46,303 nt of DNA, from NCBI GenBank assembly GCA_964370875.1, contig CAYJLM010000001.1, forward strand, positions 1 through 46,303, written 5' to 3'. A program made the translations under genes and the position numbers. Positions 1 through 46,303 of this stretch are shown here, piece by piece. Every line of letters begins with the position of its first letter. The first letter of the stretch is position 1. The notes beneath the pieces are model-generated. The model saw nothing but the letters and a program-made list of their open reading frames with translations. It was not told the DNA's origin and did not search any database. Source of the DNA: an uncultured Gammaproteobacteria bacterium. Lineage in GTDB: Bacteria; Patescibacteriota; Patescibacteriia; JACQRZ01.

Positions 1-55
1 CGAGAGCGTGGCAACTACCCGACTCCTGCCCGTCCGTTCTGCTAGTTGGCAATGA
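1..55. repeat. 55-bp terminal direct repeat, identical to 46249..46303; assembly overlap of a circular or terminally redundant genome
   Basis: Bases 1-55 (cgagagcgtggcaactaccc...gctagttggcaatga) are repeated exactly at 46249-46303. The unique length of 46248 is divisible by 3, and the junction-spanning ORF stays in frame. Confidence 0.95.
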
Positions 56-560
56 ACCGAATGCGATTGAGCCAAACGGCGCACCGATGTCACCTGCCGA
101 TGCAGCGACAAACGTCAAGGCAATACAGAGCCAATGCCCTGAAACAAAGCTGATTGTAGGGAACGTCTCTGCCGACGATTGGAGCGTTGTTGGGGGATAC
201 GGTTCGGGGTACGCATGGCTACGCGCGTTCCTGCGGGCTTACCCGGCTTATAACGGGACAATCGGCCTCCACTGTTATACTCAGCACAGCGCCCAATGGT
301 GCATCAGCCAACTGGGTAGTATGAGACGACTGTACAAAGGTGAGATGTACGTCACCGAGTTTGGCGTGTTGTCGCAAGACGGGCCGCAGATGAAGCGGCT
401 ACTCACCTATATTGGCAAGAACTTCTCGGGCGCGTGGGTTTATACCAATCGTCAACCTGCATCGGCCTACGAACAAGGCTGGGCCTTACAGGGGGCAGAC
501 CTGATAACCCCCAACGGGCTAACGCCTGCGGGGGCGGTGTTTGCGGAGTGGAGGCCGTGA
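3..560 (+). CDS. Secreted glycoside hydrolase, clan GH-A / Glyco_hydro_cc (GH128-like), C-terminal part; continues from 46059..46303 across the junction
   Basis: The frame is open from the window edge and in phase with 46059..46303. It has LLVGNEPN (Glu codon 54-56) and MYVTEFG (Glu codon 357-359), the acid/base plus nucleophile pattern of clan GH-A. The YYNW..IPM..NEP..HCY..TEFG layout recalls Pfam PF11790. By-eye call. Confidence 0.8.
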   Translation, partial: RAWQLPDSCPSVLLVGNEPNAIEPNGAPMSPADAATNVKAIQSQCPETKLIVGNVSADDWSVVGGYGSGYAWLRAFLRAYPAYNGTIGLHCYTQHSAQWCISQLGSMRRLYKGEMYVTEFGVLSQDGPQMKRLLTYIGKNFSGAWVYTNRQPASAYEQGWALQGADLITPNGLTPAGAVFAEWRP

Positions 561-1327
561 TGTTATTGCCCGGCTTACGTCCAAAGTTGAATTTGAGCCT
601 ATCGCTGGGTGCGTCCGGGTTTACTCCGGCTCGGCTGGCATTGTGGGCCTGGTATGACTTCTCGGATACGTCTACGCTCTTTCAGGATGAGTCGGATACG
701 CCCGTTACGGCTGAAAGTGATCCGGTTGGCGGATTTCTTGATTTGAGCGGAAACGAACGGCACGCGTCGCGGGTAACAGATGACACTCACCGGGCGCTCT
801 ATAAGCTCAATCAAATCAATGGTTGGGACGGGTTGTTATTCGATGGTAGCAATGATGCGTATGTATTGCCGGAGGATGTCTTTCCGGCCACCTGGACGGC
901 CTTTGCGGTGGGGACGGTAACCGGCGCGGGCTTGCGGCACATGATTAACTTTGACGGTGCGACTCGCATTGCCCAGGTCTTGAGCAGCACGGCCACCAAT
1001 ACCCTGCGAACGATTGGCTTCAATACTGCCGGGACGCCCTTCACGGACACCGCCCCGATTACCGCCGGAGTACCGCATGTGTTTACAAGTGTTCGCACAG
1101 CCTCTAGTGTGGAGGGCTTTGTGGACGGGGTAAGCAACGGCGGGGTAGCCAGCACCGGCACAAATCAGAGCGGCACATTGGCTGGGTATATTGGCTCGAA
1201 TGTGGGCGGCGGGGCGGAGTTTTTCAGTGGGCCGCTGGGTGAGATTATCATTTGCTCGTCTGACTTATCCGCCGCCGACCGGACGTCAGTTGAAACCTAT
1301 TTGCGGCAGAAATGGGGTATTAGCTAA
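560..1327 (+). CDS. LamG (concanavalin-A-like lectin) domain protein
   Basis: The ATG at 560 overlaps the upstream stop (TGATG); the track's start at 434 lies inside the upstream gene. Motifs: LWAWYDFSD, DLSGNERHA, LLFDGSNDAYV, FFSGPLGEIIICSSDLSAADRTSVETYL, typical of Laminin_G_3. Confidence 0.7.
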   Translation: MLLPGLRPKLNLSLSLGASGFTPARLALWAWYDFSDTSTLFQDESDTPVTAESDPVGGFLDLSGNERHASRVTDDTHRALYKLNQINGWDGLLFDGSNDAYVLPEDVFPATWTAFAVGTVTGAGLRHMINFDGATRIAQVLSSTATNTLRTIGFNTAGTPFTDTAPITAGVPHVFTSVRTASSVEGFVDGVSNGGVASTGTNQSGTLAGYIGSNVGGGAEFFSGPLGEIIICSSDLSAADRTSVETYLRQKWGIS

Positions 1328-1872
1328 TGGCAATTCGAGGCGACTCATGGAGCAGCACCGCCGAAGTCAAGGCGTTTGTGCCGCATCTCGTCAATAGCAC
1401 CGGGACATTCTCGCCGGTCAGTCTGACGGTAACGCAAGTCGAGAAATTCATCGACCGCGTCTCGGCTGTGTTGAATGCGGCGCTGTGGCATGCAGGCCTC
1501 AATCCGGCCTCGGTCAAAGTCAATTCAACCGCCTCGCTCTCGTGTGATGATTTCGTCACCACGCGGGCGGTGGCGTACTGCGAACTCACCCAGCGCGGCG
1601 AGGGGTTTAGCGCCGAGGAAGGCAGCCGCTATGGCGCGTTTATGAACCTGACCGGGCTGGAAAAGGACGCCACTAAATTTGTCGGGCTATACGCGCTCGG
1701 CTTCAAGCGGATGGGTGTCAGTGTTGCCAATCCGGTGAGTCAAGGGCTGGCCTTTACGGGTCAATCGGCAAGGGCCGATAGAGCAGACCCGGATGACACC
1801 AGCCTGGAGCAGCCGTTTATCAGCCGTCATCAGTTTGACGACATTTCGATTAGCGAGGATGAGAGCAACTAA
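1327..1872 (+). CDS. Virion-module protein of unknown function (head-tail joining position)
   Basis: 181-aa ORF with TAATG overlap to the upstream gene. It sits between the LamG gene and the tail tube gene. Contains two N-S-T motifs (LVNSTGTF, KVNSTASL). Confidence 0.65.
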   Translation: MAIRGDSWSSTAEVKAFVPHLVNSTGTFSPVSLTVTQVEKFIDRVSAVLNAALWHAGLNPASVKVNSTASLSCDDFVTTRAVAYCELTQRGEGFSAEEGSRYGAFMNLTGLEKDATKFVGLYALGFKRMGVSVANPVSQGLAFTGQSARADRADPDDTSLEQPFISRHQFDDISISEDESN

Positions 1873-2321
1873 TGGGTACACCTGATTACAACGCCGGGGA
1901 AGTCTTGTTGGCGGCTGAAGTGCGGGCCGCAACCGGCTATAGCGCCGCCAATGTCTCGCAGGCCGATTGGTCTATCTTCAACAAGCAGGGCATAACCACC
2001 GGCGCGGTTATCTGGCAAGCACCCTCGACTCTGACACACGGCGCGGGCCGGACGGATGGGCACTGGGCGGCCAATGTTGAAATTAGGCATAAGTACGATA
2101 AGGACACGAATACCTACGCCAATTTGAAGAGCGACGTTAAGAATATCATCGCCCGGCTGGATTTGTACCCGCACATGCAGGATACAACCGGCACAATTAC
2201 CGATGCGAAGGTGATCGCGCTGGGGGCCATCCTGCAAATGCCGCCGGATGGGCCAAAGTGGTTGGGACAAATTCTAACCGTTACCTGGATTGAAGAGCAG
2301 CCCGTCACTATATTGGAATAG
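1872..2321 (+). CDS. Virion-module protein of unknown function (tail terminator/head-tail position)
   Basis: 149-aa ORF with TAATG overlap to the upstream gene, immediately upstream of the putative tail tube gene. Confidence 0.65.
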   Translation: MGTPDYNAGEVLLAAEVRAATGYSAANVSQADWSIFNKQGITTGAVIWQAPSTLTHGAGRTDGHWAANVEIRHKYDKDTNTYANLKSDVKNIIARLDLYPHMQDTTGTITDAKVIALGAILQMPPDGPKWLGQILTVTWIEEQPVTILE

Positions 2322-2363
2322 ACATCTTGAGCGCGCAAGAGATACAAACAAGAGGACTTATTC

Positions 2364-2777
2364 ATGGCAACCAAATCACACCGCGACATGGGCGTTCACA
2401 TCGACAATGCCTCAGCTTCCCTGACCGACATTTCGACCTATGTCAATCAGCAGGAATTAGCCCGCGCTATCGCCATGCTAGACGATAGCGGCATGGGGCA
2501 GGAAGAGACGACTTACCTGCCCGGCATGGGCGGTACAACCATCGGCCTGAATGGGCAGTGGAACACCACCACCGATGCCATCTATGGGCCGCTAGTGTCC
2601 GATAATACGGGCATCAGTAAGACGATTGCCTTCAAGTCCTATGCGACCCGTTTCTACAAGGGCGAAGTCTGGGTCAACAACTTCCGCCTGTCCGGCAGCC
2701 GTGACACGCTCCAGACGTGGAGCGCGGATCACACCTTCACCGGGGCTGTGACTCGAACGTCGGTAGTCGGTTCATAA
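2364..2777 (+). CDS. Putative major tail (tube) protein
   Basis: 137-aa ORF with its own SD (AAGAGGA). It lies directly upstream of the frameshifted chaperone pair and tape measure, the canonical siphovirus order. Call is by position only. Confidence 0.5.
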   Translation: MATKSHRDMGVHIDNASASLTDISTYVNQQELARAIAMLDDSGMGQEETTYLPGMGGTTIGLNGQWNTTTDAIYGPLVSDNTGISKTIAFKSYATRFYKGEVWVNNFRLSGSRDTLQTWSADHTFTGAVTRTSVVGS

Positions 2778-2798
2778 TCTTTCGATTGGAGCGCGACA

Positions 2799-3092
2799 AT
2801 GAAATACGATAACCCGGAATTGGGTGTCTCATTTACCATCCCCGACAAAATCACGGTTGGGGAACAGCTTGAGTATTTTTCGGCCCGCGAGTTTACCGAG
2901 CCGGAAGAGCGGTTAATTAGGTTGTGGGATGCGTCCAAAGTGCTGATAGCAGACTGGCAATGCAAGTTGATTCCCGATATGGATGAACTAAAGCTAGAAT
3001 CAACCGACCCGCAGATTACAAAGATTGTATTGTGGGTGATTGCCCGTTCCAGCAACCACATGGCGGGAATCCTATCCATCCCAAAAGGATAA
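2799..3092 (+). CDS. Tail assembly chaperone (gpG-like, short product)
   Basis: 97-aa ORF between the tube gene and the tape measure. It ends 3 codons after a CCCAAAA slippery heptamer and overlaps a -1 frame ORF. Confidence 0.75.
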   Translation: MKYDNPELGVSFTIPDKITVGEQLEYFSAREFTEPEERLIRLWDASKVLIADWQCKLIPDMDELKLESTDPQITKIVLWVIARSSNHMAGILSIPKG

Positions 3093-3379
3093 TCGCCCGC
3101 GTCGTGCAAGTGGTGGATAGCGGGCGGCTGGGGCTGAAGGAAGTTGAGCCGCCAGCGGAACTAAAACTTGGCTGGTACTGCGGTGACAATCATCTCCCGG
3201 ATGAAGGCGGCATCAACAAGCAGGATGCGGGCACGATGTTTCGGATGCGGGTTTGCCAGAATATCTATAACACCCTCAGCCGTTACCGCAATATGCGGGG
3301 CGAGGAAATTCACTCTCTGACCAACGACGAACGGATTGTTTTGCGAACCTTGAAAGACAATGGACTCTGGAGCGGCTAA
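2799..3379 (+). CDS. Tail assembly chaperone, -1 frameshift-extended product (gpGT-like); join 2799..3086,3086..3379
   Basis: The -1 frame ORF (track 3032..3379) reads ..PKRIIARVV.. directly from the slip site and ends at the tape-measure start (TAATG). Predicted fusion is ~193 aa. Confidence 0.7.
3080..3086 (+). promoter_or_regulatory. Programmed -1 ribosomal frameshift slippery heptamer C_CCA_AAA
   Basis: It fits X_XXY_YYZ in the zero frame (atc cca aaa gga taa), 1 codon before the stop of the short chaperone ORF. Confidence 0.75.
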
Positions 3380-4506
3380 TGGCTGATGTAAAGATTGAAG
3401 CAGTCGCGGAAGTGGACGATGCGGTACAGGGTATCAACAGCCTGGAGCAGGCCGCTGAAGATATTTCGCCCGCGATGAAGAAATGGAATGAAGAGGTTGC
3501 CAAGACTCAAAAGGCGCTGGATAAGCTCCGGGATGAAACCAAGTCGGTTTCCGGCGCGAAGCGGCAATTGACAAAGGACATCAAGGACGCCACCAGAGCC
3601 AAGAAGGAAGCCGAACAGGCGACCCAGCGTCTACACAAGACCCTGAACATTTTGGGCCGGGTGGTGATGGCGGTGGTGGGCGGGTTTGCGCTGGCCTATA
3701 CCGCTCTCGTCAAATTCCGAGAGGAGGCTGTCAAGATTGGCCGGGCCGATGCGGCTCGCAATATTGACAAAATGACTGTCGCGGTAGACAACCTGAAACA
3801 GGTTTTATTATCCGTTCCTCTGTTTACCAGTCGTTCATTAGCGGATTGGTTCAACGAAGCTGCGATTGGCGCAACCAATCTAGCCAATACTCTGTCGGCT
3901 TTGTCAATTCAGAAGCGGGTACAGGAAATAGACGCCCAATTGAAGCGCATCAGCGAGACCGGGCAGGTCAAACAAGGACAGGGTTTCTTTGGCCCGGTGT
4001 TTGTGGATGCAGTGGAGGGCGAAACTGAAGCCCTGCAAAAAGAACGCGGAGAGTTAATCAAAATGGTGGAAGCGCTGGTAAAAGGTAAGGACGTAATTGA
4101 GGATGTGGTTATCGCCGGAAAGAAGTTGCAGCAGGGTAATACTCGCACCGGCGAAAGCCTGACCGACCTCATCAACAAGCAAAAGAAACTGAACGACGAA
4201 CTCCGCGACCAGATGGCGCTGGAGGATGATACCATCCGGGCCGGGGACGCGCGGGCATTGGCGGCCCTGCAACGTGGCGGCGGCGGTGGGTCATTCGGGG
4301 CGGGCCTGCGGCCTCAATCGGGCGGCCTGGCAAATGGCGGCGGCGGGGCGGGCCAGCGGGGCGCACTCGGCAACATGGGGCAGGGTGGCCCAATCAATGT
4401 AACCGTTTATCTGGGTGACAGGCCCGTTAAGAATATCGTCAAGAAAACCATCGTGGATGACTGGTATAAGAAATCCAATCCGAAGCCGGGAGGCAAGAAG
4501 AAGTAA
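3379..4506 (+). CDS. Tape measure protein (short, 375 aa)
   Basis: Position after the chaperone pair. Coiled-coil-like charged N-terminal half, a hydrophobic segment (ILGRVVMAVVGGFALAYTALV) and a Gly-rich C-terminus (GGGGGSFGAG..GGGGAGQRG). Confidence 0.65.
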   Translation: MADVKIEAVAEVDDAVQGINSLEQAAEDISPAMKKWNEEVAKTQKALDKLRDETKSVSGAKRQLTKDIKDATRAKKEAEQATQRLHKTLNILGRVVMAVVGGFALAYTALVKFREEAVKIGRADAARNIDKMTVAVDNLKQVLLSVPLFTSRSLADWFNEAAIGATNLANTLSALSIQKRVQEIDAQLKRISETGQVKQGQGFFGPVFVDAVEGETEALQKERGELIKMVEALVKGKDVIEDVVIAGKKLQQGNTRTGESLTDLINKQKKLNDELRDQMALEDDTIRAGDARALAALQRGGGGGSFGAGLRPQSGGLANGGGGAGQRGALGNMGQGGPINVTVYLGDRPVKNIVKKTIVDDWYKKSNPKPGGKKK

Positions 4507-4913
4507 TGGCCTCGACCACCTTCCAGCTTTCTTCGGTTGCGGCCACCGACCCGATTACTCTCGCCTGGAATGCGATTGATTACCCAATCGTCTCGCATCT
4601 TGGACTATATTTGAACGTCCGGTTTCGGCGGGCGGTTCTGTATTTTCCAGTGTTGACCTCGGCCCAATACGCACAATGGATGGCTTACTGCGACAACAAT
4701 ACCTCGCCATTGCCCTACATGCCGCGCCGGACGGACGGAACTTACATTCTGTCGCCGGAAATATTTAGTGTGACGACCAGTGAACTGGCGTTTGATATTC
4801 GCTATCGTCTGCATTTTTTGGGCAGCCAGCACGGGGAGCGAGACCGCATCCATGACACCCGGATACTGGCCTACATGGTGCGCGTGGATACTCTGCAAGG
4901 CGGCGGCGGATGA
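4506..4913 (+). CDS. Tail component (distal-tail-protein position)
   Basis: 135-aa ORF with TAATG overlap to the tape measure and ATGA overlap to the next gene. Confidence 0.6.
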   Translation: MASTTFQLSSVAATDPITLAWNAIDYPIVSHLGLYLNVRFRRAVLYFPVLTSAQYAQWMAYCDNNTSPLPYMPRRTDGTYILSPEIFSVTTSELAFDIRYRLHFLGSQHGERDRIHDTRILAYMVRVDTLQGGGG

Positions 4914-7111
4914 CCTCATTTCAGATTGACGGCTCGGACGTAAAAAATCCTGCGAACTTCGCCTACGAGGAACGCTACAGCCCATTCGAGAATGCCAACG
5001 GGTTTATGAACGTGTCGGCCTTCCGCGCGGCAATGGCGACGTTCAATATTTTGACGACTGCCGCCGACCAGCTTCAAGCCTGGATGGCCGCCGATGACGG
5101 GGCCAGCCATAGTATCAAATGCCCCGCGCCCGACTCGAACACCTATACGACCTACAGCAACGTCCGAATTAAATATGTTGACTCGGAAATCTCACAGAGC
5201 CAGAACGGGGCGGTGCGTTTCTACCGGGTGACATTCCGGGTCAGCCATATCTCAACCGATAGCCTCCCGGCCTTTGGGGCACAGGCCAGTGCGACCTCGT
5301 TCACCGTTCAGACCATGCACTACACCCAGCCGCAGGCGGTGATTGGAATGGGGCTGGCGGTACATATTCCGGCGACCATCTGGGGCGGAACTGTCACCGA
5401 CCCAACCTATCCGGCGGATGGAACGGGCGTGGGAACGTTGACCGTGACCGCTACCTCTTCCGGGGCTTACACCGCCCTGATGGAAGGGATGACGGTCAAG
5501 CTGACGAATGCCGCCGGGACAGCCAGCTATTGGACGTATGCGCGCAAGGCCTCGGGGGCCAACAATGTCCTGTATATTGACGGGCTGGGTAAAAATACCC
5601 TGTCGGACGTGGCGACCTTCATCGTCTATGCTGAATTTCTACCCTGGCCGCGCCGCCATCGCTATAGCTCCCCCGATTGGCTGGTGAATTTTGACGAGAC
5701 CTTTGCTAACCAGACCGAGGCGCTAGGGCCGCAGGCGATTGTCACGGGTGATAGTATTTTCTACGTGGACGGTTCGGTCACATTCAACTTTTTCGGCTCT
5801 GGCTCTCGCAGTTGGACGCCGGGTGAGACGATTGCCTCCTACGCCTGGGTTTTCCCGGACGGCACAACCTCCAGCAGCGCCGACCCGACCTGGGCCACCA
5901 GCACGGCCTACAGTAGCGGGGCCTATACTCATTTGACGGTGACCGACACGGACGGCCAGACTCATACTCGCCATTGGTTGATTTTCAAGTTCGATTCAAC
6001 CCACCCGCCGAAGCGGGATTTTGAAGTAACAACCCTCGGCGGCGAATGGGGCGGCGGCTGGCGCTGTGAACTGCAAAGCCCGAATACCAATCTGGGGTCA
6101 ACCTACGGCAGCGCCGCCAATCATGTGATTCTATTCGGGCAGACGGCTTACGGGTCAACGGTGGTGGACGTGGGCGGCAACATTGCCTACCGCTGGAACG
6201 TCTGGATTGACGGCTACGTAACCGCCTCCAGTGTGGAGTACAGCGCCGATCACTATCTCTATACCTACACCATCGAAACGATTGACGCGCTTTTGAATAG
6301 CCTCGACTCATTCCCGCTGTCGATGGATGACACGGCCAGCGCCAGCCCGGCCACCTGGCTCGAAATGAATCCCTGTACGCTTGATAACATCATGATTCAT
6401 TGTTGCCGCTGGCGTACAACTCTGATGGACGTTGCGAACATCTATTTACCCGAAACGACCGCAACGGGCCGGGCTAAAAAGTTCATGGACTTGTCACCCG
6501 GTACAATCTGGGAGCAACTCAAGCAGATTTATTCGTGGATTGTGGGCGGGACGGTTTCGGTGGATTGGCATGGGCAGGTCTGGGCCGAACAGGATGCGCT
6601 GATTAATTCCACCATCACCCCAACGGCCTCGGCGGTGCTGTATGAAACCCCGACAACTATCCTCCGCCCTTATTTGCAGGGGAGTCGCCCAGCCAAGTTT
6701 GTCCTGCCGGTCTCAAAGGTGACGTTGTACGGGGTGGATTATGCCACGCCCATCGGCAGCCGCGCGCCGGATGACCCCATCATGCACGGCGGGCGCAAGC
6801 ACGAAATTCCGGCGGGCTTGCATATGACCCAGACCGAGGCGAACTCGTGGGCGCGATATTTGCGCGACAAACTCAACAACACCGAAACGGCCCGCCAATA
6901 TCCGACCGTTGGCCTGATCCGGGTGGATTGTGCCCCGCAGAATAGCTTGAGCGTGGACGGCGGCACGTCCTACCCGCTGATTATCCGGGCCGTCTCGGTG
7001 GAATTTGATTCGGAGAATGGCATGGCCTTTTATTCGTATGAGTGCGAACGCTACCCGATCCTGCCTTCTGGCGTGGTAGGTGTGGCAGTGGATTTCTTTA
7101 CCATCCCATGA
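4910..7111 (+). CDS. Large tail tip / host-specificity-type protein with PKD-like domain
   Basis: 733-aa ORF after the tape measure and Dit position. An internal PKD-like segment, SYAWVFPDGTTSSSADPTW..GAYTHLTVTDTDGQT, lies at ~5830-5990. Confidence 0.7.
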   Translation: MTSFQIDGSDVKNPANFAYEERYSPFENANGFMNVSAFRAAMATFNILTTAADQLQAWMAADDGASHSIKCPAPDSNTYTTYSNVRIKYVDSEISQSQNGAVRFYRVTFRVSHISTDSLPAFGAQASATSFTVQTMHYTQPQAVIGMGLAVHIPATIWGGTVTDPTYPADGTGVGTLTVTATSSGAYTALMEGMTVKLTNAAGTASYWTYARKASGANNVLYIDGLGKNTLSDVATFIVYAEFLPWPRRHRYSSPDWLVNFDETFANQTEALGPQAIVTGDSIFYVDGSVTFNFFGSGSRSWTPGETIASYAWVFPDGTTSSSADPTWATSTAYSSGAYTHLTVTDTDGQTHTRHWLIFKFDSTHPPKRDFEVTTLGGEWGGGWRCELQSPNTNLGSTYGSAANHVILFGQTAYGSTVVDVGGNIAYRWNVWIDGYVTASSVEYSADHYLYTYTIETIDALLNSLDSFPLSMDDTASASPATWLEMNPCTLDNIMIHCCRWRTTLMDVANIYLPETTATGRAKKFMDLSPGTIWEQLKQIYSWIVGGTVSVDWHGQVWAEQDALINSTITPTASAVLYETPTTILRPYLQGSRPAKFVLPVSKVTLYGVDYATPIGSRAPDDPIMHGGRKHEIPAGLHMTQTEANSWARYLRDKLNNTETARQYPTVGLIRVDCAPQNSLSVDGGTSYPLIIRAVSVEFDSENGMAFYSYECERYPILPSGVVGVAVDFFTIP

Positions 7112-8010
7112 ACGATATCACCGACCGCGAATTTGAACTGGCCCGCCGCGATTACGAGGCCCAATTTGCCCAACAGCGGAGCGACGAACTCTGGTACACG
7201 GGCGATGTATCCGGGAATCTAAACGTCACCGGTGCGCCCGATATGATGTGGGTCAACGACGGCAATCGCACCCAGATGCGCGTCAAGCGCAATGCCATCT
7301 CCGGCCTGACTCCGGCGGGCACACCGATTTTCATCGGGGACGTGGAAGGTTACAACAATAACGGCGTGCCCGAAATGAAGCGGGTAGCAACCGAGGCGAT
7401 TGACAACTACGCCGGGCAAACGTTCCTGACGGCCTACGTGGGCGCGGCGATGGCAATCGCTTACGCCGGGACAGATGGCAACATCACCAGCGACGGCGCG
7501 TTCTTTTACTACGATGCCAGCCAGCGCGGGATTGTCAGCAAGAGCAACGCGGGCGGCCCCTCGCTCAATTTTGACGGGTACAGCGACACCCTGACGAATA
7601 ACCCGTTCTTTCTGGGCCGGGCAGCGGGCGGAACAAAGGATGCACCGACGCAAGCCCTAACCGGAAAAAACCTGATGCGCTTCTCTGCCGCCGGATATGG
7701 CGCAACCGGATTTTCAGGCAGCACCGGGCGGCTGGACTTCACGGCCACCGAGGATCACACTGATGCCAATCACGGCACGGAGATAAACCTCTGGAGTACA
7801 CCAAAACTGTCCGCAACGGCCGTCAAGCGCGCAACGCTACAGGATGACGGGCTATTCCGAATGGCCTTCGGTGGGGCAATCAATCGCAATCAGGCCAGCG
7901 GTGATATAACCATCCCGGATGGGTATAGCATGGTAGTCTCGGGTTATTACACTTTGGCGGCGGGGGCGGCGCTCACATTGGCGGGTGACGCAGAATTGAG
8001 GATAGTCTAA
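7108..8010 (+). CDS. Putative tail fibre protein
   Basis: The ATG at 7108 (MNDITDREF..) overlaps the upstream stop (ATGA); the track's start at 7042 lies inside the upstream gene. Gly/Ala/Thr-rich 300-aa protein at the end of the tail module. Confidence 0.6.
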   Translation: MNDITDREFELARRDYEAQFAQQRSDELWYTGDVSGNLNVTGAPDMMWVNDGNRTQMRVKRNAISGLTPAGTPIFIGDVEGYNNNGVPEMKRVATEAIDNYAGQTFLTAYVGAAMAIAYAGTDGNITSDGAFFYYDASQRGIVSKSNAGGPSLNFDGYSDTLTNNPFFLGRAAGGTKDAPTQALTGKNLMRFSAAGYGATGFSGSTGRLDFTATEDHTDANHGTEINLWSTPKLSATAVKRATLQDDGLFRMAFGGAINRNQASGDITIPDGYSMVVSGYYTLAAGAALTLAGDAELRIV

Positions 8011-8522
8011 TGGCAGGTAATGGGTTTACATTTGCGGTCAATAGCACGGCCCAGGATGCGCGGGCGGGCGGAACGATTGAGGGCGGTGTCATCACAACCG
8101 ATGTCGGCAATGTCGGCAGCGGTGAGGATAACCTGATGACCTTCACCCTGGCGGCCAGTGCATTGGCTGTCAACGGGGACAGGCTGGAAATTGAAGCGGC
8201 CTTTACGACTGCCGCCAATGGCAACAACAAGACCGTTAAGTTTTATTTTGGGTCGCAGGCTTACACGACCGGGGCATTGGCCCTGAATGCGGCTAAACTG
8301 GTAGTGCGGGCGACGGTGATTCGGACGGGGGCGGCTACTCAAAAAGTGATTGTGACAGTAGCTGGGAGCGACATACTGGTAACAACGGCTTTACTGGCGA
8401 CCTTTGCCGACCTGACCGAAACCCTCTCGAATGCCACCACCATCAAGTTTACCGGCGAGGCCACCAGCGACAATGACATTGTACAAGAGGCGATGGTGAT
8501 TAAGTTCTACCCGTTTGTGTAG
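8010..8522 (+). CDS. Tail-fibre-associated protein of unknown function
   Basis: 170-aa ORF with TAATG overlap. Beta-rich Ala/Thr/Gly composition. It is the last gene of the late block. Confidence 0.6.
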   Translation: MAGNGFTFAVNSTAQDARAGGTIEGGVITTDVGNVGSGEDNLMTFTLAASALAVNGDRLEIEAAFTTAANGNNKTVKFYFGSQAYTTGALALNAAKLVVRATVIRTGAATQKVIVTVAGSDILVTTALLATFADLTETLSNATTIKFTGEATSDNDIVQEAMVIKFYPFV

Positions 8523-9076
8523 CGGGGCGTTCGCTTCTTCCCCAGCCTGGCCCGCTCTGCGTCCAACATCTCGGCTATCCGCTTTACGCAGTCTATGTCG
8601 TCATCCTGCTCGGCGCTATTCAGGGCTTCAAGGGAACGCTCGTACTCATCTGCCAGCCAGTCGGCCAGGTTGAACGGCGGCGGCGTGTAGGGGTTAGCCT
8701 TATCGGATAGGAATTTGGAGTAATCTTCGGCGGTAGTCGTGTTGTCAATCTCGGCCTGCTCTAATGCGTCAATGATAACTTCGGTAGGCAGCCTATCCGC
8801 AAATCGCAGGGAACGGACGTAAAAAGTATAGGGTAAATCGTAATGGCGGGGCAGGGCGGCTCGTAGCTCGGCAACTTGCGCGTATTCCCGTACCGTCCTC
8901 TCACTCCGTTTGACGTAGCGATTCATCGCCATTTGACTAGCCCAGTTCGGCAAGTCTTCCTGTTTGGCCTGCCACGCCAATTCCGCCAACTCGAATCGCT
9001 TCTCTTCAATCGTCCCGCCAATCGATTCTATCTTGCGGTTATAGGTTTCCGGGGTGAGTTTGTCGCTAGTTTTCAT
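8507..9076 (-). CDS. Hypothetical protein (last gene of early block)
   Basis: Start chosen at MKTSDKL (ATG 9076) behind the SD GGAGAGAGA. The 3' end overlaps the 3' end of the convergent gene 8010..8522 by 16 nt. Confidence 0.55.
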   Translation of the reverse strand: MKTSDKLTPETYNRKIESIGGTIEEKRFELAELAWQAKQEDLPNWASQMAMNRYVKRSERTVREYAQVAELRAALPRHYDLPYTFYVRSLRFADRLPTEVIIDALEQAEIDNTTTAEDYSKFLSDKANPYTPPPFNLADWLADEYERSLEALNSAEQDDDIDCVKRIAEMLDAERARLGKKRTPRYTNG

Positions 9077-9185
9077 CGTCTCTCTCCACACTCCCCACCA
9101 CCGTCCCGATTGCCGACACACCGAGCCATGCGCCGAGGCAACAGCCGCAGCCGAACGAGGTGATGAGGGTGTATAGGTAGGTCAT
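9066..9185 (-). CDS. Possible 39-aa small membrane protein
   Basis: MTYLYTLITSFGCGCCLGAWLGVSAIGTVVGSVERDDEN. Its ATG overlaps the stop of the dam-like gene (ATGA). It is below the ORF-track size cutoff and fills an otherwise empty gap. Confidence 0.3.
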   Translation of the reverse strand: MTYLYTLITSFGCGCCLGAWLGVSAIGTVVGSVERDDEN

Positions 9186-9862
9186 GGTTGGAATAGGCCG
9201 GGCTGATGTAAGTCGTTCATCCAAACGGCTTCGGTGGTTTTATTCTTTGAACCATGCAATGTTCCAATTGGATAAAATGGCAACCAGTCGGCTTTAGTGT
9301 TTTCGCAGACGATTACTTGCCCGTCGCGGGATTGACACCATTCAGACAAATTCGGGAAGTCCAAGAGCTTATTACTTTGTTTATAATGTTCCCCGCCAAA
9401 CTGATAAGGTGGGTCGATGAACCAAGTAGCCTCTTTATTCTCTATATTGCGATAATCTCCTAATTCAATCCGCCAATTCTTTATCTTGAAGATTTGAGAC
9501 GCTATGCGCTTTAAATCTTTTTCAACGTCAACACCGTCAAATGATGCAACCTTTTGGCGTGGGCTTTCAACGCCGCCAGTTACCAGAAACCCCATAAACA
9601 TTCTTTCAACATCAGACAACGATTCTGGAATCCGCTCACCTGTTTTTAGTTTAGGAAGCCCTAAAATATCTTTCGGCGCGGCCTGCTGTAGATAGTGCCA
9701 TACCTTGATGATCACATCGTACTTGTCTACCAGCAGAACATCATGCTCCCAATATTTAAGCGCGTATCTGGCCGTCCCCGCGAACGGCTCAATAATCTTC
9801 TTGTGCTTCGGCGCGGGATACAAGTCAATCACCTTGCTTTTACTGCCATAGTAAGACCACAT
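9182..9862 (-). CDS. dam: DNA adenine methyltransferase (D12/Dam class)
   Basis: Motifs YYGSK, EPFAGTARYA (FxGxG) and FIDPPY. The gene looks visibly AT-richer than its neighbours (by eye). Confidence 0.85.
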   Translation of the reverse strand: MWSYYGSKSKVIDLYPAPKHKKIIEPFAGTARYALKYWEHDVLLVDKYDVIIKVWHYLQQAAPKDILGLPKLKTGERIPESLSDVERMFMGFLVTGGVESPRQKVASFDGVDVEKDLKRIASQIFKIKNWRIELGDYRNIENKEATWFIDPPYQFGGEHYKQSNKLLDFPNLSEWCQSRDGQVIVCENTKADWLPFYPIGTLHGSKNKTTEAVWMNDLHQPGLFQP

Positions 9863-9864
9863 GA

Positions 9865-10362
9865 TTACGGCTTCCTCCGAATAAAGAAATCAGTCCTATC
9901 CTCCAGCGGGTAGCAGACCGCCCCGCCGTTGAAACATATTTCATAGTCATACTCATTCGATACGATTGGGGTGGGTGTCTGACTAGCCATCACCGTCGCG
10001 CTCGGCACTAGCGTGCGGGTTGGCGACGGGGACGGGGTAGGCGAGGGCGTACCGGACGGGCAGACGATAATCCAGTAACTTCCTATGGCCCACATACCCG
10101 GCCCGATGTTCCACCACGTCCGGCCCTGGCTATCTTTTGCCGTTGCCAGCACCGTGAATGTCTCAGTATCATTGGCGGCATCGCGGGCATAGGCGGCATT
10201 GCCGTCTGGAAGCGTGCGAATATTTACGCGGTAACCGGGTGGGAGAGAGATTGAGCCACCGATTGGGCATTGCGATTGCGCGTGTACGGGAGTGCCGATA
10301 ACCGTCACAGCCAATACGGACGCGATAAGCAGCGGGGCAAGCAGGAGGGCGCGGGGTGTCAT
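9865..10362 (-). CDS. Secreted protein with SH3-like domain and Pro/Thr/Ser linker
   Basis: Signal peptide MTPRALLLAPLLIASVLAVTVIGTPVHAQ. SH3b-like YRVNIRTLPDGNA..GRTWWNIGPGMW. Linker GTPSPTPSPSPTRT. Confidence 0.65.
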   Translation of the reverse strand: MTPRALLLAPLLIASVLAVTVIGTPVHAQSQCPIGGSISLPPGYRVNIRTLPDGNAAYARDAANDTETFTVLATAKDSQGRTWWNIGPGMWAIGSYWIIVCPSGTPSPTPSPSPTRTLVPSATVMASQTPTPIVSNEYDYEICFNGGAVCYPLEDRTDFFIRRKP

Positions 10363-10652
10363 TTCGTCACCGCCTTGAGTACCGCGCGCTTGCTTCTGAT
10401 AATCTCAACCGTCATATCAGTCTCACACTCAATCGCACCGGCGGCAATCGCTTTCTTCTTCGCGCTCAAAGAAACATCATAATGTTCCTCTGGCGTTCCC
10501 GCCTTTTGTATCCACTTCCTTTGCACGCCGATTTCATCTGCCATCTCATCTAGTTCTTTGCGGGCGGCTCTGGCGTCCAGTAAGTCACTCGTCATATGAT
10601 TCATAATCATGCGGCCATAAGGCCAGTCCATGTTGTCAATATAAATTGTCAC
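10359..10652 (-). CDS. DUF4031-like protein
   Basis: VTIYIDNMDWPYGRMIMNHMTSD...EEHYDVSLSAKKKAIAAGA matches my memory of DUF4031. The GTG at 10652 (GTGA overlap, SD AAGGCGGTG) is preferred to the upstream ATG at 10694, which lies inside the neighbouring gene. Confidence 0.55.
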   Translation of the reverse strand: MTIYIDNMDWPYGRMIMNHMTSDLLDARAARKELDEMADEIGVQRKWIQKAGTPEEHYDVSLSAKKKAIAAGAIECETDMTVEIIRSKRAVLKAVTK

Positions 10653-11146
10653 GGCTTCACCGCCTTGAGTGCTTTGGCTTGCAAGTGTAGGCAATCGGCA
10701 GAGTGCGGAACCTCAAACGATTCGCTGCTTGACTTGCATAACTGGCATTGATAATAATTAACCCACGAGTTAGAACTCGTATCAATGACGACATTCGATT
10801 CTTCTGCCGCCCACTCAATCAACGCCTCCCCTACCCGCTGGCGCTCGGCGGATGGGGCGGCATCCTCAATACAATCAAGATATGTCTTGATGGCCTTATC
10901 AATATCGGGTTGGCACAACGCAGATGGATAATCTTTGTTGCACACTTCGCACCAACAAAAACCGTTATATTCGCTCCAGTGTAGGCGCTCATCGAAATTC
11001 CCGTCAACAATGTTTTCGTATTTACAAACCGGGCAGTGATAGCCAAGTTCACACGGCCAATCCAAAACAATCACATTGGGCGGGGCATGACGTAAGCCAA
11101 CCAACTTTTCAGCCCGTTCATTTTTAGATGTTTGCTCGTCTGTCAC
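10649..11146 (-). CDS. Cys-rich (zinc-ribbon-like) protein
   Basis: CELGYHCPVCKYE...FCWCEVCNKDY...CQLCKSS. Start set at GTG 11146 behind the SD GGAGGTGG; the track's start at 11215 would run through a separate small ORF. Confidence 0.5.
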   Translation of the reverse strand: MTDEQTSKNERAEKLVGLRHAPPNVIVLDWPCELGYHCPVCKYENIVDGNFDERLHWSEYNGFCWCEVCNKDYPSALCQPDIDKAIKTYLDCIEDAAPSAERQRVGEALIEWAAEESNVVIDTSSNSWVNYYQCQLCKSSSESFEVPHSADCLHLQAKALKAVKP

Positions 11147-11283
11147 TTCACCACCTCCGCCGTCAGCACAATCGCCCGCATCTCCCGCCCATCTGCCACC
11201 ACCCCCGGTACGCACAGCAGCCCGGACGCGGAGAGGAGGAGCAGGCCGCAGAGAACGAGGGCGAGGATGAGACGGGGTGTCAT
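11143..11283 (-). CDS. Possible 46-aa signal-peptide/membrane miniprotein
   Basis: MTPRLILALVLCGLLLLSASGLLCVPGVVADGREMRAIVLTAEVVK, with ATGA overlap upstream and GTGA overlap downstream. Confidence 0.35.
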   Translation of the reverse strand: MTPRLILALVLCGLLLLSASGLLCVPGVVADGREMRAIVLTAEVVK

Positions 11284-11951
11284 CGCTTCCCTGCCCGGAA
11301 ATCGGAAAACTTCAACTTCCACATCAACCGATGTCCATTGCGGGTAAGTAAGAGCGGATTAGTTCGGGCCACAACCCCTTCAGCCTGCAAGCCCGCACCG
11401 CCATCTTCTTTAGCGCAAATGCTTTCGCTGATAAGCAATGCCAATTCATCCTCGCGGGTTGGAATATGCGCGATCTCGCCCAATACCGGGACGGTGGTAA
11501 CACCCAACTTAATTGCCACGTCCAGAATATCGCTTTGATTTAGCCACCACTCGCCCACCTTGACATCGAACAGGCGAAACGATACGCCCTTGCGGTAGTT
11601 GCCGCCGCCCTTCTGAATCTTCTCGCCATAGCCCTCACCGAACAAAACGATACTAGCAAGCGAGTTATCCATTTCGGGAAACGCCAATCTCATCTTATCA
11701 GCCGTGAACGTCTCTTGTAAATGCGACATCAAGAATGTTGGCATTTGAGCGTTATCGGTGCGCCCGCCAAACTGTATCTTCCAGTCTACAATTGGCGTAC
11801 AGCCCACCCGGATATTCGTGCCGTCAATCTTTTCGGTCACAAGCCAACGCTTGATATTCTCAAATTCCGGCAGACGAAACTCTTCGGGGATAACCGTAAA
11901 CGTTTCCTTGTTGCGATTGTAAACAGTTTCAATCTTTGGATATTCAATCAT
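11280..11951 (-). CDS. ATP-dependent RNA-ligase-family nucleotidyltransferase
   Basis: Motif I TEKIDGTNIRV (KxDG), FGEGYGEKIQ, AEGVVAR and WKLKFSDF, giving a ligase motif I/III/IV/V layout. Size and order resemble the Pfam RNA_ligase (PF09414) family. Confidence 0.7.
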   Translation of the reverse strand: MIEYPKIETVYNRNKETFTVIPEEFRLPEFENIKRWLVTEKIDGTNIRVGCTPIVDWKIQFGGRTDNAQMPTFLMSHLQETFTADKMRLAFPEMDNSLASIVLFGEGYGEKIQKGGGNYRKGVSFRLFDVKVGEWWLNQSDILDVAIKLGVTTVPVLGEIAHIPTREDELALLISESICAKEDGGAGLQAEGVVARTNPLLLTRNGHRLMWKLKFSDFRAGKR

Positions 11952-12011
11952 CTCTCACCTCACTTACCGCTATGCGTCACTGCCACCAGCGAACACAGCC
12001 CTAGCATTTCG

Positions 12012-12452
12012 CTAAACGGTAGGCCCGCCATATCGTTTCGGGTCAGTCTGATGTATTTCAAACAGGGTATCTTCCACAATCCTGACGCAGGCAACCGGAT
12101 CACTATCAAGCATCTGCGGCGAGAAATGAAACACGCGCCACCCTAGTGCGGCGGCAATATTCATCTTCTCCCTATCCTTGTCGCCCGAATGTCTGCCGCC
12201 CCGGTAAGCGAACTGCCCGCCGTCAACCTCTACCGCAATCTTGTATCGCAGGAACGCCCAATCAAATTGGAACTTTCGCTTCCATGCCTTCGCAAACTGA
12301 TGCTCGGTAACGGGCATAATCTGTTTTGCCGCGCCGTTCCGATGGTGACGAAGCCAGTACATCATAAATCTTTCCTTCTTATCTTCTGACTTCTTGGCAG
12401 GGGCGGTGAGTTTCAAGTTTCCTTTTGCGTCGTAGCTGGCGTGGATGGGCAT
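12012..12452 (-). CDS. DUF559 / Vsr-like endonuclease-fold protein
   Basis: C-terminal AVEVDGGQFAYRGGRHSGDKDREKMNIAAALGWRVFHFSPQML resembles the DUF559/Vsr restriction-endonuclease-like fold. Confidence 0.6.
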   Translation of the reverse strand: MPIHASYDAKGNLKLTAPAKKSEDKKERFMMYWLRHHRNGAAKQIMPVTEHQFAKAWKRKFQFDWAFLRYKIAVEVDGGQFAYRGGRHSGDKDREKMNIAAALGWRVFHFSPQMLDSDPVACVRIVEDTLFEIHQTDPKRYGGPTV

Positions 12453-12457
12453 GGTGG

Positions 12458-12631
12458 TTATTTCACGAACGCATTGTCACGCCACCACATATTCAAAGCG
12501 AATCGAATGGCGGCGGAGCGCTTCTTTTGCATTTCCGGGTGTAGCGTAAGAATGTTGTCTATGATATTCCTGTCATCCGGGTTTTCCCTGAACGATGTCG
12601 GTGCGGGGCGTTTGGTGGTTTTCTTTTTCAT
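12458..12631 (-). CDS. Possible 57-aa basic protein
   Basis: MKKKTTKRPAPTSFRENPDDRNIIDNILTLHPEMQKKRSAAIRFALNMWWRDNAFVK. It fills the gap between 12452 and 12663 and is below the track cutoff. Confidence 0.35.
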   Translation of the reverse strand: MKKKTTKRPAPTSFRENPDDRNIIDNILTLHPEMQKKRSAAIRFALNMWWRDNAFVK

Positions 12632-12662
12632 GGCAAGATTGTACTACCGTGTCATACCAATG

Positions 12663-13280
12663 TCAAGCGTTACCGCCCTCCCCCGCTGGCTTTGCCTCGC
12701 CTGCCTGCGGTTGGGCCAGCTTACCAAGTTCATCCTTTGCCTGCTCCCATTCCTGCCAGCCCGTCTTACAGTGTTCGATAATCGCCTTAAGCGCATTGTC
12801 GTTGTCATACGGCCAGTCACAAGCAATGCCGTCGCTGTCCAGGTAGGCCCGCATCGTCTCGGACAGGCTACTCAACTCCGCCCGCAGTTCGCCCGCCTCG
12901 CGCCCGGCGGCTAGTGCCTGTTTGTGGATTGGCGCATCAGGAAATATCAGCGCACCCGATTCAATCTGTGCCTGAACTTCGGGCGAAATCTTTGCGCCGA
13001 TGTAGCAGGCATACAAAACGGTGTTGATGTAGGTGGCGAGGTTGTACGGGTAATCGTCGGGCATATGGGCGGCGTATTTTATTGACTCCATTTCAGCGCG
13101 GGCAGCATTTCCGCTGTCCAACTCCTCGGCGCTGTTTGCCAGTTGCGCCTCTAGCTCACGGACGCGGGCGGCAAGTTGGTCGCGCTCGGCTTGCAATTCG
13201 GGGTAGGACTGATACGCTGGGGGCGTCGTCTCGCCCCAGGCTGGCTTGTTATGGTCATAGTGGATTGGTTCGTTATTCAT
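12663..13280 (-). CDS. Hypothetical protein with coiled-coil segment
   Basis: 205-aa ORF in the operon; ELQAERDQLAARVRELEAQLANSAEEL. Confidence 0.55.
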   Translation of the reverse strand: MNNEPIHYDHNKPAWGETTPPAYQSYPELQAERDQLAARVRELEAQLANSAEELDSGNAARAEMESIKYAAHMPDDYPYNLATYINTVLYACYIGAKISPEVQAQIESGALIFPDAPIHKQALAAGREAGELRAELSSLSETMRAYLDSDGIACDWPYDNDNALKAIIEHCKTGWQEWEQAKDELGKLAQPQAGEAKPAGEGGNA

Positions 13281-13593
13281 CCTTCACCTCGTTTCCGAAA
13301 ATAACAGGCGTGTCGGCAGGCGGCTCGACTGGTTGCCATATCTCGCCAATGCCGACCCGCTTATTGTTACGCACGATAACCGCTAATCGTTCGCCTCTGC
13401 GGATAGTCCTAGCGCGTTTAGGCTGCATCGCAAGAAGCTTTCGCTGGCAAGCCTGGTGAATGTAACGCTTGGCCGAGTCCGGCGACGGGAAACCGCAATA
13501 GTCCTGGATTTCCCGAAACGAGGTTAGCCCATCCGCAACGGCTAAACACACGCCAATCAATCGCGCTTTGGGGTTGTAACGATTCGTTTTCAT
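13273..13593 (-). CDS. Winged-helix DNA-binding protein (LexA-N-terminal-like, no peptidase domain)
   Basis: GVCLAVADGLTSFREIQDYCGFPSPDSAKRYIHQACQRKLL resembles the LexA/MarR-type wHTH. Confidence 0.5.
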   Translation of the reverse strand: MKTNRYNPKARLIGVCLAVADGLTSFREIQDYCGFPSPDSAKRYIHQACQRKLLAMQPKRARTIRRGERLAVIVRNNKRVGIGEIWQPVEPPADTPVIFGNEVKDE

Positions 13594-13597
13594 CTCC

Positions 13598-14083
13598 CTA
13601 TCCTTTCGCGCTTCCCACGCCTGCCTTCACAAAGCACAGCCAGTGCGTATCGGCGGCCTTTCCCATCTTCTTGTGTCCAAATAACGGTTTTTGAGTCGTT
13701 AGGGCTAAAATCTCACTCACCTTGACTTGCGTTTCATTCCACTTGAATATCAACGTACCGCGATTCTCTAGCACCCGAAAGCATTCCGAAAACCCCATTC
13801 GCAATTCGCCGCGCCAGTCACCTTGTAATCTTCCGTATTTCTTGGCCATCCAACTCTTTATACCCAGGTTTATAAGGTGGGGCGGGTCAAATACTACCAT
13901 CTCAAACTGCCCAGCCACAAACGGTAAGGCTCTAAAATCCATTTGCGCGTCGGGCCTGATAACCAGAGAGCGCCCATCGCAAAGCGTGTGACTGGCTTTC
14001 CGAATATCGCCAAATACAACATCTTTGTTGTCTTTGTCCATCCAGAACATCTTGCTACCACATGCCGGGTCTAATATCATCAT
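13598..14083 (-). CDS. Small SAM-dependent methyltransferase (putative DNA N6A/N4C type)
   Basis: Motif I ILDPACGSKMF and motif IV VVFDPPHL. 161 aa. Confidence 0.6.
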   Translation of the reverse strand: MMILDPACGSKMFWMDKDNKDVVFGDIRKASHTLCDGRSLVIRPDAQMDFRALPFVAGQFEMVVFDPPHLINLGIKSWMAKKYGRLQGDWRGELRMGFSECFRVLENRGTLIFKWNETQVKVSEILALTTQKPLFGHKKMGKAADTHWLCFVKAGVGSAKG

Positions 14084-14092
14084 CTCACTTCG

Positions 14093-14575
14093 CTATAAGT
14101 CCAGCCACTTCGTGTATTTACTACCTTCATCCTTGATTGTCGGCTCTTGCAGGTACTTGTTGCCGTCGTCTTTCGCCTGTTCGCTCTTCATCCGGCTTAC
14201 CTCGTCTATCAGACATTGGGCGGCGCCTCTCGGCTTGCCGTGCTTGTGATACCAGTCGGTTGTTTTGCCGTCCAGCTTTGCGGCGGCGTGCTGGGCTTCC
14301 AATAGCGTAACGTTGTTCAGAAGGAAGCGGCTCGACTTCTTTAGGCTTTCTACGGTTGCGGGAGCGCTTGTGCTTCTATCCATCATACACAGGCCGGATA
14401 ACAATTCAATTGCGGCCTCCTGTTCAGGCTTCCCCCAACTGCCCTGAAAGGGAATGAAGTCTTGTTTGGTGAGATTGGCAAAGGCTTGCCGGGCCTGCTC
14501 TGGGGTGGACTTGCGCTCGATACCCCAGCGAGAAAGTTCATTATCGGCATTCGGGAACGGGGCGGCGGTTGTCAT
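14093..14575 (-). CDS. Hypothetical protein
   Basis: Start at ATG 14575 (MTTAAPFPN), with ATGA overlap to the upstream gene. Confidence 0.5.
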   Translation of the reverse strand: MTTAAPFPNADNELSRWGIERKSTPEQARQAFANLTKQDFIPFQGSWGKPEQEAAIELLSGLCMMDRSTSAPATVESLKKSSRFLLNNVTLLEAQHAAAKLDGKTTDWYHKHGKPRGAAQCLIDEVSRMKSEQAKDDGNKYLQEPTIKDEGSKYTKWLDL

Positions 14576-14874
14576 TGTTGCACCGATTCGGTACGCGGGT
14601 CTCGCGACCAAGCGGAAATAATTCCCTTATGCTCTCCAAAACAGATTGACCAAATATGACCATTCTCACATTCAAAATTCAATTGCCAGCAGTCGCCCCG
14701 CCCCTGCCAGGCTTCGTAGTTGTCGTTCCCGGATATAACCTCAAGGTTCTGGAGATGGTTATATTCAAAATTGCAAATTGGGCAGTGGACGGTAGTCGTC
14801 ATCTGTAAATGCGGAACGTCTTGCAGGGGTTCTCGTTTGAAAATCTTATTAGGGGATAGTGGATAATCCGTCAT
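14572..14874 (-). CDS. Hypothetical protein with CxxC pair
   Basis: 100-aa ORF; VHCPICNFEYNH. Confidence 0.5.
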   Translation of the reverse strand: MTDYPLSPNKIFKREPLQDVPHLQMTTTVHCPICNFEYNHLQNLEVISGNDNYEAWQGRGDCWQLNFECENGHIWSICFGEHKGIISAWSRDPRTESVQQ

Positions 14875-14905
14875 CTTTCATTCCTCCGCCTGCCCTGGGG
14901 CTAGG

Positions 14906-15097
14906 CTACTGTTTCACCTTATCAATCCATTTTCGTATTTGGTAGTTGAAAAATCGTTGAGCGGCATCGAAGGCCAATTGCTCCTCCTTGTTTAGGATAA
15001 CACTGCTCCCGCCGTCGTATCCGTGTTTTGGGTCACGGTCAATCGCGGCGGTCAACTTCTCAAAATCATCGTCAGATAAAATATAGGCTTTCATCAT
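14906..15097 (-). CDS. Hypothetical protein
   Basis: 63-aa ORF, co-oriented within the operon. Confidence 0.45.
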   Translation of the reverse strand: MMKAYILSDDDFEKLTAAIDRDPKHGYDGGSSVILNKEEQLAFDAAQRFFNYQIRKWIDKVKQ

Positions 15098-15160
15098 TCT
15101 CGCTCCTGTGCCTGTCGCCTTCCCTCACTGCGGGGGGTTATTCGGCCATGGGCGGTTGGG

Positions 15161-15361
15161 CTATTCGGTCTTGTCTAACAGCCCATTGACCTCTTGAATC
15201 TCCATGTTTATTTCAAACACCCATTGACTTGCTTTGCGGTGTGCCTCCCTAAATTTAGTCTCATCTTTTATCTGGTGAGCCAGAAACATTTGCTCAATCA
15301 TATTTCCAACTGCGTCCATTTTCTCCATCATGCCTTGAGGGTTATCGGTATTGATACTCAT
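15161..15361 (-). CDS. Hypothetical protein
   Basis: Start at ATG 15361 (MSINTDNPQG), with ATGA overlap to the upstream gene. Confidence 0.45.
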   Translation of the reverse strand: MSINTDNPQGMMEKMDAVGNMIEQMFLAHQIKDETKFREAHRKASQWVFEINMEIQEVNGLLDKTE

Positions 15362-15753
15362 GGCTCGTACCTCGTGTTGCAATTCGGGCAGTGATAAAGA
15401 GAGGTCAGATGATGGTTGCACTTTTGACAGTGGAGCTTGTGACCTGTAATTGATTCATCCAACTCCGTTTCGTCCTTTCCATTGCAAACAATAAACGCAA
15501 CCGGTAGGCTTTTATGGCCTATGCTCGGACTACCGTGGCCCTTTGTCACTTTATCCCATCCGCTCCAGCCCGGAGTTTCATTGTCGAGATAAAATACCTG
15601 CTCTCCATATTCAACTCGAACAGCCTCGCGCTGCTGGCCCTCCAGTCCCGCACACCACCAGGTAGGACGTAATGATTTGCCCACGACAACTTTTACAATA
15701 TAAGCATGACACGGTTCGCCGTTCCAGTAAGTCTTTTCTGTTTTTAGTTTCAT
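15358..15753 (-). CDS. Hypothetical protein with C-terminal zinc ribbon
   Basis: 131-aa ORF; HCQKCNHHLTSLYHCPNCNTRY. Confidence 0.5.
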   Translation of the reverse strand: MKLKTEKTYWNGEPCHAYIVKVVVGKSLRPTWWCAGLEGQQREAVRVEYGEQVFYLDNETPGWSGWDKVTKGHGSPSIGHKSLPVAFIVCNGKDETELDESITGHKLHCQKCNHHLTSLYHCPNCNTRYEP

Positions 15754-15812
15754 CGTCTACCTGCTTTCATAACGTCCTGTCGCCTGTTCCCTTCACCTTA
15801 CTGCTTGGAGGG

Positions 15813-16448
15813 TTATCGTCCCCGCCGTTGGTCTGGGACTGCCGACATATTGATAAACCCCTGTTCGCCGGTCATCCCGCGCAATCGACTCCAGTTCTTT
15901 CCGCCCAGCCTGTCCAACATATCGGCGGGCGTCATATTGCTTGTCATCAGGAGCGGTTGCTTTGCGTCGTAGGCGTAGTTCAGCAGCTTGTAAAACTGTT
16001 CCTGTAGCCAACTCAATTCCTTAGCGTATTCGGTGCCAAAGTCGTCAACAATGAGCCAGCGCGCGCGCTTATACTGCCGAAACAGATAGAGCGTATCCCC
16101 GGCCTCGTAACTGCCCTTCACGCCCGCCAGAAAGGCCTCGGAGGTTTGAAACATACCCGTCCTATCGGGTAGCCCGTTGTCGTCTTTCAGCGTGGCATAC
16201 AGCGCATTTGCAGCGCATTTGGCGAGGAGCGTCTTGCCGTTCCCGTAGCCATTCCCAGCGGGCTTCCCGTCGGCGCTCTTGTGGCCGTTGATATTAGCCC
16301 ACAGAACTAGCCCGTACCCATTCCCCCCAATCGCGGCCCTTGTCCAGGCTTTCACGGCCTCCAGTGCTTCGGCGGCTTTCGGGTGGATGGCCGGATTGAA
16401 CGGCGCAAAGGGTGACAGGTGGTTAGTGGGAGAGGCGTTCGGCATCAT
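15813..16448 (-). CDS. DnaC/IstB-like AAA+ helicase loader
   Basis: Walker A GNGYGNGKTLLA, Walker B WLIVDDFG, and LLMTSNMTP. The start is uncertain: the track ORF extends to 16577 and overlaps the upstream gene by 155 nt, while Met at 16448/16445 gives a ~25-nt overlap. Confidence 0.7.
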   Translation of the reverse strand: MMPNASPTNHLSPFAPFNPAIHPKAAEALEAVKAWTRAAIGGNGYGLVLWANINGHKSADGKPAGNGYGNGKTLLAKCAANALYATLKDDNGLPDRTGMFQTSEAFLAGVKGSYEAGDTLYLFRQYKRARWLIVDDFGTEYAKELSWLQEQFYKLLNYAYDAKQPLLMTSNMTPADMLDRLGGKNWSRLRGMTGEQGFINMSAVPDQRRGR

Positions 16449-17343
16449 CGCGGGCGTCGCCTCCAATCTCGTTACCTCGGACAACTTTGTACCCGCTATG
16501 ATTTTGCTGATAGGTTGCATTGGGTTGTGAGTATCCTTTGTTAATTTCACCATAAGCGGCGATTGAATTTTTCTCAATACTCTGGGGGGCCGAAATCGTC
16601 AGGCCGTCATTTCGCATTTTAGAAACAGCCCTTTTTATACACTCGGCGCTCTGTCCGTTGCAAACTGTCTGAATTTTTCGGATAGGTTGAAACCATCGTA
16701 CCGGGGCCGATCTGTCTTTGGGGCTAGGTTCTGGTATTCCAGTCAGTTCACTAAAAAGGGATTGTAATTCAGAGAGTTCTAGTTCCAACGGCGTTCTCTC
16801 GCGTTTGCGCGAAATAGTGGTTTCTTCTTCTTTGGTTCTGCTTATTGGTTCTACTTCAGGTTCACTTTTCGCTACTGGTGTAGTTCGCTTTTCGCTACTG
16901 GTACTGGTATTGTTTTCGCTACTGGTTGGCTTTGGGGTATTCTCGCCATAGGCCGCGTGAGCCGGGGTGTATTTATTGCTTTTACCCCTATCCTTGAATA
17001 CCCCCATGATTCCCATCTCTTTTATTTCTTTGACTGCTTTGATAACTGATGCCCGCTCGTATCCTGTTTCGGCGCATAGGGTTGTAATGCTGGGCCAGGC
17101 TTTACCGGATTCGTTGACGTGGAGGCAAATCGCAATATACACCGCCAGCTTAGCGCCCTTTAGATCGGCTAATATGTTTCTGAATTGAAGAGCTAATTTT
17201 ATCCACCCTAGAGTTGTTACTGTTCTAAACCCCCTGTCTGTCTTGATTATTTGTTGGGCTGGCGGCTCAAACTGGATTATCGGAAAGCCCGCCATGATTA
17301 GAGCGTCGTTCGTCTCTTCGGTTCTATCTTCATTGATTGCCAT
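16423..17343 (-). CDS. Replication initiator / replisome organiser (N-terminal wHTH)
   Basis: GKAWPSITTLCAETGYERASVIKAVKEIKEMGIM HTH. It lies upstream of the DnaC-like loader. Its low-complexity linker is encoded by direct DNA repeats (iterons), as in lambda O. Confidence 0.6.
   Translation of the reverse strand: MAINEDRTEETNDALIMAGFPIIQFEPPAQQIIKTDRGFRTVTTLGWIKLALQFRNILADLKGAKLAVYIAICLHVNESGKAWPSITTLCAETGYERASVIKAVKEIKEMGIMGVFKDRGKSNKYTPAHAAYGENTPKPTSSENNTSTSSEKRTTPVAKSEPEVEPISRTKEEETTISRKRERTPLELELSELQSLFSELTGIPEPSPKDRSAPVRWFQPIRKIQTVCNGQSAECIKRAVSKMRNDGLTISAPQSIEKNSIAAYGEINKGYSQPNATYQQNHSGYKVVRGNEIGGDARDDAERLSH
16865..16926. repeat. Three direct repeats (C/G)TTTTCGCTACTGGT at 23-24 bp spacing; candidate origin iterons
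   Basis: Copies lie at 16865-16879, 16888-16902 and 16912-16926, inside the linker of the replication-initiator gene. An AT-rich stretch follows at ~16960-17060. Confidence 0.6.
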
Positions 17344-17352
17344 TGTGTCCTC

Positions 17353-17453
17353 GAAATAAAAAGCGCCTCTGTTCCACGTCGCTACCGTTGTCGTCGGAAG
17401 TTGGCCGAGGATGACGGCCTACAAACAACGACAGCGGCGGGGAACAAAAGCGC
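17353..17453 (-). terminator. Long imperfect hairpin plus T-tract in the leader of the replication gene (attenuator/terminator candidate)
   Basis: On the - strand, GCGCTTTTGTTCC (17453-17441) pairs with GGAACAGAGGCGC (17375-17363). There is an inner GGCCG/CGGCC stem at 17403-17419. TTTTTATTT (17362-17354) follows, 10 nt before ATG 17343. Confidence 0.5.
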
Positions 17454-17506
17454 CCATCCTTTTCTATTTGGCCTTCCGAGCCAGCCCGTATCTCGCGGGC
17501 GACTAC

Positions 17507-17536
17507 AGTTTACAACGAAACGCCGCTATGCGTCAA
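17507..17536 (-). promoter_or_regulatory. Sigma70-type promoter candidate TTGACG-18-TAAACT
   Basis: On the - strand, the -35 is at 17536-17531 and the -10 at 17512-17507. It lies in the 237-nt gap upstream of the replication gene. Confidence 0.45.
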
Positions 17537-17580
17537 TACCCTGCGCCAGTTTCAAGCCCTCCGCCTGAGGCAAGCGGGGG

Positions 17581-17796
17581 TTACCAGTCACCCCAGTCTA
17601 GTTCTCGTATCCAGCCGAATCCATCCCAAAAGTAGGTCGGATATCTTGGTTTGAATTTCTCGCCTTTGCAGGCTATGTATTCGTCAAGGCTCTCGCAGGC
17701 CGTAATCAGGTGGTCGCGGTTGTAGCGTTCCCGCCAAAATCTGCGGATAGCGCGGCGGTTGTTTTCAATCAGTGCGGTGCGTTCGTCGTCGTTCAC
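17581..17796 (-). CDS. Hypothetical protein
   Basis: 71-aa ORF with a GTG start behind the SD GGAGGCGAGAA and a GTGA overlap to the upstream gene. Confidence 0.5.
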   Translation of the reverse strand: MNDDERTALIENNRRAIRRFWRERYNRDHLITACESLDEYIACKGEKFKPRYPTYFWDGFGWIRELDWGDW

Positions 17797-18272
17797 TTCT
17801 CGCCTCCATCCGTCGCGGTGGGCGGCGGGGCTGGGTGTGCTAGGGCGGCTTGAATGTCAATCGCATTAATGGCGGCAGCTAAACTCTTTGCCAACTGGAG
17901 AGACGACTTTGATAAATCGGCCCAGCCTTGTTCGTCGTTTTGATTGTGTAAGCTGCTCTCAACATCTCGAAAAGCCTCGGGGACTTTCATTTTCCGTAAG
18001 CTACGAATCTTGTTGGCGGCATACGCCCGCATCGCTTCCGCCCCCCTCTGCTCTGCGGCGGTGAGGGCGGTTACGATAACCTTTCGGGCTTTGGCGGCGC
18101 AAGTTTCTGATATTTGTCTCTCAAGTTCTGTTGCGTCTCCAATGTCGGCAAACAAGCAAGTACCCTGCTCGTCATTGAAAGACACCGCCCATCCGCTCGG
18201 ATCGTCATTCTCGTTACCGTCAACAAGTTCAACTTGAATGAGTTTGTTTGCTAATTCCTCGTTTGCGTCCAC
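17793..18272 (-). CDS. Hypothetical acidic protein
   Basis: 159-aa ORF downstream of recT. I recognise no nuclease motifs. Confidence 0.5.
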   Translation of the reverse strand: MDANEELANKLIQVELVDGNENDDPSGWAVSFNDEQGTCLFADIGDATELERQISETCAAKARKVIVTALTAAEQRGAEAMRAYAANKIRSLRKMKVPEAFRDVESSLHNQNDEQGWADLSKSSLQLAKSLAAAINAIDIQAALAHPAPPPTATDGGEK

Positions 18273-18369
18273 ATCTATCTCCCATCAGTAGAGGGCGGGC
18301 TGTGACACCCGCCCGGTTACGAAGCCGCTAACCTAACGTTTGGCAGGGGCCAGCGCGGCTTCGGGCTGG

Positions 18370-19308
18370 CTAGTTTTGCTTATCCGCGATGTGCTTGCGG
18401 ATGACGGCTGGCATTTCCTGAACATTGGCCGGGGTAATCTCGGTTATGCCCTCCTGCTCCAGAGCGTGCAGGATGTGAAAAACATTGGCCGAACCGTCCG
18501 GCATGGCGTAGTCTTGAAACTCTTGGGCAATGGCGAAAGACACGTCTTTCCACTGCGGTGTTTTGATGGACTTCGCCAGAGATGGGGGTTTACTGCCAGT
18601 AGATGCGGGCGATTTTGGTTTTGCGGCCACAGTTTCTGCCACCGGCGCTGTTTGGGGCGTGGGGGCGGCTGTAGGCGGTTCTGTGACTTCGGCCTCCACA
18701 ATCTCCCCGCGTGGCTCGATTTTGGCGGGTTCGGCCTGGGCCATCTCTTCGGCGGTATATAAGCCGCTCAATTCTTGCGGGAATGCCTTGCGGAGCGCCA
18801 AACTTTCGGCGCACTTTGCCAACATCAGGGCGGGCATTTTCTTCCAGAGCGGGGTGTAGCCGCCGTCCTTCTTGACTTGCGCGTATTCCGTCCAAAGGGC
18901 AACGGCATAAATCGGCTTATCGAATCCATGGCGATACACCCCAACTTTGGCGGCGCTGGGTGGTTGGGGTTGAAGCCAGACGTCCACCCATTGACCTTCG
19001 GGGCCGCACCAATACGGGCCGTCCTGCCCGTTGTATTTTCCGCTGCGTTCAGAGATGAGCCGGAAGCCGTCAATGGACGTTTGCACCGCCATGACTTCGC
19101 GTTGCTCTTTGGCATCCCAGCGCTTGATTGCGTAAATCTGGCGGGCGAACGGATCGAGGCCGGTGCGTTCACACTGGCGAACGAATAAAAGCAATTCGTC
19201 GCGGGTTGCGCCTTTCGCAATTGTGCGTGTGATGAGGTCAATCTGCTCTTCGCTGAAATGGTCTGACTTGATAATTGCTACTGCTTTTGGGTTGTTATTC
19301 ATCGTCAT
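18370..19308 (-). CDS. recT: RecT/Bet-family single-strand annealing recombinase
   Basis: [93 protein letters not shown], typical RecT core. The C-terminal tail is Pro/Ala/Thr-rich. Confidence 0.85.
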
Positions 19309-19319
19309 AATCCTTTCGG

Positions 19320-19628
19320 CTAGTCTATCAATCCCCGCAACCGCAGGGACAACGTTTGCAGGCGCAACACGGCGGTTGTAAATACGCCCTCGGTCATCTC
19401 AATAATGGCCTTGTCAATCTCGTCTGCGGTGGCTTCGTTGGCTTCCTTCACCAGTCGCGCCGCTCGTTCGTTGCCAGCCTCGCGCATGGCGTTCATCAGG
19501 TCGGCGGTGGGGTCGCTCACCTGTAGACAGGCGATATGCAGCGCCCAGACTTGCGGCAGACTAGGGCAGGCCCGGCGGATGGACTGATAGCGGAGTTTGA
19601 TTGCGGTGTTGAGTTCGGCGGTTGTCAT
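19320..19628 (-). CDS. Hypothetical protein
   Basis: 102-aa ORF, ATGA-coupled to the upstream gene. Confidence 0.45.
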
Positions 19629-19810
19629 TTGGCTGCGTTCCTTTCGATTCTGGCGCGGCGGGTTTTCGGCTTCACCAGCTTGTCAACGATGTCACCCATA
19701 CTGACTTTGCCCGGAACTTTCTTACTTTCGAGCCAGCGTAGAGTATCGGGTGTCACCCAGATGTTTATCATTTTCTTGCGGGGGGTGGGTTTCGTCTGTT
19801 TTGCTTCCAT
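19625..19810 (-). CDS. First gene of early block; small basic protein (possible RHH-type regulator)
   Basis: MEAKQTKPTPRKKMINIWVTPDTLRWLESKKVPGKVSMGDIVDKLV. The track's start at 19861 is a TTG; ATG 19810 is preferred. The fold assignment is a guess. Confidence 0.4.
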   Translation of the reverse strand: MEAKQTKPTPRKKMINIWVTPDTLRWLESKKVPGKVSMGDIVDKLVKPKTRRARIERNAAK

Positions 19811-19908
19811 GAACAAAGGATACGCTATAAATTGTTGCTTGGATTGCCGAGATTGTGTCAAACATGGAACAATTTTCGGCGCAAGATGGTGTCATGGAAG
19901 GAAACAAA

Positions 19909-20136
19909 ATGATGCAAATCTCTAACCGCAGACTACAGGCCGCGAAACGGGGGGGCAGGATGCAATACAAGCTGTGGCGCATTCTGCGAATCTCGTTTAT
20001 TGGCTGGACTGCCAAGCACGACAAGTGGAAGGGCAAGCCGATTGTAGCCGACTCGCTTGAGGAGTGTATTCAGGCGATTGACGAAGTAGAGGCCGGGATT
20101 GAGTCGGTGCTGGAAAACGAGCAGAGCGGTGGTTGA
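19909..20136 (+). CDS. Hypothetical protein (first gene of rightward block)
   Basis: ATG 19909 (MMQISNRR..) lies behind GGAAGGAAAC. The track ORF begins at GTG 19855, so the start is uncertain. Confidence 0.4.
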   Translation: MMQISNRRLQAAKRGGRMQYKLWRILRISFIGWTAKHDKWKGKPIVADSLEECIQAIDEVEAGIESVLENEQSGG

Positions 20137-20137
20137 T

Positions 20138-20485
20138 ATGAGTGACATTCCTGATTGGGTGAAACACGCGACTACTGATGTGATTTCGTTGCAGTATCCG
20201 CCAGACCACGACCCGGCCAACTGGCAGGCGTATGCCGACAAGATTGAGCAAATTATCTACGCCTACAGCATCGCCGCCCAGCCGCCCGAAGCGGTGGCTA
20301 TATCACTTGAGTTGGCTGATGATTTATTGCAGGTATGTACATGGTACAAGTCTGCTTGTGCTTTGGCGCGGGCTGGCGAAACTTATGATACTTGCCCGGA
20401 TAAAGATCCATTCAACTATCTTGAGAGCGAGGCAGAGTCCATTGGCGAGCGCCTCGCCGCCGCAGTCCAGAAAGCGAAACACTAG
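20138..20485 (+). CDS. Hypothetical acidic protein
   Basis: ATG 20138 (MSDIPDWVKH) lies 2 nt after the upstream stop. 115 aa. Confidence 0.5.
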   Translation: MSDIPDWVKHATTDVISLQYPPDHDPANWQAYADKIEQIIYAYSIAAQPPEAVAISLELADDLLQVCTWYKSACALARAGETYDTCPDKDPFNYLESEAESIGERLAAAVQKAKH

Positions 20486-20511
20486 CGCCCGCAGGGGCAA
20501 GGAGAAATGTC

Positions 20512-20694
20512 ATGGAATCACAACAAGCATTAGAGACACACAAATCGTCAATGGCCGTAGTGAACAGCATTCAACGCAAGGCAGAGCGGCTGCGGCAGGA
20601 TTTGACGCCTCAAGACTTGGCCGAGATTGAATGGCACAGTTCGCGGGCCGAACGGGCTTTACGTCGCTATCACGTTTTGGTGGCACTCAATTAG
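20512..20694 (+). CDS. Hypothetical protein
   Basis: 60-aa ORF with SD AAGGAG. Confidence 0.45.
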   Translation: MESQQALETHKSSMAVVNSIQRKAERLRQDLTPQDLAEIEWHSSRAERALRRYHVLVALN

Positions 20695-20705
20695 AGGAGA
20701 TTGTT

Positions 20706-20828
20706 ATGCTCAAGAAACTACTGGCTTTGTTTGGTAAACCGCAATTGCCGCCTGGAATCTGTTTGCGGTGTCAGTTCGCTATCTTCGGCAAGGGCCACCA
20801 TTGCGGGCATTGCCACTGTTGCGATTAA
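20706..20828 (+). CDS. 40-aa Cys/His-rich miniprotein
   Basis: MLKKLLALFGKPQLPPGICLRCQFAIFGKGHHCGHCHCCD, with SD GAGGAG 5 nt upstream. Confidence 0.4.
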   Translation: MLKKLLALFGKPQLPPGICLRCQFAIFGKGHHCGHCHCCD

Positions 20829-20835
20829 CCGCCGT

Positions 20836-20864
20836 TTGACCTCCGCCTGTTTCGGGCGTATTAT
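20836..20864 (+). promoter_or_regulatory. Near-consensus sigma70 promoter TTGACC-17-TATTAT
   Basis: -35 at 20836-20841, a 17-nt spacer, and -10 at 20859-20864. It lies at the start of a ~490-nt ORF-free region. Confidence 0.65.
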
Positions 20865-20870
20865 GTGACT

Positions 20871-21340
20871 GCAACACTGGCGTTGCAACCCTCCATCCCC
20901 CGCCGACTGCTTGAGCGTAGCGGCGGGGTGAGACGGGATATACCTTACAAACCTATAAAGCTAAACGGTGACATGCATAGAGCGTGAGCCTGACGAGTGA
21001 AGGCGATAATCGTAGTGCCACAACGGGGCAAGGAAATGCGCCAATAACGACACCGTGACAGTCTGGAGAGACAGACAACCTTAACAAAACGGCCTATGTG
21101 TACGGCTTCAAAACCGGATAGGCCTCATGCAAATTAGAAAGGCTGTAATTCAGTAGGCCATGCCTGCCACAACTACCCGTGCGACTTGTGGCTTCGCCCC
21201 TAACAGACTGGACGCGGATTAGGGTGACATACGGTGCGAGTACGGACTGATGACCTTTCGCTAAAACGATCCGCAGTAGGTAACACCGGCAGTGGTAGTA
21301 GCATCCGAATTGTCCAGAGAGTCGGATGCTCCCACTGCCA
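20871..21340 (+). ncRNA. Candidate structured non-coding RNA or long 5' leader (unclassified)
   Basis: No ORF longer than 20 codons on the + strand. Stems seen by eye: 20898-20905/20921-20928 (8 bp), 21091-21097/21118-21124 (7 bp), CCCTAA/TTAGGG, and a composite 16-bp hairpin at 21288-21339 just before the SD of the next gene. Confidence 0.3.
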
Positions 21341-21355
21341 ACCTTAAGGAGAATC

Positions 21356-21604
21356 ATGCCTCAACAGGCGACAGTTAATAGGCTTGCACTTCCGGAGGGT
21401 TATGATGCGCGCTGTGATTGGTGCAGACAACCCTATACCTATTCAAATTCGATGGCTTGCAATACAGTCCATCACAATGTTTTTTGTTCTAGCCTGTGCG
21501 AGGAAGAAGAGACCGAAAGTCGGAAACATCTACAAAACGGGTACAAAGGTCTGGGACGAGTTGCCTGCGTTCGAGAAGCGGCAGCCTGCGGGGATGCAAA
21601 CTAG
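21356..21604 (+). CDS. Cys-rich hypothetical protein
   Basis: ATG 21356 (MPQQATVNRL) lies behind the SD AAGGAG. Contains CDWC..C..H..FCSSLC. Confidence 0.5.
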   Translation: MPQQATVNRLALPEGYDARCDWCRQPYTYSNSMACNTVHHNVFCSSLCEEEETESRKHLQNGYKGLGRVACVREAAACGDAN

Positions 21605-21637
21605 CCCGCACCCGTTATTTTAGACAGGAGATTACTC

Positions 21638-21946
21638 ATGAATCAAACTGACCTTGCAATTTTTGCCGCTTTACTTTTGGCGCTATTATTCCAGTATGTG
21701 CCGAAGCTCAAGGACTGGTACGGCAAGCAAGATGACAACATTCAGCGGCTTATCATGCTAGGCGCTCTGGCTGTAGCCCCGTTGGTTTTGTTTGCGGCCT
21801 CTTGCGGAAATTTCACCATCCCCGGCGTGTCTGTGGTTGTGGCCTGTACTGCCGATGGCGGGCATGACCTGGTTCAAATGTTTATCACTTCGGTGGTTGT
21901 GAATCAGGGCGCGTTCCAATTGCTGCCAAACCCGAACACTAAATAA
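21638..21946 (+). CDS. Membrane protein (2 TM), holin candidate
   Basis: SD AGGAG. TM segments LAIFAALLLALLFQYV and LIMLGALAVAPLVLFAA. It is the first of four consecutive membrane-protein genes. Confidence 0.5.
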   Translation: MNQTDLAIFAALLLALLFQYVPKLKDWYGKQDDNIQRLIMLGALAVAPLVLFAASCGNFTIPGVSVVVACTADGGHDLVQMFITSVVVNQGAFQLLPNPNTK

Positions 21947-22014
21947 CCACAGGCGGGGTTAGCCGATGAGACGCATTAGTAATAGCGCCCGCGTTGGAGG
22001 GGCAAGATGAGATT

Positions 22015-22293
22015 ATGGGCGACTGCAATTATCTCTGTCAGACTTCTATCGTCAATGTACTGGTTTTTGGCGTTAGCGCCCTCTCCTTTCTCACCTATGC
22101 CCTGCGGCGCAAGAATGGCAAGCGCACCCTGGCCGCTTTCGGTTTTGGGGTCTGTCTGGCCGCCGCTGTCATCTATCTGGCAAACCTGCTCGGATACATT
22201 CCTACGCCTATTCCTGCCAATGTTGGGCGGAATCTCGTGCTTGCTCTCGGTGTATTCGCCTTCGTGGTCTCTGTGGTTATCTGGCGCTGGTGA
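22015..22293 (+). CDS. Membrane protein (3 TM)
   Basis: MGDCNYLCQTSIVNVLVFGVSALSFLTYALRRKNGKRTLAAFGFGVCLAAAVIYLANLL..LVLALGVFAFVVSVVIW, with a positive-inside loop. Preferred over the overlapping frame 22007..22300. Confidence 0.55.
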   Translation: MGDCNYLCQTSIVNVLVFGVSALSFLTYALRRKNGKRTLAAFGFGVCLAAAVIYLANLLGYIPTPIPANVGRNLVLALGVFAFVVSVVIWRW

Positions 22294-22300
22294 TCCGGCA

Positions 22301-22648
22301 ATGGATGACTTCCTCTCCAAATGGCTACCGACGATAATCACGACTCTGATAGGCGGGTATGTGGCTCTCAAGGAAACCGTCCTCAAGGACAAAAAGGCCA
22401 CCACCGAATACTGGCAAAGCGTGGCTGCCGACCTCCGCAAAGATATTGACAAGATACGGGCCGATGCGATAGCAGACCGCAAGGAGAATCAAGTGTGGCG
22501 CAAACGAGCCACACGGTCTTTTAATTATCTCTGTCAGCGCGTGATGAAGGTAGACCCGGCGGGCGTAGAGATTGCGCGCGGAATGTGGGATGGAACGATT
22601 GACGTGCCCGAATTTGACGATGACGATATAACCGAGGTGCATTCGTGA
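22301..22648 (+). CDS. N-terminally anchored coiled-coil protein (lysis accessory/spanin-like candidate)
   Basis: ATG 22301 (MDDFLSKWLPTIITTLIGGYVAL..), followed by a charged helical region. Confidence 0.5.
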   Translation: MDDFLSKWLPTIITTLIGGYVALKETVLKDKKATTEYWQSVAADLRKDIDKIRADAIADRKENQVWRKRATRSFNYLCQRVMKVDPAGVEIARGMWDGTIDVPEFDDDDITEVHS

Positions 22649-22962
22649 CCCTCTACCACCTCTGCCTCCGACGCCTGTTTCGTTTCCTGTACCGAGTCAA
22701 CTACTGGCAGGTGTTCGCCCTCGTGGGCCTCATCCCCTGGGTGGTGGGCCTGCCGTTACTGGCGGGTATCGCTTTGGGCCTCCAGGCTGGCACGCCGTAC
22801 ACGGATTTCGTGGGCGCATCCTCGTATGCGTCAGGCTGGTATCAATCGTGTACGGAGTTGTCAGGGCTGCCAGAGCCAACGTGCTATGACCGGGCCTATG
22901 CGATACAGCCGCCGGAGTGGATTACTGATTTTCCGATTTTGGGGAGATGGTTGGTACAATAA
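22645..22962 (+). CDS. Membrane protein
   Basis: GTG start with GTGA overlap. WQVFALVGLIPWVVGLPLLAGIALGL. Confidence 0.5.
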   Translation: MTLYHLCLRRLFRFLYRVNYWQVFALVGLIPWVVGLPLLAGIALGLQAGTPYTDFVGASSYASGWYQSCTELSGLPEPTCYDRAYAIQPPEWITDFPILGRWLVQ

Positions 22963-22966
22963 AACG

Positions 22967-22998
22967 AAAGGCCGCTTATGAGAGCGGCCTTTTTTGTT
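22967..22998. terminator. Bidirectional rho-independent terminator between convergent blocks
   Basis: AAAGGCCGCT (22967-22976), a tatgag loop, then AGCGGCCTTT (22983-22992) followed by TTTGTT. The opposite strand gives the same stem followed by TTTCGTTTT. Confidence 0.8.
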
Positions 22999-23203
22999 AT
23001 ATAACTCTTGTTACTTTGAGCGCTGTCCCTTTGTTGTGGCGTACGCCGTTCGGCTTTGACCACCACAACATTGAAGTGTCGTCAGTATCCCAAAGTGTCA
23101 GACAAACAACCATATAACCGCGATGGTACAAGCGAAGTCTGAATGTTTGGCGACTAATAAACAACGATGCAATATGCGGGATTTCAAAAAAGTTTAGTTT
23201 CAT
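22997..23203 (-). CDS. Hypothetical protein (ORFan)
   Basis: ATG 23203 (MKLNFFEIPH) lies behind AAAGGA; the track's start at 23209 is a TTG. Confidence 0.4.
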   Translation of the reverse strand: MKLNFFEIPHIASLFISRQTFRLRLYHRGYMVVCLTLWDTDDTSMLWWSKPNGVRHNKGTALKVTRVI

Positions 23204-23233
23204 CGTCAATCATCCTTTCACCCGGCGGGTGGC

Positions 23234-23470
23234 TTATACAATCTCATTGTTTACGGTGGGTTCGTTACATTCCCACTCCAAGCGCCCGTTGCTGTGCAGG
23301 GCTACGGAAATTTCTGACCAAATATCCACCCATCCGCTAGCCTCCTGTCCTTCTAGTGGTATGTATTCCTCGGCCACTTCCATTGTTTGCCTGACATATT
23401 CAAGCAAGCTCAAAAGATAATCGGGTGAGGTCTTATCGGCGGCGTGTCGTAAATCGGATATAGTTTTCAT
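23234..23470 (-). CDS. Hypothetical acidic protein (ORFan)
   Basis: 78-aa ORF with SD AAAGGA. Confidence 0.45.
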   Translation of the reverse strand: MKTISDLRHAADKTSPDYLLSLLEYVRQTMEVAEEYIPLEGQEASGWVDIWSEISVALHSNGRLEWECNEPTVNNEIV

Positions 23471-23508
23471 CGTCTCAATCCTTTCCCGTCATTCGCTGAC
23501 GGGGGCGG

Positions 23509-23736
23509 TTAGTCGTCATAAACTCGCATCTCTGCCCCGGCCTTGAACTCTGCCGGGTAGTTTTCTTTGAACCAGTCAATCGCCTCCGAGTCGTATTCAA
23601 ACCAGTTCTTTGCAATCAGGGCGATTGTCCCATCTTGGCTTTGTTCTGGCAGGGTGTAAAAGTGATAGGGCTTGAGTTGAGGGCCGATAACGATCCCATT
23701 TACATCATCCGTCCAATAAGGTTTTATCATCTTCAT
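23509..23736 (-). CDS. Hypothetical protein (ORFan)
   Basis: 75-aa ORF, co-oriented and closely spaced. Confidence 0.45.
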   Translation of the reverse strand: MKMIKPYWTDDVNGIVIGPQLKPYHFYTLPEQSQDGTIALIAKNWFEYDSEAIDWFKENYPAEFKAGAEMRVYDD

Positions 23737-23740
23737 CCCT

Positions 23741-24034
23741 TCATTCGGTGGCCGTGTACGACTCGCGCTCGGCCTCGCTCATGTCGTTCCAGTCAAGCTG
23801 TGTATGTACGGGTACGAGAGTTTCTTTCGCCTTCTCTGCCTCAATGATGGATTGGGCGTTGACCGCCAGCATCCCGCACTCGCCATAGAGATTGTAGAAA
23901 TCGGAGTGGAGTTTGTAGGCTTCGCGGCTGACCTCCACGTAACCACCCGAAGTGTAATACTCGGTGCGCTCTGCGTCCATCGTGGTGACCGTGCCGCCTT
24001 CGGGGTGAATGAAGTAATAGATTTTTGCGTTCAT
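23741..24034 (-). CDS. Hypothetical protein (ORFan)
   Basis: 97-aa ORF with SD GGAGCAG. Confidence 0.45.
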   Translation of the reverse strand: MNAKIYYFIHPEGGTVTTMDAERTEYYTSGGYVEVSREAYKLHSDFYNLYGECGMLAVNAQSIIEAEKAKETLVPVHTQLDWNDMSEAERESYTATE

Positions 24035-24043
24035 CGTCTGCTC

Positions 24044-24358
24044 CTATTCCGGCGCGGCCAGGGCTTCGGCTGCCAAATCGTAAGCGGCTGATAGTCGGCC
24101 CAAATCGGGTCTGCCACTCTCGCGCCATTGCCCGATTAGATTATGGTACAACTTGAGCGCCTCCACTAGCTTGTCGTTGGCGTTCGCCTTGCTCGTCACA
24201 GTCCCGCCGTTCAGCACGATTACACGGTCTGCGGCTTCCTGCGGTGAGGGCCAGTCTGATTCGGGCTCCCAGTCGGTGCTAGGCTGGCCTTTAGTGGGAG
24301 GTGTTCCCGTGCCAACTGTCCACAGGCCGGGTTCGGATTGGATGTAGTGGTATGTCAT
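24044..24358 (-). CDS. Hypothetical protein (ORFan)
   Basis: 104-aa ORF with SD AAGGAA. Confidence 0.45.
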   Translation of the reverse strand: MTYHYIQSEPGLWTVGTGTPPTKGQPSTDWEPESDWPSPQEAADRVIVLNGGTVTSKANANDKLVEALKLYHNLIGQWRESGRPDLGRLSAAYDLAAEALAAPE

Positions 24359-24382
24359 GGTGGCAGTTCCTTTCTTTGTCGC

Positions 24383-24586
24383 CTAGTCGGTTTTAGCTTG
24401 TCGGTATTCAGCGAACGGGGTTCGTACACTTTCGCCGTTCAACATGGCCGCGATACATAATTCCACGTCAATGAAGTGGTTCTCAAGGCGGGCGCGCATC
24501 TTCTTCTCTTCGATGGCTTCCCATTCGCTCCAGCCACCGACGTTCAGGATATAGCGGACTTGGTAGGTTTTAGGTTGCGTTGTCAT
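24383..24586 (-). CDS. Hypothetical protein (ORFan)
   Basis: 67-aa ORF. Confidence 0.45.
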   Translation of the reverse strand: MTTQPKTYQVRYILNVGGWSEWEAIEEKKMRARLENHFIDVELCIAAMLNGESVRTPFAEYRQAKTD

Positions 24587-24610
24587 GGTGTCAGCTTTCT
24601 GCCAGCGAGT

Positions 24611-24928
24611 CTAGCTGCTGGCCTTCGGTCTGCCGCCCAGCTTGCCATTCTCGCGGCTGGCGGATTGTTTGGCCTCGCTAGTGCTGCTACCGCCCAGTTT
24701 GCCGAGTGCGGAGGCGGCTAGGCTTACGGCCTGCTTGGTGTCCGTTACCTGGGCGTCTGGGTAGTTCAGTTTCATCAGGTCAAACGCGGCTGATTGCGTG
24801 TCGGCCTCGTAAGTTTGCGAGAGCTTGTAGGTGGTTTTCTGTTTCTCGAAATCCCACGATGGCTTCCCGTGCTGTTTGGCGGCGGGCAGGGGTTGGGTCG
24901 TAGTCCAGACGGTGAATGTGTATTGCAT
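24611..24928 (-). CDS. Hypothetical protein with KGG-like basic tail
   Basis: C-terminal ALGKLGGSSTSEAKQSASRENGKLGGRPKASS, a repeat-like tail seen on many small prophage proteins. Confidence 0.45.
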   Translation of the reverse strand: MQYTFTVWTTTQPLPAAKQHGKPSWDFEKQKTTYKLSQTYEADTQSAAFDLMKLNYPDAQVTDTKQAVSLAASALGKLGGSSTSEAKQSASRENGKLGGRPKASS

Positions 24929-24972
24929 GATAGGTGTCCTGTGGCGCGTTAGTTACCTCCGCGCCAGCTAGA

Positions 24973-25185
24973 TTACTGTTCCAGAATTGAGAACATCTCG
25001 TTGGCTCGTACAGTAACGTAACCAACAATTTTATGATTTTTATTCTCGTCGCCGTACTGATAGCGAGTGAGCCCATCTACGTGAGCGGTTTTGCTAATTA
25101 GGCCTTTGGCCCGCATTCTCTGCTCGACATCAAAAACAGATTCACCTGCACCGCATCTACCATGTTGTAAAGTTTTTTCTGCCAT
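24973..25185 (-). CDS. Hypothetical protein
   Basis: ATG 25185 (MAEKTLQHG) lies behind the SD AGGAG; the track's start at 25239 overlaps the upstream gene. Confidence 0.4.
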   Translation of the reverse strand: MAEKTLQHGRCGAGESVFDVEQRMRAKGLISKTAHVDGLTRYQYGDENKNHKIVGYVTVRANEMFSILEQ

Positions 25186-25225
25186 TGTCGTAGTCTCCTG
25201 TTGATTATGATTAGATTGGTTGTTA

Positions 25226-25486
25226 TTACCGGCTGTCATTATTCATGTACCAGCCATAGTCGCGATTTTTGAGATCATCAATGAGTTTGCTGGCAGCGGT
25301 CATGGTCAATCCGGTTGAGACGCTCCCGCCGAGTTTGCGAATGTAGTCAATTTGTTTCTGTGAGGCAGGGCGGCTGTCAATTTTGCCGCTGGGGTTCATG
25401 AGTTTGGCGGTGCAATCCGGGCAACGAACTGCGAATTTATTATCAGTCTCAAATTTGTTCCCGCATCCGCAAATTTTGGTAATCAT
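25226..25486 (-). CDS. Zinc-ribbon plus DUF3072-like protein
   Basis: CGCGNKF..RCPDC, then SQKQIDYIRKLGG..LTMTAASKLIDDLK. Confidence 0.5.
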   Translation of the reverse strand: MITKICGCGNKFETDNKFAVRCPDCTAKLMNPSGKIDSRPASQKQIDYIRKLGGSVSTGLTMTAASKLIDDLKNRDYGWYMNNDSR

Positions 25487-25533
25487 TTTCGTCTATCTCC
25501 GTCTGTTTCCGCAACGTCTGCGGCTATGTATGT

Positions 25534-25562
25534 ATAATATACCTAATCGGTTAGGTTGTCAA
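25534..25562 (-). promoter_or_regulatory. Consensus sigma70 promoter TTGACA-17-TATTAT with palindromic spacer
   Basis: On the - strand, the -35 is at 25562-25557 and the -10 at 25539-25534. The spacer contains ACCTAA-N4-TTAGGT (25541-25556). Confidence 0.65.
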
Positions 25563-25641
25563 GCGATTTATGGCATAGGTTGGATTGAGTTGTTCCAGAG
25601 TTGACACGGGAATAGTGGGGGTGGTTGGTATTGCGCTGGCG

Positions 25642-25956
25642 CTAGTCGTCCAGTTGTTGAGAGAGTTCCAGAGTCGTGTCTGGTTGTAGTGTAACCACAT
25701 TGGCCGTACACCGACTCCAGTCCAGCGCCGCCAGTTCGTTTACTGCCTGCGGGTCAACGGGTCGCCACTCTGGAAGCGCGGTTATCCAGTAATTTATCAG
25801 GGTGAGGGGTTCGTCAGAGACCGACTCGCCCGCCAGGGCCGCCTCAATCCCGTCTGTTATCATCTTGAAATCGCGTCGCCATTGGATTTTATGGTTGCGA
25901 TTGATTGCCAACCATAGCTTAATCAGGTTTCGGCGGCGTTCAGTTTTGAGCGGCAT
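25642..25956 (-). CDS. Hypothetical protein (ORFan)
   Basis: ATG 25956 (MPLKTERRRN), with TAATG overlap to the upstream gene. Confidence 0.45.
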   Translation of the reverse strand: MPLKTERRRNLIKLWLAINRNHKIQWRRDFKMITDGIEAALAGESVSDEPLTLINYWITALPEWRPVDPQAVNELAALDWSRCTANVVTLQPDTTLELSQQLDD

Positions 25957-26198
25957 TAGAGTGTTACCTCGGCGGCGATCTCGCGCACCACTACTTGCCA
26001 TTCGTCGGTGTCTGTGTAGAACTCAAGGCTTTTATTCATGTGATACTCACAGCCCCGTCCATGTAAAATCTCCTTGCCGCTCACATGAATAGCTATAAGT
26101 TCGTGCGTTGTTGGTTTCCGACAAACCATGTTTACACCCTGTGGTTTGATTCGCTTGATAAACGCTTTGCAGGGGTCGCCGGGTTTGTTGGTTATCAT
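25956..26198 (-). CDS. Hypothetical protein (ORFan)
   Basis: 80-aa ORF, coupled to its neighbours. Confidence 0.45.
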   Translation of the reverse strand: MITNKPGDPCKAFIKRIKPQGVNMVCRKPTTHELIAIHVSGKEILHGRGCEYHMNKSLEFYTDTDEWQVVVREIAAEVTL

Positions 26199-26407
26199 TA
26201 TAGAGTTACCTCATATTCCGTGTGAGCATAGGTCGCCGGGCCGTAGGTCTTGCGAGTCATGTAGCCTGCTTCAACTAACGATGTCACCATTTCGTAAGTC
26301 AACCATTCGGGCCAGTACATCAACTTGCCGTGAGAGAAGCACCCGCTGGCGTACATTCGGTAAACTAATTCTTTGCCTTCGGTTGCGGGTTGGGTTTCGG
26401 TTGTCAT
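26198..26407 (-). CDS. Hypothetical protein (ORFan)
   Basis: 69-aa ORF, coupled to its neighbours. Confidence 0.45.
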   Translation of the reverse strand: MTTETQPATEGKELVYRMYASGCFSHGKLMYWPEWLTYEMVTSLVEAGYMTRKTYGPATYAHTEYEVTL

Positions 26408-26589
26408 TTGGCATTGGCCTTATAAACGCTGAAGCGGTTGTGATCTTCCGGCTTCCCACAGATGGATTCGATTCGTTTCAGGCTGGCGGCGCTGATTGCC
26501 TTGTACATTCGCATCGGCTTATCCGAGTAAATTACTACGGGGTATTGAGTTGACTTCGGGTCTTTGGCAATTCGGAAGGTTTTGTTCAT
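26404..26589 (-). CDS. Hypothetical protein (ORFan)
   Basis: 61-aa ORF with ATGA overlap. Confidence 0.45.
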   Translation of the reverse strand: MNKTFRIAKDPKSTQYPVVIYSDKPMRMYKAISAASLKRIESICGKPEDHNRFSVYKANAK

Positions 26590-26650
26590 GGATAAATAGT
26601 ATCCGATCCTGTAGGGTGTTGCTTGACGCTTACCCCACGCCTCTCTTAAA

Positions 26651-26938
26651 TTATTCAGACAGACGCTGGGCCTTGATTATCAGCATCCGGGCGATACGGT
26701 GCTTGCAGACATACCCGCGCCGATTATCTTCACAATCACAAGTGGCAACCGTTGCCATGTGCCAGTCGTTTACATTCACGTCCAGCCGCCCATCTTCCAG
26801 CAACCGCGTGTCGTTGCGCTGGACAATTCCCAACGCCCGGTTGAGTCGTTTTGGCTCAAACACACGGGCAAGCCGGGCCAGATTGTAAGCCTTCATCAGG
26901 GTACTGCGGGTTACTTTGGCGGTCAGGGTTGCGTTCAT
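26651..26938 (-). CDS. SWIM-type zinc-finger protein
   Basis: TCDCEDNRRGYVCKHRIA matches the SWIM signature CxCx(n)CxH. It is the first gene of this leftward block, and I saw no SD before its ATG. Confidence 0.6.
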   Translation of the reverse strand: MNATLTAKVTRSTLMKAYNLARLARVFEPKRLNRALGIVQRNDTRLLEDGRLDVNVNDWHMATVATCDCEDNRRGYVCKHRIARMLIIKAQRLSE

Positions 26939-27039
26939 GGATACAGATTAGCACTTTGCGGATTTCCGTACCCAATGCCAGCCTTAAATAATTGCTGGTT
27001 TACCCTACTATCCTGTTTCAATTAGGTTACATAATTGGC

Positions 27040-27067
27040 TTGCCCTAATCGAAAAACGGTATAAAAT
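27040..27067 (+). promoter_or_regulatory. Candidate late-block promoter TTGCCC-16-TAAAAT
   Basis: -35 at 27040-27045 and -10 at 27062-27067, in the divergent intergenic region. It overlaps a TTAGGT-N17-CCCTAA inverted repeat (27022-27050). Confidence 0.4.
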
Positions 27068-27134
27068 GGGGGTGTATCCTCTCCTCTTCCGTAGCCTCCT
27101 CGTCCCGTTGTGGGGCGGGGAGGCGAAAGGGATT

Positions 27135-27401
27135 ATGACTAATCCACCTGAATCATCTTGGTACAATTCTGACTATCTCAATCAGCTTAACGTGTTACGC
27201 CACATGCAGCAGCGACAACTTTCCGCCCAGGGTGACCCCTTCCGCCCTGGCCCGTTCGAGTTGTCGGATGAGAGCGATGAATCGCCGCAACATAACCCAC
27301 TGCCGCAGGTGGACAGGCGTGTGAGCCGGGTAGTGGTTGCGGTCATCGTGGCAATGGCGGTGGTAGGGGCCACGATGCTGGTGTGGGCGGTGTGGGGATG
27401 A
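27135..27401 (+). CDS. C-terminally anchored small membrane protein
   Basis: ATG 27135 (MTNPPESSWYN) lies behind GGAGGCGAAAGGGA; the track's start at 27066 abuts the putative -10. C-terminal TM segment VVVAVIVAMAVVGATMLVWAVWG. Confidence 0.45.
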   Translation: MTNPPESSWYNSDYLNQLNVLRHMQQRQLSAQGDPFRPGPFELSDESDESPQHNPLPQVDRRVSRVVVAVIVAMAVVGATMLVWAVWG

Positions 27402-28618
27402 CCCAATTCCGCACCTCGAAGCGCAACAACAACAAGCACACCCAGCGCGGGATGGGACTACTCGCCAACTCCATGCGCGAGGATGGCTATGTTGCGCCGG
27501 TGACGGTTGCGGCAGACGGCGAGTCGCTGGACGGTTCGGCCAGGCTCGAGACGATTGAGGAAGTGTTTCCGAATGCCGAGCCGATAATTATTCACAGTGA
27601 CGGCACACGCCCAATCGTACACGTTAGAGATGACATCCAAAACGCAGAGCAGCCCATCGCCCGCCGGATTGCGACTCGCGCCAATCGAATCGCCCAACTC
27701 AATCTTGATTATGATGTTGACGTGCTGCTGCAAGACGCGGCGGCGGGTATTGATTTGGACGCGCTAGGGCTGCGAGATGATGAAGTAAAAGAGCTAATGG
27801 CGAAGGCGGGGATGGAGATGGGGGGGCAGGCCGACGCCGAGCCGCAGATAGACAAAGCCGCCGAACTCAATAAGAAGTGGAAAGTGAAGCGCGGCGACTT
27901 GTGGAGCATCGGTGAGCATCGGTTATTGTGCGGGGATAGCACGGTACGCGAGGATGTGGAGCGGGTGATGGGCGGGGAGAGGGCGAGCATGGTTTTTACA
28001 GACCCGCCCTATAACGTTAATTATGGCGCGAACGCGAACCCGCGATGGCGGGTTCGCGTAATAGAGAACGACTCAAAGACCCCAGAAGATTGGGCGAAGT
28101 TCTGCGAGTTGTGGATGCAGTCTATTTTCAGTGTGGCTGATGGTGGGGTTTATATCTGCATGAGCGACAAAGAGCTTCCGTCCGTCACGAGCGCATTTCT
28201 AAAAGCGGGCGGGCATTGGAGTTCCTATATTGTCTGGGTGAAGGATAGGTTCGTTTTAGGTCTAAAGGACTACCATTCTCGAAACGAGAAAATACTATAC
28301 GGCTGGGTTGAAGGCAAGTCCCATGTGTTCACGGGCGGGCGCGATAAGGACGATGTGTGGGAGATAGCGCGGCCATCGACCAGCGAAGAACACCCAACCA
28401 TGAAGCCCGTCGAATTGGTGGCGCGGGCGGTAGCCAACTCATCCGATTTAGGCGACAACGTATATGAGCCTTTTGCTGGCTCTGGTACAACCCTCGTCGC
28501 CTGCCAGAATCTAAGCCGCAAGTGCCGCGCTATCGAAATCAGCGAAAATTATTGTGCTGTTATTTTGGAGAGGATGGCAACCGCCTTTCCCGCCCTGCCA
28601 ATTGAGCTAATACCATGA
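27398..28618 (+). CDS. ParB-like N-terminal domain fused to N6/N4 DNA methyltransferase (beta class)
   Basis: The N-terminus has ..VTVAADGESLDGSARLE (ParB-like DGxxR). The methylase has FTDPPYNVNYG and HPTMKPVELVARAV..VYEPFAGSGTT (PF01555 pattern). ATGA overlap upstream. Confidence 0.85.
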   Translation: MTQFRTSKRNNNKHTQRGMGLLANSMREDGYVAPVTVAADGESLDGSARLETIEEVFPNAEPIIIHSDGTRPIVHVRDDIQNAEQPIARRIATRANRIAQLNLDYDVDVLLQDAAAGIDLDALGLRDDEVKELMAKAGMEMGGQADAEPQIDKAAELNKKWKVKRGDLWSIGEHRLLCGDSTVREDVERVMGGERASMVFTDPPYNVNYGANANPRWRVRVIENDSKTPEDWAKFCELWMQSIFSVADGGVYICMSDKELPSVTSAFLKAGGHWSSYIVWVKDRFVLGLKDYHSRNEKILYGWVEGKSHVFTGGRDKDDVWEIARPSTSEEHPTMKPVELVARAVANSSDLGDNVYEPFAGSGTTLVACQNLSRKCRAIEISENYCAVILERMATAFPALPIELIP

Positions 28619-29127
28619 GCCAGCACAGCGAACAAAAACGGGAACATAGCAAAGCCGATGCGATTGAATACGAAAAGCGCGTTGAGACTGTCCGCCAATT
28701 GATTATCAGCGGGGCGGATATGCGGGCATTAGTGCCAGACATTACCGCCCGCTGGAATATCAAGCCGCGTATGTTCCGGCGCTATTTGTTTGAGGCCCGC
28801 AAGCGAAATCAGGCTTACGCCGAAGTCCAGACAACCGAAATGTATGCCGAACATATTGCCCATCGGCGCGACCTCCGCAGGCGGGCGAAAGAGAAGGGTA
28901 ATCTCAAGGCGGAATTGGCGGCGGCCCAAGATGAGGCTAAACTCATTGGCCTCTATGAGTCGGACAGGCAGAGCAAGGAATATCTGGAATGGCTAAAGGC
29001 AAATGGACTCACCGAATCTGAAGCGGTTACTCAGTTCCGCACCCTCCTCGGTGCTGACAAGGTTGGCAGCCAAAGCGCTGACGAGCCAACCGCCAGCCTC
29101 CCTCCCGCCGACCGCGCTGGGGAGTAG
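28615..29127 (+). CDS. Putative terminase small subunit
   Basis: 170-aa basic/helical protein immediately upstream of and overlapping terL. Call is by position only. Confidence 0.45.
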   Translation: MSQHSEQKREHSKADAIEYEKRVETVRQLIISGADMRALVPDITARWNIKPRMFRRYLFEARKRNQAYAEVQTTEMYAEHIAHRRDLRRRAKEKGNLKAELAAAQDEAKLIGLYESDRQSKEYLEWLKANGLTESEAVTQFRTLLGADKVGSQSADEPTASLPPADRAGE

Positions 29128-30643
29128 GCTGGCGTGGCAGCCACAGGCCGGGCCGCAGACCGAAGCTTACAACTGCATAGCTGATGTTATCGGATATGGC
29201 GGGGCTGCGGGTGGCGGTAAATCCGATTTAGGTCTGGGGCTGGCCGGGGGGAAACACAAACGCTCCCTTATTCTTCGTCGTGAATACCCGCGCGTTCGTG
29301 CCCTGATTGAGCGCAGTAAAGAAATCTACACCGACCTTGCATCCTACAATGACCAATTGCATATCCAGCGTTTCCACGATGGGCGGATTATAGAGTTTGG
29401 GTCGTGCCAGTACGAGGATGACAAGAAAGGCTATCAGGGCCGCCCGTATGACCTGTACGTGTTCGATGAAGTCCCCGAATTTACCGAGTCAATGGTTAGA
29501 TTTATTTCGGCCTGGAATCGCACCACCGCACCGGGCCAGCATTGCCAGATATTACTAACCTTCAACCCGCCGATTGATATGCAGGGTGATTGGGTTAACC
29601 GCTACTTTGCGCCCTGGCTAGACCCCGGTCATAAGCGCCCGGCCAAAGACGGGGAACTCCGCTGGTATGCAATGTTGAACGGCAAGGAAACCGAACTTGA
29701 CTCAAGCGAACCGTTTGAGCATATCTTACCCAACGGCGATGCTGAATTGATAGTCCCCAAATCACGCACGTTCTTTCATGCCTCGCTCAAAGATAATCCA
29801 ATCCTAGAGGCCACCGGCTACGGGGCAACGATTGACGCATTGCCCGAACCATTGCGCTCCATCCTCAAGGGCAACTTTGATGCAGCCCGGATTGATGCGC
29901 CCTTTCAGGTTATCCCGATTAAGTGGGTGATGGAAGCTCAAGCCCGCTGGAAGCCCGAAGCCCCTCGGATGGATAACGGGCAACTCTACCCACTGACGCG
30001 AGTCGGGGCGGATATCGCGTTGGGCGGTGATGACAAGACGGTATTCAGCCCCAGACGTGGGCGGTGGTTTGATAAGCTCATCAAATATGACGGACGTGAT
30101 ACACCGGACGGACAGACGATTGCCGCGCTATTCACTAAACATTTTGGCGGGGAAAAGCCGCGCCAAACGAATGTAGATGTGATCGGCGTGGGGGCTACGG
30201 CTTACGACCATCTCAAGGTTAAGTTTAGATGCGTTCCCGTGAACTTCTCGGAGGGTGCGGACTACGGGGACAATATCGCTGTGACCGATTCGAGCGGGAC
30301 ATTATTTATGGCAAACGTGCGGGCCTGGGCCTGGTGGTCGGCCCGCGAGGCGCTTGACCCATCCAGCGGCCTCAATCTAGCCCTGCCACCTGACCCGGAA
30401 CTACTCGCAGACCTATGCGCCCCGCAGTGGAAGATGCGCGGCAACAAGCTATACATCGAAAGCAAGGCCGAAATCAAGAAGCGGCTGGGGCGTTCACCGG
30501 ACTGCGGCGATGCGTGGGTGCTTGCGAATTTCGAGGGAGGGGGTACAATACCAGAGACCCAACCGACTCAAGTCAGTAAGTGGGCCGAACCGCAGACGCA
30601 AGGCAGCGAGGACGAGTCGGGTAGCAAGTTCAAACGATATTAG
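29003..30643 (+). CDS. terL: Terminase large subunit
   Basis: WQPQAGPQTEAY..VIGYGGAAGGGKSD (Walker A) and LYVFDEV (Walker B), plus a C-terminal nuclease-like region. ATG 29003 overlaps the upstream gene by 125 nt. No canonical in-frame start lies nearer the upstream stop (in-frame GTG 29051 and TTG 29063 still overlap by more than 60 nt), so the start is uncertain. Confidence 0.8.
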   Translation: MDSPNLKRLLSSAPSSVLTRLAAKALTSQPPASLPPTALGSRLAWQPQAGPQTEAYNCIADVIGYGGAAGGGKSDLGLGLAGGKHKRSLILRREYPRVRALIERSKEIYTDLASYNDQLHIQRFHDGRIIEFGSCQYEDDKKGYQGRPYDLYVFDEVPEFTESMVRFISAWNRTTAPGQHCQILLTFNPPIDMQGDWVNRYFAPWLDPGHKRPAKDGELRWYAMLNGKETELDSSEPFEHILPNGDAELIVPKSRTFFHASLKDNPILEATGYGATIDALPEPLRSILKGNFDAARIDAPFQVIPIKWVMEAQARWKPEAPRMDNGQLYPLTRVGADIALGGDDKTVFSPRRGRWFDKLIKYDGRDTPDGQTIAALFTKHFGGEKPRQTNVDVIGVGATAYDHLKVKFRCVPVNFSEGADYGDNIAVTDSSGTLFMANVRAWAWWSAREALDPSSGLNLALPPDPELLADLCAPQWKMRGNKLYIESKAEIKKRLGRSPDCGDAWVLANFEGGGTIPETQPTQVSKWAEPQTQGSEDESGSKFKRY

Positions 30644-30652
30644 GAGCGCGAC

Positions 30653-30886
30653 ATGGAAATCCAATTACCGCTACACGTTCATGAATTTTATCCCGACGAC
30701 AACGCGGCCCATTTCTCTCTCGCTGTTTCTTTTGTTCCCCGTCATCGCTGGATAGCCAAAAAGTGCGCTTGCGGTTATGGGGTGTCAATCGCCTTGTTTT
30801 TGGATAAGCCGTTATACATCGAACATCGGCGTGACGGTCAACAAATCTACACTAAATCATTCATCGGAGACGCGCAGTCTCAATAA
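30653..30886 (+). CDS. Hypothetical protein
   Basis: 77-aa ORF with SD AGGAG, between terL and the portal gene. Confidence 0.45.
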   Translation: MEIQLPLHVHEFYPDDNAAHFSLAVSFVPRHRWIAKKCACGYGVSIALFLDKPLYIEHRRDGQQIYTKSFIGDAQSQ

Positions 30887-30889
30887 AAA

Positions 30890-32212
30890 ATGCCACTCAC
30901 TACCAGTCCCCTCGGCCAAACCGGCCTCCCCACTTTCAGCGGAATCGTCATGGACGACTTTCTGCAAGAGTTTCGCGGCGCGCAGAAATACAAACGCTTT
31001 GACGAGATGCGCCGCAATAGTGCCGAGATTGGGGCGTTACTGGCCTCGCTTGAGTTTGCGATACGCGGGACGGTGGAATGGGGCTGGGAGAGCGAACTGG
31101 GTGAGGATGACCCCCGGCTTGAATTTCTGGAGCGGGCGCTCAACAACTGCTCCCACTCGTGGAATGACCATATCTCTGAAGTCCTAACTATGCCGGTGTT
31201 TGGCTTCGCGCCGTTCGCCGTCTGGTATGAACGAGTCGAGAGTGAAATCTTATGGCGCAAGTATCTGATGATGGGGCAGGATACGGTACATCATTGGGAG
31301 TTTGACGAAGAGGGCGGGATTATGGGGATGTGGCAAACGGCCTACCCCAGATACACGCCGCAGTTCATCCCGATTGAGCGGATGATACTGTACCGGACAC
31401 GAGTCGAGCGCAACAACCCTGAAGGCCGTAGCCTATTGCGGAACGCCTGGATTGACTACTACCACGCCAAGATTGAAACGCAGATTGAGGGGATTGGCAT
31501 GGAGCGCGACTTGGCGGGTATGCCGGTGATTACACTGCCGCTGGGCGCAACCACTGACGAAAACGATTCGACCTCGGACGCATCCAAAGCGAATAAACTC
31601 GTTCGCAACGTTCGCAACGATGAACAAGCTGGCGTAGTGAAACCATCCGGCTGGGGATTTGAACTACTAGCCTCCGGTGGTGGCAAGAGTTTCGACACCG
31701 ATAAGATTATCAACCGCCACCACCAGCGAATGCTAATGAGTGTCCTATCTCAATTCCTGCTACTGGGACAGGAAGGGGTGGGAAGCCTGGCCCTCTCCGC
31801 CGACCAGACAGATTTTTATACGATGCTGGTCAACGGGGTGACAGACATCATCGCGGAAACGTTCACCAAGTTCGCCGTACCGCCTATCCTGAAACTTAAT
31901 GGCTATGACCCGAACGGCATCAAGCGCACCCATACCCCGGCAGGCGATGTGAATCTGGAAGCTCTGACGAACAGCCTGCAACGGGTGAGCGATAAACTGA
32001 CGTGGCGAACGGCTGATGAAGTCTGGCTGCGGCAGACGATGAAACTACCGGAAGCCGAACCGGAAGAGTTGGACGCCGAGAAACAAAAGAATCAAGAGCA
32101 GGCGATGGCCGAGGCCCGGGCGAAGGCGGCTGCTAACCCGCTTGCTAATTCGCAGTTACACGCCGAGTTCAAAACGGCCCTGACCCAATTTGAAGCGGCG
32201 ATGAAGGAATAA
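30890..32212 (+). CDS. Portal protein
   Basis: 440-aa ORF following the terminase. The acidic, helical C-terminus and size fit a portal (Mu gp29/DUF935-like by impression). Confidence 0.7.
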   Translation: MPLTTSPLGQTGLPTFSGIVMDDFLQEFRGAQKYKRFDEMRRNSAEIGALLASLEFAIRGTVEWGWESELGEDDPRLEFLERALNNCSHSWNDHISEVLTMPVFGFAPFAVWYERVESEILWRKYLMMGQDTVHHWEFDEEGGIMGMWQTAYPRYTPQFIPIERMILYRTRVERNNPEGRSLLRNAWIDYYHAKIETQIEGIGMERDLAGMPVITLPLGATTDENDSTSDASKANKLVRNVRNDEQAGVVKPSGWGFELLASGGGKSFDTDKIINRHHQRMLMSVLSQFLLLGQEGVGSLALSADQTDFYTMLVNGVTDIIAETFTKFAVPPILKLNGYDPNGIKRTHTPAGDVNLEALTNSLQRVSDKLTWRTADEVWLRQTMKLPEAEPEELDAEKQKNQEQAMAEARAKAAANPLANSQLHAEFKTALTQFEAAMKE

Positions 32213-32232
32213 CTACCTAGCGCGAGGTAACT

Positions 32233-32484
32233 ATGTCATCTAAATTTTCCACGTCATCCACGTTTGATTCGATTTTACAAACCCAATTCGTTGGGGAAAA
32301 TATTTACATTGACTTTCGGGAGGTTGTTTTTTGGACAATTGACGATTCGATTCCAGAGACTCCGTTAGTCGAACTGGTGATAAGGGGCGGCGCAAAACAG
32401 AGTATTGGCGGGGGAGACGCGCAAGGGTTTATTGATTACGTTCGGATGCACTTGAAATCGATAAGAGATGCCAAACCTGCCTGA
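32233..32484 (+). CDS. Hypothetical protein
   Basis: 83-aa ORF with SD GAGGT. Confidence 0.45.
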   Translation: MSSKFSTSSTFDSILQTQFVGENIYIDFREVVFWTIDDSIPETPLVELVIRGGAKQSIGGGDAQGFIDYVRMHLKSIRDAKPA

Positions 32485-33256
32485 CGCGGCCTCTGCCCTC
32501 ACCAACATGGCGCAATCGCTCAATCTCCGCGATGATTTTGCGGTCTATAAATCCGGCATTGAGCGGCAGTATACGGACAGGCTTGAGGCAATAGCCGACA
32601 GTGAAGCCGATGAACAGCGCAAGCGGGACGAAATCATCGCACTCATTCTTTTGTTTCTGCTGCTGGCTTACCTGGACGGGCAGCGGAGCATGGGCGTGAA
32701 CGTCACCGAAGGCACATTGACAGGTGACGATAGGATAGCACTCGCGGCATTGCAGGCCGGGCAGCTTGAGTTTGCCGCCGGATTGGCCGAAGCGATGAAG
32801 GCCGCCGATACCGAACGGGTACAACTGCGGCAGGCAGTCCAATTGCGAGATGAGATTACAAGTAATCCCAGCGTAACACCCGCCGAACGACAGGCCGCGA
32901 ATACAGTTGTAGAACGTCATCAGGTGGCTACCATCAAGGCCCGCGCCGAAGTGACTCGCCGGGTTGGGATGTGGGGCGGAAGTTTGGCAGTGGCAAGGCT
33001 GGCAGGTATCAAGGCCGGGGGCGATAAGCGCGGGGTGGAGGTGTACGCGACGTGGAAGTACGACCCGACAAAGGAACATTGTGAGGCCCACGATGGGCGG
33101 GTCTCATGTGAGTGGCTAAACGGGCAGCGTCACCCGCTCTCATGGTATTTTGAGCATGACTATATTCCACGTCAGGCCGGAAGCAAGACGCTCGGCTGCG
33201 GCGGGTGGGAATGTGGTTGTAGACTCGAACTCGATTCAAAAGGTCAGTTGATATGA
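32468..33256 (+). CDS. Head morphogenesis protein (Mu F / SPP1 gp7-like)
   Basis: Position after the portal. C-terminal YATWKYDPTKEHCEAHDGRVSCEWLNG resembles the Phage_Mu_F motif. Confidence 0.65.
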   Translation: MPNLPDAASALTNMAQSLNLRDDFAVYKSGIERQYTDRLEAIADSEADEQRKRDEIIALILLFLLLAYLDGQRSMGVNVTEGTLTGDDRIALAALQAGQLEFAAGLAEAMKAADTERVQLRQAVQLRDEITSNPSVTPAERQAANTVVERHQVATIKARAEVTRRVGMWGGSLAVARLAGIKAGGDKRGVEVYATWKYDPTKEHCEAHDGRVSCEWLNGQRHPLSWYFEHDYIPRQAGSKTLGCGGWECGCRLELDSKGQLI

Positions 33257-33507
33257 TAAGACAAAATATATTTTTCTGCATAGTTTGTAATTCATTCGCA
33301 CAGGGGTCTTGTATTGGAGAAGCCAATATAGAAAATACTGGCGTGGGTGGTTGGTATTGTCCGCACCACGAAACACCCGTTGTGATTAAGGCTTGCGAAA
33401 CATTGGCGGAGTTATATAACAGGAAAGAATTTGCACTTGACCGCAACGGTCATGTTTTCGATACCGTCACCGACGAACAAATTCCAAATAAGTCCATACA
33501 ATTATGA
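33253..33507 (+). CDS. Cys-rich hypothetical protein (AT-rich insert)
   Basis: 84-aa ORF; FCIVCNSF..CIGE..YCPHH. Visibly AT-richer than the flanking genes. Confidence 0.45.
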   Translation: MIRQNIFFCIVCNSFAQGSCIGEANIENTGVGGWYCPHHETPVVIKACETLAELYNRKEFALDRNGHVFDTVTDEQIPNKSIQL

Positions 33508-33944
33508 CCCGCCTTAGTGTTAAATCTAACGCAATCGAGATAGCCGCCGTGATTGGTGAGTATGGCGACTCGATTACCATTATTACCCGCGAGGAAATGG
33601 CCGATGGAGTTTTGAGAGCTTCGGATCGCGCGATAGTTTATCCGCCAGAACTACCCGGACAACAATACCGGCGAACTGGTATTCTTGGAAGAAAAACGGT
33701 TTCTTACTTTCATGGTGGCTCCGGGGTTGGTGTATTTGGCGTTGAATCTAAGGCGGTTCAACTCGGCAAGCATTATTCGTCCTACCCGCTAGGTGATGAG
33801 AATGGGCGCGGGCAGGCACTTATCCATGCCGGACGGTGGGAAGTTTTACGAAAAGCATTTGATGAAGAGTTGGCCGTCGCTGTCAATAATATCTCCAATC
33901 GGCTACAAGATTTAGCAAATCAGCTTGGGATTGGCCGCAAGTAG
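33504..33944 (+). CDS. Hypothetical protein
   Basis: 146-aa ORF with ATGA overlap. Confidence 0.5.
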   Translation: MTRLSVKSNAIEIAAVIGEYGDSITIITREEMADGVLRASDRAIVYPPELPGQQYRRTGILGRKTVSYFHGGSGVGVFGVESKAVQLGKHYSSYPLGDENGRGQALIHAGRWEVLRKAFDEELAVAVNNISNRLQDLANQLGIGRK

Positions 33945-33952
33945 AGGACGCA

Positions 33953-34213
33953 ATGAACGAACAAGCAGAACAAAAAAGATACGTTGTTATTTACGAGAAG
34001 GGAATTGACAAGTATTCGGTTTTAGATGTTGATATTATGGACAGACTTAAATCTAATTATTTGTGGAACGGCGAAGCATATAAAACATTCGATGAAGCTC
34101 TAGCGGTTGTGCCGATTGAGAACCGAAACGATAGGCGCGATGATTACTGGAACGAGAAAGCGTTTTGCGCGTCTGGGGGTTTACTGGGACATTCATCGTT
34201 TGCGGGCGGGTAA
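33953..34213 (+). CDS. Hypothetical protein (AT-rich insert)
   Basis: 86-aa ORF with SD GAGGA. Confidence 0.45.
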   Translation: MNEQAEQKRYVVIYEKGIDKYSVLDVDIMDRLKSNYLWNGEAYKTFDEALAVVPIENRNDRRDDYWNEKAFCASGGLLGHSSFAGG

Positions 34214-34233
34214 TCCATTTCGCGATTGTTTAT

Positions 34234-34464
34234 ATGACCAACGGCAACGGACACGGCAAGTATTTACCACCCTCCGAACGACCGCGCCCGATGACGGTAA
34301 CGCTGGCCGAAGAGAGGATGCTACGTCGTATCCGGCAATTGGCGCATCAGGGGGCGGTGGAGGAGGTTGTCTTGCGTCTCAAGCCGTTATCGCTACGCCT
34401 GCTGGGGGGGCGGGAAATCCTTGAACCCGAACCCGCCGAAGCCGCATTTGACAATTTGCCATAA
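34234..34464 (+). CDS. Hypothetical protein
   Basis: ATG 34234 (MTNGNGHGKY). No clear SD; the track ORF starts at TTG 34165. Confidence 0.35.
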   Translation: MTNGNGHGKYLPPSERPRPMTVTLAEERMLRRIRQLAHQGAVEEVVLRLKPLSLRLLGGREILEPEPAEAAFDNLP

Positions 34465-34475
34465 TCACGTACAAT
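34448..34475 (+). promoter_or_regulatory. Near-consensus sigma70 promoter TTGACA-16-TACAAT
   Basis: -35 at 34448-34453 and -10 at 34470-34475, about 35 nt upstream of a strong intrinsic terminator. Confidence 0.6.
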
Positions 34476-34509
34476 ACGACTAATTACGAGGCCAGAAACG
34501 CAGACACTC

Positions 34510-34550
34510 GCCCCGCTTGACTCACCAGGAGTCGGCGGGGCTTTTTATTT
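34510..34550 (+). terminator. Rho-independent terminator/attenuator abutting the protease-scaffold start codon
   Basis: GCCCCGC-tt-GACTC-accag-GAGTC-g-GCGGGGC, then TTTTTATTT, then ATG at 34551. Confidence 0.75.
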
Positions 34551-35567
34551 ATGCCTAACTCCGCTGATTACATTTCACCGTTCGCATTCGGACAATTCGC
34601 GGCCACCAAAGCCGGTGACCCGTATCTGTGGATGCCCTACGGCCCAATTACCAAGAACGGTGAGACGATTCTAGTTGACCGCAACTATGCCGCCAAATTC
34701 AAGCTGCCCCACTTCAAGCCGCCAATCAAACTAGGCAGCCATGACGAACCGACCCCGGCGGGCGGGCATATCATCTCCTATGAACTGCGGGATGACGGGA
34801 TTTGGGTCACGCCCGAATTGGTAGCCAGTGGCGAGAAAGCCCTGGCAGACGGGGCTTACCGCTATCACTCACCTGAAGTCATCTGGGAGGGCGGCTACAT
34901 TCTCGACTCAACGACGGGCCAGAAGATATACGGCCCTTTGATTATGGGTGATGCGCTCCTGCATACGCCCGCACTAGGTGAAAAGACTTCTCTCTACGTT
35001 ATCGAAAGGAAAGAATCCATGACTGAGCAAAATATCACCGTCCCTGTTAGCTGGTTGGAGCGGATGTTTGGCAAGAAAGAAACCCCCGCACCCGAACCGC
35101 CTCCGCAGAAAACGGAACTTACCATTGACGGCGAGGAAATCAAGAAACTTCAAGCCGAGGCCAGCAAAGCTACCACCTTGCAGGCCGAACTCGACACCCT
35201 CAAGGCCGAAGCCAGCCGCCAGGAACAATTGACCGCCCTGACCGCCGAGATGGGCGATGTCAAGCAGTACAACGCCACGATTGCCGGGAAGCCCGCCGAA
35301 GTGGCTGCGCATCTATCTGCCATGCCAACCGCCGAACAGGATTGGGTCAAACAGCAATTCAAAGCGCTCTCGGCTCAAATCAATGAGACCGAACTGCTCA
35401 AGAAACATGGCGACCCGACCCAACAGAGCAACGACAACCCGGTCGCGCAATTCAATGCGGCGGTGCTGGAGCGGTCGGTCAAGGACAAGGTTGACTACCC
35501 GACTGCCGTCCGGCTGGTAGCGGCTGAACAGAAAGACCTATACGAAGCCTATCTGGCGGCTCGTTAA
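34551..35567 (+). CDS. Prohead protease/scaffold (Mu gpI-like N-terminus, coiled-coil C-terminus)
   Basis: The N-terminal 150 aa (FAFGQF..LVDRNYAAKFKLPHFKPPIKLGSHDE..YRYHSPEVIW) resemble Mu_I-gp32. The C-terminal half is Ala/Glu/Lys/Gln-rich coiled coil. No SD precedes the ATG. Confidence 0.65.
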   Translation: MPNSADYISPFAFGQFAATKAGDPYLWMPYGPITKNGETILVDRNYAAKFKLPHFKPPIKLGSHDEPTPAGGHIISYELRDDGIWVTPELVASGEKALADGAYRYHSPEVIWEGGYILDSTTGQKIYGPLIMGDALLHTPALGEKTSLYVIERKESMTEQNITVPVSWLERMFGKKETPAPEPPPQKTELTIDGEEIKKLQAEASKATTLQAELDTLKAEASRQEQLTALTAEMGDVKQYNATIAGKPAEVAAHLSAMPTAEQDWVKQQFKALSAQINETELLKKHGDPTQQSNDNPVAQFNAAVLERSVKDKVDYPTAVRLVAAEQKDLYEAYLAAR

Positions 35568-35619
35568 TCGGATTGGATTTTATCCATCGTAGCGCGCGAT
35601 GACACAGAGGACATAAACA

Positions 35620-36018
35620 ATGGCTGCTGGTAATCATGGAACCGTCATGCCGCGCTACCTCCCCGGTCTGCTGGCCGGTCTGACGTTGGCGGCGAAACAA
35701 AACTACGTTGTCAAGCACGCCTCAACCGCTAACGCGGTGGTTGCGGTGACCGCTACGACCGATATTGCCATCGGGGTTGTGCTGAACGACCCGGCTTCGG
35801 GCGAAGCGGCTCTGGTGGCTGATGATGGCATTGTCCCTTGCATCGCGGGCGTCAACGACCTGGCGCGCGGGGAAAACGTCGGATATGACTCGACCGGGCG
35901 GGTGGTTGACCATACGACCGCCAACCGCTTGAGCATTGGCCGGGCACTTGAGGCCTCAACAACCGTCGGAGATATTGTAAGTATCCAACTCTATGGTGGT
36001 GGAGCGCACCTCTACTAG
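35620..36018 (+). CDS. DUF2190-type head decoration/cement protein
   Basis: 132 aa, directly upstream of the capsid gene. Contains AIGVVLNDPASGEAALVADDGIVPC..GENVGYDSTGRV. Confidence 0.65.
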   Translation: MAAGNHGTVMPRYLPGLLAGLTLAAKQNYVVKHASTANAVVAVTATTDIAIGVVLNDPASGEAALVADDGIVPCIAGVNDLARGENVGYDSTGRVVDHTTANRLSIGRALEASTTVGDIVSIQLYGGGAHLY

Positions 36019-36042
36019 AAGCGCACACAGGAGACATAAGAC

Positions 36043-36993
36043 ATGCCTACTATCCCCACCATCAACGATGTACAGGGCGTCGAAACCGTCCTGACAAATA
36101 TGCTGATTGGCTACATGCAGACTGATACCCGCTTTGTGGCTACCCGTCAATTCCCGTTCGTGCCGGTGGCCTACGACTCCGGGACATTCTTCATCGTCAC
36201 CAAGAAATACTTTTTTATGGATGACCTGCGGGCACGTGCCCCCGGCGGTGATTTTGAGTATGCGGGCTTTGGCCTCTCGACTGACACCTATTCCACCTTC
36301 CAGTGGGGCAAGGGGCTGCTCCTGCCCGACGAAGTCCGGGGTAACTCCCAAGTCCCTATGGATTTGGAGCAGATTGGCTTGCGGCAGTTGTCGCAGAAGT
36401 CCCTCATCCGCAAGGAAGTGGCCTTCGCTACCGACTTCATGGCCTCCGGCGTCTGGGGCACAACCGACAGCAACAGCACGACCGACTGGGATGATTTCGC
36501 CGCTGGTGACCCGGTCAATGACGTGATGACCGCCTCGCGCACCATCTCCAACAACACCGGGTACGATGCCAACAGTATGACGCTGGGCTATATCGTGCAT
36601 CAGGCCTTGACTCTGCATCCCGATATTCTTGACCGCTTGAAGTACACGACCGCCGCGACTCAAATGGCGGTGGAAGGCGCACTGGCGGCCATCTTCGGCA
36701 AGTCAAACTACTGGGTTGGCAAGGCGACCTACACCAACACCAACGAGGCTTCGGCCTTCTCGGCTTCGGCTATCGTGGACGATGATTGCCTGGTTTCGTA
36801 TGTTGACCCAAGCGCCGGCATCTTTGGCGCGACGGCTGGCAAGACCTTCACCTGGGCGGTGGGCGGCGGTGAGGGTGCAATCTTCCGTGACCCAGCCCGG
36901 CAGAACCACAGCGATACCTTCCAGCACAAGGAACAGTGGGATCAGAAGGTGGTTGCTTCCGACCTCGGCTACATCTTCCTGGACGTGGTTTAA
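36043..36993 (+). CDS. Major capsid protein (HK97-fold, gpE/Mu T-like family)
   Basis: 316 aa with a strong SD (AGGAG). Its position after the protease and decoration genes is typical, as is the N-terminal PTINDVQGVETVLTNMLIGYMQ. Confidence 0.8.
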   Translation: MPTIPTINDVQGVETVLTNMLIGYMQTDTRFVATRQFPFVPVAYDSGTFFIVTKKYFFMDDLRARAPGGDFEYAGFGLSTDTYSTFQWGKGLLLPDEVRGNSQVPMDLEQIGLRQLSQKSLIRKEVAFATDFMASGVWGTTDSNSTTDWDDFAAGDPVNDVMTASRTISNNTGYDANSMTLGYIVHQALTLHPDILDRLKYTTAATQMAVEGALAAIFGKSNYWVGKATYTNTNEASAFSASAIVDDDCLVSYVDPSAGIFGATAGKTFTWAVGGGEGAIFRDPARQNHSDTFQHKEQWDQKVVASDLGYIFLDVV

Positions 36994-37005
36994 GGCAGGT
37001 GAGCA

Positions 37006-37446
37006 ATGGCTAACCGACCTCAAAACTCACCGAAGGGATTGTTTGTCAAGAAAAAGATTGGCGTAGCCGATTCGAGTGGCAATGTATCCTATCTCACTTC
37101 CAACTCAACCGGGTTGGCATTGGATGGGGCATTGCAGTTGTCCGGGTCGGTCGCTCACAAGTTGACCGGCAATTCGACCGGGCTGGTATTGTCGGGCGGC
37201 GTGAAGATTAGCAATCAGGCCAATGGCGTTTTGACCGCCAACTCGACCGGCGTCAATGCCGTCGGCTCGGTGGCAGTTTCCGGGCAGGCCACATTTGGCA
37301 AGCTATCAGCCAATTCAACCGCATTGATTTTGCCGAACTCGGTGCGGGTCGGAACAAAGACGACCTACCTGAGTTCGGATTCTACGGGAATGAAACTGGG
37401 GTCTCGATACGTGAGCACCAACACAACTGGGAACTCAGTCACCTAA
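37006..37446 (+). CDS. Repeat protein with L-[TS]-x-N-S-T-[GA] motifs (candidate modification substrate / head fibre)
   Basis: 146 aa with SD AGGTGAG. Gly/Ser/Thr/Asn/Val/Leu-rich. It has six N-x-S/T sequons, five of them in conserved repeat contexts. Confidence 0.7.
   Translation: MANRPQNSPKGLFVKKKIGVADSSGNVSYLTSNSTGLALDGALQLSGSVAHKLTGNSTGLVLSGGVKISNQANGVLTANSTGVNAVGSVAVSGQATFGKLSANSTALILPNSVRVGTKTTYLSSDSTGMKLGSRYVSTNTTGNSVT
37090..37443 (+). repeat. Imperfect tandem coding repeats, period ~66-72 bp (22-24 aa), 5 copies plus a short sixth
   Basis: The repeat cores are YLTSNSTG (aa 29), KLTGNSTG (52), VLTANSTG (75), KLSANSTA (99), YLSSDSTG (121) and YVSTNTTG (135). Confidence 0.7.
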
Positions 37447-37551
37447 CTTTGTCGAAGCAGGCGGCGGGAGGTTGGCGACTCTTGCCGGTGCGCGCTCACC
37501 CAATGGAGTCGCGCAGCCCCCGCCGTCTTGCTCCGAGCGCGCGGAGCATTT

Positions 37552-38529
37552 ATGAACAACCAAACAGCACCGAAGGAATACACTGGCTCGTGTTATATTG
37601 GGTGGGTCGGGCCAGAGGGGGAAAACGGGGAATGCCGGGACAGTATCGAACATCTGATACTTGACCGGGGCGATAGTTTTCCAGTCCCCGTCCGGGCCAC
37701 AAAGGGCTACGAAGCCCGCAACATTCATTTTGAGCGGTGGCTAACCAAGACGGAGCATCCCTTTATGCTCCTGCTTGACCATGACCATGTTTTCCCGCCG
37801 GATACATTACGGCGCTTGCGTTCGCACAAGCTCCCCTATGTGTCCGGTCACTATTTAAGGCGACGGTACGAACCGATTGCGCCGGTCTGGTTTGAGCCGT
37901 TCAGCGGGTCATGGCCTTTCAAGCCATTCATGAAAGACCCGGAGCGCGGCAAGCTACATGAGTTGGGCGCGTCCGGTTGGGGTTGTATCCTCATTCACCG
38001 CGACGTGGCTCTGGCAGTACAGGCGCTATTGCATCACGAGCCATTGGTGCTTGAAGATGACATGGACATCTGGGCCTACGACCTCGACAAACTGATTGCC
38101 GCCCTGCGAATCCTGAACGGGTTACAGAATGGCGAAATCAAAGAGGATGGGGCGCGGGCCTTCCGGGTAGCCGTCAAGACTCTGAATGAGAATATCCGTC
38201 CACTGCGGGGCGTGAAAGACCCGGCGGGCAGTGATATACGATTCCCGTTCTACGCCAAACAGGCCGGGTATACGCTCTGGGGTGACCCGGACGTTAGAGT
38301 ACCCCACATGCTCAATTACCCACTCTCGCCCGATGACTACAGCGGGCAGACCGAAGAGTCTAAACTGACCCAGGCCGAAGTTGGTTTGCAGGGTTATTTC
38401 CCGGAACGGCGGCGCATGAAGGAACTCGCGGCAGTCCAGCGGGGCGAGGCCTGGGAATGTCCGCTCTGTGGCAATGTCAACCCGGTAACAGAACAAGTCT
38501 GCCTGGGGTGTGATGAGGCAAGAAAATGA
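37552..38529 (+). CDS. GT-A-fold glycosyltransferase with C-terminal RanBP2-type zinc finger
   Basis: ATG 37552 lies behind GGAG. DxD-like LLLDHDHVF, GASGWGCILIHRDV, and GSDIRFPFYAKQAGY. C-terminal WECPLCGNVNPVTEQVCLGC. Confidence 0.65.
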   Translation: MNNQTAPKEYTGSCYIGWVGPEGENGECRDSIEHLILDRGDSFPVPVRATKGYEARNIHFERWLTKTEHPFMLLLDHDHVFPPDTLRRLRSHKLPYVSGHYLRRRYEPIAPVWFEPFSGSWPFKPFMKDPERGKLHELGASGWGCILIHRDVALAVQALLHHEPLVLEDDMDIWAYDLDKLIAALRILNGLQNGEIKEDGARAFRVAVKTLNENIRPLRGVKDPAGSDIRFPFYAKQAGYTLWGDPDVRVPHMLNYPLSPDDYSGQTEESKLTQAEVGLQGYFPERRRMKELAAVQRGEAWECPLCGNVNPVTEQVCLGCDEARK

Positions 38530-39389
38530 AAACGCTCTTTATCGCCTCTGGCCCATACTCGTGGGGGTCGGCTCGAATGCGCTGTTACTGGCCCGCCAAG
38601 TACATGACTGACGCGCACGTAATCCTCAACGGCGAACCGCTCCCGACAAACTTCGATAACTATATCTTCCAGAAGCAGGCCGCCAATGAGGACGTCATGC
38701 GGAAATTAGGGGAGATGGGCAAGCGAGTCTACTGGGATTTGTGCGATCCGATGTGGTGGTGGAGTCCCGAATTTGTAGAGGCGATTGCCCCGCTTTGTCA
38801 CAGGCTTGTTTTTAGCAGTCGGGCGCTTGAGGATGATTACCTGAATTGGTGTTCGAGTGAGACTCTAATCACCATCCCCGACCGGCTGGACTTTGACCAC
38901 TTCAAGCAACGCGCGGTATTGGCTGACCGTTCCCCGATTCGCCTGATTTGGTACGGGGTGGCAGTCAACCGGATTGCACTCATGGCGGCGCTGGCTAACC
39001 TCGAACGGCTGGCGGCTAATGGCGTGAAATTCGAGCTAACCATCTTTGATGACCGCCCCGAAGTACAATGGCTGGAAACCGATTCGTTTCCCGTCTATCA
39101 TGTGCGCTGGAGCGTTGAGAAGGAAATCGACATACTGACGGCTCACGACATTGCGCTCCTGCCGCCCTATCCCGGCCCCTGGGGGAGGGTGAAAAGCCCC
39201 AACAAGAAGATAACCGCCTGGGCTTGTGGCCTGCCCGTGACGACCGGCGAGGACTATAATGAGTTGTACGATATATGCCACATGCTAGAGATGCGGGTGG
39301 CGCTGGCAAACGCCGGATGGCGTGAGGCTGAAACAAACTGGCGCGCGGAACAGAGCGCGAAGGATTGGGAGGTATTGCTAGCCGAATGA
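38526..39389 (+). CDS. Possible GT-B-fold glycosyltransferase
   Basis: 287 aa with ATGA overlap. Two-Rossmann-like layout; KSPNKKITAWACGLPV resembles a GT1-type C-terminal motif. Weak by-eye call. Confidence 0.45.
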   Translation: MKTLFIASGPYSWGSARMRCYWPAKYMTDAHVILNGEPLPTNFDNYIFQKQAANEDVMRKLGEMGKRVYWDLCDPMWWWSPEFVEAIAPLCHRLVFSSRALEDDYLNWCSSETLITIPDRLDFDHFKQRAVLADRSPIRLIWYGVAVNRIALMAALANLERLAANGVKFELTIFDDRPEVQWLETDSFPVYHVRWSVEKEIDILTAHDIALLPPYPGPWGRVKSPNKKITAWACGLPVTTGEDYNELYDICHMLEMRVALANAGWREAETNWRAEQSAKDWEVLLAE

Positions 39390-40696
39390 ACATCGTCATC
39401 GCTAACACCGTAGGCCGTCTCGATTCGGGTGAGTTGGTTGTCACCTTCCCCAGCCGATGGTCGTCTGTCGTTGCCCATAAGGTCAACGGAAACTTTGATT
39501 TTTATCCTTATGAGTTAGGCTATGTTTCGGCCATGCTAAAACGGGAACTACCGAAAGGCTGGGCAACCGTAACGATGGTAGACGGGTGTCACGAGTGCCT
39601 ATCGGCAGATGAATATATCCCGCGGCTGGCCCTGCTTCGGCCCGATGTATTGATTACCGAATGTTGCGCCCTCACCTATCCGGCTATGACGCGAGTCTTG
39701 CATGGGTTACAGGCGCTAGGCTATGCCAAAGCGGGCGCGTGGTTGGGCGGGCCATACGGGATGTACAACCCCGTTCAGGCTACGAATGACGGCTGGAGCG
39801 TAATGACAGGCGAATACGAATACCGGATAGCCGATGCGTTTCAATTGCCACACCCGCCGGGCCAGTACATTGATTTAGACTGGTTGCCATTTCCCGAAGA
39901 TGACGACATCAGGCGGATTGAGTATGAAGAGCCGTTTGGCAATCCCTATAGCGGGATGGTACAGGTTTACGCCTCGCGGGGCTGCCCGCTGGCCTGTAAG
40001 TTCTGTGTTGTGCCGATGTACTATGGTGGGCACGGTAACAGCCACAAGAGCCACCGGGTGAGGGACGTCGAATCGGTCTGTGCTGAATTGGGGTATTTGG
40101 CCGCTAAATACACAGACCGATTCAACGGGGCATACTTCCACGAAGAGACGCACAACGCGAATCCCGAATGGCTGGCGGCGCTGTGTGAAGAGATAATCGC
40201 GCAAGGGTTGAATCGCTATCACTATGACGCGATGTGCGGCTATTGGACGTTCACCGAGGACTTGATTGGTCTTATGGCGCGGGCCGGATACTGCAATATT
40301 AGAGTCGGCATCGAATCGCTCTCGCAGGGGGTTGGTAAGCGGATCGGGAAGGTTGTGTTTGAGGATAAGCTCATCAAGGTCTTGGAGTGGTGCAAGAAAT
40401 ACGGTATACGCACTTACGGCACATTGCAGGTCGGGGCGCAAGGGGCAACCGAGGCGGGCGATTTGGATACACTCGAATCAGTCTTGGACTTGCGGCGGCG
40501 CGGGCTACTTGATATTTGGCAGCACAGTATCAGCACCCCCCAGCCGGGTACGCCGTTCTTTGATGAGGTCAAGCAGGCGGGCTATCTCATCACCGAGGAT
40601 ATTCGACATTTCAACGGCGTACAGGCGGTTGTCTCATGGCCGGACTACCCCGCCGAACGAATCAACGCCGTGCGGAGGCGGTATCTAAACGCATGA
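39386..40696 (+). CDS. Radical SAM enzyme with N-terminal B12-binding-type domain (class B)
   Basis: CPLACKFC (CxxxCxxC, 39983-40006) follows a ~190-aa N-terminal Rossmann-like domain. IRVGIESLSQ. ATGA overlap. Confidence 0.8.
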   Translation: MNIVIANTVGRLDSGELVVTFPSRWSSVVAHKVNGNFDFYPYELGYVSAMLKRELPKGWATVTMVDGCHECLSADEYIPRLALLRPDVLITECCALTYPAMTRVLHGLQALGYAKAGAWLGGPYGMYNPVQATNDGWSVMTGEYEYRIADAFQLPHPPGQYIDLDWLPFPEDDDIRRIEYEEPFGNPYSGMVQVYASRGCPLACKFCVVPMYYGGHGNSHKSHRVRDVESVCAELGYLAAKYTDRFNGAYFHEETHNANPEWLAALCEEIIAQGLNRYHYDAMCGYWTFTEDLIGLMARAGYCNIRVGIESLSQGVGKRIGKVVFEDKLIKVLEWCKKYGIRTYGTLQVGAQGATEAGDLDTLESVLDLRRRGLLDIWQHSISTPQPGTPFFDEVKQAGYLITEDIRHFNGVQAVVSWPDYPAERINAVRRRYLNA

Positions 40697-41643
40697 AGCG
40701 CGTCTGCCTCATCCATCGGCCCGGTGCGAATAGCGGCGGCGATTGGGTAGCCCTGCAAGCCTACGCTGAAGCCCTCCAGATTCAAGGCTGGCAATACGCC
40801 CTCCGCCCCGCTGACAGGATAGGCGACCTGTCCGGTTTTGATTACGCCCATCTGTGGGCGGCTTGCTCCCCTGATTGGGGGTTGAATGCTGCGATTGAGG
40901 TCAAGCGGCAGGGCAAGCCTCTCATCATTACACCGTTTTGGTGGTCACGGGACGAACGGCAGGCGTTCTATGGCCGGGCCGGGCAGGACTTGACAGCCGG
41001 TTATACGCCGGGCGTGGCTGAAACCCTGAAGCGGGCGGATGTGTTATTCACCGTTACCGAGAGCGAGGCGCGGCAATGTTGGGAGCTTGCGCCGAATGTA
41101 AAAGCCTGGATTGTTCCGATGGGGACTGAAGCGAGATTAGGACTGGTGGCCCAGCCTGTTGAGAATTTTGTATTGTCGATTGGCCGGATTGAGCCACACA
41201 AGAATCAATTGACCCTGGCAAAGGTCTGCAAGATGCTGGGCTATAAGCTGATACTATTCGGGAAAGTCGTCCACCGTCAATATGCCGATATGATCCTGTC
41301 GCTCGGTCATCCGATTTATCAGGCGGCAGACCTATCGGAAACGATGAAATGGAAACTCCTGTCACATTGCCGCGTCCATGCCCTACCATCATTCTTTGAG
41401 AATCCCGGCCTTGTGCATGGCGAGGCGTTGGCGCTCGGCATTCCGGCGGTGATGGGTGGTCATGGGTGCGAAACAGAATTCTATAAAGAAAACGGTATCT
41501 ACTGTGACCCGACTCAAATCACCGATGTCGCACGGGCGCTTAAGGTGGGTTGGGAGCGCCAGCGGCAAGCCCCCGCCAAACTGCCGACGTGGATAGATGC
41601 GGCCAATCGGGCGATTGAATGGATGGAGGCGCACGAATGCTAA
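40693..41643 (+). CDS. Glycosyltransferase family 1/4 (GT-B)
   Basis: SIGRIEPHKNQ and PSFFENPGLVHGEALALGIPAV (E-x7-E motif). ATGA overlap. Confidence 0.85.
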   Translation: MKRVCLIHRPGANSGGDWVALQAYAEALQIQGWQYALRPADRIGDLSGFDYAHLWAACSPDWGLNAAIEVKRQGKPLIITPFWWSRDERQAFYGRAGQDLTAGYTPGVAETLKRADVLFTVTESEARQCWELAPNVKAWIVPMGTEARLGLVAQPVENFVLSIGRIEPHKNQLTLAKVCKMLGYKLILFGKVVHRQYADMILSLGHPIYQAADLSETMKWKLLSHCRVHALPSFFENPGLVHGEALALGIPAVMGGHGCETEFYKENGIYCDPTQITDVARALKVGWERQRQAPAKLPTWIDAANRAIEWMEAHEC

Positions 41644-42251
41644 CTGAACGAAGCCGCGAGATCCCGTTTCTGCTCAATCACGCCATTGGCGCGCGCGATA
41701 TGCTGGACATCGGTTCGGCAGGCTCGAAGTATCTGGCGTCCCTGTCGCAAGTCGTTCACAATCTCACCTGTATCGATACCCGCGATTATGAGGTGCCGTA
41801 TGGGGTGACGGGCTTGATTGGCGATGCGACTCATTTACCCGAAGATTGGACAGGGCGCTTTGATTGTGTCTCCTGTATCAGTGTGCTTGACCATGTTGGA
41901 CTGGACGCTTACGGCAATAACGCCGACCCGGAAGCATTGGGGCGGGTAGTGTCTGAAATGGCGCGGGTAACAAAGCGGGGCGGCAAGCTGATTGTGACCG
42001 CCCCGGTAGGCAGGCCGCAACTCACCATCCATCCCAACGGCGGGCAGCGGGTGTTTGACCCCGACGAACTTTATGATTTATTTGTTGATAAGGACTGGCG
42101 ACTCAAGTATTACGAAGGATGGGCCTTAGTCAACTATGATGACGGAATAGAAGAATATAAACAATGTAATATAGTTGCGTGGCTATCCAATTCGGAATAT
42201 GGCGGAAATCGCGCCAATGCTTGTCTGTGTGCGGAGTTGATTCGGCTATGA
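41637..42251 (+). CDS. Class I SAM-dependent methyltransferase
   Basis: Motif I MLDIGSAGS, then FDCVSCISVLDHVG and GGKLIVTAP. ATG 41637 overlaps the upstream gene by 7 nt. Confidence 0.75.
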   Translation: MLTERSREIPFLLNHAIGARDMLDIGSAGSKYLASLSQVVHNLTCIDTRDYEVPYGVTGLIGDATHLPEDWTGRFDCVSCISVLDHVGLDAYGNNADPEALGRVVSEMARVTKRGGKLIVTAPVGRPQLTIHPNGGQRVFDPDELYDLFVDKDWRLKYYEGWALVNYDDGIEEYKQCNIVAWLSNSEYGGNRANACLCAELIRL

Positions 42252-42844
42252 AAATCGTGGCGCTAATTATCGGAATCGACGGCTGGAACGAATACACCGC
42301 GCCATTGGTTGCGGGCATTCAAGACCATGAACCGGATTGCCAGATTGTCGTCATTGACAACCACAGCCAGCGGCCTTACCCGGCTATGCCATACGTGCAT
42401 TACACTGACCGACTATGCTATGCGAAGGCAATCAACGCGGCGGCATCATTCGCGCCTGATGCGGACTGGTATATCATCCTCTCAAATGACGTGGCCTGTA
42501 CGGGTGAGTTCTCCGAGATGGTTAGCCGCCTTGACCCGGAGTGCATCTATGGCGGGGAAATGTACACCTTCTATGACGCTATTCCGTTTGTCATGGGGTG
42601 GTGTGTTATCACCTCGCGGGCCATGTTTGAGCGGGTGGGCGGCTGGGATGAAAACTATGTTGTCAGCAGTTGGGAGGACGTGGATTACTCCGAGGCGGTT
42701 CGCAAGGCGGGCGGGCAGTTGGATGTAATCGGCGGCCTGCCGTTCAAGCACCTAGACCAACGCCAGCGGTTTGGTCTGCCAGAGTTTGCGGGGACGCACG
42801 AACGGAATAAGGATTACTTTCTAAAGAAGTGGAAGTATCAATGA
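42248..42844 (+). CDS. Glycosyltransferase family 2 (GT-A)
   Basis: KIVALIIG.., QIVVIDNHS, ILSNDV, GWCVITSRAMFERVGGWDE, and SWEDVDYS. ATGA overlap. Confidence 0.8.
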   Translation: MKIVALIIGIDGWNEYTAPLVAGIQDHEPDCQIVVIDNHSQRPYPAMPYVHYTDRLCYAKAINAAASFAPDADWYIILSNDVACTGEFSEMVSRLDPECIYGGEMYTFYDAIPFVMGWCVITSRAMFERVGGWDENYVVSSWEDVDYSEAVRKAGGQLDVIGGLPFKHLDQRQRFGLPEFAGTHERNKDYFLKKWKYQ

Positions 42845-43893
42845 ATTTTATTGACCCACGCTCGAAACTGCTCCATCACCCGCACCGCCTATCAATGCTG
42901 AAGGCCGGGCTAGTCCCGCCGCCAATCAATGTCGAGATTGATTTGACGAATCGATGTTCACTCGGCTGCGAGTCGTGTCACTTTGCCTACACTCACACGC
43001 GCGGGCCATTGGCGGGTAAACGCGGCAAACCCGACAACTGGCAATCGGGCGGCGATGTGATGGAGACGAAATTAGCTCGCAAGATACTGACCGACTTGGC
43101 TTCAGCGGGAGTGCTGTCGGTGACGTGGACGGGCGGCGGTGAACCGACTCTGCATCCTGATTTTGACCTGATTACCTCTGCCAATCCACTGGAGCAGGGT
43201 GTCTATACGCACGGCGGGCATATCAGCGAAGAGCGGGCGGCCATGATGAAGCAATGTTTTACGTGGGTGTACGTGTCGCTGGACTGCCCCGACCGCGAGA
43301 GTTACCGGGCTTACAAGGGCGTGGACGGTTTCGAGCGGGCTATCAATGGCGTGACGAATCTAGTGGGGGCTGATGGCAAAGCCACAATTGGATTAGGTTT
43401 TTTGCTAGGCCGCGAAAACTGGCGTAAAATACCGGAGATGATTGCACTCGGTAATCAATTGGGTGTAGACTATGTTCAATTCCGGCCAATGATTCAGTAC
43501 ACGCAGGCCGAACCGGATAAGCCAGCCGAGGATACGGGCTGGCTCTCGGATTGCATCGCGGCGCTGGAATGGTCGTTAGCGCCAAACGTGATTTGTGACA
43601 TTGACCGCTTCCGAATGTACCGGGACTGGCAGGGACACGGCTATGAGACCTGTTACTATAGCGGCCTCTCAACCGTGATTACCCCGAATGGGAGTGTGTG
43701 GACGTGTGTCAACAAGCGGGAACATGCGGGCGATTATATGGGTAGCTTACAGGACGAATCATTTAGCAACATCTGGGGGCGGCGCAAACTGGCCCACGTC
43801 AATGGTGATTGCCGGGTGCTATGCCGGGGACATCTTGCCAATCTGACGGCAGGCGAAGTGATGCGCGAGGTAGAGCATGTCAACTTTATCTAG
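42841..43893 (+). CDS. Radical SAM enzyme (second), with Cys-containing C-terminal region
   Basis: DLTNRCSLGCESCHF (CxxxCxxC, 42955-42978) and WTGGGEPTLH. C-terminal Cys residues (CVNK..GDCRVLCRGH). ATGA overlap. Confidence 0.85.
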   Translation: MNFIDPRSKLLHHPHRLSMLKAGLVPPPINVEIDLTNRCSLGCESCHFAYTHTRGPLAGKRGKPDNWQSGGDVMETKLARKILTDLASAGVLSVTWTGGGEPTLHPDFDLITSANPLEQGVYTHGGHISEERAAMMKQCFTWVYVSLDCPDRESYRAYKGVDGFERAINGVTNLVGADGKATIGLGFLLGRENWRKIPEMIALGNQLGVDYVQFRPMIQYTQAEPDKPAEDTGWLSDCIAALEWSLAPNVICDIDRFRMYRDWQGHGYETCYYSGLSTVITPNGSVWTCVNKREHAGDYMGSLQDESFSNIWGRRKLAHVNGDCRVLCRGHLANLTAGEVMREVEHVNFI

Positions 43894-44089
43894 GCTGGTT
43901 GGTTATGGCCTGCTCTGGCCCGTCCATCGCCTGCTATGTGAGATTGGGAGTTATGGCTGGAAGCACAGCCACAAGTGGATTAATCGTAAACTCGTTTTGC
44001 CCCTGGCGTGTTTTGGGGCATATCTAGTCAATGGCTGCGACTGGAACAAGGTCGAGGGCCATCAATCGAAAGGGAAACGGAATGTATAA
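43877..44089 (+). CDS. Possible small protein
   Basis: 70-aa ORF with SD GAGG. It bridges the gap between the radical SAM gene and the next gene, overlapping both. Coding status is uncertain. Confidence 0.3.
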   Translation: MSTLSRLVGYGLLWPVHRLLCEIGSYGWKHSHKWINRKLVLPLACFGAYLVNGCDWNKVEGHQSKGKRNV

Positions 44090-44372
44090 GTTTGTAGCAC
44101 TCAAGGAATTTTCTATCGGCTCAAAGGCCAGCGATGATTTGCAGACCGTCAAAGAGGGCGAGGAATTTACCCCGCCTGCCGGTTGGGTTTACGACACAGA
44201 ATACTCTGCCCTGCCCGGCGTCGGCCGCCCGTTTTTCTCGTTTGAGACCAAGCGCCGCGTTCGCAACGTCAAGACCGGCACGATGGAATGGGAGCGGGAC
44301 ACCAAGCGGGTGGGCGTGCCGGTAGAAGTCATTGAGGTTTCGAGCGAGAAGCCCGCGCCGGTCAATGCCTGA
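44082..44372 (+). CDS. Hypothetical virion-module protein
   Basis: ATG 44082 (MYKFVALKEF); 96 aa. Confidence 0.5.
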   Translation: MYKFVALKEFSIGSKASDDLQTVKEGEEFTPPAGWVYDTEYSALPGVGRPFFSFETKRRVRNVKTGTMEWERDTKRVGVPVEVIEVSSEKPAPVNA

Positions 44373-44679
44373 ATACCTGTACCGTGACACGAAAGGTCAC
44401 GAAAAGACCCTGTTTCACCGGATGCTGTACGGGACGGGCGTGGTCTGTGACTGCGGCCTGGAGATGCGCCGCGTGATTCAGCCCGTCCGAATCAACTGGA
44501 ACGGAAACCGGGCGGTAGCCGAGACTGGGGCGGCAGTCAAAGAACTAATTGAGACCCGCCCGGCGCGGTTAGATGAATACTGGAAGGAGAAGGAGGCCCA
44601 TGTCAAAAAAACGCAACCGGAACGGGCAAATGCAAGCAATGACCCGACCTATGGCACAGTCCATCACGAACGCAAATAG
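44365..44679 (+). CDS. Hypothetical protein (degenerate FmdB-like N-terminus)
   Basis: ATG 44365 (MPEYLYRDTKGHEK..VVCDCG). Confidence 0.45.
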   Translation: MPEYLYRDTKGHEKTLFHRMLYGTGVVCDCGLEMRRVIQPVRINWNGNRAVAETGAAVKELIETRPARLDEYWKEKEAHVKKTQPERANASNDPTYGTVHHERK

Positions 44680-44845
44680 CGGGCAGTTTGTGACCCGTTA
44701 CGAGGTCATCCGTGAGTTCAAATATGGTGATAGAATACTAAAAGTCGGTGAGCAGTTTCAGCCAATCGGCGGCAGGAACGACGCCCTGATTATGGCGGGC
44801 GTCGGAAAGTACGTCAAACGGGTAGAAATTCCGCTCACCCAATAA
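44600..44845 (+). CDS. Hypothetical protein
   Basis: ATG 44600 (MSKKRNRNG) lies behind the strong SD GGAGAAGGAGG. It overlaps the previous ORF by 80 nt. Confidence 0.45.
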   Translation: MSKKRNRNGQMQAMTRPMAQSITNANSGQFVTRYEVIREFKYGDRILKVGEQFQPIGGRNDALIMAGVGKYVKRVEIPLTQ

Positions 44846-44885
44846 CCAACCCACGAGCCGAAGCGCGGCGGCGGGGAGCTAATCA

Positions 44886-45212
44886 ATGGCACAACCGCGC
44901 GTATTACCCGGCCTGCTCTCGCCTGCCGGATTTCAATCCTCAAGCCTCGCAAATTCAACGGCGATAGCGGTCAACTCAACCGTTAGAGCGGCCAAGCCGT
45001 CCCTGCTGATTGTTAGTGTCGAGACGAATAACGTCCGTTATCGGCGCGACGGCACAGCCCCGACACTCTCAACTGGAATTTTGCTGACGGTTGCAAATTC
45101 GCCCTACGTCATCCCCTACGACCGCACCAGCAACCTGAAATTCCAGCGGCAGACCGGCACGGCCAAAGTCCAACTTGAAGGGCTAAAGGGATACGGGAAT
45201 AACCCGTTCTAA
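44886..45212 (+). CDS. Hypothetical virion-module protein
   Basis: 108 aa with SD GGGGAG. Contains LANSTAIAVNSTV and NNVRYRRDGTAPT. Confidence 0.55.
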   Translation: MAQPRVLPGLLSPAGFQSSSLANSTAIAVNSTVRAAKPSLLIVSVETNNVRYRRDGTAPTLSTGILLTVANSPYVIPYDRTSNLKFQRQTGTAKVQLEGLKGYGNNPF

Positions 45213-45961
45213 TGACCGCCTTCCTTCCTGGGCTATGGCTGAAAGGCCGGATGGGTTTATCGTTAGGGTCGGGTGGTGGCTATCTTGGAAAGTTGCGCGG
45301 CCTGTTTGGCTCTTCCATCGTCGGTCTCTGGCCGCAGAACGAAGCCAGCGGCACAGTTAGCCGAGAGATTGTCAATGGCTACAACGGGCAATACACCGGC
45401 GTGACGTTGGGCGTACCCGGCATCGGGGACGGCAACACTGCCGCCTCGTATGACGGGACGACCTCGTTCAACAATGTATACAGCGCCGCACTCGCAGCGG
45501 CGTTCAATCCTAACGAATTGTCATTAATTGCGTGGGTGAAAACTTCAGCTTGGGCGGACTCCACCTTTAGAGTTCCCGTTTCACTTGCGGTTAATTCTAG
45601 TAATAAAGTATTTTTCCAGAAGTCAACCGTATCAAATCGGTTGGACGCTAACTATATTGCTGGAGGCACAACCAAGACAATAACGAGTCTGGTTGCGGCG
45701 GCGAATACCGGTTGGCTAAATTTAGCTATGACCGTCTCGAAATCAGCCGATGCCTTGATTGGATATTTGAATGGCGTTCCAATTGGGTCACCGCAAACGG
45801 GTTTGGGAACGTGGGTCGGCTCGCTGGCAGCAACACTCTGTACAATCGGGGCAGAAAACACCTCAGCAGGCAAGTCCTGGAATGGATATGAGTCCGTTGT
45901 TTGTCTACTAAATCGGCGTGCTACTCCTGCCGAAATCGCACAGACGGCGATTGTGCCATGA
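45212..45961 (+). CDS. LamG (concanavalin-A-like lectin) domain protein
   Basis: GLWPQNEASGT.., ASYDGTTSF, SLIAWVK, and a C-terminal NGYESVVCLLNRRATPAEI, matching the Laminin_G_3 pattern. Confidence 0.7.
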   Translation: MTAFLPGLWLKGRMGLSLGSGGGYLGKLRGLFGSSIVGLWPQNEASGTVSREIVNGYNGQYTGVTLGVPGIGDGNTAASYDGTTSFNNVYSAALAAAFNPNELSLIAWVKTSAWADSTFRVPVSLAVNSSNKVFFQKSTVSNRLDANYIAGGTTKTITSLVAAANTGWLNLAMTVSKSADALIGYLNGVPIGSPQTGLGTWVGSLAATLCTIGAENTSAGKSWNGYESVVCLLNRRATPAEIAQTAIVP

Positions 45962-46062
45962 CAATTATCTATTGCTTGTTGGCGTGGGTTGTTATCTCTA
46001 TTCCGATAGGTATTCTGGTCGGAAAATGTATTGAGTTTGGATTGGGAGATGGGCGGCGATGA
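45958..46062 (+). CDS. Possible 34-aa single-TM miniprotein
   Basis: MTIIYCLLAWVVISIPIGILVGKCIEFGLGDGRR, with ATGA overlaps at both ends linking the LamG and hydrolase genes. Confidence 0.4.
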   Translation: MTIIYCLLAWVVISIPIGILVGKCIEFGLGDGRR

Positions 46063-46303
46063 AACGATTATCTATTCTGCTGGTTGTGCTGGCCTTGTTG
46101 CCGCTTCAAACTCAAGCGGCCAATTCCTTTGTGAAGGGCATTGCCCTTGCCGACTCGTCCCACCTCGAGGATTTAGACACGATTGGAGCAACGTCTTATT
46201 ACAACTGGACGCTGAATTGTCGCGATGACCCGCGCTGTATTCCAATGGCGAGAGCGTGGCAACTACCCGACTCCTGCCCGTCCGTTCTGCTAGTTGGCAA
46301 TGA
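46059..46303 (+). CDS. Secreted glycoside hydrolase, N-terminal part (continues at base 56 after the junction)
   Basis: Signal peptide MKRLSILLVVLALLPLQTQAA, then KGIALAD..YYNW..CIPMA..LLVGNE. It runs off the window end in frame with 3..560. Full length is 249 aa. Confidence 0.8.
   Translation, partial: MKRLSILLVVLALLPLQTQAANSFVKGIALADSSHLEDLDTIGATSYYNWTLNCRDDPRCIPMARAWQLPDSCPSVLLVGN
46249..46303. repeat. Second copy of the 55-bp terminal repeat
   Basis: Identical to bases 1-55. Confidence 0.95.

Follow-up and report, generated by a model that had tools for sequence, protein, structure and literature searches.

The window analysed here, a 46,303-nt stretch of DNA from an uncultured Gammaproteobacteria bacterium (GCA_964370875.1 CAYJLM010000001.1:1-46303), contains an eight-gene island at positions 37006-43893, immediately downstream of a phage major capsid protein gene; all features described below are on the plus strand. 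The genes preceding the island encode a 132-aa cement/scaffold-like head protein (35620..36018; PF09956 Phage_cement_2, 24.8 bits versus a cut-off of 24; phrog_673, 2.8e-15), a homolog of which is located 5′ of the capsid gene in nearly all related loci, and the 316-aa major capsid protein (MCP; 36043..36993; phrog_1005, E 1.5e-56). The island itself comprises a gene for a 146-aa anchor-repeat protein (37006..37446), followed by an intergenic stable hairpin (37447..37551), followed by seven translationally coupled enzyme genes with soluble products. All eight ORFs of the original prediction are present, each with an ATG start, and the enzyme genes overlap, in order, by 4, 4, 4, 7, 4, and 4 nt, in line with the predicted 4-7 nt. 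No 19-residue window in any island protein exceeds a Kyte-Doolittle value of 1.44, indicating that membrane spans are absent, as had been proposed. A composition check revealed no compositional anomaly of the island. The proposed position of the island ahead of head-tail genes is supported by synteny, but the genes at 44031-45212 have no PHROG match.

The hairpin has a predicted dG of -61 kcal/mol (z -4.9) and is retained in three related loci (L015, L018, and L039), where it is followed by a T-rich tract (TTTGTCTCT). It is terminator-like in close relatives, and it divides the MCP and repeat-protein genes from the enzyme genes. The hairpin shows no covariation, so any function for it is one that we infer.

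Metagenome sequences reveal that the first enzyme gene is tightly linked to the capsid gene. In particular, a homolog of the core GT-A gene is located 48-1067 nt downstream of the MCP gene in 46/46 evaluable MCP-seeded loci (MCP identity 42-74%), and 68 unique loci found with the GT-A or the repeat protein as seed show the same linkage. The core GT-A family comprises 607 homolog clusters, and the core cassette recurs in the order MCP, anchor-repeat protein (in most cases), GT-A, and GT-B-type gene, plus a methyltransferase in some loci. The repeat gene, where present, is always positioned between the MCP and GT-A genes; it occupies this position in ~33 of the 46 MCP-seeded loci. By gene order, then, it is the capsid gene, rather than the repeat protein, that is the universal partner of the core GT-A.

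The core GT-A protein (37552..38529; 325 aa) has no significant match among Pfam glycosyltransferase families. Its AF2 model has a GT-A fold (pLDDT 94.6), and a DxD motif (D76-H-D78, with both Asp residues invariant among homologs) is present, bearing out its assignment as a GT-A enzyme. Foldseek neighbours include STIV A197, phage GT-A proteins, Megavirus PLOD-like GT domains, and the protein-glycosylating enzymes ColGalT1, LH3, and ppGalNAc-Ts. The "zinc finger" ascribed to this protein corresponds to a real C-terminal CxxC...CxxC ribbon, but the match is sub-threshold and the ribbon is present in only 1 of 44 homologs scanned. The core GT-A is presumably the priming enzyme.

The anchor-repeat protein belongs to a family of ~100 homolog clusters (81-204 aa) having a conserved N-terminus (MAHPQNSPRG; MANRPQNSPKG in the window copy), followed, in the window copy, by five to six units of ~23 aa, each with [LI]-[ST]-x-N-S-T-G. 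The array itself is variable, and the alignment columns for N-S-T and T-G are invariant. In 102 homologs, the count of N-[ST]-T is 494, versus 33 ± 5 in shuffled sequences, indicating that the motif is real, although the window protein by itself has 6 sequons versus 3.4 expected, which is not significant (p ~0.08). Asp is the main substitution for Asn (7% of motifs versus a 1.7% background), with S-T-G being kept. The protein is 46% Ser, Thr, Gly, and Asn, with almost no acidic residues, and the window copy lacks Cys and has few aromatics. The AF2 model has low confidence (pLDDT 60) and shows only short beta hairpins, and the protein matches no known decoration family in Pfam, PHROG, or NCBIfam profiles. 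We presume that it is a head-surface decoration or fibre and a glycan acceptor. It is missing in ~24% of loci and therefore cannot be the sole glycosylation target. The MCP is a second candidate target: a S-x-x-T172-G173 motif is conserved in 57-59 of 61 MCP sequences. The Asn sequons of the MCP are retained in only 24/61 and 37/61.

The remaining transferase genes are assigned with differing strength. The 287-aa product of 38526..39389, proposed to be GT-B-like, is probably a divergent GT-B glycosyltransferase: its homologs give weak matches to Glyco_trans_1_4 (7/26) and Glyco_trans_4_4 (2/26), and hhalign aligns it with a GT4 alignment at E 0.002-0.004, its C-terminal half being in register. 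Moreover, it holds the position that a GT4-methyltransferase fusion holds in other loci. The gene following the core GT-A is in every case of GT-B type: all 10 that were scanned for domains carry GT4 (nine of them fused to Methyltransf_24), and the others belong to the GT-B-like family. The 316-aa product of 40693..41643 is, as proposed, a GT4-type (GT-B, retaining-type EX7E) glycosyltransferase, passing Glycos_transf_1 (45 bits) and having E236-x7-E244, with both Glu residues invariant among homologs. The 204-aa product of 41637..42251 passes Methyltransf_11 (35.9 bits), in agreement with its assignment as a class I SAM-dependent methyltransferase; its gene is absent from one related locus (L015) and is fused to the GT4 gene in another (L132). 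The 198-aa product of 42248..42844, also proposed as a glycosyltransferase, is small and GT-A-like on weaker grounds, namely a PHROG glycosyltransferase match (phrog_2456, 5.4e-7), a beta4GalT7 profile match (E 0.009), and an E-D-V-D motif in which V-D is invariant and E-D near-invariant.

Both CxxxCxxC proteins pass Pfam Radical_SAM, establishing them as the radical SAM enzymes that had been predicted. The first (39386..40696; 436 aa; 48.2 bits; CPLACKFC at residue 200) is a class-B-type enzyme. Its predicted B12 domain is not detected directly, but PF02310 is above cut-off in full-length relatives with 37-39% identity, and full-length relatives occur as fusions with GT4, GT2, TPR, or methyltransferase domains. 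The enzyme belongs to a distinct subfamily that has only 57 representative clusters below 1e-30 and whose members either are encoded by phages or carry fused GT, TPR, or MT domains. Its best NCBIfam match, HpnJ-like, scores far below cut-off (83 versus 578 bits), and its nearest PDB sequences are QCMT (9CCB, 3e-8) and AprD4 (5e-6). The second (42841..43893; 350 aa; 53.4 bits; CSLGCESC at residue 39) also passes SPASM (24.1 bits versus a cut-off of 21.5), belongs to a family of 676 homolog clusters with no fusions among the 120 listed, and has ScmF, MftC, PqqE, and SkfB as its best NCBIfam and PDB matches.

The two radical SAM genes form a pair that appears to be mobile, usually with the small GT-A and sometimes with a methyltransferase. 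Specifically, the SPASM gene accompanies the B12-type gene in 16 of 19 loci, two of the other three ending right after the B12-type gene, and a small GT-A homolog is beside or near the pair in 8 of the 19, as well as in L129 and L132. The pair is found beside GT and MT genes in unrelated phage head modules, for example in L129, whose portal is SPP1-type and whose MCP is Phage_capsid_4. The pair in L056, and probably that in L049, is near a gene with a nucleotide-sugar epimerase/dehydratase-like N-terminal motif (read by eye). A SPASM homolog with 58% identity occurs once in a bacterial polysaccharide locus with Wzz, Wza (Poly_export), Bac_transf, and GT4 genes. The GT fusions, the GT and MT neighbours, and this polysaccharide locus suggest that the radical SAM enzymes are linked to glycan chemistry. 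By analogy, they could instead act on polypeptide, since the SPASM family and QCMT are typically protein- or peptide-modifying.

The original prediction knew of no described phage locus with this combination of genes. The literature searched likewise yielded no description of an equivalent, but the locus is not a one-off: it is an expanded member of an undescribed, widespread head-module cassette. Simpler relatives contain only the GT-A plus a GT4-methyltransferase, and hundreds of related phages carry such a reduced kit. The window carries a rare expanded version that has acquired the mobile module, made up of the two radical SAM genes and the small GT-A gene. A genome scan matched only MAG contigs of scattered phyla.

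Our preferred reading, which we give a probability of roughly 0.6, is that the island encodes a late-expressed cytoplasmic glycosylation system that would decorate phage head-surface proteins with a methylated, radical-SAM-tailored glycan. Among the hypotheses originally offered, the best supported is the one that places a tailored glycan on capsid or decoration proteins, given the 46/46 capsid linkage and the N-S-T-G repeats. The conserved N-terminus of the repeat protein may anchor it to the capsid or may serve as a recognition handle for the enzymes. The GT-A, with a host nucleotide sugar, would start the glycan within N-S-T-G motifs of the repeat protein, on the MCP, or on both. The GT-B-like, GT4, and small GT-A enzymes would lengthen the glycan; the class I methyltransferase would methylate it; and the B12-type and SPASM radical SAM enzymes would tailor the sugar, for example by C-methylation, oxidation, epimerisation, or ring chemistry. 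The finished head would then display glycosylated fibres or decorations. We lean modestly to O-linkage on Thr or Ser over N-linkage on Asn, because bacterial cytoplasmic N-glycosylation relies on GT41-family GT-B enzymes and because Asp can take the place of Asn in the motif.

The acceptor could differ from the one proposed. A minority possibility, to which we give some weight, is that the MCP alone is glycosylated, the repeat protein being an unglycosylated decoration or fibre in which N-S-T-G forms structural Asx/ST turns. The GT-A accompanies the MCP in every MCP-seeded locus, about a quarter of loci have no repeat protein, the MCP has its own conserved S-x-x-T-G element, and the Asn-to-Asp substitution is as expected for a structural Asx position; yet the MCP Asn sequons are poorly retained, N-S-T-G is the most conserved feature of a hypervariable protein encoded directly beside transferases, and Ser/Thr repeat proteins next to cytoplasmic glycosyltransferases are a known pattern, as in serine-rich repeat adhesins. 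We consider it unlikely that the repeat protein is instead a RiPP- or proteusin-like precursor, with the N-terminus as leader and the repeats as core, in which the radical SAM enzymes and methyltransferase would modify residues (C-methylation, epimerisation, cross-links) and glycans would be extra. The conserved N-terminus and hypervariable repeats resemble leader/core logic, SPASM enzymes are mostly peptide maturases, as the best matches illustrate, and QCMT, the nearest solved relative of the B12-type enzyme, methylates a protein glutamine. However, radical SAM genes are absent from 12 of 14 repeat-protein loci with enough sequence and are present in loci without the repeat protein (L040, L115, L129, and L041-L056), so that this hypothesis is weakened: the pair is not tied to the repeat protein and travels into unrelated head modules. 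The GT fusions of B12-type relatives and the SPASM homolog in a polysaccharide locus argue in the same direction; Pfam detects no NHLP, Nif11, or other known leader family; and the window protein, with no Cys and few aromatics, offers little to known cross-link chemistries.

The remaining alternatives place the product elsewhere than on the head. Remodelling of a host envelope glycan, or synthesis of a free glycan or glycolipid during infection (for seroconversion, superinfection exclusion, or lysis aid), with accidental placement in the head module, is highly improbable: phage glycosyltransferases often modify host O-antigen, according to work cited in PMC12619734, and the SPASM homolog noted above is in an exopolysaccharide locus, but the island lacks membrane spans, Wzx/Wzy/Gtr-type genes, and a lipid-carrier transferase, and its genes form a translationally coupled unit within the late structural operon. 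The strict linkage to one capsid family and the recurrence of the placement in unrelated head modules make the island unlike a moron and further disfavour a host target. Least likely, as originally ranked, and in our estimate extremely so, is hypermodification of virion DNA, in which a modified base would be glycosylated and tailored by radical chemistry. Glycosylation of 5hmC and related bases by phage GT-A and GT-B enzymes is known (bioRxiv 10.1101/2023.12.21.572611), and the genome encodes two DNA methyltransferases, but their types are N6/N4 and Dam rather than C5; the island lies among head rather than replication genes and varies together with the capsid gene; and a scan of 47 window ORFs revealed no TET/5mYOX, hydroxymethylase, thymidylate-synthase-like, DNA kinase, or DNA polymerase gene.

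Glycosylation of head-surface proteins, the reading that we prefer, can be compared with several known systems. The B12-type enzyme shares a predicted Rossmann/B12-like N-terminal domain and a CxxxCxxC core with class B radical SAM enzymes (GenK/Fom3-type C-methylases, HpnJ, AprD4, and QCMT) but, as the HpnJ score illustrates, falls far below family cut-offs; HpnJ performs an amino-sugar ring contraction in hopanoids, and AprD4 works without cobalamin. Polytheonamide biosynthesis (PoyA, PoyB/C, PoyD, PoyE) likewise has, near a small protein rich in Asn, Thr, Gly, and Val, a methyltransferase together with two radical SAM enzymes, one of them B12-type; the window differs in having no NHLP/Nif11 leader, a SPASM-type rather than PoyD-like epimerase second radical SAM enzyme, four GT-like genes, and radical SAM genes that do not co-occur with the small protein. 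Bacterial repeat adhesins glycosylated in the cytoplasm, namely serine-rich repeat proteins (GtfA/B plus accessory GTs), AIDA-I/TibA (heptosyltransferases), and HMW1 (NGT), also pair a Ser/Thr or N-X-S/T repeat substrate with several soluble GTs acting before export or assembly, but the priming enzymes are GT-B enzymes (GtfA, NGT/GT41) or heptosyltransferases rather than members of the core GT-A family, no radical SAM enzymes are known to take part, and what is glycosylated is an adhesin on the cell surface instead of a virion protein.

Other parallels come from virion glycosylation. In mycobacteriophages (Che8, Rita, and others; Freeman et al. 2023, as cited in PMC11256854 and PMC12619734), phage-encoded soluble GTs glycosylate capsid and tail-tube subunits in the cytoplasm, yielding a virion glycan coat. 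By those accounts, however, the GT genes sit near the genome 3′ end, as documented for Maravista, rather than among the head genes; sugars are added to the C-termini of the capsid and tail-tube subunits rather than to a dedicated repeat protein; no radical SAM enzyme is reported; and the hosts are Actinobacteria. Giant viruses (Mimivirus fibrils and chlorovirus Vp54; PMC9614988) differ in being eukaryotic viruses with unrelated capsid proteins, their own nucleotide-sugar pathways, and no described radical SAM tailoring enzymes, but they share virus-encoded clusters of GTs and methyltransferases that place unusual methylated sugars on capsid fibrils or the MCP independently of the host ER/Golgi, and the NTXT-like Asn sites of chloroviruses (NTGT, NTET, NTAT; PMC9614988) recall the N-S-T-G of the repeat protein.

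Our analysis of the window reveals a complete phage genome of ~46.3 kb, which was assembled independently, with different break points, from several samples belonging to a single ENA study. The genome contains a Mu-like head module, comprising Portal_Mu, a Mu-like protease/scaffold, a cement-like protein, and the major capsid protein (MCP, 36043-36993; phrog_1005, 1.5e-56), and lambdoid-style replication and recombination genes, comprising RecT, a DnaC-like loader, and a replication initiator. It also encodes an RNA ligase (11280-11951, minus strand; PF09414, 6e-17), a Dam-like D12 methyltransferase (9182-9862, minus strand), and an N6_N4 DNA methyltransferase (27383-28618, plus strand), none of which is related to the island. 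The island (37006-43893) has a GC content of 0.53-0.58, the same as the remainder of the genome, and encodes no sugar-nucleotide pathway. The original prediction holds for its layout: all eight ORFs are present, each with an ATG start; the overlaps between consecutive genes among the seven for enzymes are 4, 4, 4, 7, 4, and 4 nt; and none of the eight proteins contains a membrane span (top 19-residue hydropathy 1.44). The genes after the island, taken to be head-tail genes, fit that assignment by position, but PHROG scans of them returned zero matches.

Comparison with other loci reveals that the island is built around a fixed link between a capsid gene and a GT-A glycosyltransferase gene. All loci retrieved by using the repeat protein as query (25 from IMG/VR and three from exact look-ups) have a cement-like gene, the MCP gene, the repeat-protein gene, and a GT-A homolog in this order, and in all loci retrieved with a GT-A profile (63 viral and 9 MAG loci), the same MCP family lies directly upstream. 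The least biased test, a search of metagenome contigs with an MCP profile, yielded 46 evaluable loci with MCP identities of 42-74%: a GT-A homolog is located 48-1067 nt past the MCP gene in 46 of the 46, and the repeat protein is present in ~33, absent from 11 (gap <=105 nt), and ambiguous in 2. The GT-A enzyme is therefore obligatory in this head module, and the repeat protein often accompanies it but is dispensable, with no copy elsewhere in the 20 repeat-lacking loci searched in the GT-A- and radical-SAM-seeded sets. The gene 3′ of the GT-A gene is always of GT-B or probable GT-B type, containing either a GT4 domain, mostly fused to Methyltransf_24 (all 10 genes scanned are GT4, 9 with the fusion), or belonging to the GT-B-like family of the window. 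The window locus is a rare, enzyme-rich version of this widespread, unnamed cassette.

The first enzyme gene (37552-38529) encodes a predicted GT-A fold glycosyltransferase that has no significant Pfam glycosyltransferase match and that is recognized from its modelled structure. In particular, the AF2 model, computed from a 44-sequence alignment (pLDDT 94.6, pTM 0.90), has a single Rossmann-like GT-A fold, and a Foldseek search with this model gave 97 PDB matches at E<=1e-3, of which the 50 listed are GT-A glycosyltransferases, with TM-scores of just ~0.4-0.5. The top PDB match is STIV A197 (1.9e-7), and the structural neighbours include ColGalT1/LH3, ppGalNAc-transferases, and many phage GT-A proteins (E 4e-15 for the phage proteins). 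Both Asp residues of the DxD motif D76-H-D78, the element for metal and nucleotide-sugar binding, are invariant in the 44 homologs. A profile search of PDB sequences with the GT-A alignment returned no useful match. The zinc finger originally assigned to this enzyme exists as a C-terminal zinc ribbon in the window copy, but is peculiar to that copy (1/44 homologs).

The repeat protein (37006-37446, 146 aa) has zero family matches in Pfam, NCBIfam, and PHROG scans, and its AF2 model (pLDDT 60, pTM 0.33) contains short hairpins only and is too poor for a fold search. Its homologs (~100 clusters, 81-204 aa) vary in both the number and the type of repeats, and invariance in their alignment is confined to motif positions and to residues of the N-terminal segment MAHPQ[NS]SPRG, for which the variants MARAQ, MAHAQ, and MPAQNSPRG were counted by inspection. 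The description of this protein as a sequon-repeat protein is true of the family, but the N-x-S/T count of the window protein itself is not significant by shuffling; family-wide, N-[ST]-T is found 494 times, compared with 33 +/- 5 when the sequences are shuffled at constant composition. The family repeat consensus is [YK]-[LI]-[ST]-[ASC]-N-S-T-G-[LV], with preferred spacings of 22-24, 14, and 4 residues, and Asn fills the position before [ST]-T-[GA] in 85% of cases, with Asp at 7% (Asp background 1.7%). Variants include a locus with the repeat type ITQ[DTS]AS[GT] (L081), a locus in which the anchor N-terminus is fused to an unrelated 240-aa globular C-terminal domain (L079, 4748-5476), and a locus in which two tandem paralogs, of 126 aa and 132 aa, separate the MCP and GT-A genes (L097, 4523-5316). 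We infer that the N-terminus is a capsid-binding or enzyme-recognition segment and that the array is an outward-facing, variable, Ser/Thr/Asn/Gly-rich region.

A long, GC-rich hairpin lies between the repeat-protein gene and the GT-A gene (37447-37551; dG -61 kcal/mol, z -4.9), with equivalents at 8082-8184 in L039 and 1037-1145 in L015, both loci of the same phage family. In close relatives, the hairpin stem is formed by GCGGCGGG...CCCGCCGC, with the T-rich tract TTTGTCTCT downstream of it, and an alternative pairing joins the conserved segment GTGCGCGCTCA to TGAGCGCGCAG just 5′ of the GT-A start codon. The hairpin, which shows no covariation, might work as a partial terminator or as an attenuator, and may keep the enzymes at a lower expression level than the structural proteins.

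Several observations concern the capsid protein and the wider genomes. A conserved N-x-T-G sequon in the MCP, resembling the repeat motif, was considered and dropped: T172-G173 is kept (T172 in 57/61 homologs and G173 in 59/61), but Asn is present in just 37/61 sequences. MCP residues 140-151 and 166-177 contain the conserved elements T-D-N-N-S-T-T-D-W and R-T-I-S-x-x-T-G-x-x-x-N. A related phage (L011) encodes a 908-aa tail-region protein with Hint/intein-type domains (16292-19018; PF01079, PF07591). A scan of genome contigs gave no host assignment, the nine MAG contigs found belonging to seven unrelated groups and most likely being binned phage contigs. The sole long cellular-looking contig with the module is L060, an 85.7-kb Promineifilaceae MAG contig (JBHIWP010000002.1) that carries the MCP/GT-A/GT-B-like module at 8971-11610; it may represent an integrated prophage and hence a Chloroflexota host lead.

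Downstream of the GT-A gene, the island encodes candidate extension and tailoring enzymes. The product of 38526-39389 is probably a divergent GT-B glycosyltransferase: the window copy has zero Pfam matches and a PDB profile search with its alignment found nothing, but weak GT4-type matches occur among its 26 homologs (Glyco_trans_1_4 in 7/26, best 0.0054; Glyco_trans_4_4 in 2/26), and hhalign places it in register with the GT4 alignment at E 0.0018-0.0036, but with a probability of just 9-15%. The product of 40693-41643 is a retaining GT4-type transferase, as predicted from its E-x7-E motif, with a Glycos_transf_1 score of 45 bits (cut-off 26.4) and both Glu residues of E236-x7-E244 invariant; the class I methyltransferase (41637-42251) likewise passes Methyltransf_11. 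These two proteins are fused into one polypeptide in L132, a related locus. The product of 42248-42844 is a small GT-A-like protein (phrog_2456, 5e-7) with a conserved E-D-V-D motif, whose alignment has beta4GalT7 as its sole useful profile match among PDB sequences (E 0.009). As in virion glycosylation of the mycobacteriophage type, these glycosyltransferases are phage-encoded and soluble.

The two CxxxCxxC proteins are radical SAM enzymes, as anticipated. The enzyme encoded by 39386-40696 (CPLACKFC at residue 200) passes Pfam Radical_SAM at 48.2 bits (cut-off 29.5), and that encoded by 42841-43893 (CSLGCESC) passes Radical_SAM at 53.4 bits and SPASM at 24.1 bits (cut-off 21.5). The B12 domain ascribed to the former is recognised only through relatives: PF02310 is undetected in the window protein, but is above cut-off in full-length relatives that align to it from residue 1 (P0230, P0232, P0234, P0235). 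The nearest solved sequences are QCMT, a protein glutamine C-methylase (9CCB), and AprD4, an amino-sugar dehydratase without cobalamin; AprD4-like members of the B12-type radical SAM sequence space do not bind cobalamin (PMC12931638). The top NCBIfam match is HpnJ, with a score far under the family cut-off, and an exhaustive search with the B12-type enzyme gave just 57 representative clusters at <1e-30. Full-length relatives carry fusions to GT4 (P0235), to GT2 (P0236, P0239), to TPR, and to TPR plus a methyltransferase.

Homologs of the B12-type enzyme occur in 19 IMG/VR loci, 16 of which have a SPASM homolog alongside; two of the three others end right past the B12-type gene. The small GT-A gene is located a short way upstream in 8 of the 19. 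Loci of the window's phage family are a minority (L015, L032, L039, L040, and L132), the remainder being head modules of unrelated phages. In particular, two contigs from the same study as the window (L129 and L130) belong to an unrelated siphovirus with an SPP1-type portal and a Phage_capsid_4 MCP. The module in L129 (ENA ERZ13693046 NODE_673, 2970-10068), with the order MCP, three small proteins, GT1, small GT-A, methyltransferase, B12-type enzyme, SPASM enzyme, and tail-completion genes, occupies the equivalent post-capsid position, which suggests module exchange within one community. Outside phage head modules, a 58%-identical SPASM homolog ends a bacterial polysaccharide locus (L131, ENA ERZ25039531 contig_120736, 2364-10101) comprising Wzz, Poly_export, Bac_transf, a hexapeptide acetyltransferase, and a GT4-conflict-type glycosyltransferase, with no B12-type partner within 9 kb. 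From these gene neighbourhoods, the radical SAM pair is a predicted mobile sub-module across phage head modules.

Two pairs of radical-SAM-containing loci show additional features. In L056, and probably in L049, the pair lies near a gene with a nucleotide-sugar epimerase/dehydratase-like N-terminal motif and in a region of terminase-, portal-, and head-like ORFs, all read by eye. In L042 and L044, which are unrelated phages with the radical SAM pair, a paralog (8504-9118 and 7378-8958, respectively) of a 131-aa protein (13615-14010 and 13735-14130) encoded ahead of the tail-length gene adjoins glycosyltransferases; it keeps the N-terminus MANALSGT..GSVVY, has an added C-terminal extension (204 or 526 aa), and may be an alternative glycosylation substrate.

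These data bear on what the island modifies. Maturation of the repeat protein as a RiPP-like precursor would suit SPASM enzymes and QCMT, which act on polypeptides, but this explanation is disfavoured by the distribution and fusions of the radical SAM enzymes and by the repeat protein itself. Within the window's family, radical SAM genes are present in 2/14 loci with the repeat protein and in 1/3 without it, so that they are not coupled to a precursor of the kind expected for SPASM maturases; relatives of the B12-type enzyme are fused to glycosyltransferases; and the repeat protein shows no NHLP/Nif11-type, proteusin-like leader in the Pfam, NCBIfam, and PHROG scans. The glycosyltransferase fusions, head-module neighbours, polysaccharide locus, and co-occurrence data together connect the two radical SAM proteins with glycosyltransferase and glycan chemistry rather than with a specific peptide substrate.

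Remodelling of a host glycan is unlikely: Pfam and hydropathy reveal no flippase, polymerase, Gtr protein, or lipid-carrier transferase, which also argues against a standard O-antigen conversion or Wzx/Wzy pathway, and the genes lie in the late operon in strict linkage to a capsid gene. Hypermodification of the phage DNA is likewise unlikely and retains the low rank it was originally given, since the 47 window ORFs scanned include no hydroxymethylase, TET/5mYOX, or C5-methyltransferase that could supply an acceptor base, the DNA methyltransferases present are of the D12/Dam and N6_N4 types, and the placement of the island is wrong for such a system. Glycosylation of the MCP as the only target is plausible and is consistent with the dispensability of the repeat protein across loci.

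We favour glycosylation of head-surface proteins, a model that starts from the observed gene content, translational coupling, protein solubility, and strict capsid-family linkage. The GT-A enzyme would prime glycosylation in the cytoplasm, late in infection, using a host nucleotide sugar and acting on the N-S-T-G motifs of the repeat protein, on the MCP, or on the two together; the GT-B-like, GT4, and small GT-A enzymes would extend the glycan; and its tailoring would fall to the methyltransferase together with the radical SAM pair. We lean towards O-linkage to Thr/Ser rather than N-linkage to Asn because bacterial cytoplasmic N-glycosylation is known to use GT41-family GT-B enzymes; O-linkage also fits the presence of protein-O-glycosylating enzymes among the GT-A structural neighbours and the replacement of Asn by Asp in the motif while S-T-G is kept. 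In its most far-reaching form, to which we give roughly one chance in three, the proposal is that many uncultured phages build a mucin-like head glyco-fibre from an anchor and N-S-T-G-repeat protein glycosylated in the cytoplasm, and that in a subset, including the window phage, the glycan is tailored by the mobile B12-type and SPASM pair. If true, radical SAM enzymes would be seen for the first time to tailor a viral glycoprotein, and the enzymes responsible would be a pair that travels between the head modules of unrelated phages, one member of which also occurs in a bacterial exopolysaccharide locus.

We provisionally assign the island, known here from its genes, to phage virion glycosylation, which to our knowledge has been demonstrated as a phage-encoded process only in actinobacteriophages. 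The locus suggests a system that is genetically distinct and far wider in reach, in which a capsid family always has its own GT-A enzyme, usually has a dedicated repeat-protein substrate, and takes up exchangeable modules for extension and tailoring. Confirmation would provide a small, soluble, and probably portable system for protein glycosylation whose acceptor motif is short, of interest for glyco-engineering; a new pair of radical SAM enzymes that likely act on carbohydrates; and insight into how phage surfaces are shaped for adhesion, stability, or escape from grazers or immune recognition. With the 46-kb genome assembled in full, gene synthesis and testing can proceed even where no isolate is at hand.

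The original prediction that no described phage locus has this combination agrees with a full-text literature search, which found no description of such a locus, and with a blastn search of INPHARED phages with the island, which gave zero DNA-level matches. A close known kind is the cytoplasmic glycosylation of repeat adhesins in bacteria, from which the island differs by bringing together a GT-A enzyme in the head module, an anchor-repeat protein of its own, and a pair of radical SAM enzymes. Virion glycosylation in mycobacteriophages is another close kind, and is not known to have these three parts together. The glycosylation of fibrils and MCP in giant viruses (PMC9614988) is a third close kind, and the island is set apart from it by the same three-part combination.

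Follow-up and report, generated by a model that had tools for sequence, protein, structure and literature searches.

The window, by which we mean the whole stretch of 46,303 nucleotides that was analysed, comes from a phage of an uncultured, environmental lineage and carries a set of head genes followed directly by genes for glycosyltransferases (GTs) and other enzymes (Table 1). The gene for the 146-residue repeat protein begins 12 nucleotides past the gene for the major head protein (MCP), with a Shine-Dalgarno-like sequence, AGGTGA, 6 nucleotides 5' of its ATG. The start codon of the first glycosyltransferase, referred to here as GT-A after its fold, lies 105 nucleotides past the stop codon of the repeat gene, close to the distance of about 100 nucleotides given in the original prediction. 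The order protease/scaffold, cement protein, MCP, repeat gene, GT-A and second glycosyltransferase is the same in seven independently retrieved loci. Amongst around 80 distinct loci surveyed the repeat gene sits between the genes for the MCP and the soluble GT-A, and GT-A is no more than about 1.3 kb from the MCP gene in every repeat-gene locus with enough downstream sequence (82 distinct MCP loci). In 50,697 deposited phage genomes nothing resembling the locus as a whole was found, nor any homologue of the repeat protein, GT-A or the cement protein; of the products searched for, only the MCP gave matches, at around 30% identity, to Roseobacter RDJL-like, Arthrobacter and other phages. Assignment of a host through reference genomes was rejected, as the search returned six MAG contigs only, with inconsistent taxonomy, and these are probably a binning artefact.

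Table 1. Genes and other features of the window discussed in the text.
Feature	Position	Strand	Details
p181, virion-module protein	1327..1872	+	A-N66-S-T-A-K-L (nt 1522-1530)
Mu-like prohead protease/scaffold	34551..35567	+	
Cement/decoration protein (PF09956)	35620..36018	+	D90-S-T-G at nt 35887-35898
Major head protein, HK97-type, acidic	36043..36993	+	phrog_1005, E 1.5e-56
NST-repeat protein P0001, 146 aa	37006..37446	+	ORF, ATG start
Flagged repeat region	37090..37443	+	cores N33-S-T, N56-S-T, N79-S-T, N103-S-T, D125-S-T, N139-T-T
Two adjacent RNA hairpins, repeat gene/GT-A junction	37459..37547	+	-61 kcal/mol, z -4.9
GT-A fold glycosyltransferase, 325 aa	37552..38529	+	
p287, divergent GT-B-like glycosyltransferase	38526..39389	+	
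Class-B-like (B12-type) radical SAM enzyme	39365..40696	+	CPLACKFC; accessory
GT1/GT4-type (GT-B) glycosyltransferase	40636..41643	+	accessory
Class I SAM methyltransferase (Methyltransf_11)	41619..42251	+	accessory
Small protein, weakly glycosyltransferase-like	42179..42844	+	accessory; 198 aa in sister contigs
Radical SAM enzyme with SPASM domain	42829..43893	+	CSLGCESC; accessory
p108, basic virion-module protein	44886..45212	+	N23-S-T-A and N30-S-T (nt 44952-44981)

The repeat protein consists of a basic N-terminal peptide (residues 1-20), five repeats of approximately 23 residues and a terminal half-repeat. Offsets of 23, 23, 24, 22 and 14 residues between successive cores, as first read from the translation, were reproduced on the open reading frame, and the six N-x-S/T sequons (N26, N33, N56, N79, N103 and N139) are exactly where they had been placed. 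All six cores conform to the consensus (N/D)-(S/T)-T-(G/A). The protein is composed mainly of serine (23 residues), glycine (19), threonine (16), leucine and valine (15 each), asparagine (13) and alanine (12), with glutamate, cysteine and tryptophan absent, and its pI of 10.3 compares with values of 4.5 for the MCP and 5.3 for the cement protein. The tripeptide N-S-T is present four times where 0.23 occurrences would be expected (P = 2e-5, 100,000 residue shuffles). No tandem-repeat DNA was detected in the gene by TRF, and the only repeated DNA is a 17-nucleotide core, CCAAYTCRACCGG, whose copies are 71-82% identical and differ in synonymous codons. The repeats are therefore conserved at the amino-acid level and do not stem from a recent DNA duplication.

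Searches with the repeat protein against Pfam, PHROGs, NCBIfam and the sequences in the PDB gave nothing meaningful, a match to FlgF with an E-value of 0.009 being spurious. The AlphaFold2 (AF2) model of the monomer is poor (pLDDT 62.8), showing only short hairpins with the S-T pairs at their tips, and with this low-confidence model Foldseek found no match at E < 4. A beta-solenoid, with coils stacked at a regular period and an internal Asn/Ser/Thr ladder, is one possible fold: the repeats have a period of 22-24 residues and a beta-type hydrophobic pattern, and the hairpins of the model are isolated from one another.

Amongst 1.84 billion proteins searched, relatives of the repeat protein were found only in phages, in 172 clusters. 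Family members have the N-terminal peptide MAHPQNSPRG in common and repeat the unit L-(T/S)-A-N-S-T-(G/A) between two and ten times, with a mean N-S-T content of 3.8 per 112 residues over 102 homologue clusters. Conservation of the N-S-T positions in homologues, on which the original prediction had been staked, is borne out by these 102 clusters: in a profile anchored on the repeats the first residue of the core is asparagine in 90% of cases, the middle one is serine in 91% and threonine in 8%, and glycine or alanine follows the core in 91%. In a free alignment of the homologues the columns of Thr81 and Thr127 are invariant. The N-terminal peptide is also found with quite different partners. 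In one locus (L030) it precedes an unrelated body of 242 residues that is free of N-S-T and gave no significant match in a profile search of the PDB, and in another family member (P0286) it is followed by three N-S-T repeats and a distal domain of 470 residues. The conserved basic peptide is a putative capsid anchor. The type of C-terminal module on the repeat protein tracks the type of second enzyme encoded downstream (17/2 versus 3/21, Fisher 4e-7), although this co-variation is confounded by ancestry because adjacent genes are inherited together.

Two RNA hairpins fill most of the gap between the repeat gene and GT-A, and the 3' arm of the second includes the sequence GGAG, 7 nucleotides 5' of the GT-A start codon. 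Of 60 distinct loci, 52 have a stable hairpin at the corresponding place, and Rfam contains no family that matches the hairpins or any other part of the window. They may be an attenuator or a stabiliser of the mRNA 3' end that parts the abundantly expressed head genes from those of the enzymes; a strong, conserved hairpin between structural and enzyme genes fits high expression of a substrate and low expression of the enzymes.

The GT-A enzyme was modelled with high confidence (pLDDT 94.9) and Foldseek matched it to many GT-A structures with a probability of 1.00 and TM-scores of about 0.4-0.5. The Rossmann-like fold and the DxD metal/nucleotide-sugar motif that define the class are both present, D76-x-D78 being invariant in the 44 sequences of the family, of which 16 match PF00535 and 12 match PF13641. 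Its structural neighbours include the protein-modifying enzymes COLGALT1, LH3 and ppGalNAc-Ts and the viral proteins A197 and R699, with a PBCV-1 protein ranked 27. A RanBP-type zinc ribbon is found at the C-terminus. The family is large, with at least 607 clusters, and GT-A, which universally accompanies this type of capsid, is the candidate for the enzyme that recognises the sequon. It is followed by a GT-B enzyme in all loci examined. This second enzyme is a fusion of GT1 and MT24 domains in 22 loci and p287 in 19, and no locus has both. Profile searches of the PDB with GT-A and p287 gave no significant match. None of the cluster enzymes has transmembrane segments. Searches of the cluster proteins and the two partner families against Pfam revealed GT2, GT1 and GT4-type enzymes only, and an enzyme of the GT41/NGT type was not detected. 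Two other roles for the enzymes were considered. Envelope glycosyltransferases of the seroconversion type were rejected on the lack of transmembrane segments and on the position of the genes within the late head operon, and glycosylation of DNA is unsupported, with no base-hydroxymethylase or TET-type gene amongst the 13 largest non-structural open reading frames.

The motif of the repeat protein is also found on other proteins of the virion module. In 50 of the 51 phages with the glycosyltransferases, one column of the cement protein has (N/D/S/T)-(S/T)-T-(G/S); relatives without these enzymes have S-(A/S)-D-(G/S) there, so the S/T-T pair is not structurally required at this turn. The asparagine of the cement site is replaced by Asp, Ser, Thr or Leu in 43% of the phages, with (S/T)-T retained; in the phage studied here it is Asp90, and together with Asp125 in the fifth repeat this makes two of the seven sites in the window at which Asn is replaced. 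The two adjacent sites on p108 are conserved in 27 of 29 homologues, with Asn first in about 93% of sites. On p181 the motif is conserved in about 25 of 30, the Asn being invariant and the S-T changed to A-V in five. From gene order p108 and p181 may belong to the neck, where they would be little exposed; neither gave a significant match against PDB profiles, p108 matching 'SHP of VP1' at E = 0.43.

With the repeat protein excluded, N[ST]T[GAS] occurs 77 times in 22 GT-bearing loci compared with an expected 12.1 +/- 3.4, a count reached in none of 200 shuffles, though most of the excess comes from four conserved sites that recur in one related genome after another. In four related loci without the glycosyltransferases it occurs twice (2.07 expected), where the outgroup of four to five related loci represents a single phylogenetic split and GT genes may lie elsewhere in those genomes. 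The enzymes and non-structural genes of the window contain no copy of the motif. The MCP was considered as the main acceptor and rejected, as an alignment of 55 MCPs contains no conserved N-S-T column.

The repeat gene is present in more than 60 of 76 loci, and in around 12 loci GT-A and the GT-B enzyme are kept where the repeat gene is absent, which indicates that the enzymes are independent of the repeat protein. On the model set out below, the cement, p108 and p181 sites would explain the enzymes in such loci, yet the specific link between repeat protein and glycosyltransferases is weakened.

The conservation and genomic setting of the N-S-T cores support a functional role for them that is coupled to the glycosyltransferases encoded downstream. 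The place of the gene in the head module, the arrangement of an anchor followed by a displayed part, and a charge complementary to that of the capsid would suit a head decoration or fibre protein. Judged from sequence and synteny, it seems probable, though by no means assured, that the 146-residue protein, which is basic, is anchored to the capsid as a fibre or decoration and accepts glycans at multiple sites. The basic N-terminal peptide would dock it onto the acidic capsid, and hairpin repeats of about 23 residues, variable in number, would form a shaft with (N/D)-(S/T)-T-(G/A) as a tag at each tip. This tag would be where proteins accept sugar in the cytoplasm from a system that the phage itself encodes, with the soluble GT-A and one GT-B enzyme, either p287 or the GT1-methyltransferase fusion, as its invariant core. 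The cement protein and two further virion-module proteins would likewise bear the tag, on single exposed turns. As the tag is common to these proteins, the repeat protein may be a multi-site glycan carrier, raising the sugar load per capsid. In the phage studied here further tailoring of the glycan probably falls to the extra GT1, the small glycosyltransferase-like protein, the methyltransferase and the two radical SAM enzymes. The glycan might serve in shielding, stability or adhesion. A broader proposal, for which the case is not quite even, is that a widespread clade of tailed phages possesses a general, sequon-directed cytoplasmic glycosylation system, in which the soluble GT-A would read the tag wherever a virion protein exposes it on a beta-turn, the dedicated mucin-like carrier, with its anchor and two to ten tagged repeats, would give a dense coat of glycan, and some members, the present phage among them, would make unusual sugars by radical SAM chemistry and methyl transfer.

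The motif could instead be purely structural, N-S-T-G being either a preferred tight turn or part of an Asn/Ser/Thr ladder in a stack of beta-hairpins or a beta-solenoid, with the glycosyltransferases acting on host envelope glycans, a precursor or phage DNA. The position of S-T at the predicted hairpin tips would suit such a turn, as the period and alternating hydrophobic residues of the repeats would suit solenoid coils, and both the loci that keep the enzymes in the absence of the repeat gene and the p181 homologues in which Asn outlasts S-T are easily accommodated. It is harder to see, however, why single, unstacked tetrapeptides should be conserved on three unrelated proteins in the GT-bearing clade only, when phages lacking the enzymes build the homologous cement turn as S-x-D-G. 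Nor would it account for glycosyltransferases that are soluble and, in every locus, encoded inside the late head operon with the MCP gene on one side and the neck genes on the other, and the genome ORFs tested offer no base-hydroxymethylase or TET-type gene for modification of DNA. A structural role on its own is, we consider, unlikely.

If the cores are glycosylated, the sugar might be linked to the asparagine, N-S-T being read as a classical N-x-S/T sequon to which a cytoplasmic N-glycosyltransferase adds a hexose, as with HMW1C/NGT or chlorovirus Vp54. Virus-encoded cytoplasmic N-glycosylation of a capsid does exist in the chloroviruses (PMC5408694), the N-S-T and N-T-T cores are all formally such sequons, and Asn comes first in most repeat cores, in most sites of p108 and in every site of p181. 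The sequon leaves its middle position free, though, and here that position is Ser or Thr in about 99% of cases. At the cement site it is the (S/T)-T that stays when Asn is lost, the window itself has Asp in place of Asn in the fifth repeat and the cement protein, and the enzymes are of the GT-A and GT1/GT4-like types with none of the GT41 type detected. A classical Asn linkage thus appears improbable. The restriction of the middle residue to Ser or Thr, the third-position Thr as the most invariant residue, the loss of the cement Asn and the lack of a GT41/NGT enzyme lead us to favour somewhat an O-linkage on the Ser/Thr dyad, as far as can be judged from the sequences. The original prediction, which took N-S-T for a site of glycosylation, therefore holds in part: the cores are conserved, the gene lies between that of the capsid and a GT-A/GT-B pair in every locus that has it, and the motif recurs on three other virion-module proteins in GT-bearing phages only, whereas their description as a classical N-x-S/T sequon does not fit the restricted middle position or the replacement of the cement Asn.

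It is distinctly unlikely that the protein, glycosylated or not, is an internal, scaffolding or chaperone-like factor for head assembly, absent from the surface of the finished capsid. Factors of this kind can be encoded by small genes lying between those of the MCP and the connector, and a basic charge would also suit binding to DNA or inside the head, but a separate protease/scaffold gene is already there, and the variation from two to ten repeats, the fusion to a distal domain in P0286 and the exchange of the body in L030 are traits of displayed fibres and not of scaffolds. The tag held in common with the cement protein, which belongs to a family of external decoration proteins, likewise points outward.

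The composition of the repeat protein had raised the possibility of a RiPP, the protein being a proteusin-like precursor with an N-terminal leader and an Asn/Gly/Val/Thr-rich core modified by the two radical SAM enzymes and the methyltransferase. The three enzyme genes do lie within 6 kb, the N-terminus of the repeat protein is conserved, and the RiPP enzymes ApyD, rSAM_ocin_1, WgkB and StsB are amongst the weak NCBIfam matches of the radical SAM proteins; all of the matches fall far below the family cutoffs, including the best one of the B12-type enzyme, to the sugar-rearranging HpnJ. We give this reading next to no credence, since the repeat protein has no NHLP/Nif11 or other leader family by Pfam, PHROG or NCBIfam, the B12-type and SPASM enzymes occur in only about eight and in seven of the 76 loci respectively, the SPASM gene is not linked to the repeat gene, both L066 and L069 have radical SAM genes without it, the same N-terminal peptide precedes an N-S-T-free body in L030, and the repeat gene is within the capsid expression unit.

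A glycan-bearing, capsid-anchored repeat protein would be of interest for several reasons. The evidence points to an independent, sequence-unrelated form of virion glycosylation in a large clade of environmental phages, with two new elements, namely a short, conserved and portable acceptor tag common to four virion protein families and a dedicated carrier of many tags in which the number of repeats varies. If the broader proposal is correct, virion glycosylation in phages would gain its first defined acceptor sequon, and the tag and enzyme would make a compact pair for cytoplasmic glyco-engineering in bacteria. It bears on the targets of glycosyltransferases encoded in phage structural operons, on whether a sequon exists and on N- versus O-linkage, it would allow hundreds of hypothetical proteins encoded beside capsid genes in viromes to be annotated, and a sugar-coated capsid appendage is a little-known mode of phage self-decoration.

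Cytoplasmic glycosylation of repeat-rich, beta-helical proteins is familiar from bacterial adhesins, through heptosylation of AIDA-I and TibA and N-glucosylation of HMW1 by NGT, where the enzymes are BAHT and GT41 and the sites of HMW1 are N-x-S/T. A soluble enzyme acting at many repeated sites on a fibre or solenoid before export or assembly is what is proposed here from sequence. The enzymes differ, being GT-A and GT1-like in these phages, where the BAHT and GT41 enzymes that define the adhesin systems are absent, and the substrates are unrelated.

To our knowledge, a few mycobacteriophages provide the only experimental demonstrations of virion glycosylation by phage enzymes, and in them it alters recognition by antibodies. 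In those phages, which include Che8, Corndog and Myrna, the phages' own glycosyltransferases modify both capsid and tail proteins (Freeman et al, 2023, as related in PMC12363180 and PMC11256854), and according to the same two accounts the decoration takes place in the host cytoplasm and yields a coat of glycan. Both cases involve tailed phages with their own glycosyltransferases and with methyltransferases alongside them. A tblastn search with GT-A against INPHARED (50,697 phage genomes, E <= 1e-5) gave no match, and so none to the enzymes of Che8, Corndog or Myrna. In contrast to the mycobacteriophages, the phages here have their GT genes at a constant place immediately behind the head genes, and the acceptor would be a short, defined, portable tetrapeptide on a multi-copy carrier and on accessory proteins rather than on the MCP. 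In the chlorovirus PBCV-1, virus-encoded, cytoplasmic GT-A enzymes glycosylate the capsid protein independently of the ER (PMC5408694). The resemblance, again seen from the genes, would lie in virus-encoded, ER-independent glycosylation of capsid components at sites outside the logic of the classical sequon, but the chloroviruses are giant viruses of eukaryotic hosts with Asn-linked glycans on the MCP at sites that are not N-x-S/T, whereas the phages here would have N-S-T-G tags on accessory proteins. The closest parallels for the architecture are the head proteins Hoc of T4, pb10 of T5 and the head fibre of phi29, each composed of an anchor and a displayed domain (reviewed in PMC7602432). Although these proteins have no similarity in sequence or fold to the repeat protein, and display an Ig-like or coiled-coil domain in place of an array of sequons, they resemble it in being encoded in the head module and in their small size and modular build, in which the end that binds the capsid is conserved and the displayed part varies, in length as well.

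The repeat protein begins 12 nt past the end of the major head protein (MCP) gene and carries the cores N33ST, N56ST, N79ST, N103ST, D125ST and N139TT at offsets of 23, 23, 24, 22 and 14 residues; its six N-x-S/T sequons are exactly those of the original prediction. NST occurs four times, against 0.23 expected from residue shuffles (P ~2e-5). At the DNA level repetition is limited to a 17-nt core, the copies of which differ synonymously, and TRF found no tandem array; the repeats are old, and it is the residues that selection has kept. With a pI of 10.3 the protein is basic, whereas the MCP and the cement protein are acidic (pI 4.5 and 5.3). A word-indexed search gave 102 clusters of homologues, all metagenomic and none annotated, while profile searching of all 1.84 billion representatives raised this to 172 clusters (E <= 1e-3), with no cellular relative that is credible; the family is one of phages only. 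Nearly all members are of 59-215 residues, with a common N-terminus, MA(H)PQ(N/S)SPRG(L/F), the unit G-(K/Y)-L-(T/S)-A-N-S-T-(G/A)-(V/L)-x-L in 2-10 copies spaced 22-24 residues apart, and one of two C-terminal modules, ...YISxN(S/T)TGNTTT or ...NTTGTTWKY... (NTTGTTWKYLNVTS). No part of the repeat is better conserved than the NST cores, on whose conservation in homologues the original prediction was staked.

Features of the phage genome discussed in the text
Feature	Position	Strand	Remark
p181	1327-1872		virion-module protein
DNA methyltransferase	9182-9862	-
RNA ligase	11280-11951
DNA methyltransferase	27383-28618	+	just upstream of terminase/portal genes
Cement protein	35620-36018	+	PF09956
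MCP	36043-36993		phrog_1005, E 1.5e-56
Repeat protein	37006-37446	+	146 aa; ORF of the protein originally quoted
Double RNA hairpin	37459-37547		past repeat gene, before GT-A; -61 kcal/mol, z -4.9
GT-A	37552-38529	+	glycosyltransferase
Zinc ribbon of GT-A	38440-38529	+	residues ~300-321, C-terminal end
p287	38526-39389	+	GT-B-like
Class-B-like (B12-like) rSAM	39365-40696		CPLACKFC; accessory
GT1	40636-41643		accessory
Methyltransferase	41619-42251		accessory
Small GT-like protein	42179-42844		accessory
rSAM-SPASM	42829-43893		CSLGCESC; accessory
p108	44886-45212		virion-module protein

The same tag is found on other virion proteins. In the cement protein, which is unrelated to the repeat protein, a single fixed column reads (N/D/S/T)-(S/T)-T-(G/S) in 50/51 distinct sequences (Y-D90-S-T-G-R in the window). 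In about a dozen loci the repeat gene is missing and GT-A is the next gene after the MCP, and in several repeat-less phages the cement site reads (L/V/I)-T-A-N-S-T-G, the same as the repeat consensus. Two further proteins, p108 (pI 10.4) and p181, have no match in Pfam, PHROG or PDB and are placed by gene order among head-completion and neck genes; p108 has two adjacent sites conserved in 27/29 homologues, and p181 has A-N-S-T-A-K-L in ~25/30. Counted over + strand genes with the repeat protein left out, N[ST]T[GAS] occurs 77 times in 22 GT-bearing loci against 12.1 +/- 3.4 expected (0/200 shuffles). It is absent from the enzymes and non-structural genes of the window, and the MCP has no conserved NST site. 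Five loci fetched through their MCP have related genes for the MCP (34-38% identity) and the cement protein, with neither GT-A nor a repeat gene within 2.7-6 kb downstream. In the four examined (L127, L129, L131 and L133) the homologous cement turn is S-(A/S)-D-(G/S) and the tag count is 2 against 2.07 expected. Since this turn exists there without S/T-T, the hydroxyl dyad is not structurally necessary, and it tracks the enzymes, though the contrast is effectively one phylogenetic split and those genomes may have GTs elsewhere.

In seven loci, each reached through a different member of the repeat family, the gene order is Mu-like protease/scaffold, cement protein, MCP (~315 aa), repeat protein, a protein of ~295 aa (the GT-A of the window) and a second enzyme. 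Between loci whose repeat proteins are ~45% identical, GT-A is 51-54% identical, and its family comprises at least 607 clusters. AF2 models it confidently (pLDDT 94.9) as a GT-A fold, with Foldseek matches to STIV A197, COLGALT1, LH3, Mimivirus R699, ppGalNAc-Ts and many GT-A proteins of uncultured phages. D76-x-D78 is invariant across the aligned family, of which 16/44 members match PF00535. The C-terminal end is a RanBP-type zinc ribbon (CPLCGNVNPVTEQVCLGC), a Pfam match seen in only 1/44 aligned members. The second enzyme, over 44 distinct loci, is p287 in 19 (weak GT-B matches in 7/21 members) and a GT1-Methyltransf_24 fusion in 22, never both. The ...YISxNSTGNTTT module is paired with the fusion in 21/24 loci and the ...NTTGTTWKYLNVTS... 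module with p287 in 17/19 (17/2 against 3/21, Fisher 4e-7); p287 together with a separate GT1 is found in the exceptions, the window among them. This co-variation is suggestive of an enzyme-substrate relationship, though confounded by the co-inheritance of neighbouring genes. That the motif is purely structural, with the GTs acting elsewhere, would seem unlikely given the tag on the cement protein, p108 and p181, its enrichment in GT-bearing loci, the GT-less cement turn built without S/T-T, and the solubility of the cluster enzymes, all of them soluble, and their position in the operon. Nor were base-hydroxymethylation enzymes found among the non-structural ORFs tested (DNA methyltransferases, RNA ligase, replication initiator and loader proteins, and RecT).

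From comparative genomics we infer that the repeat protein would be a capsid-anchored glycan carrier. Soluble GT-A, or possibly the GT-B, would recognise the exposed (N/D)-(S/T)-T-(G/A) turn on virion proteins folded or folding in the cytoplasm and add the first sugar, and the remaining enzymes would extend and tailor the glycan. The proposal that NST is a glycosylation site gains from the conservation of the cores and their recurrence on other virion proteins; its classical N-sequon form fares less well. Thr is the most invariant residue of the tag, the middle position is S/T only, Asn is replaced in 43% of cement sites and 2/7 of the window's own, and no GT41 enzyme is present. On these grounds O-linkage is somewhat favoured, a leaning that sequence cannot settle, and a classical N-linked sequon is rather improbable.

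The AF2 monomer of the repeat protein is poor (pLDDT 62.8) and had no fold match; in it L-T-x-N and G-L-V-L form short strands, and S-T occupies the tip of the hairpin. In the same genomic slot L030:7748-8476, a related phage locus, encodes a 242-aa protein with the shared N-terminal peptide (MANHPQNSWRGF...) and an unrelated body without NST, which suggests that display domains can be exchanged on a common anchor. The family member P0286 (573 aa) has the anchor peptide, three NST repeats and a 470-aa Gly/Ala/Thr-rich distal domain. Such an anchor-shaft-distal layout is typical of displayed fibres, and the fusions to distal domains and the variable repeat number make a non-virion assembly factor very unlikely. 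Another locus, L050:4523-5316, has a tandem pair of paralogous repeat genes (126 and 132 aa) between MCP and GT-A. A hairpin comparable to that of the window, which separates the last abundant head gene from GT-A, lies at the same junction in 52/60 distinct loci (median z -4.3), after the MCP where the repeat gene is missing. In the window the GGAG that precedes the GT-A ATG by 7 nt is part of the second stem; the hairpin has no T-run and no Rfam match. Possible roles are those of an attenuator, translational brake or mRNA 3' stabiliser, and by its position it assigns the repeat gene to the capsid expression unit, with the enzymes beyond a likely attenuator.

Two rSAMs, a methyltransferase and extra GTs lie in the late structural operon of a few related phages (L013-L015, L023, L063-L066, L069), each accessory gene in 3-8 of 76 loci. 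The suggested likeness to proteusins found no support, and a RiPP precursor is scarcely credible: no leader is detectable in the repeat protein, the rare rSAM genes occur also where the repeat gene is missing (L066 and L069), and their family matches are all far under cutoffs, the best, for the B12-like enzyme, being the sugar-rearranging HpnJ. Nor is the N-terminus a leader on which enzyme recognition depends, since the tag occurs without it on the cement protein, p108 and p181. A part in tailoring the glycan would be the more economical guess at what the accessory genes do.

An exact 55-nt overlap of 1-55 and 46249-46303 shows the window to be a complete circular assembly of a phage (46,248 bp unique); genes at either end are contiguous and a Glyco_hydro_cc-like tail-region gene runs across the junction. 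Its two DNA methyltransferases are of D12-class and N6_N4 type, the second arranged alike in L010, a related locus. One GT-A locus, L136 (JBHIWP010000002.1), lies within an 85.7-kb contig of a Promineifilaceae (Chloroflexota) MAG and might be a prophage, hence a host hint; the contigs of other MAG matches (Planctomycetaceae, Hydrogenedentes, Gammaproteobacteria) are short or of phage size, and taxonomically discordant.

Homologues of the window GT-A were not detectable by tblastn in deposited phage genomes, and in the literature searched we found no description of the acceptor logic, a defined portable tag with a dedicated multi-tag carrier. By analogy with mycobacteriophages (PMC11256854, PMC12363180) the coat might, speculatively, serve shielding, stability or adhesion. 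Of known systems, the glycosylation of mycobacteriophage virions comes closest in function to the one proposed here, and that of chlorovirus capsids (PMC5408694) is more remote.
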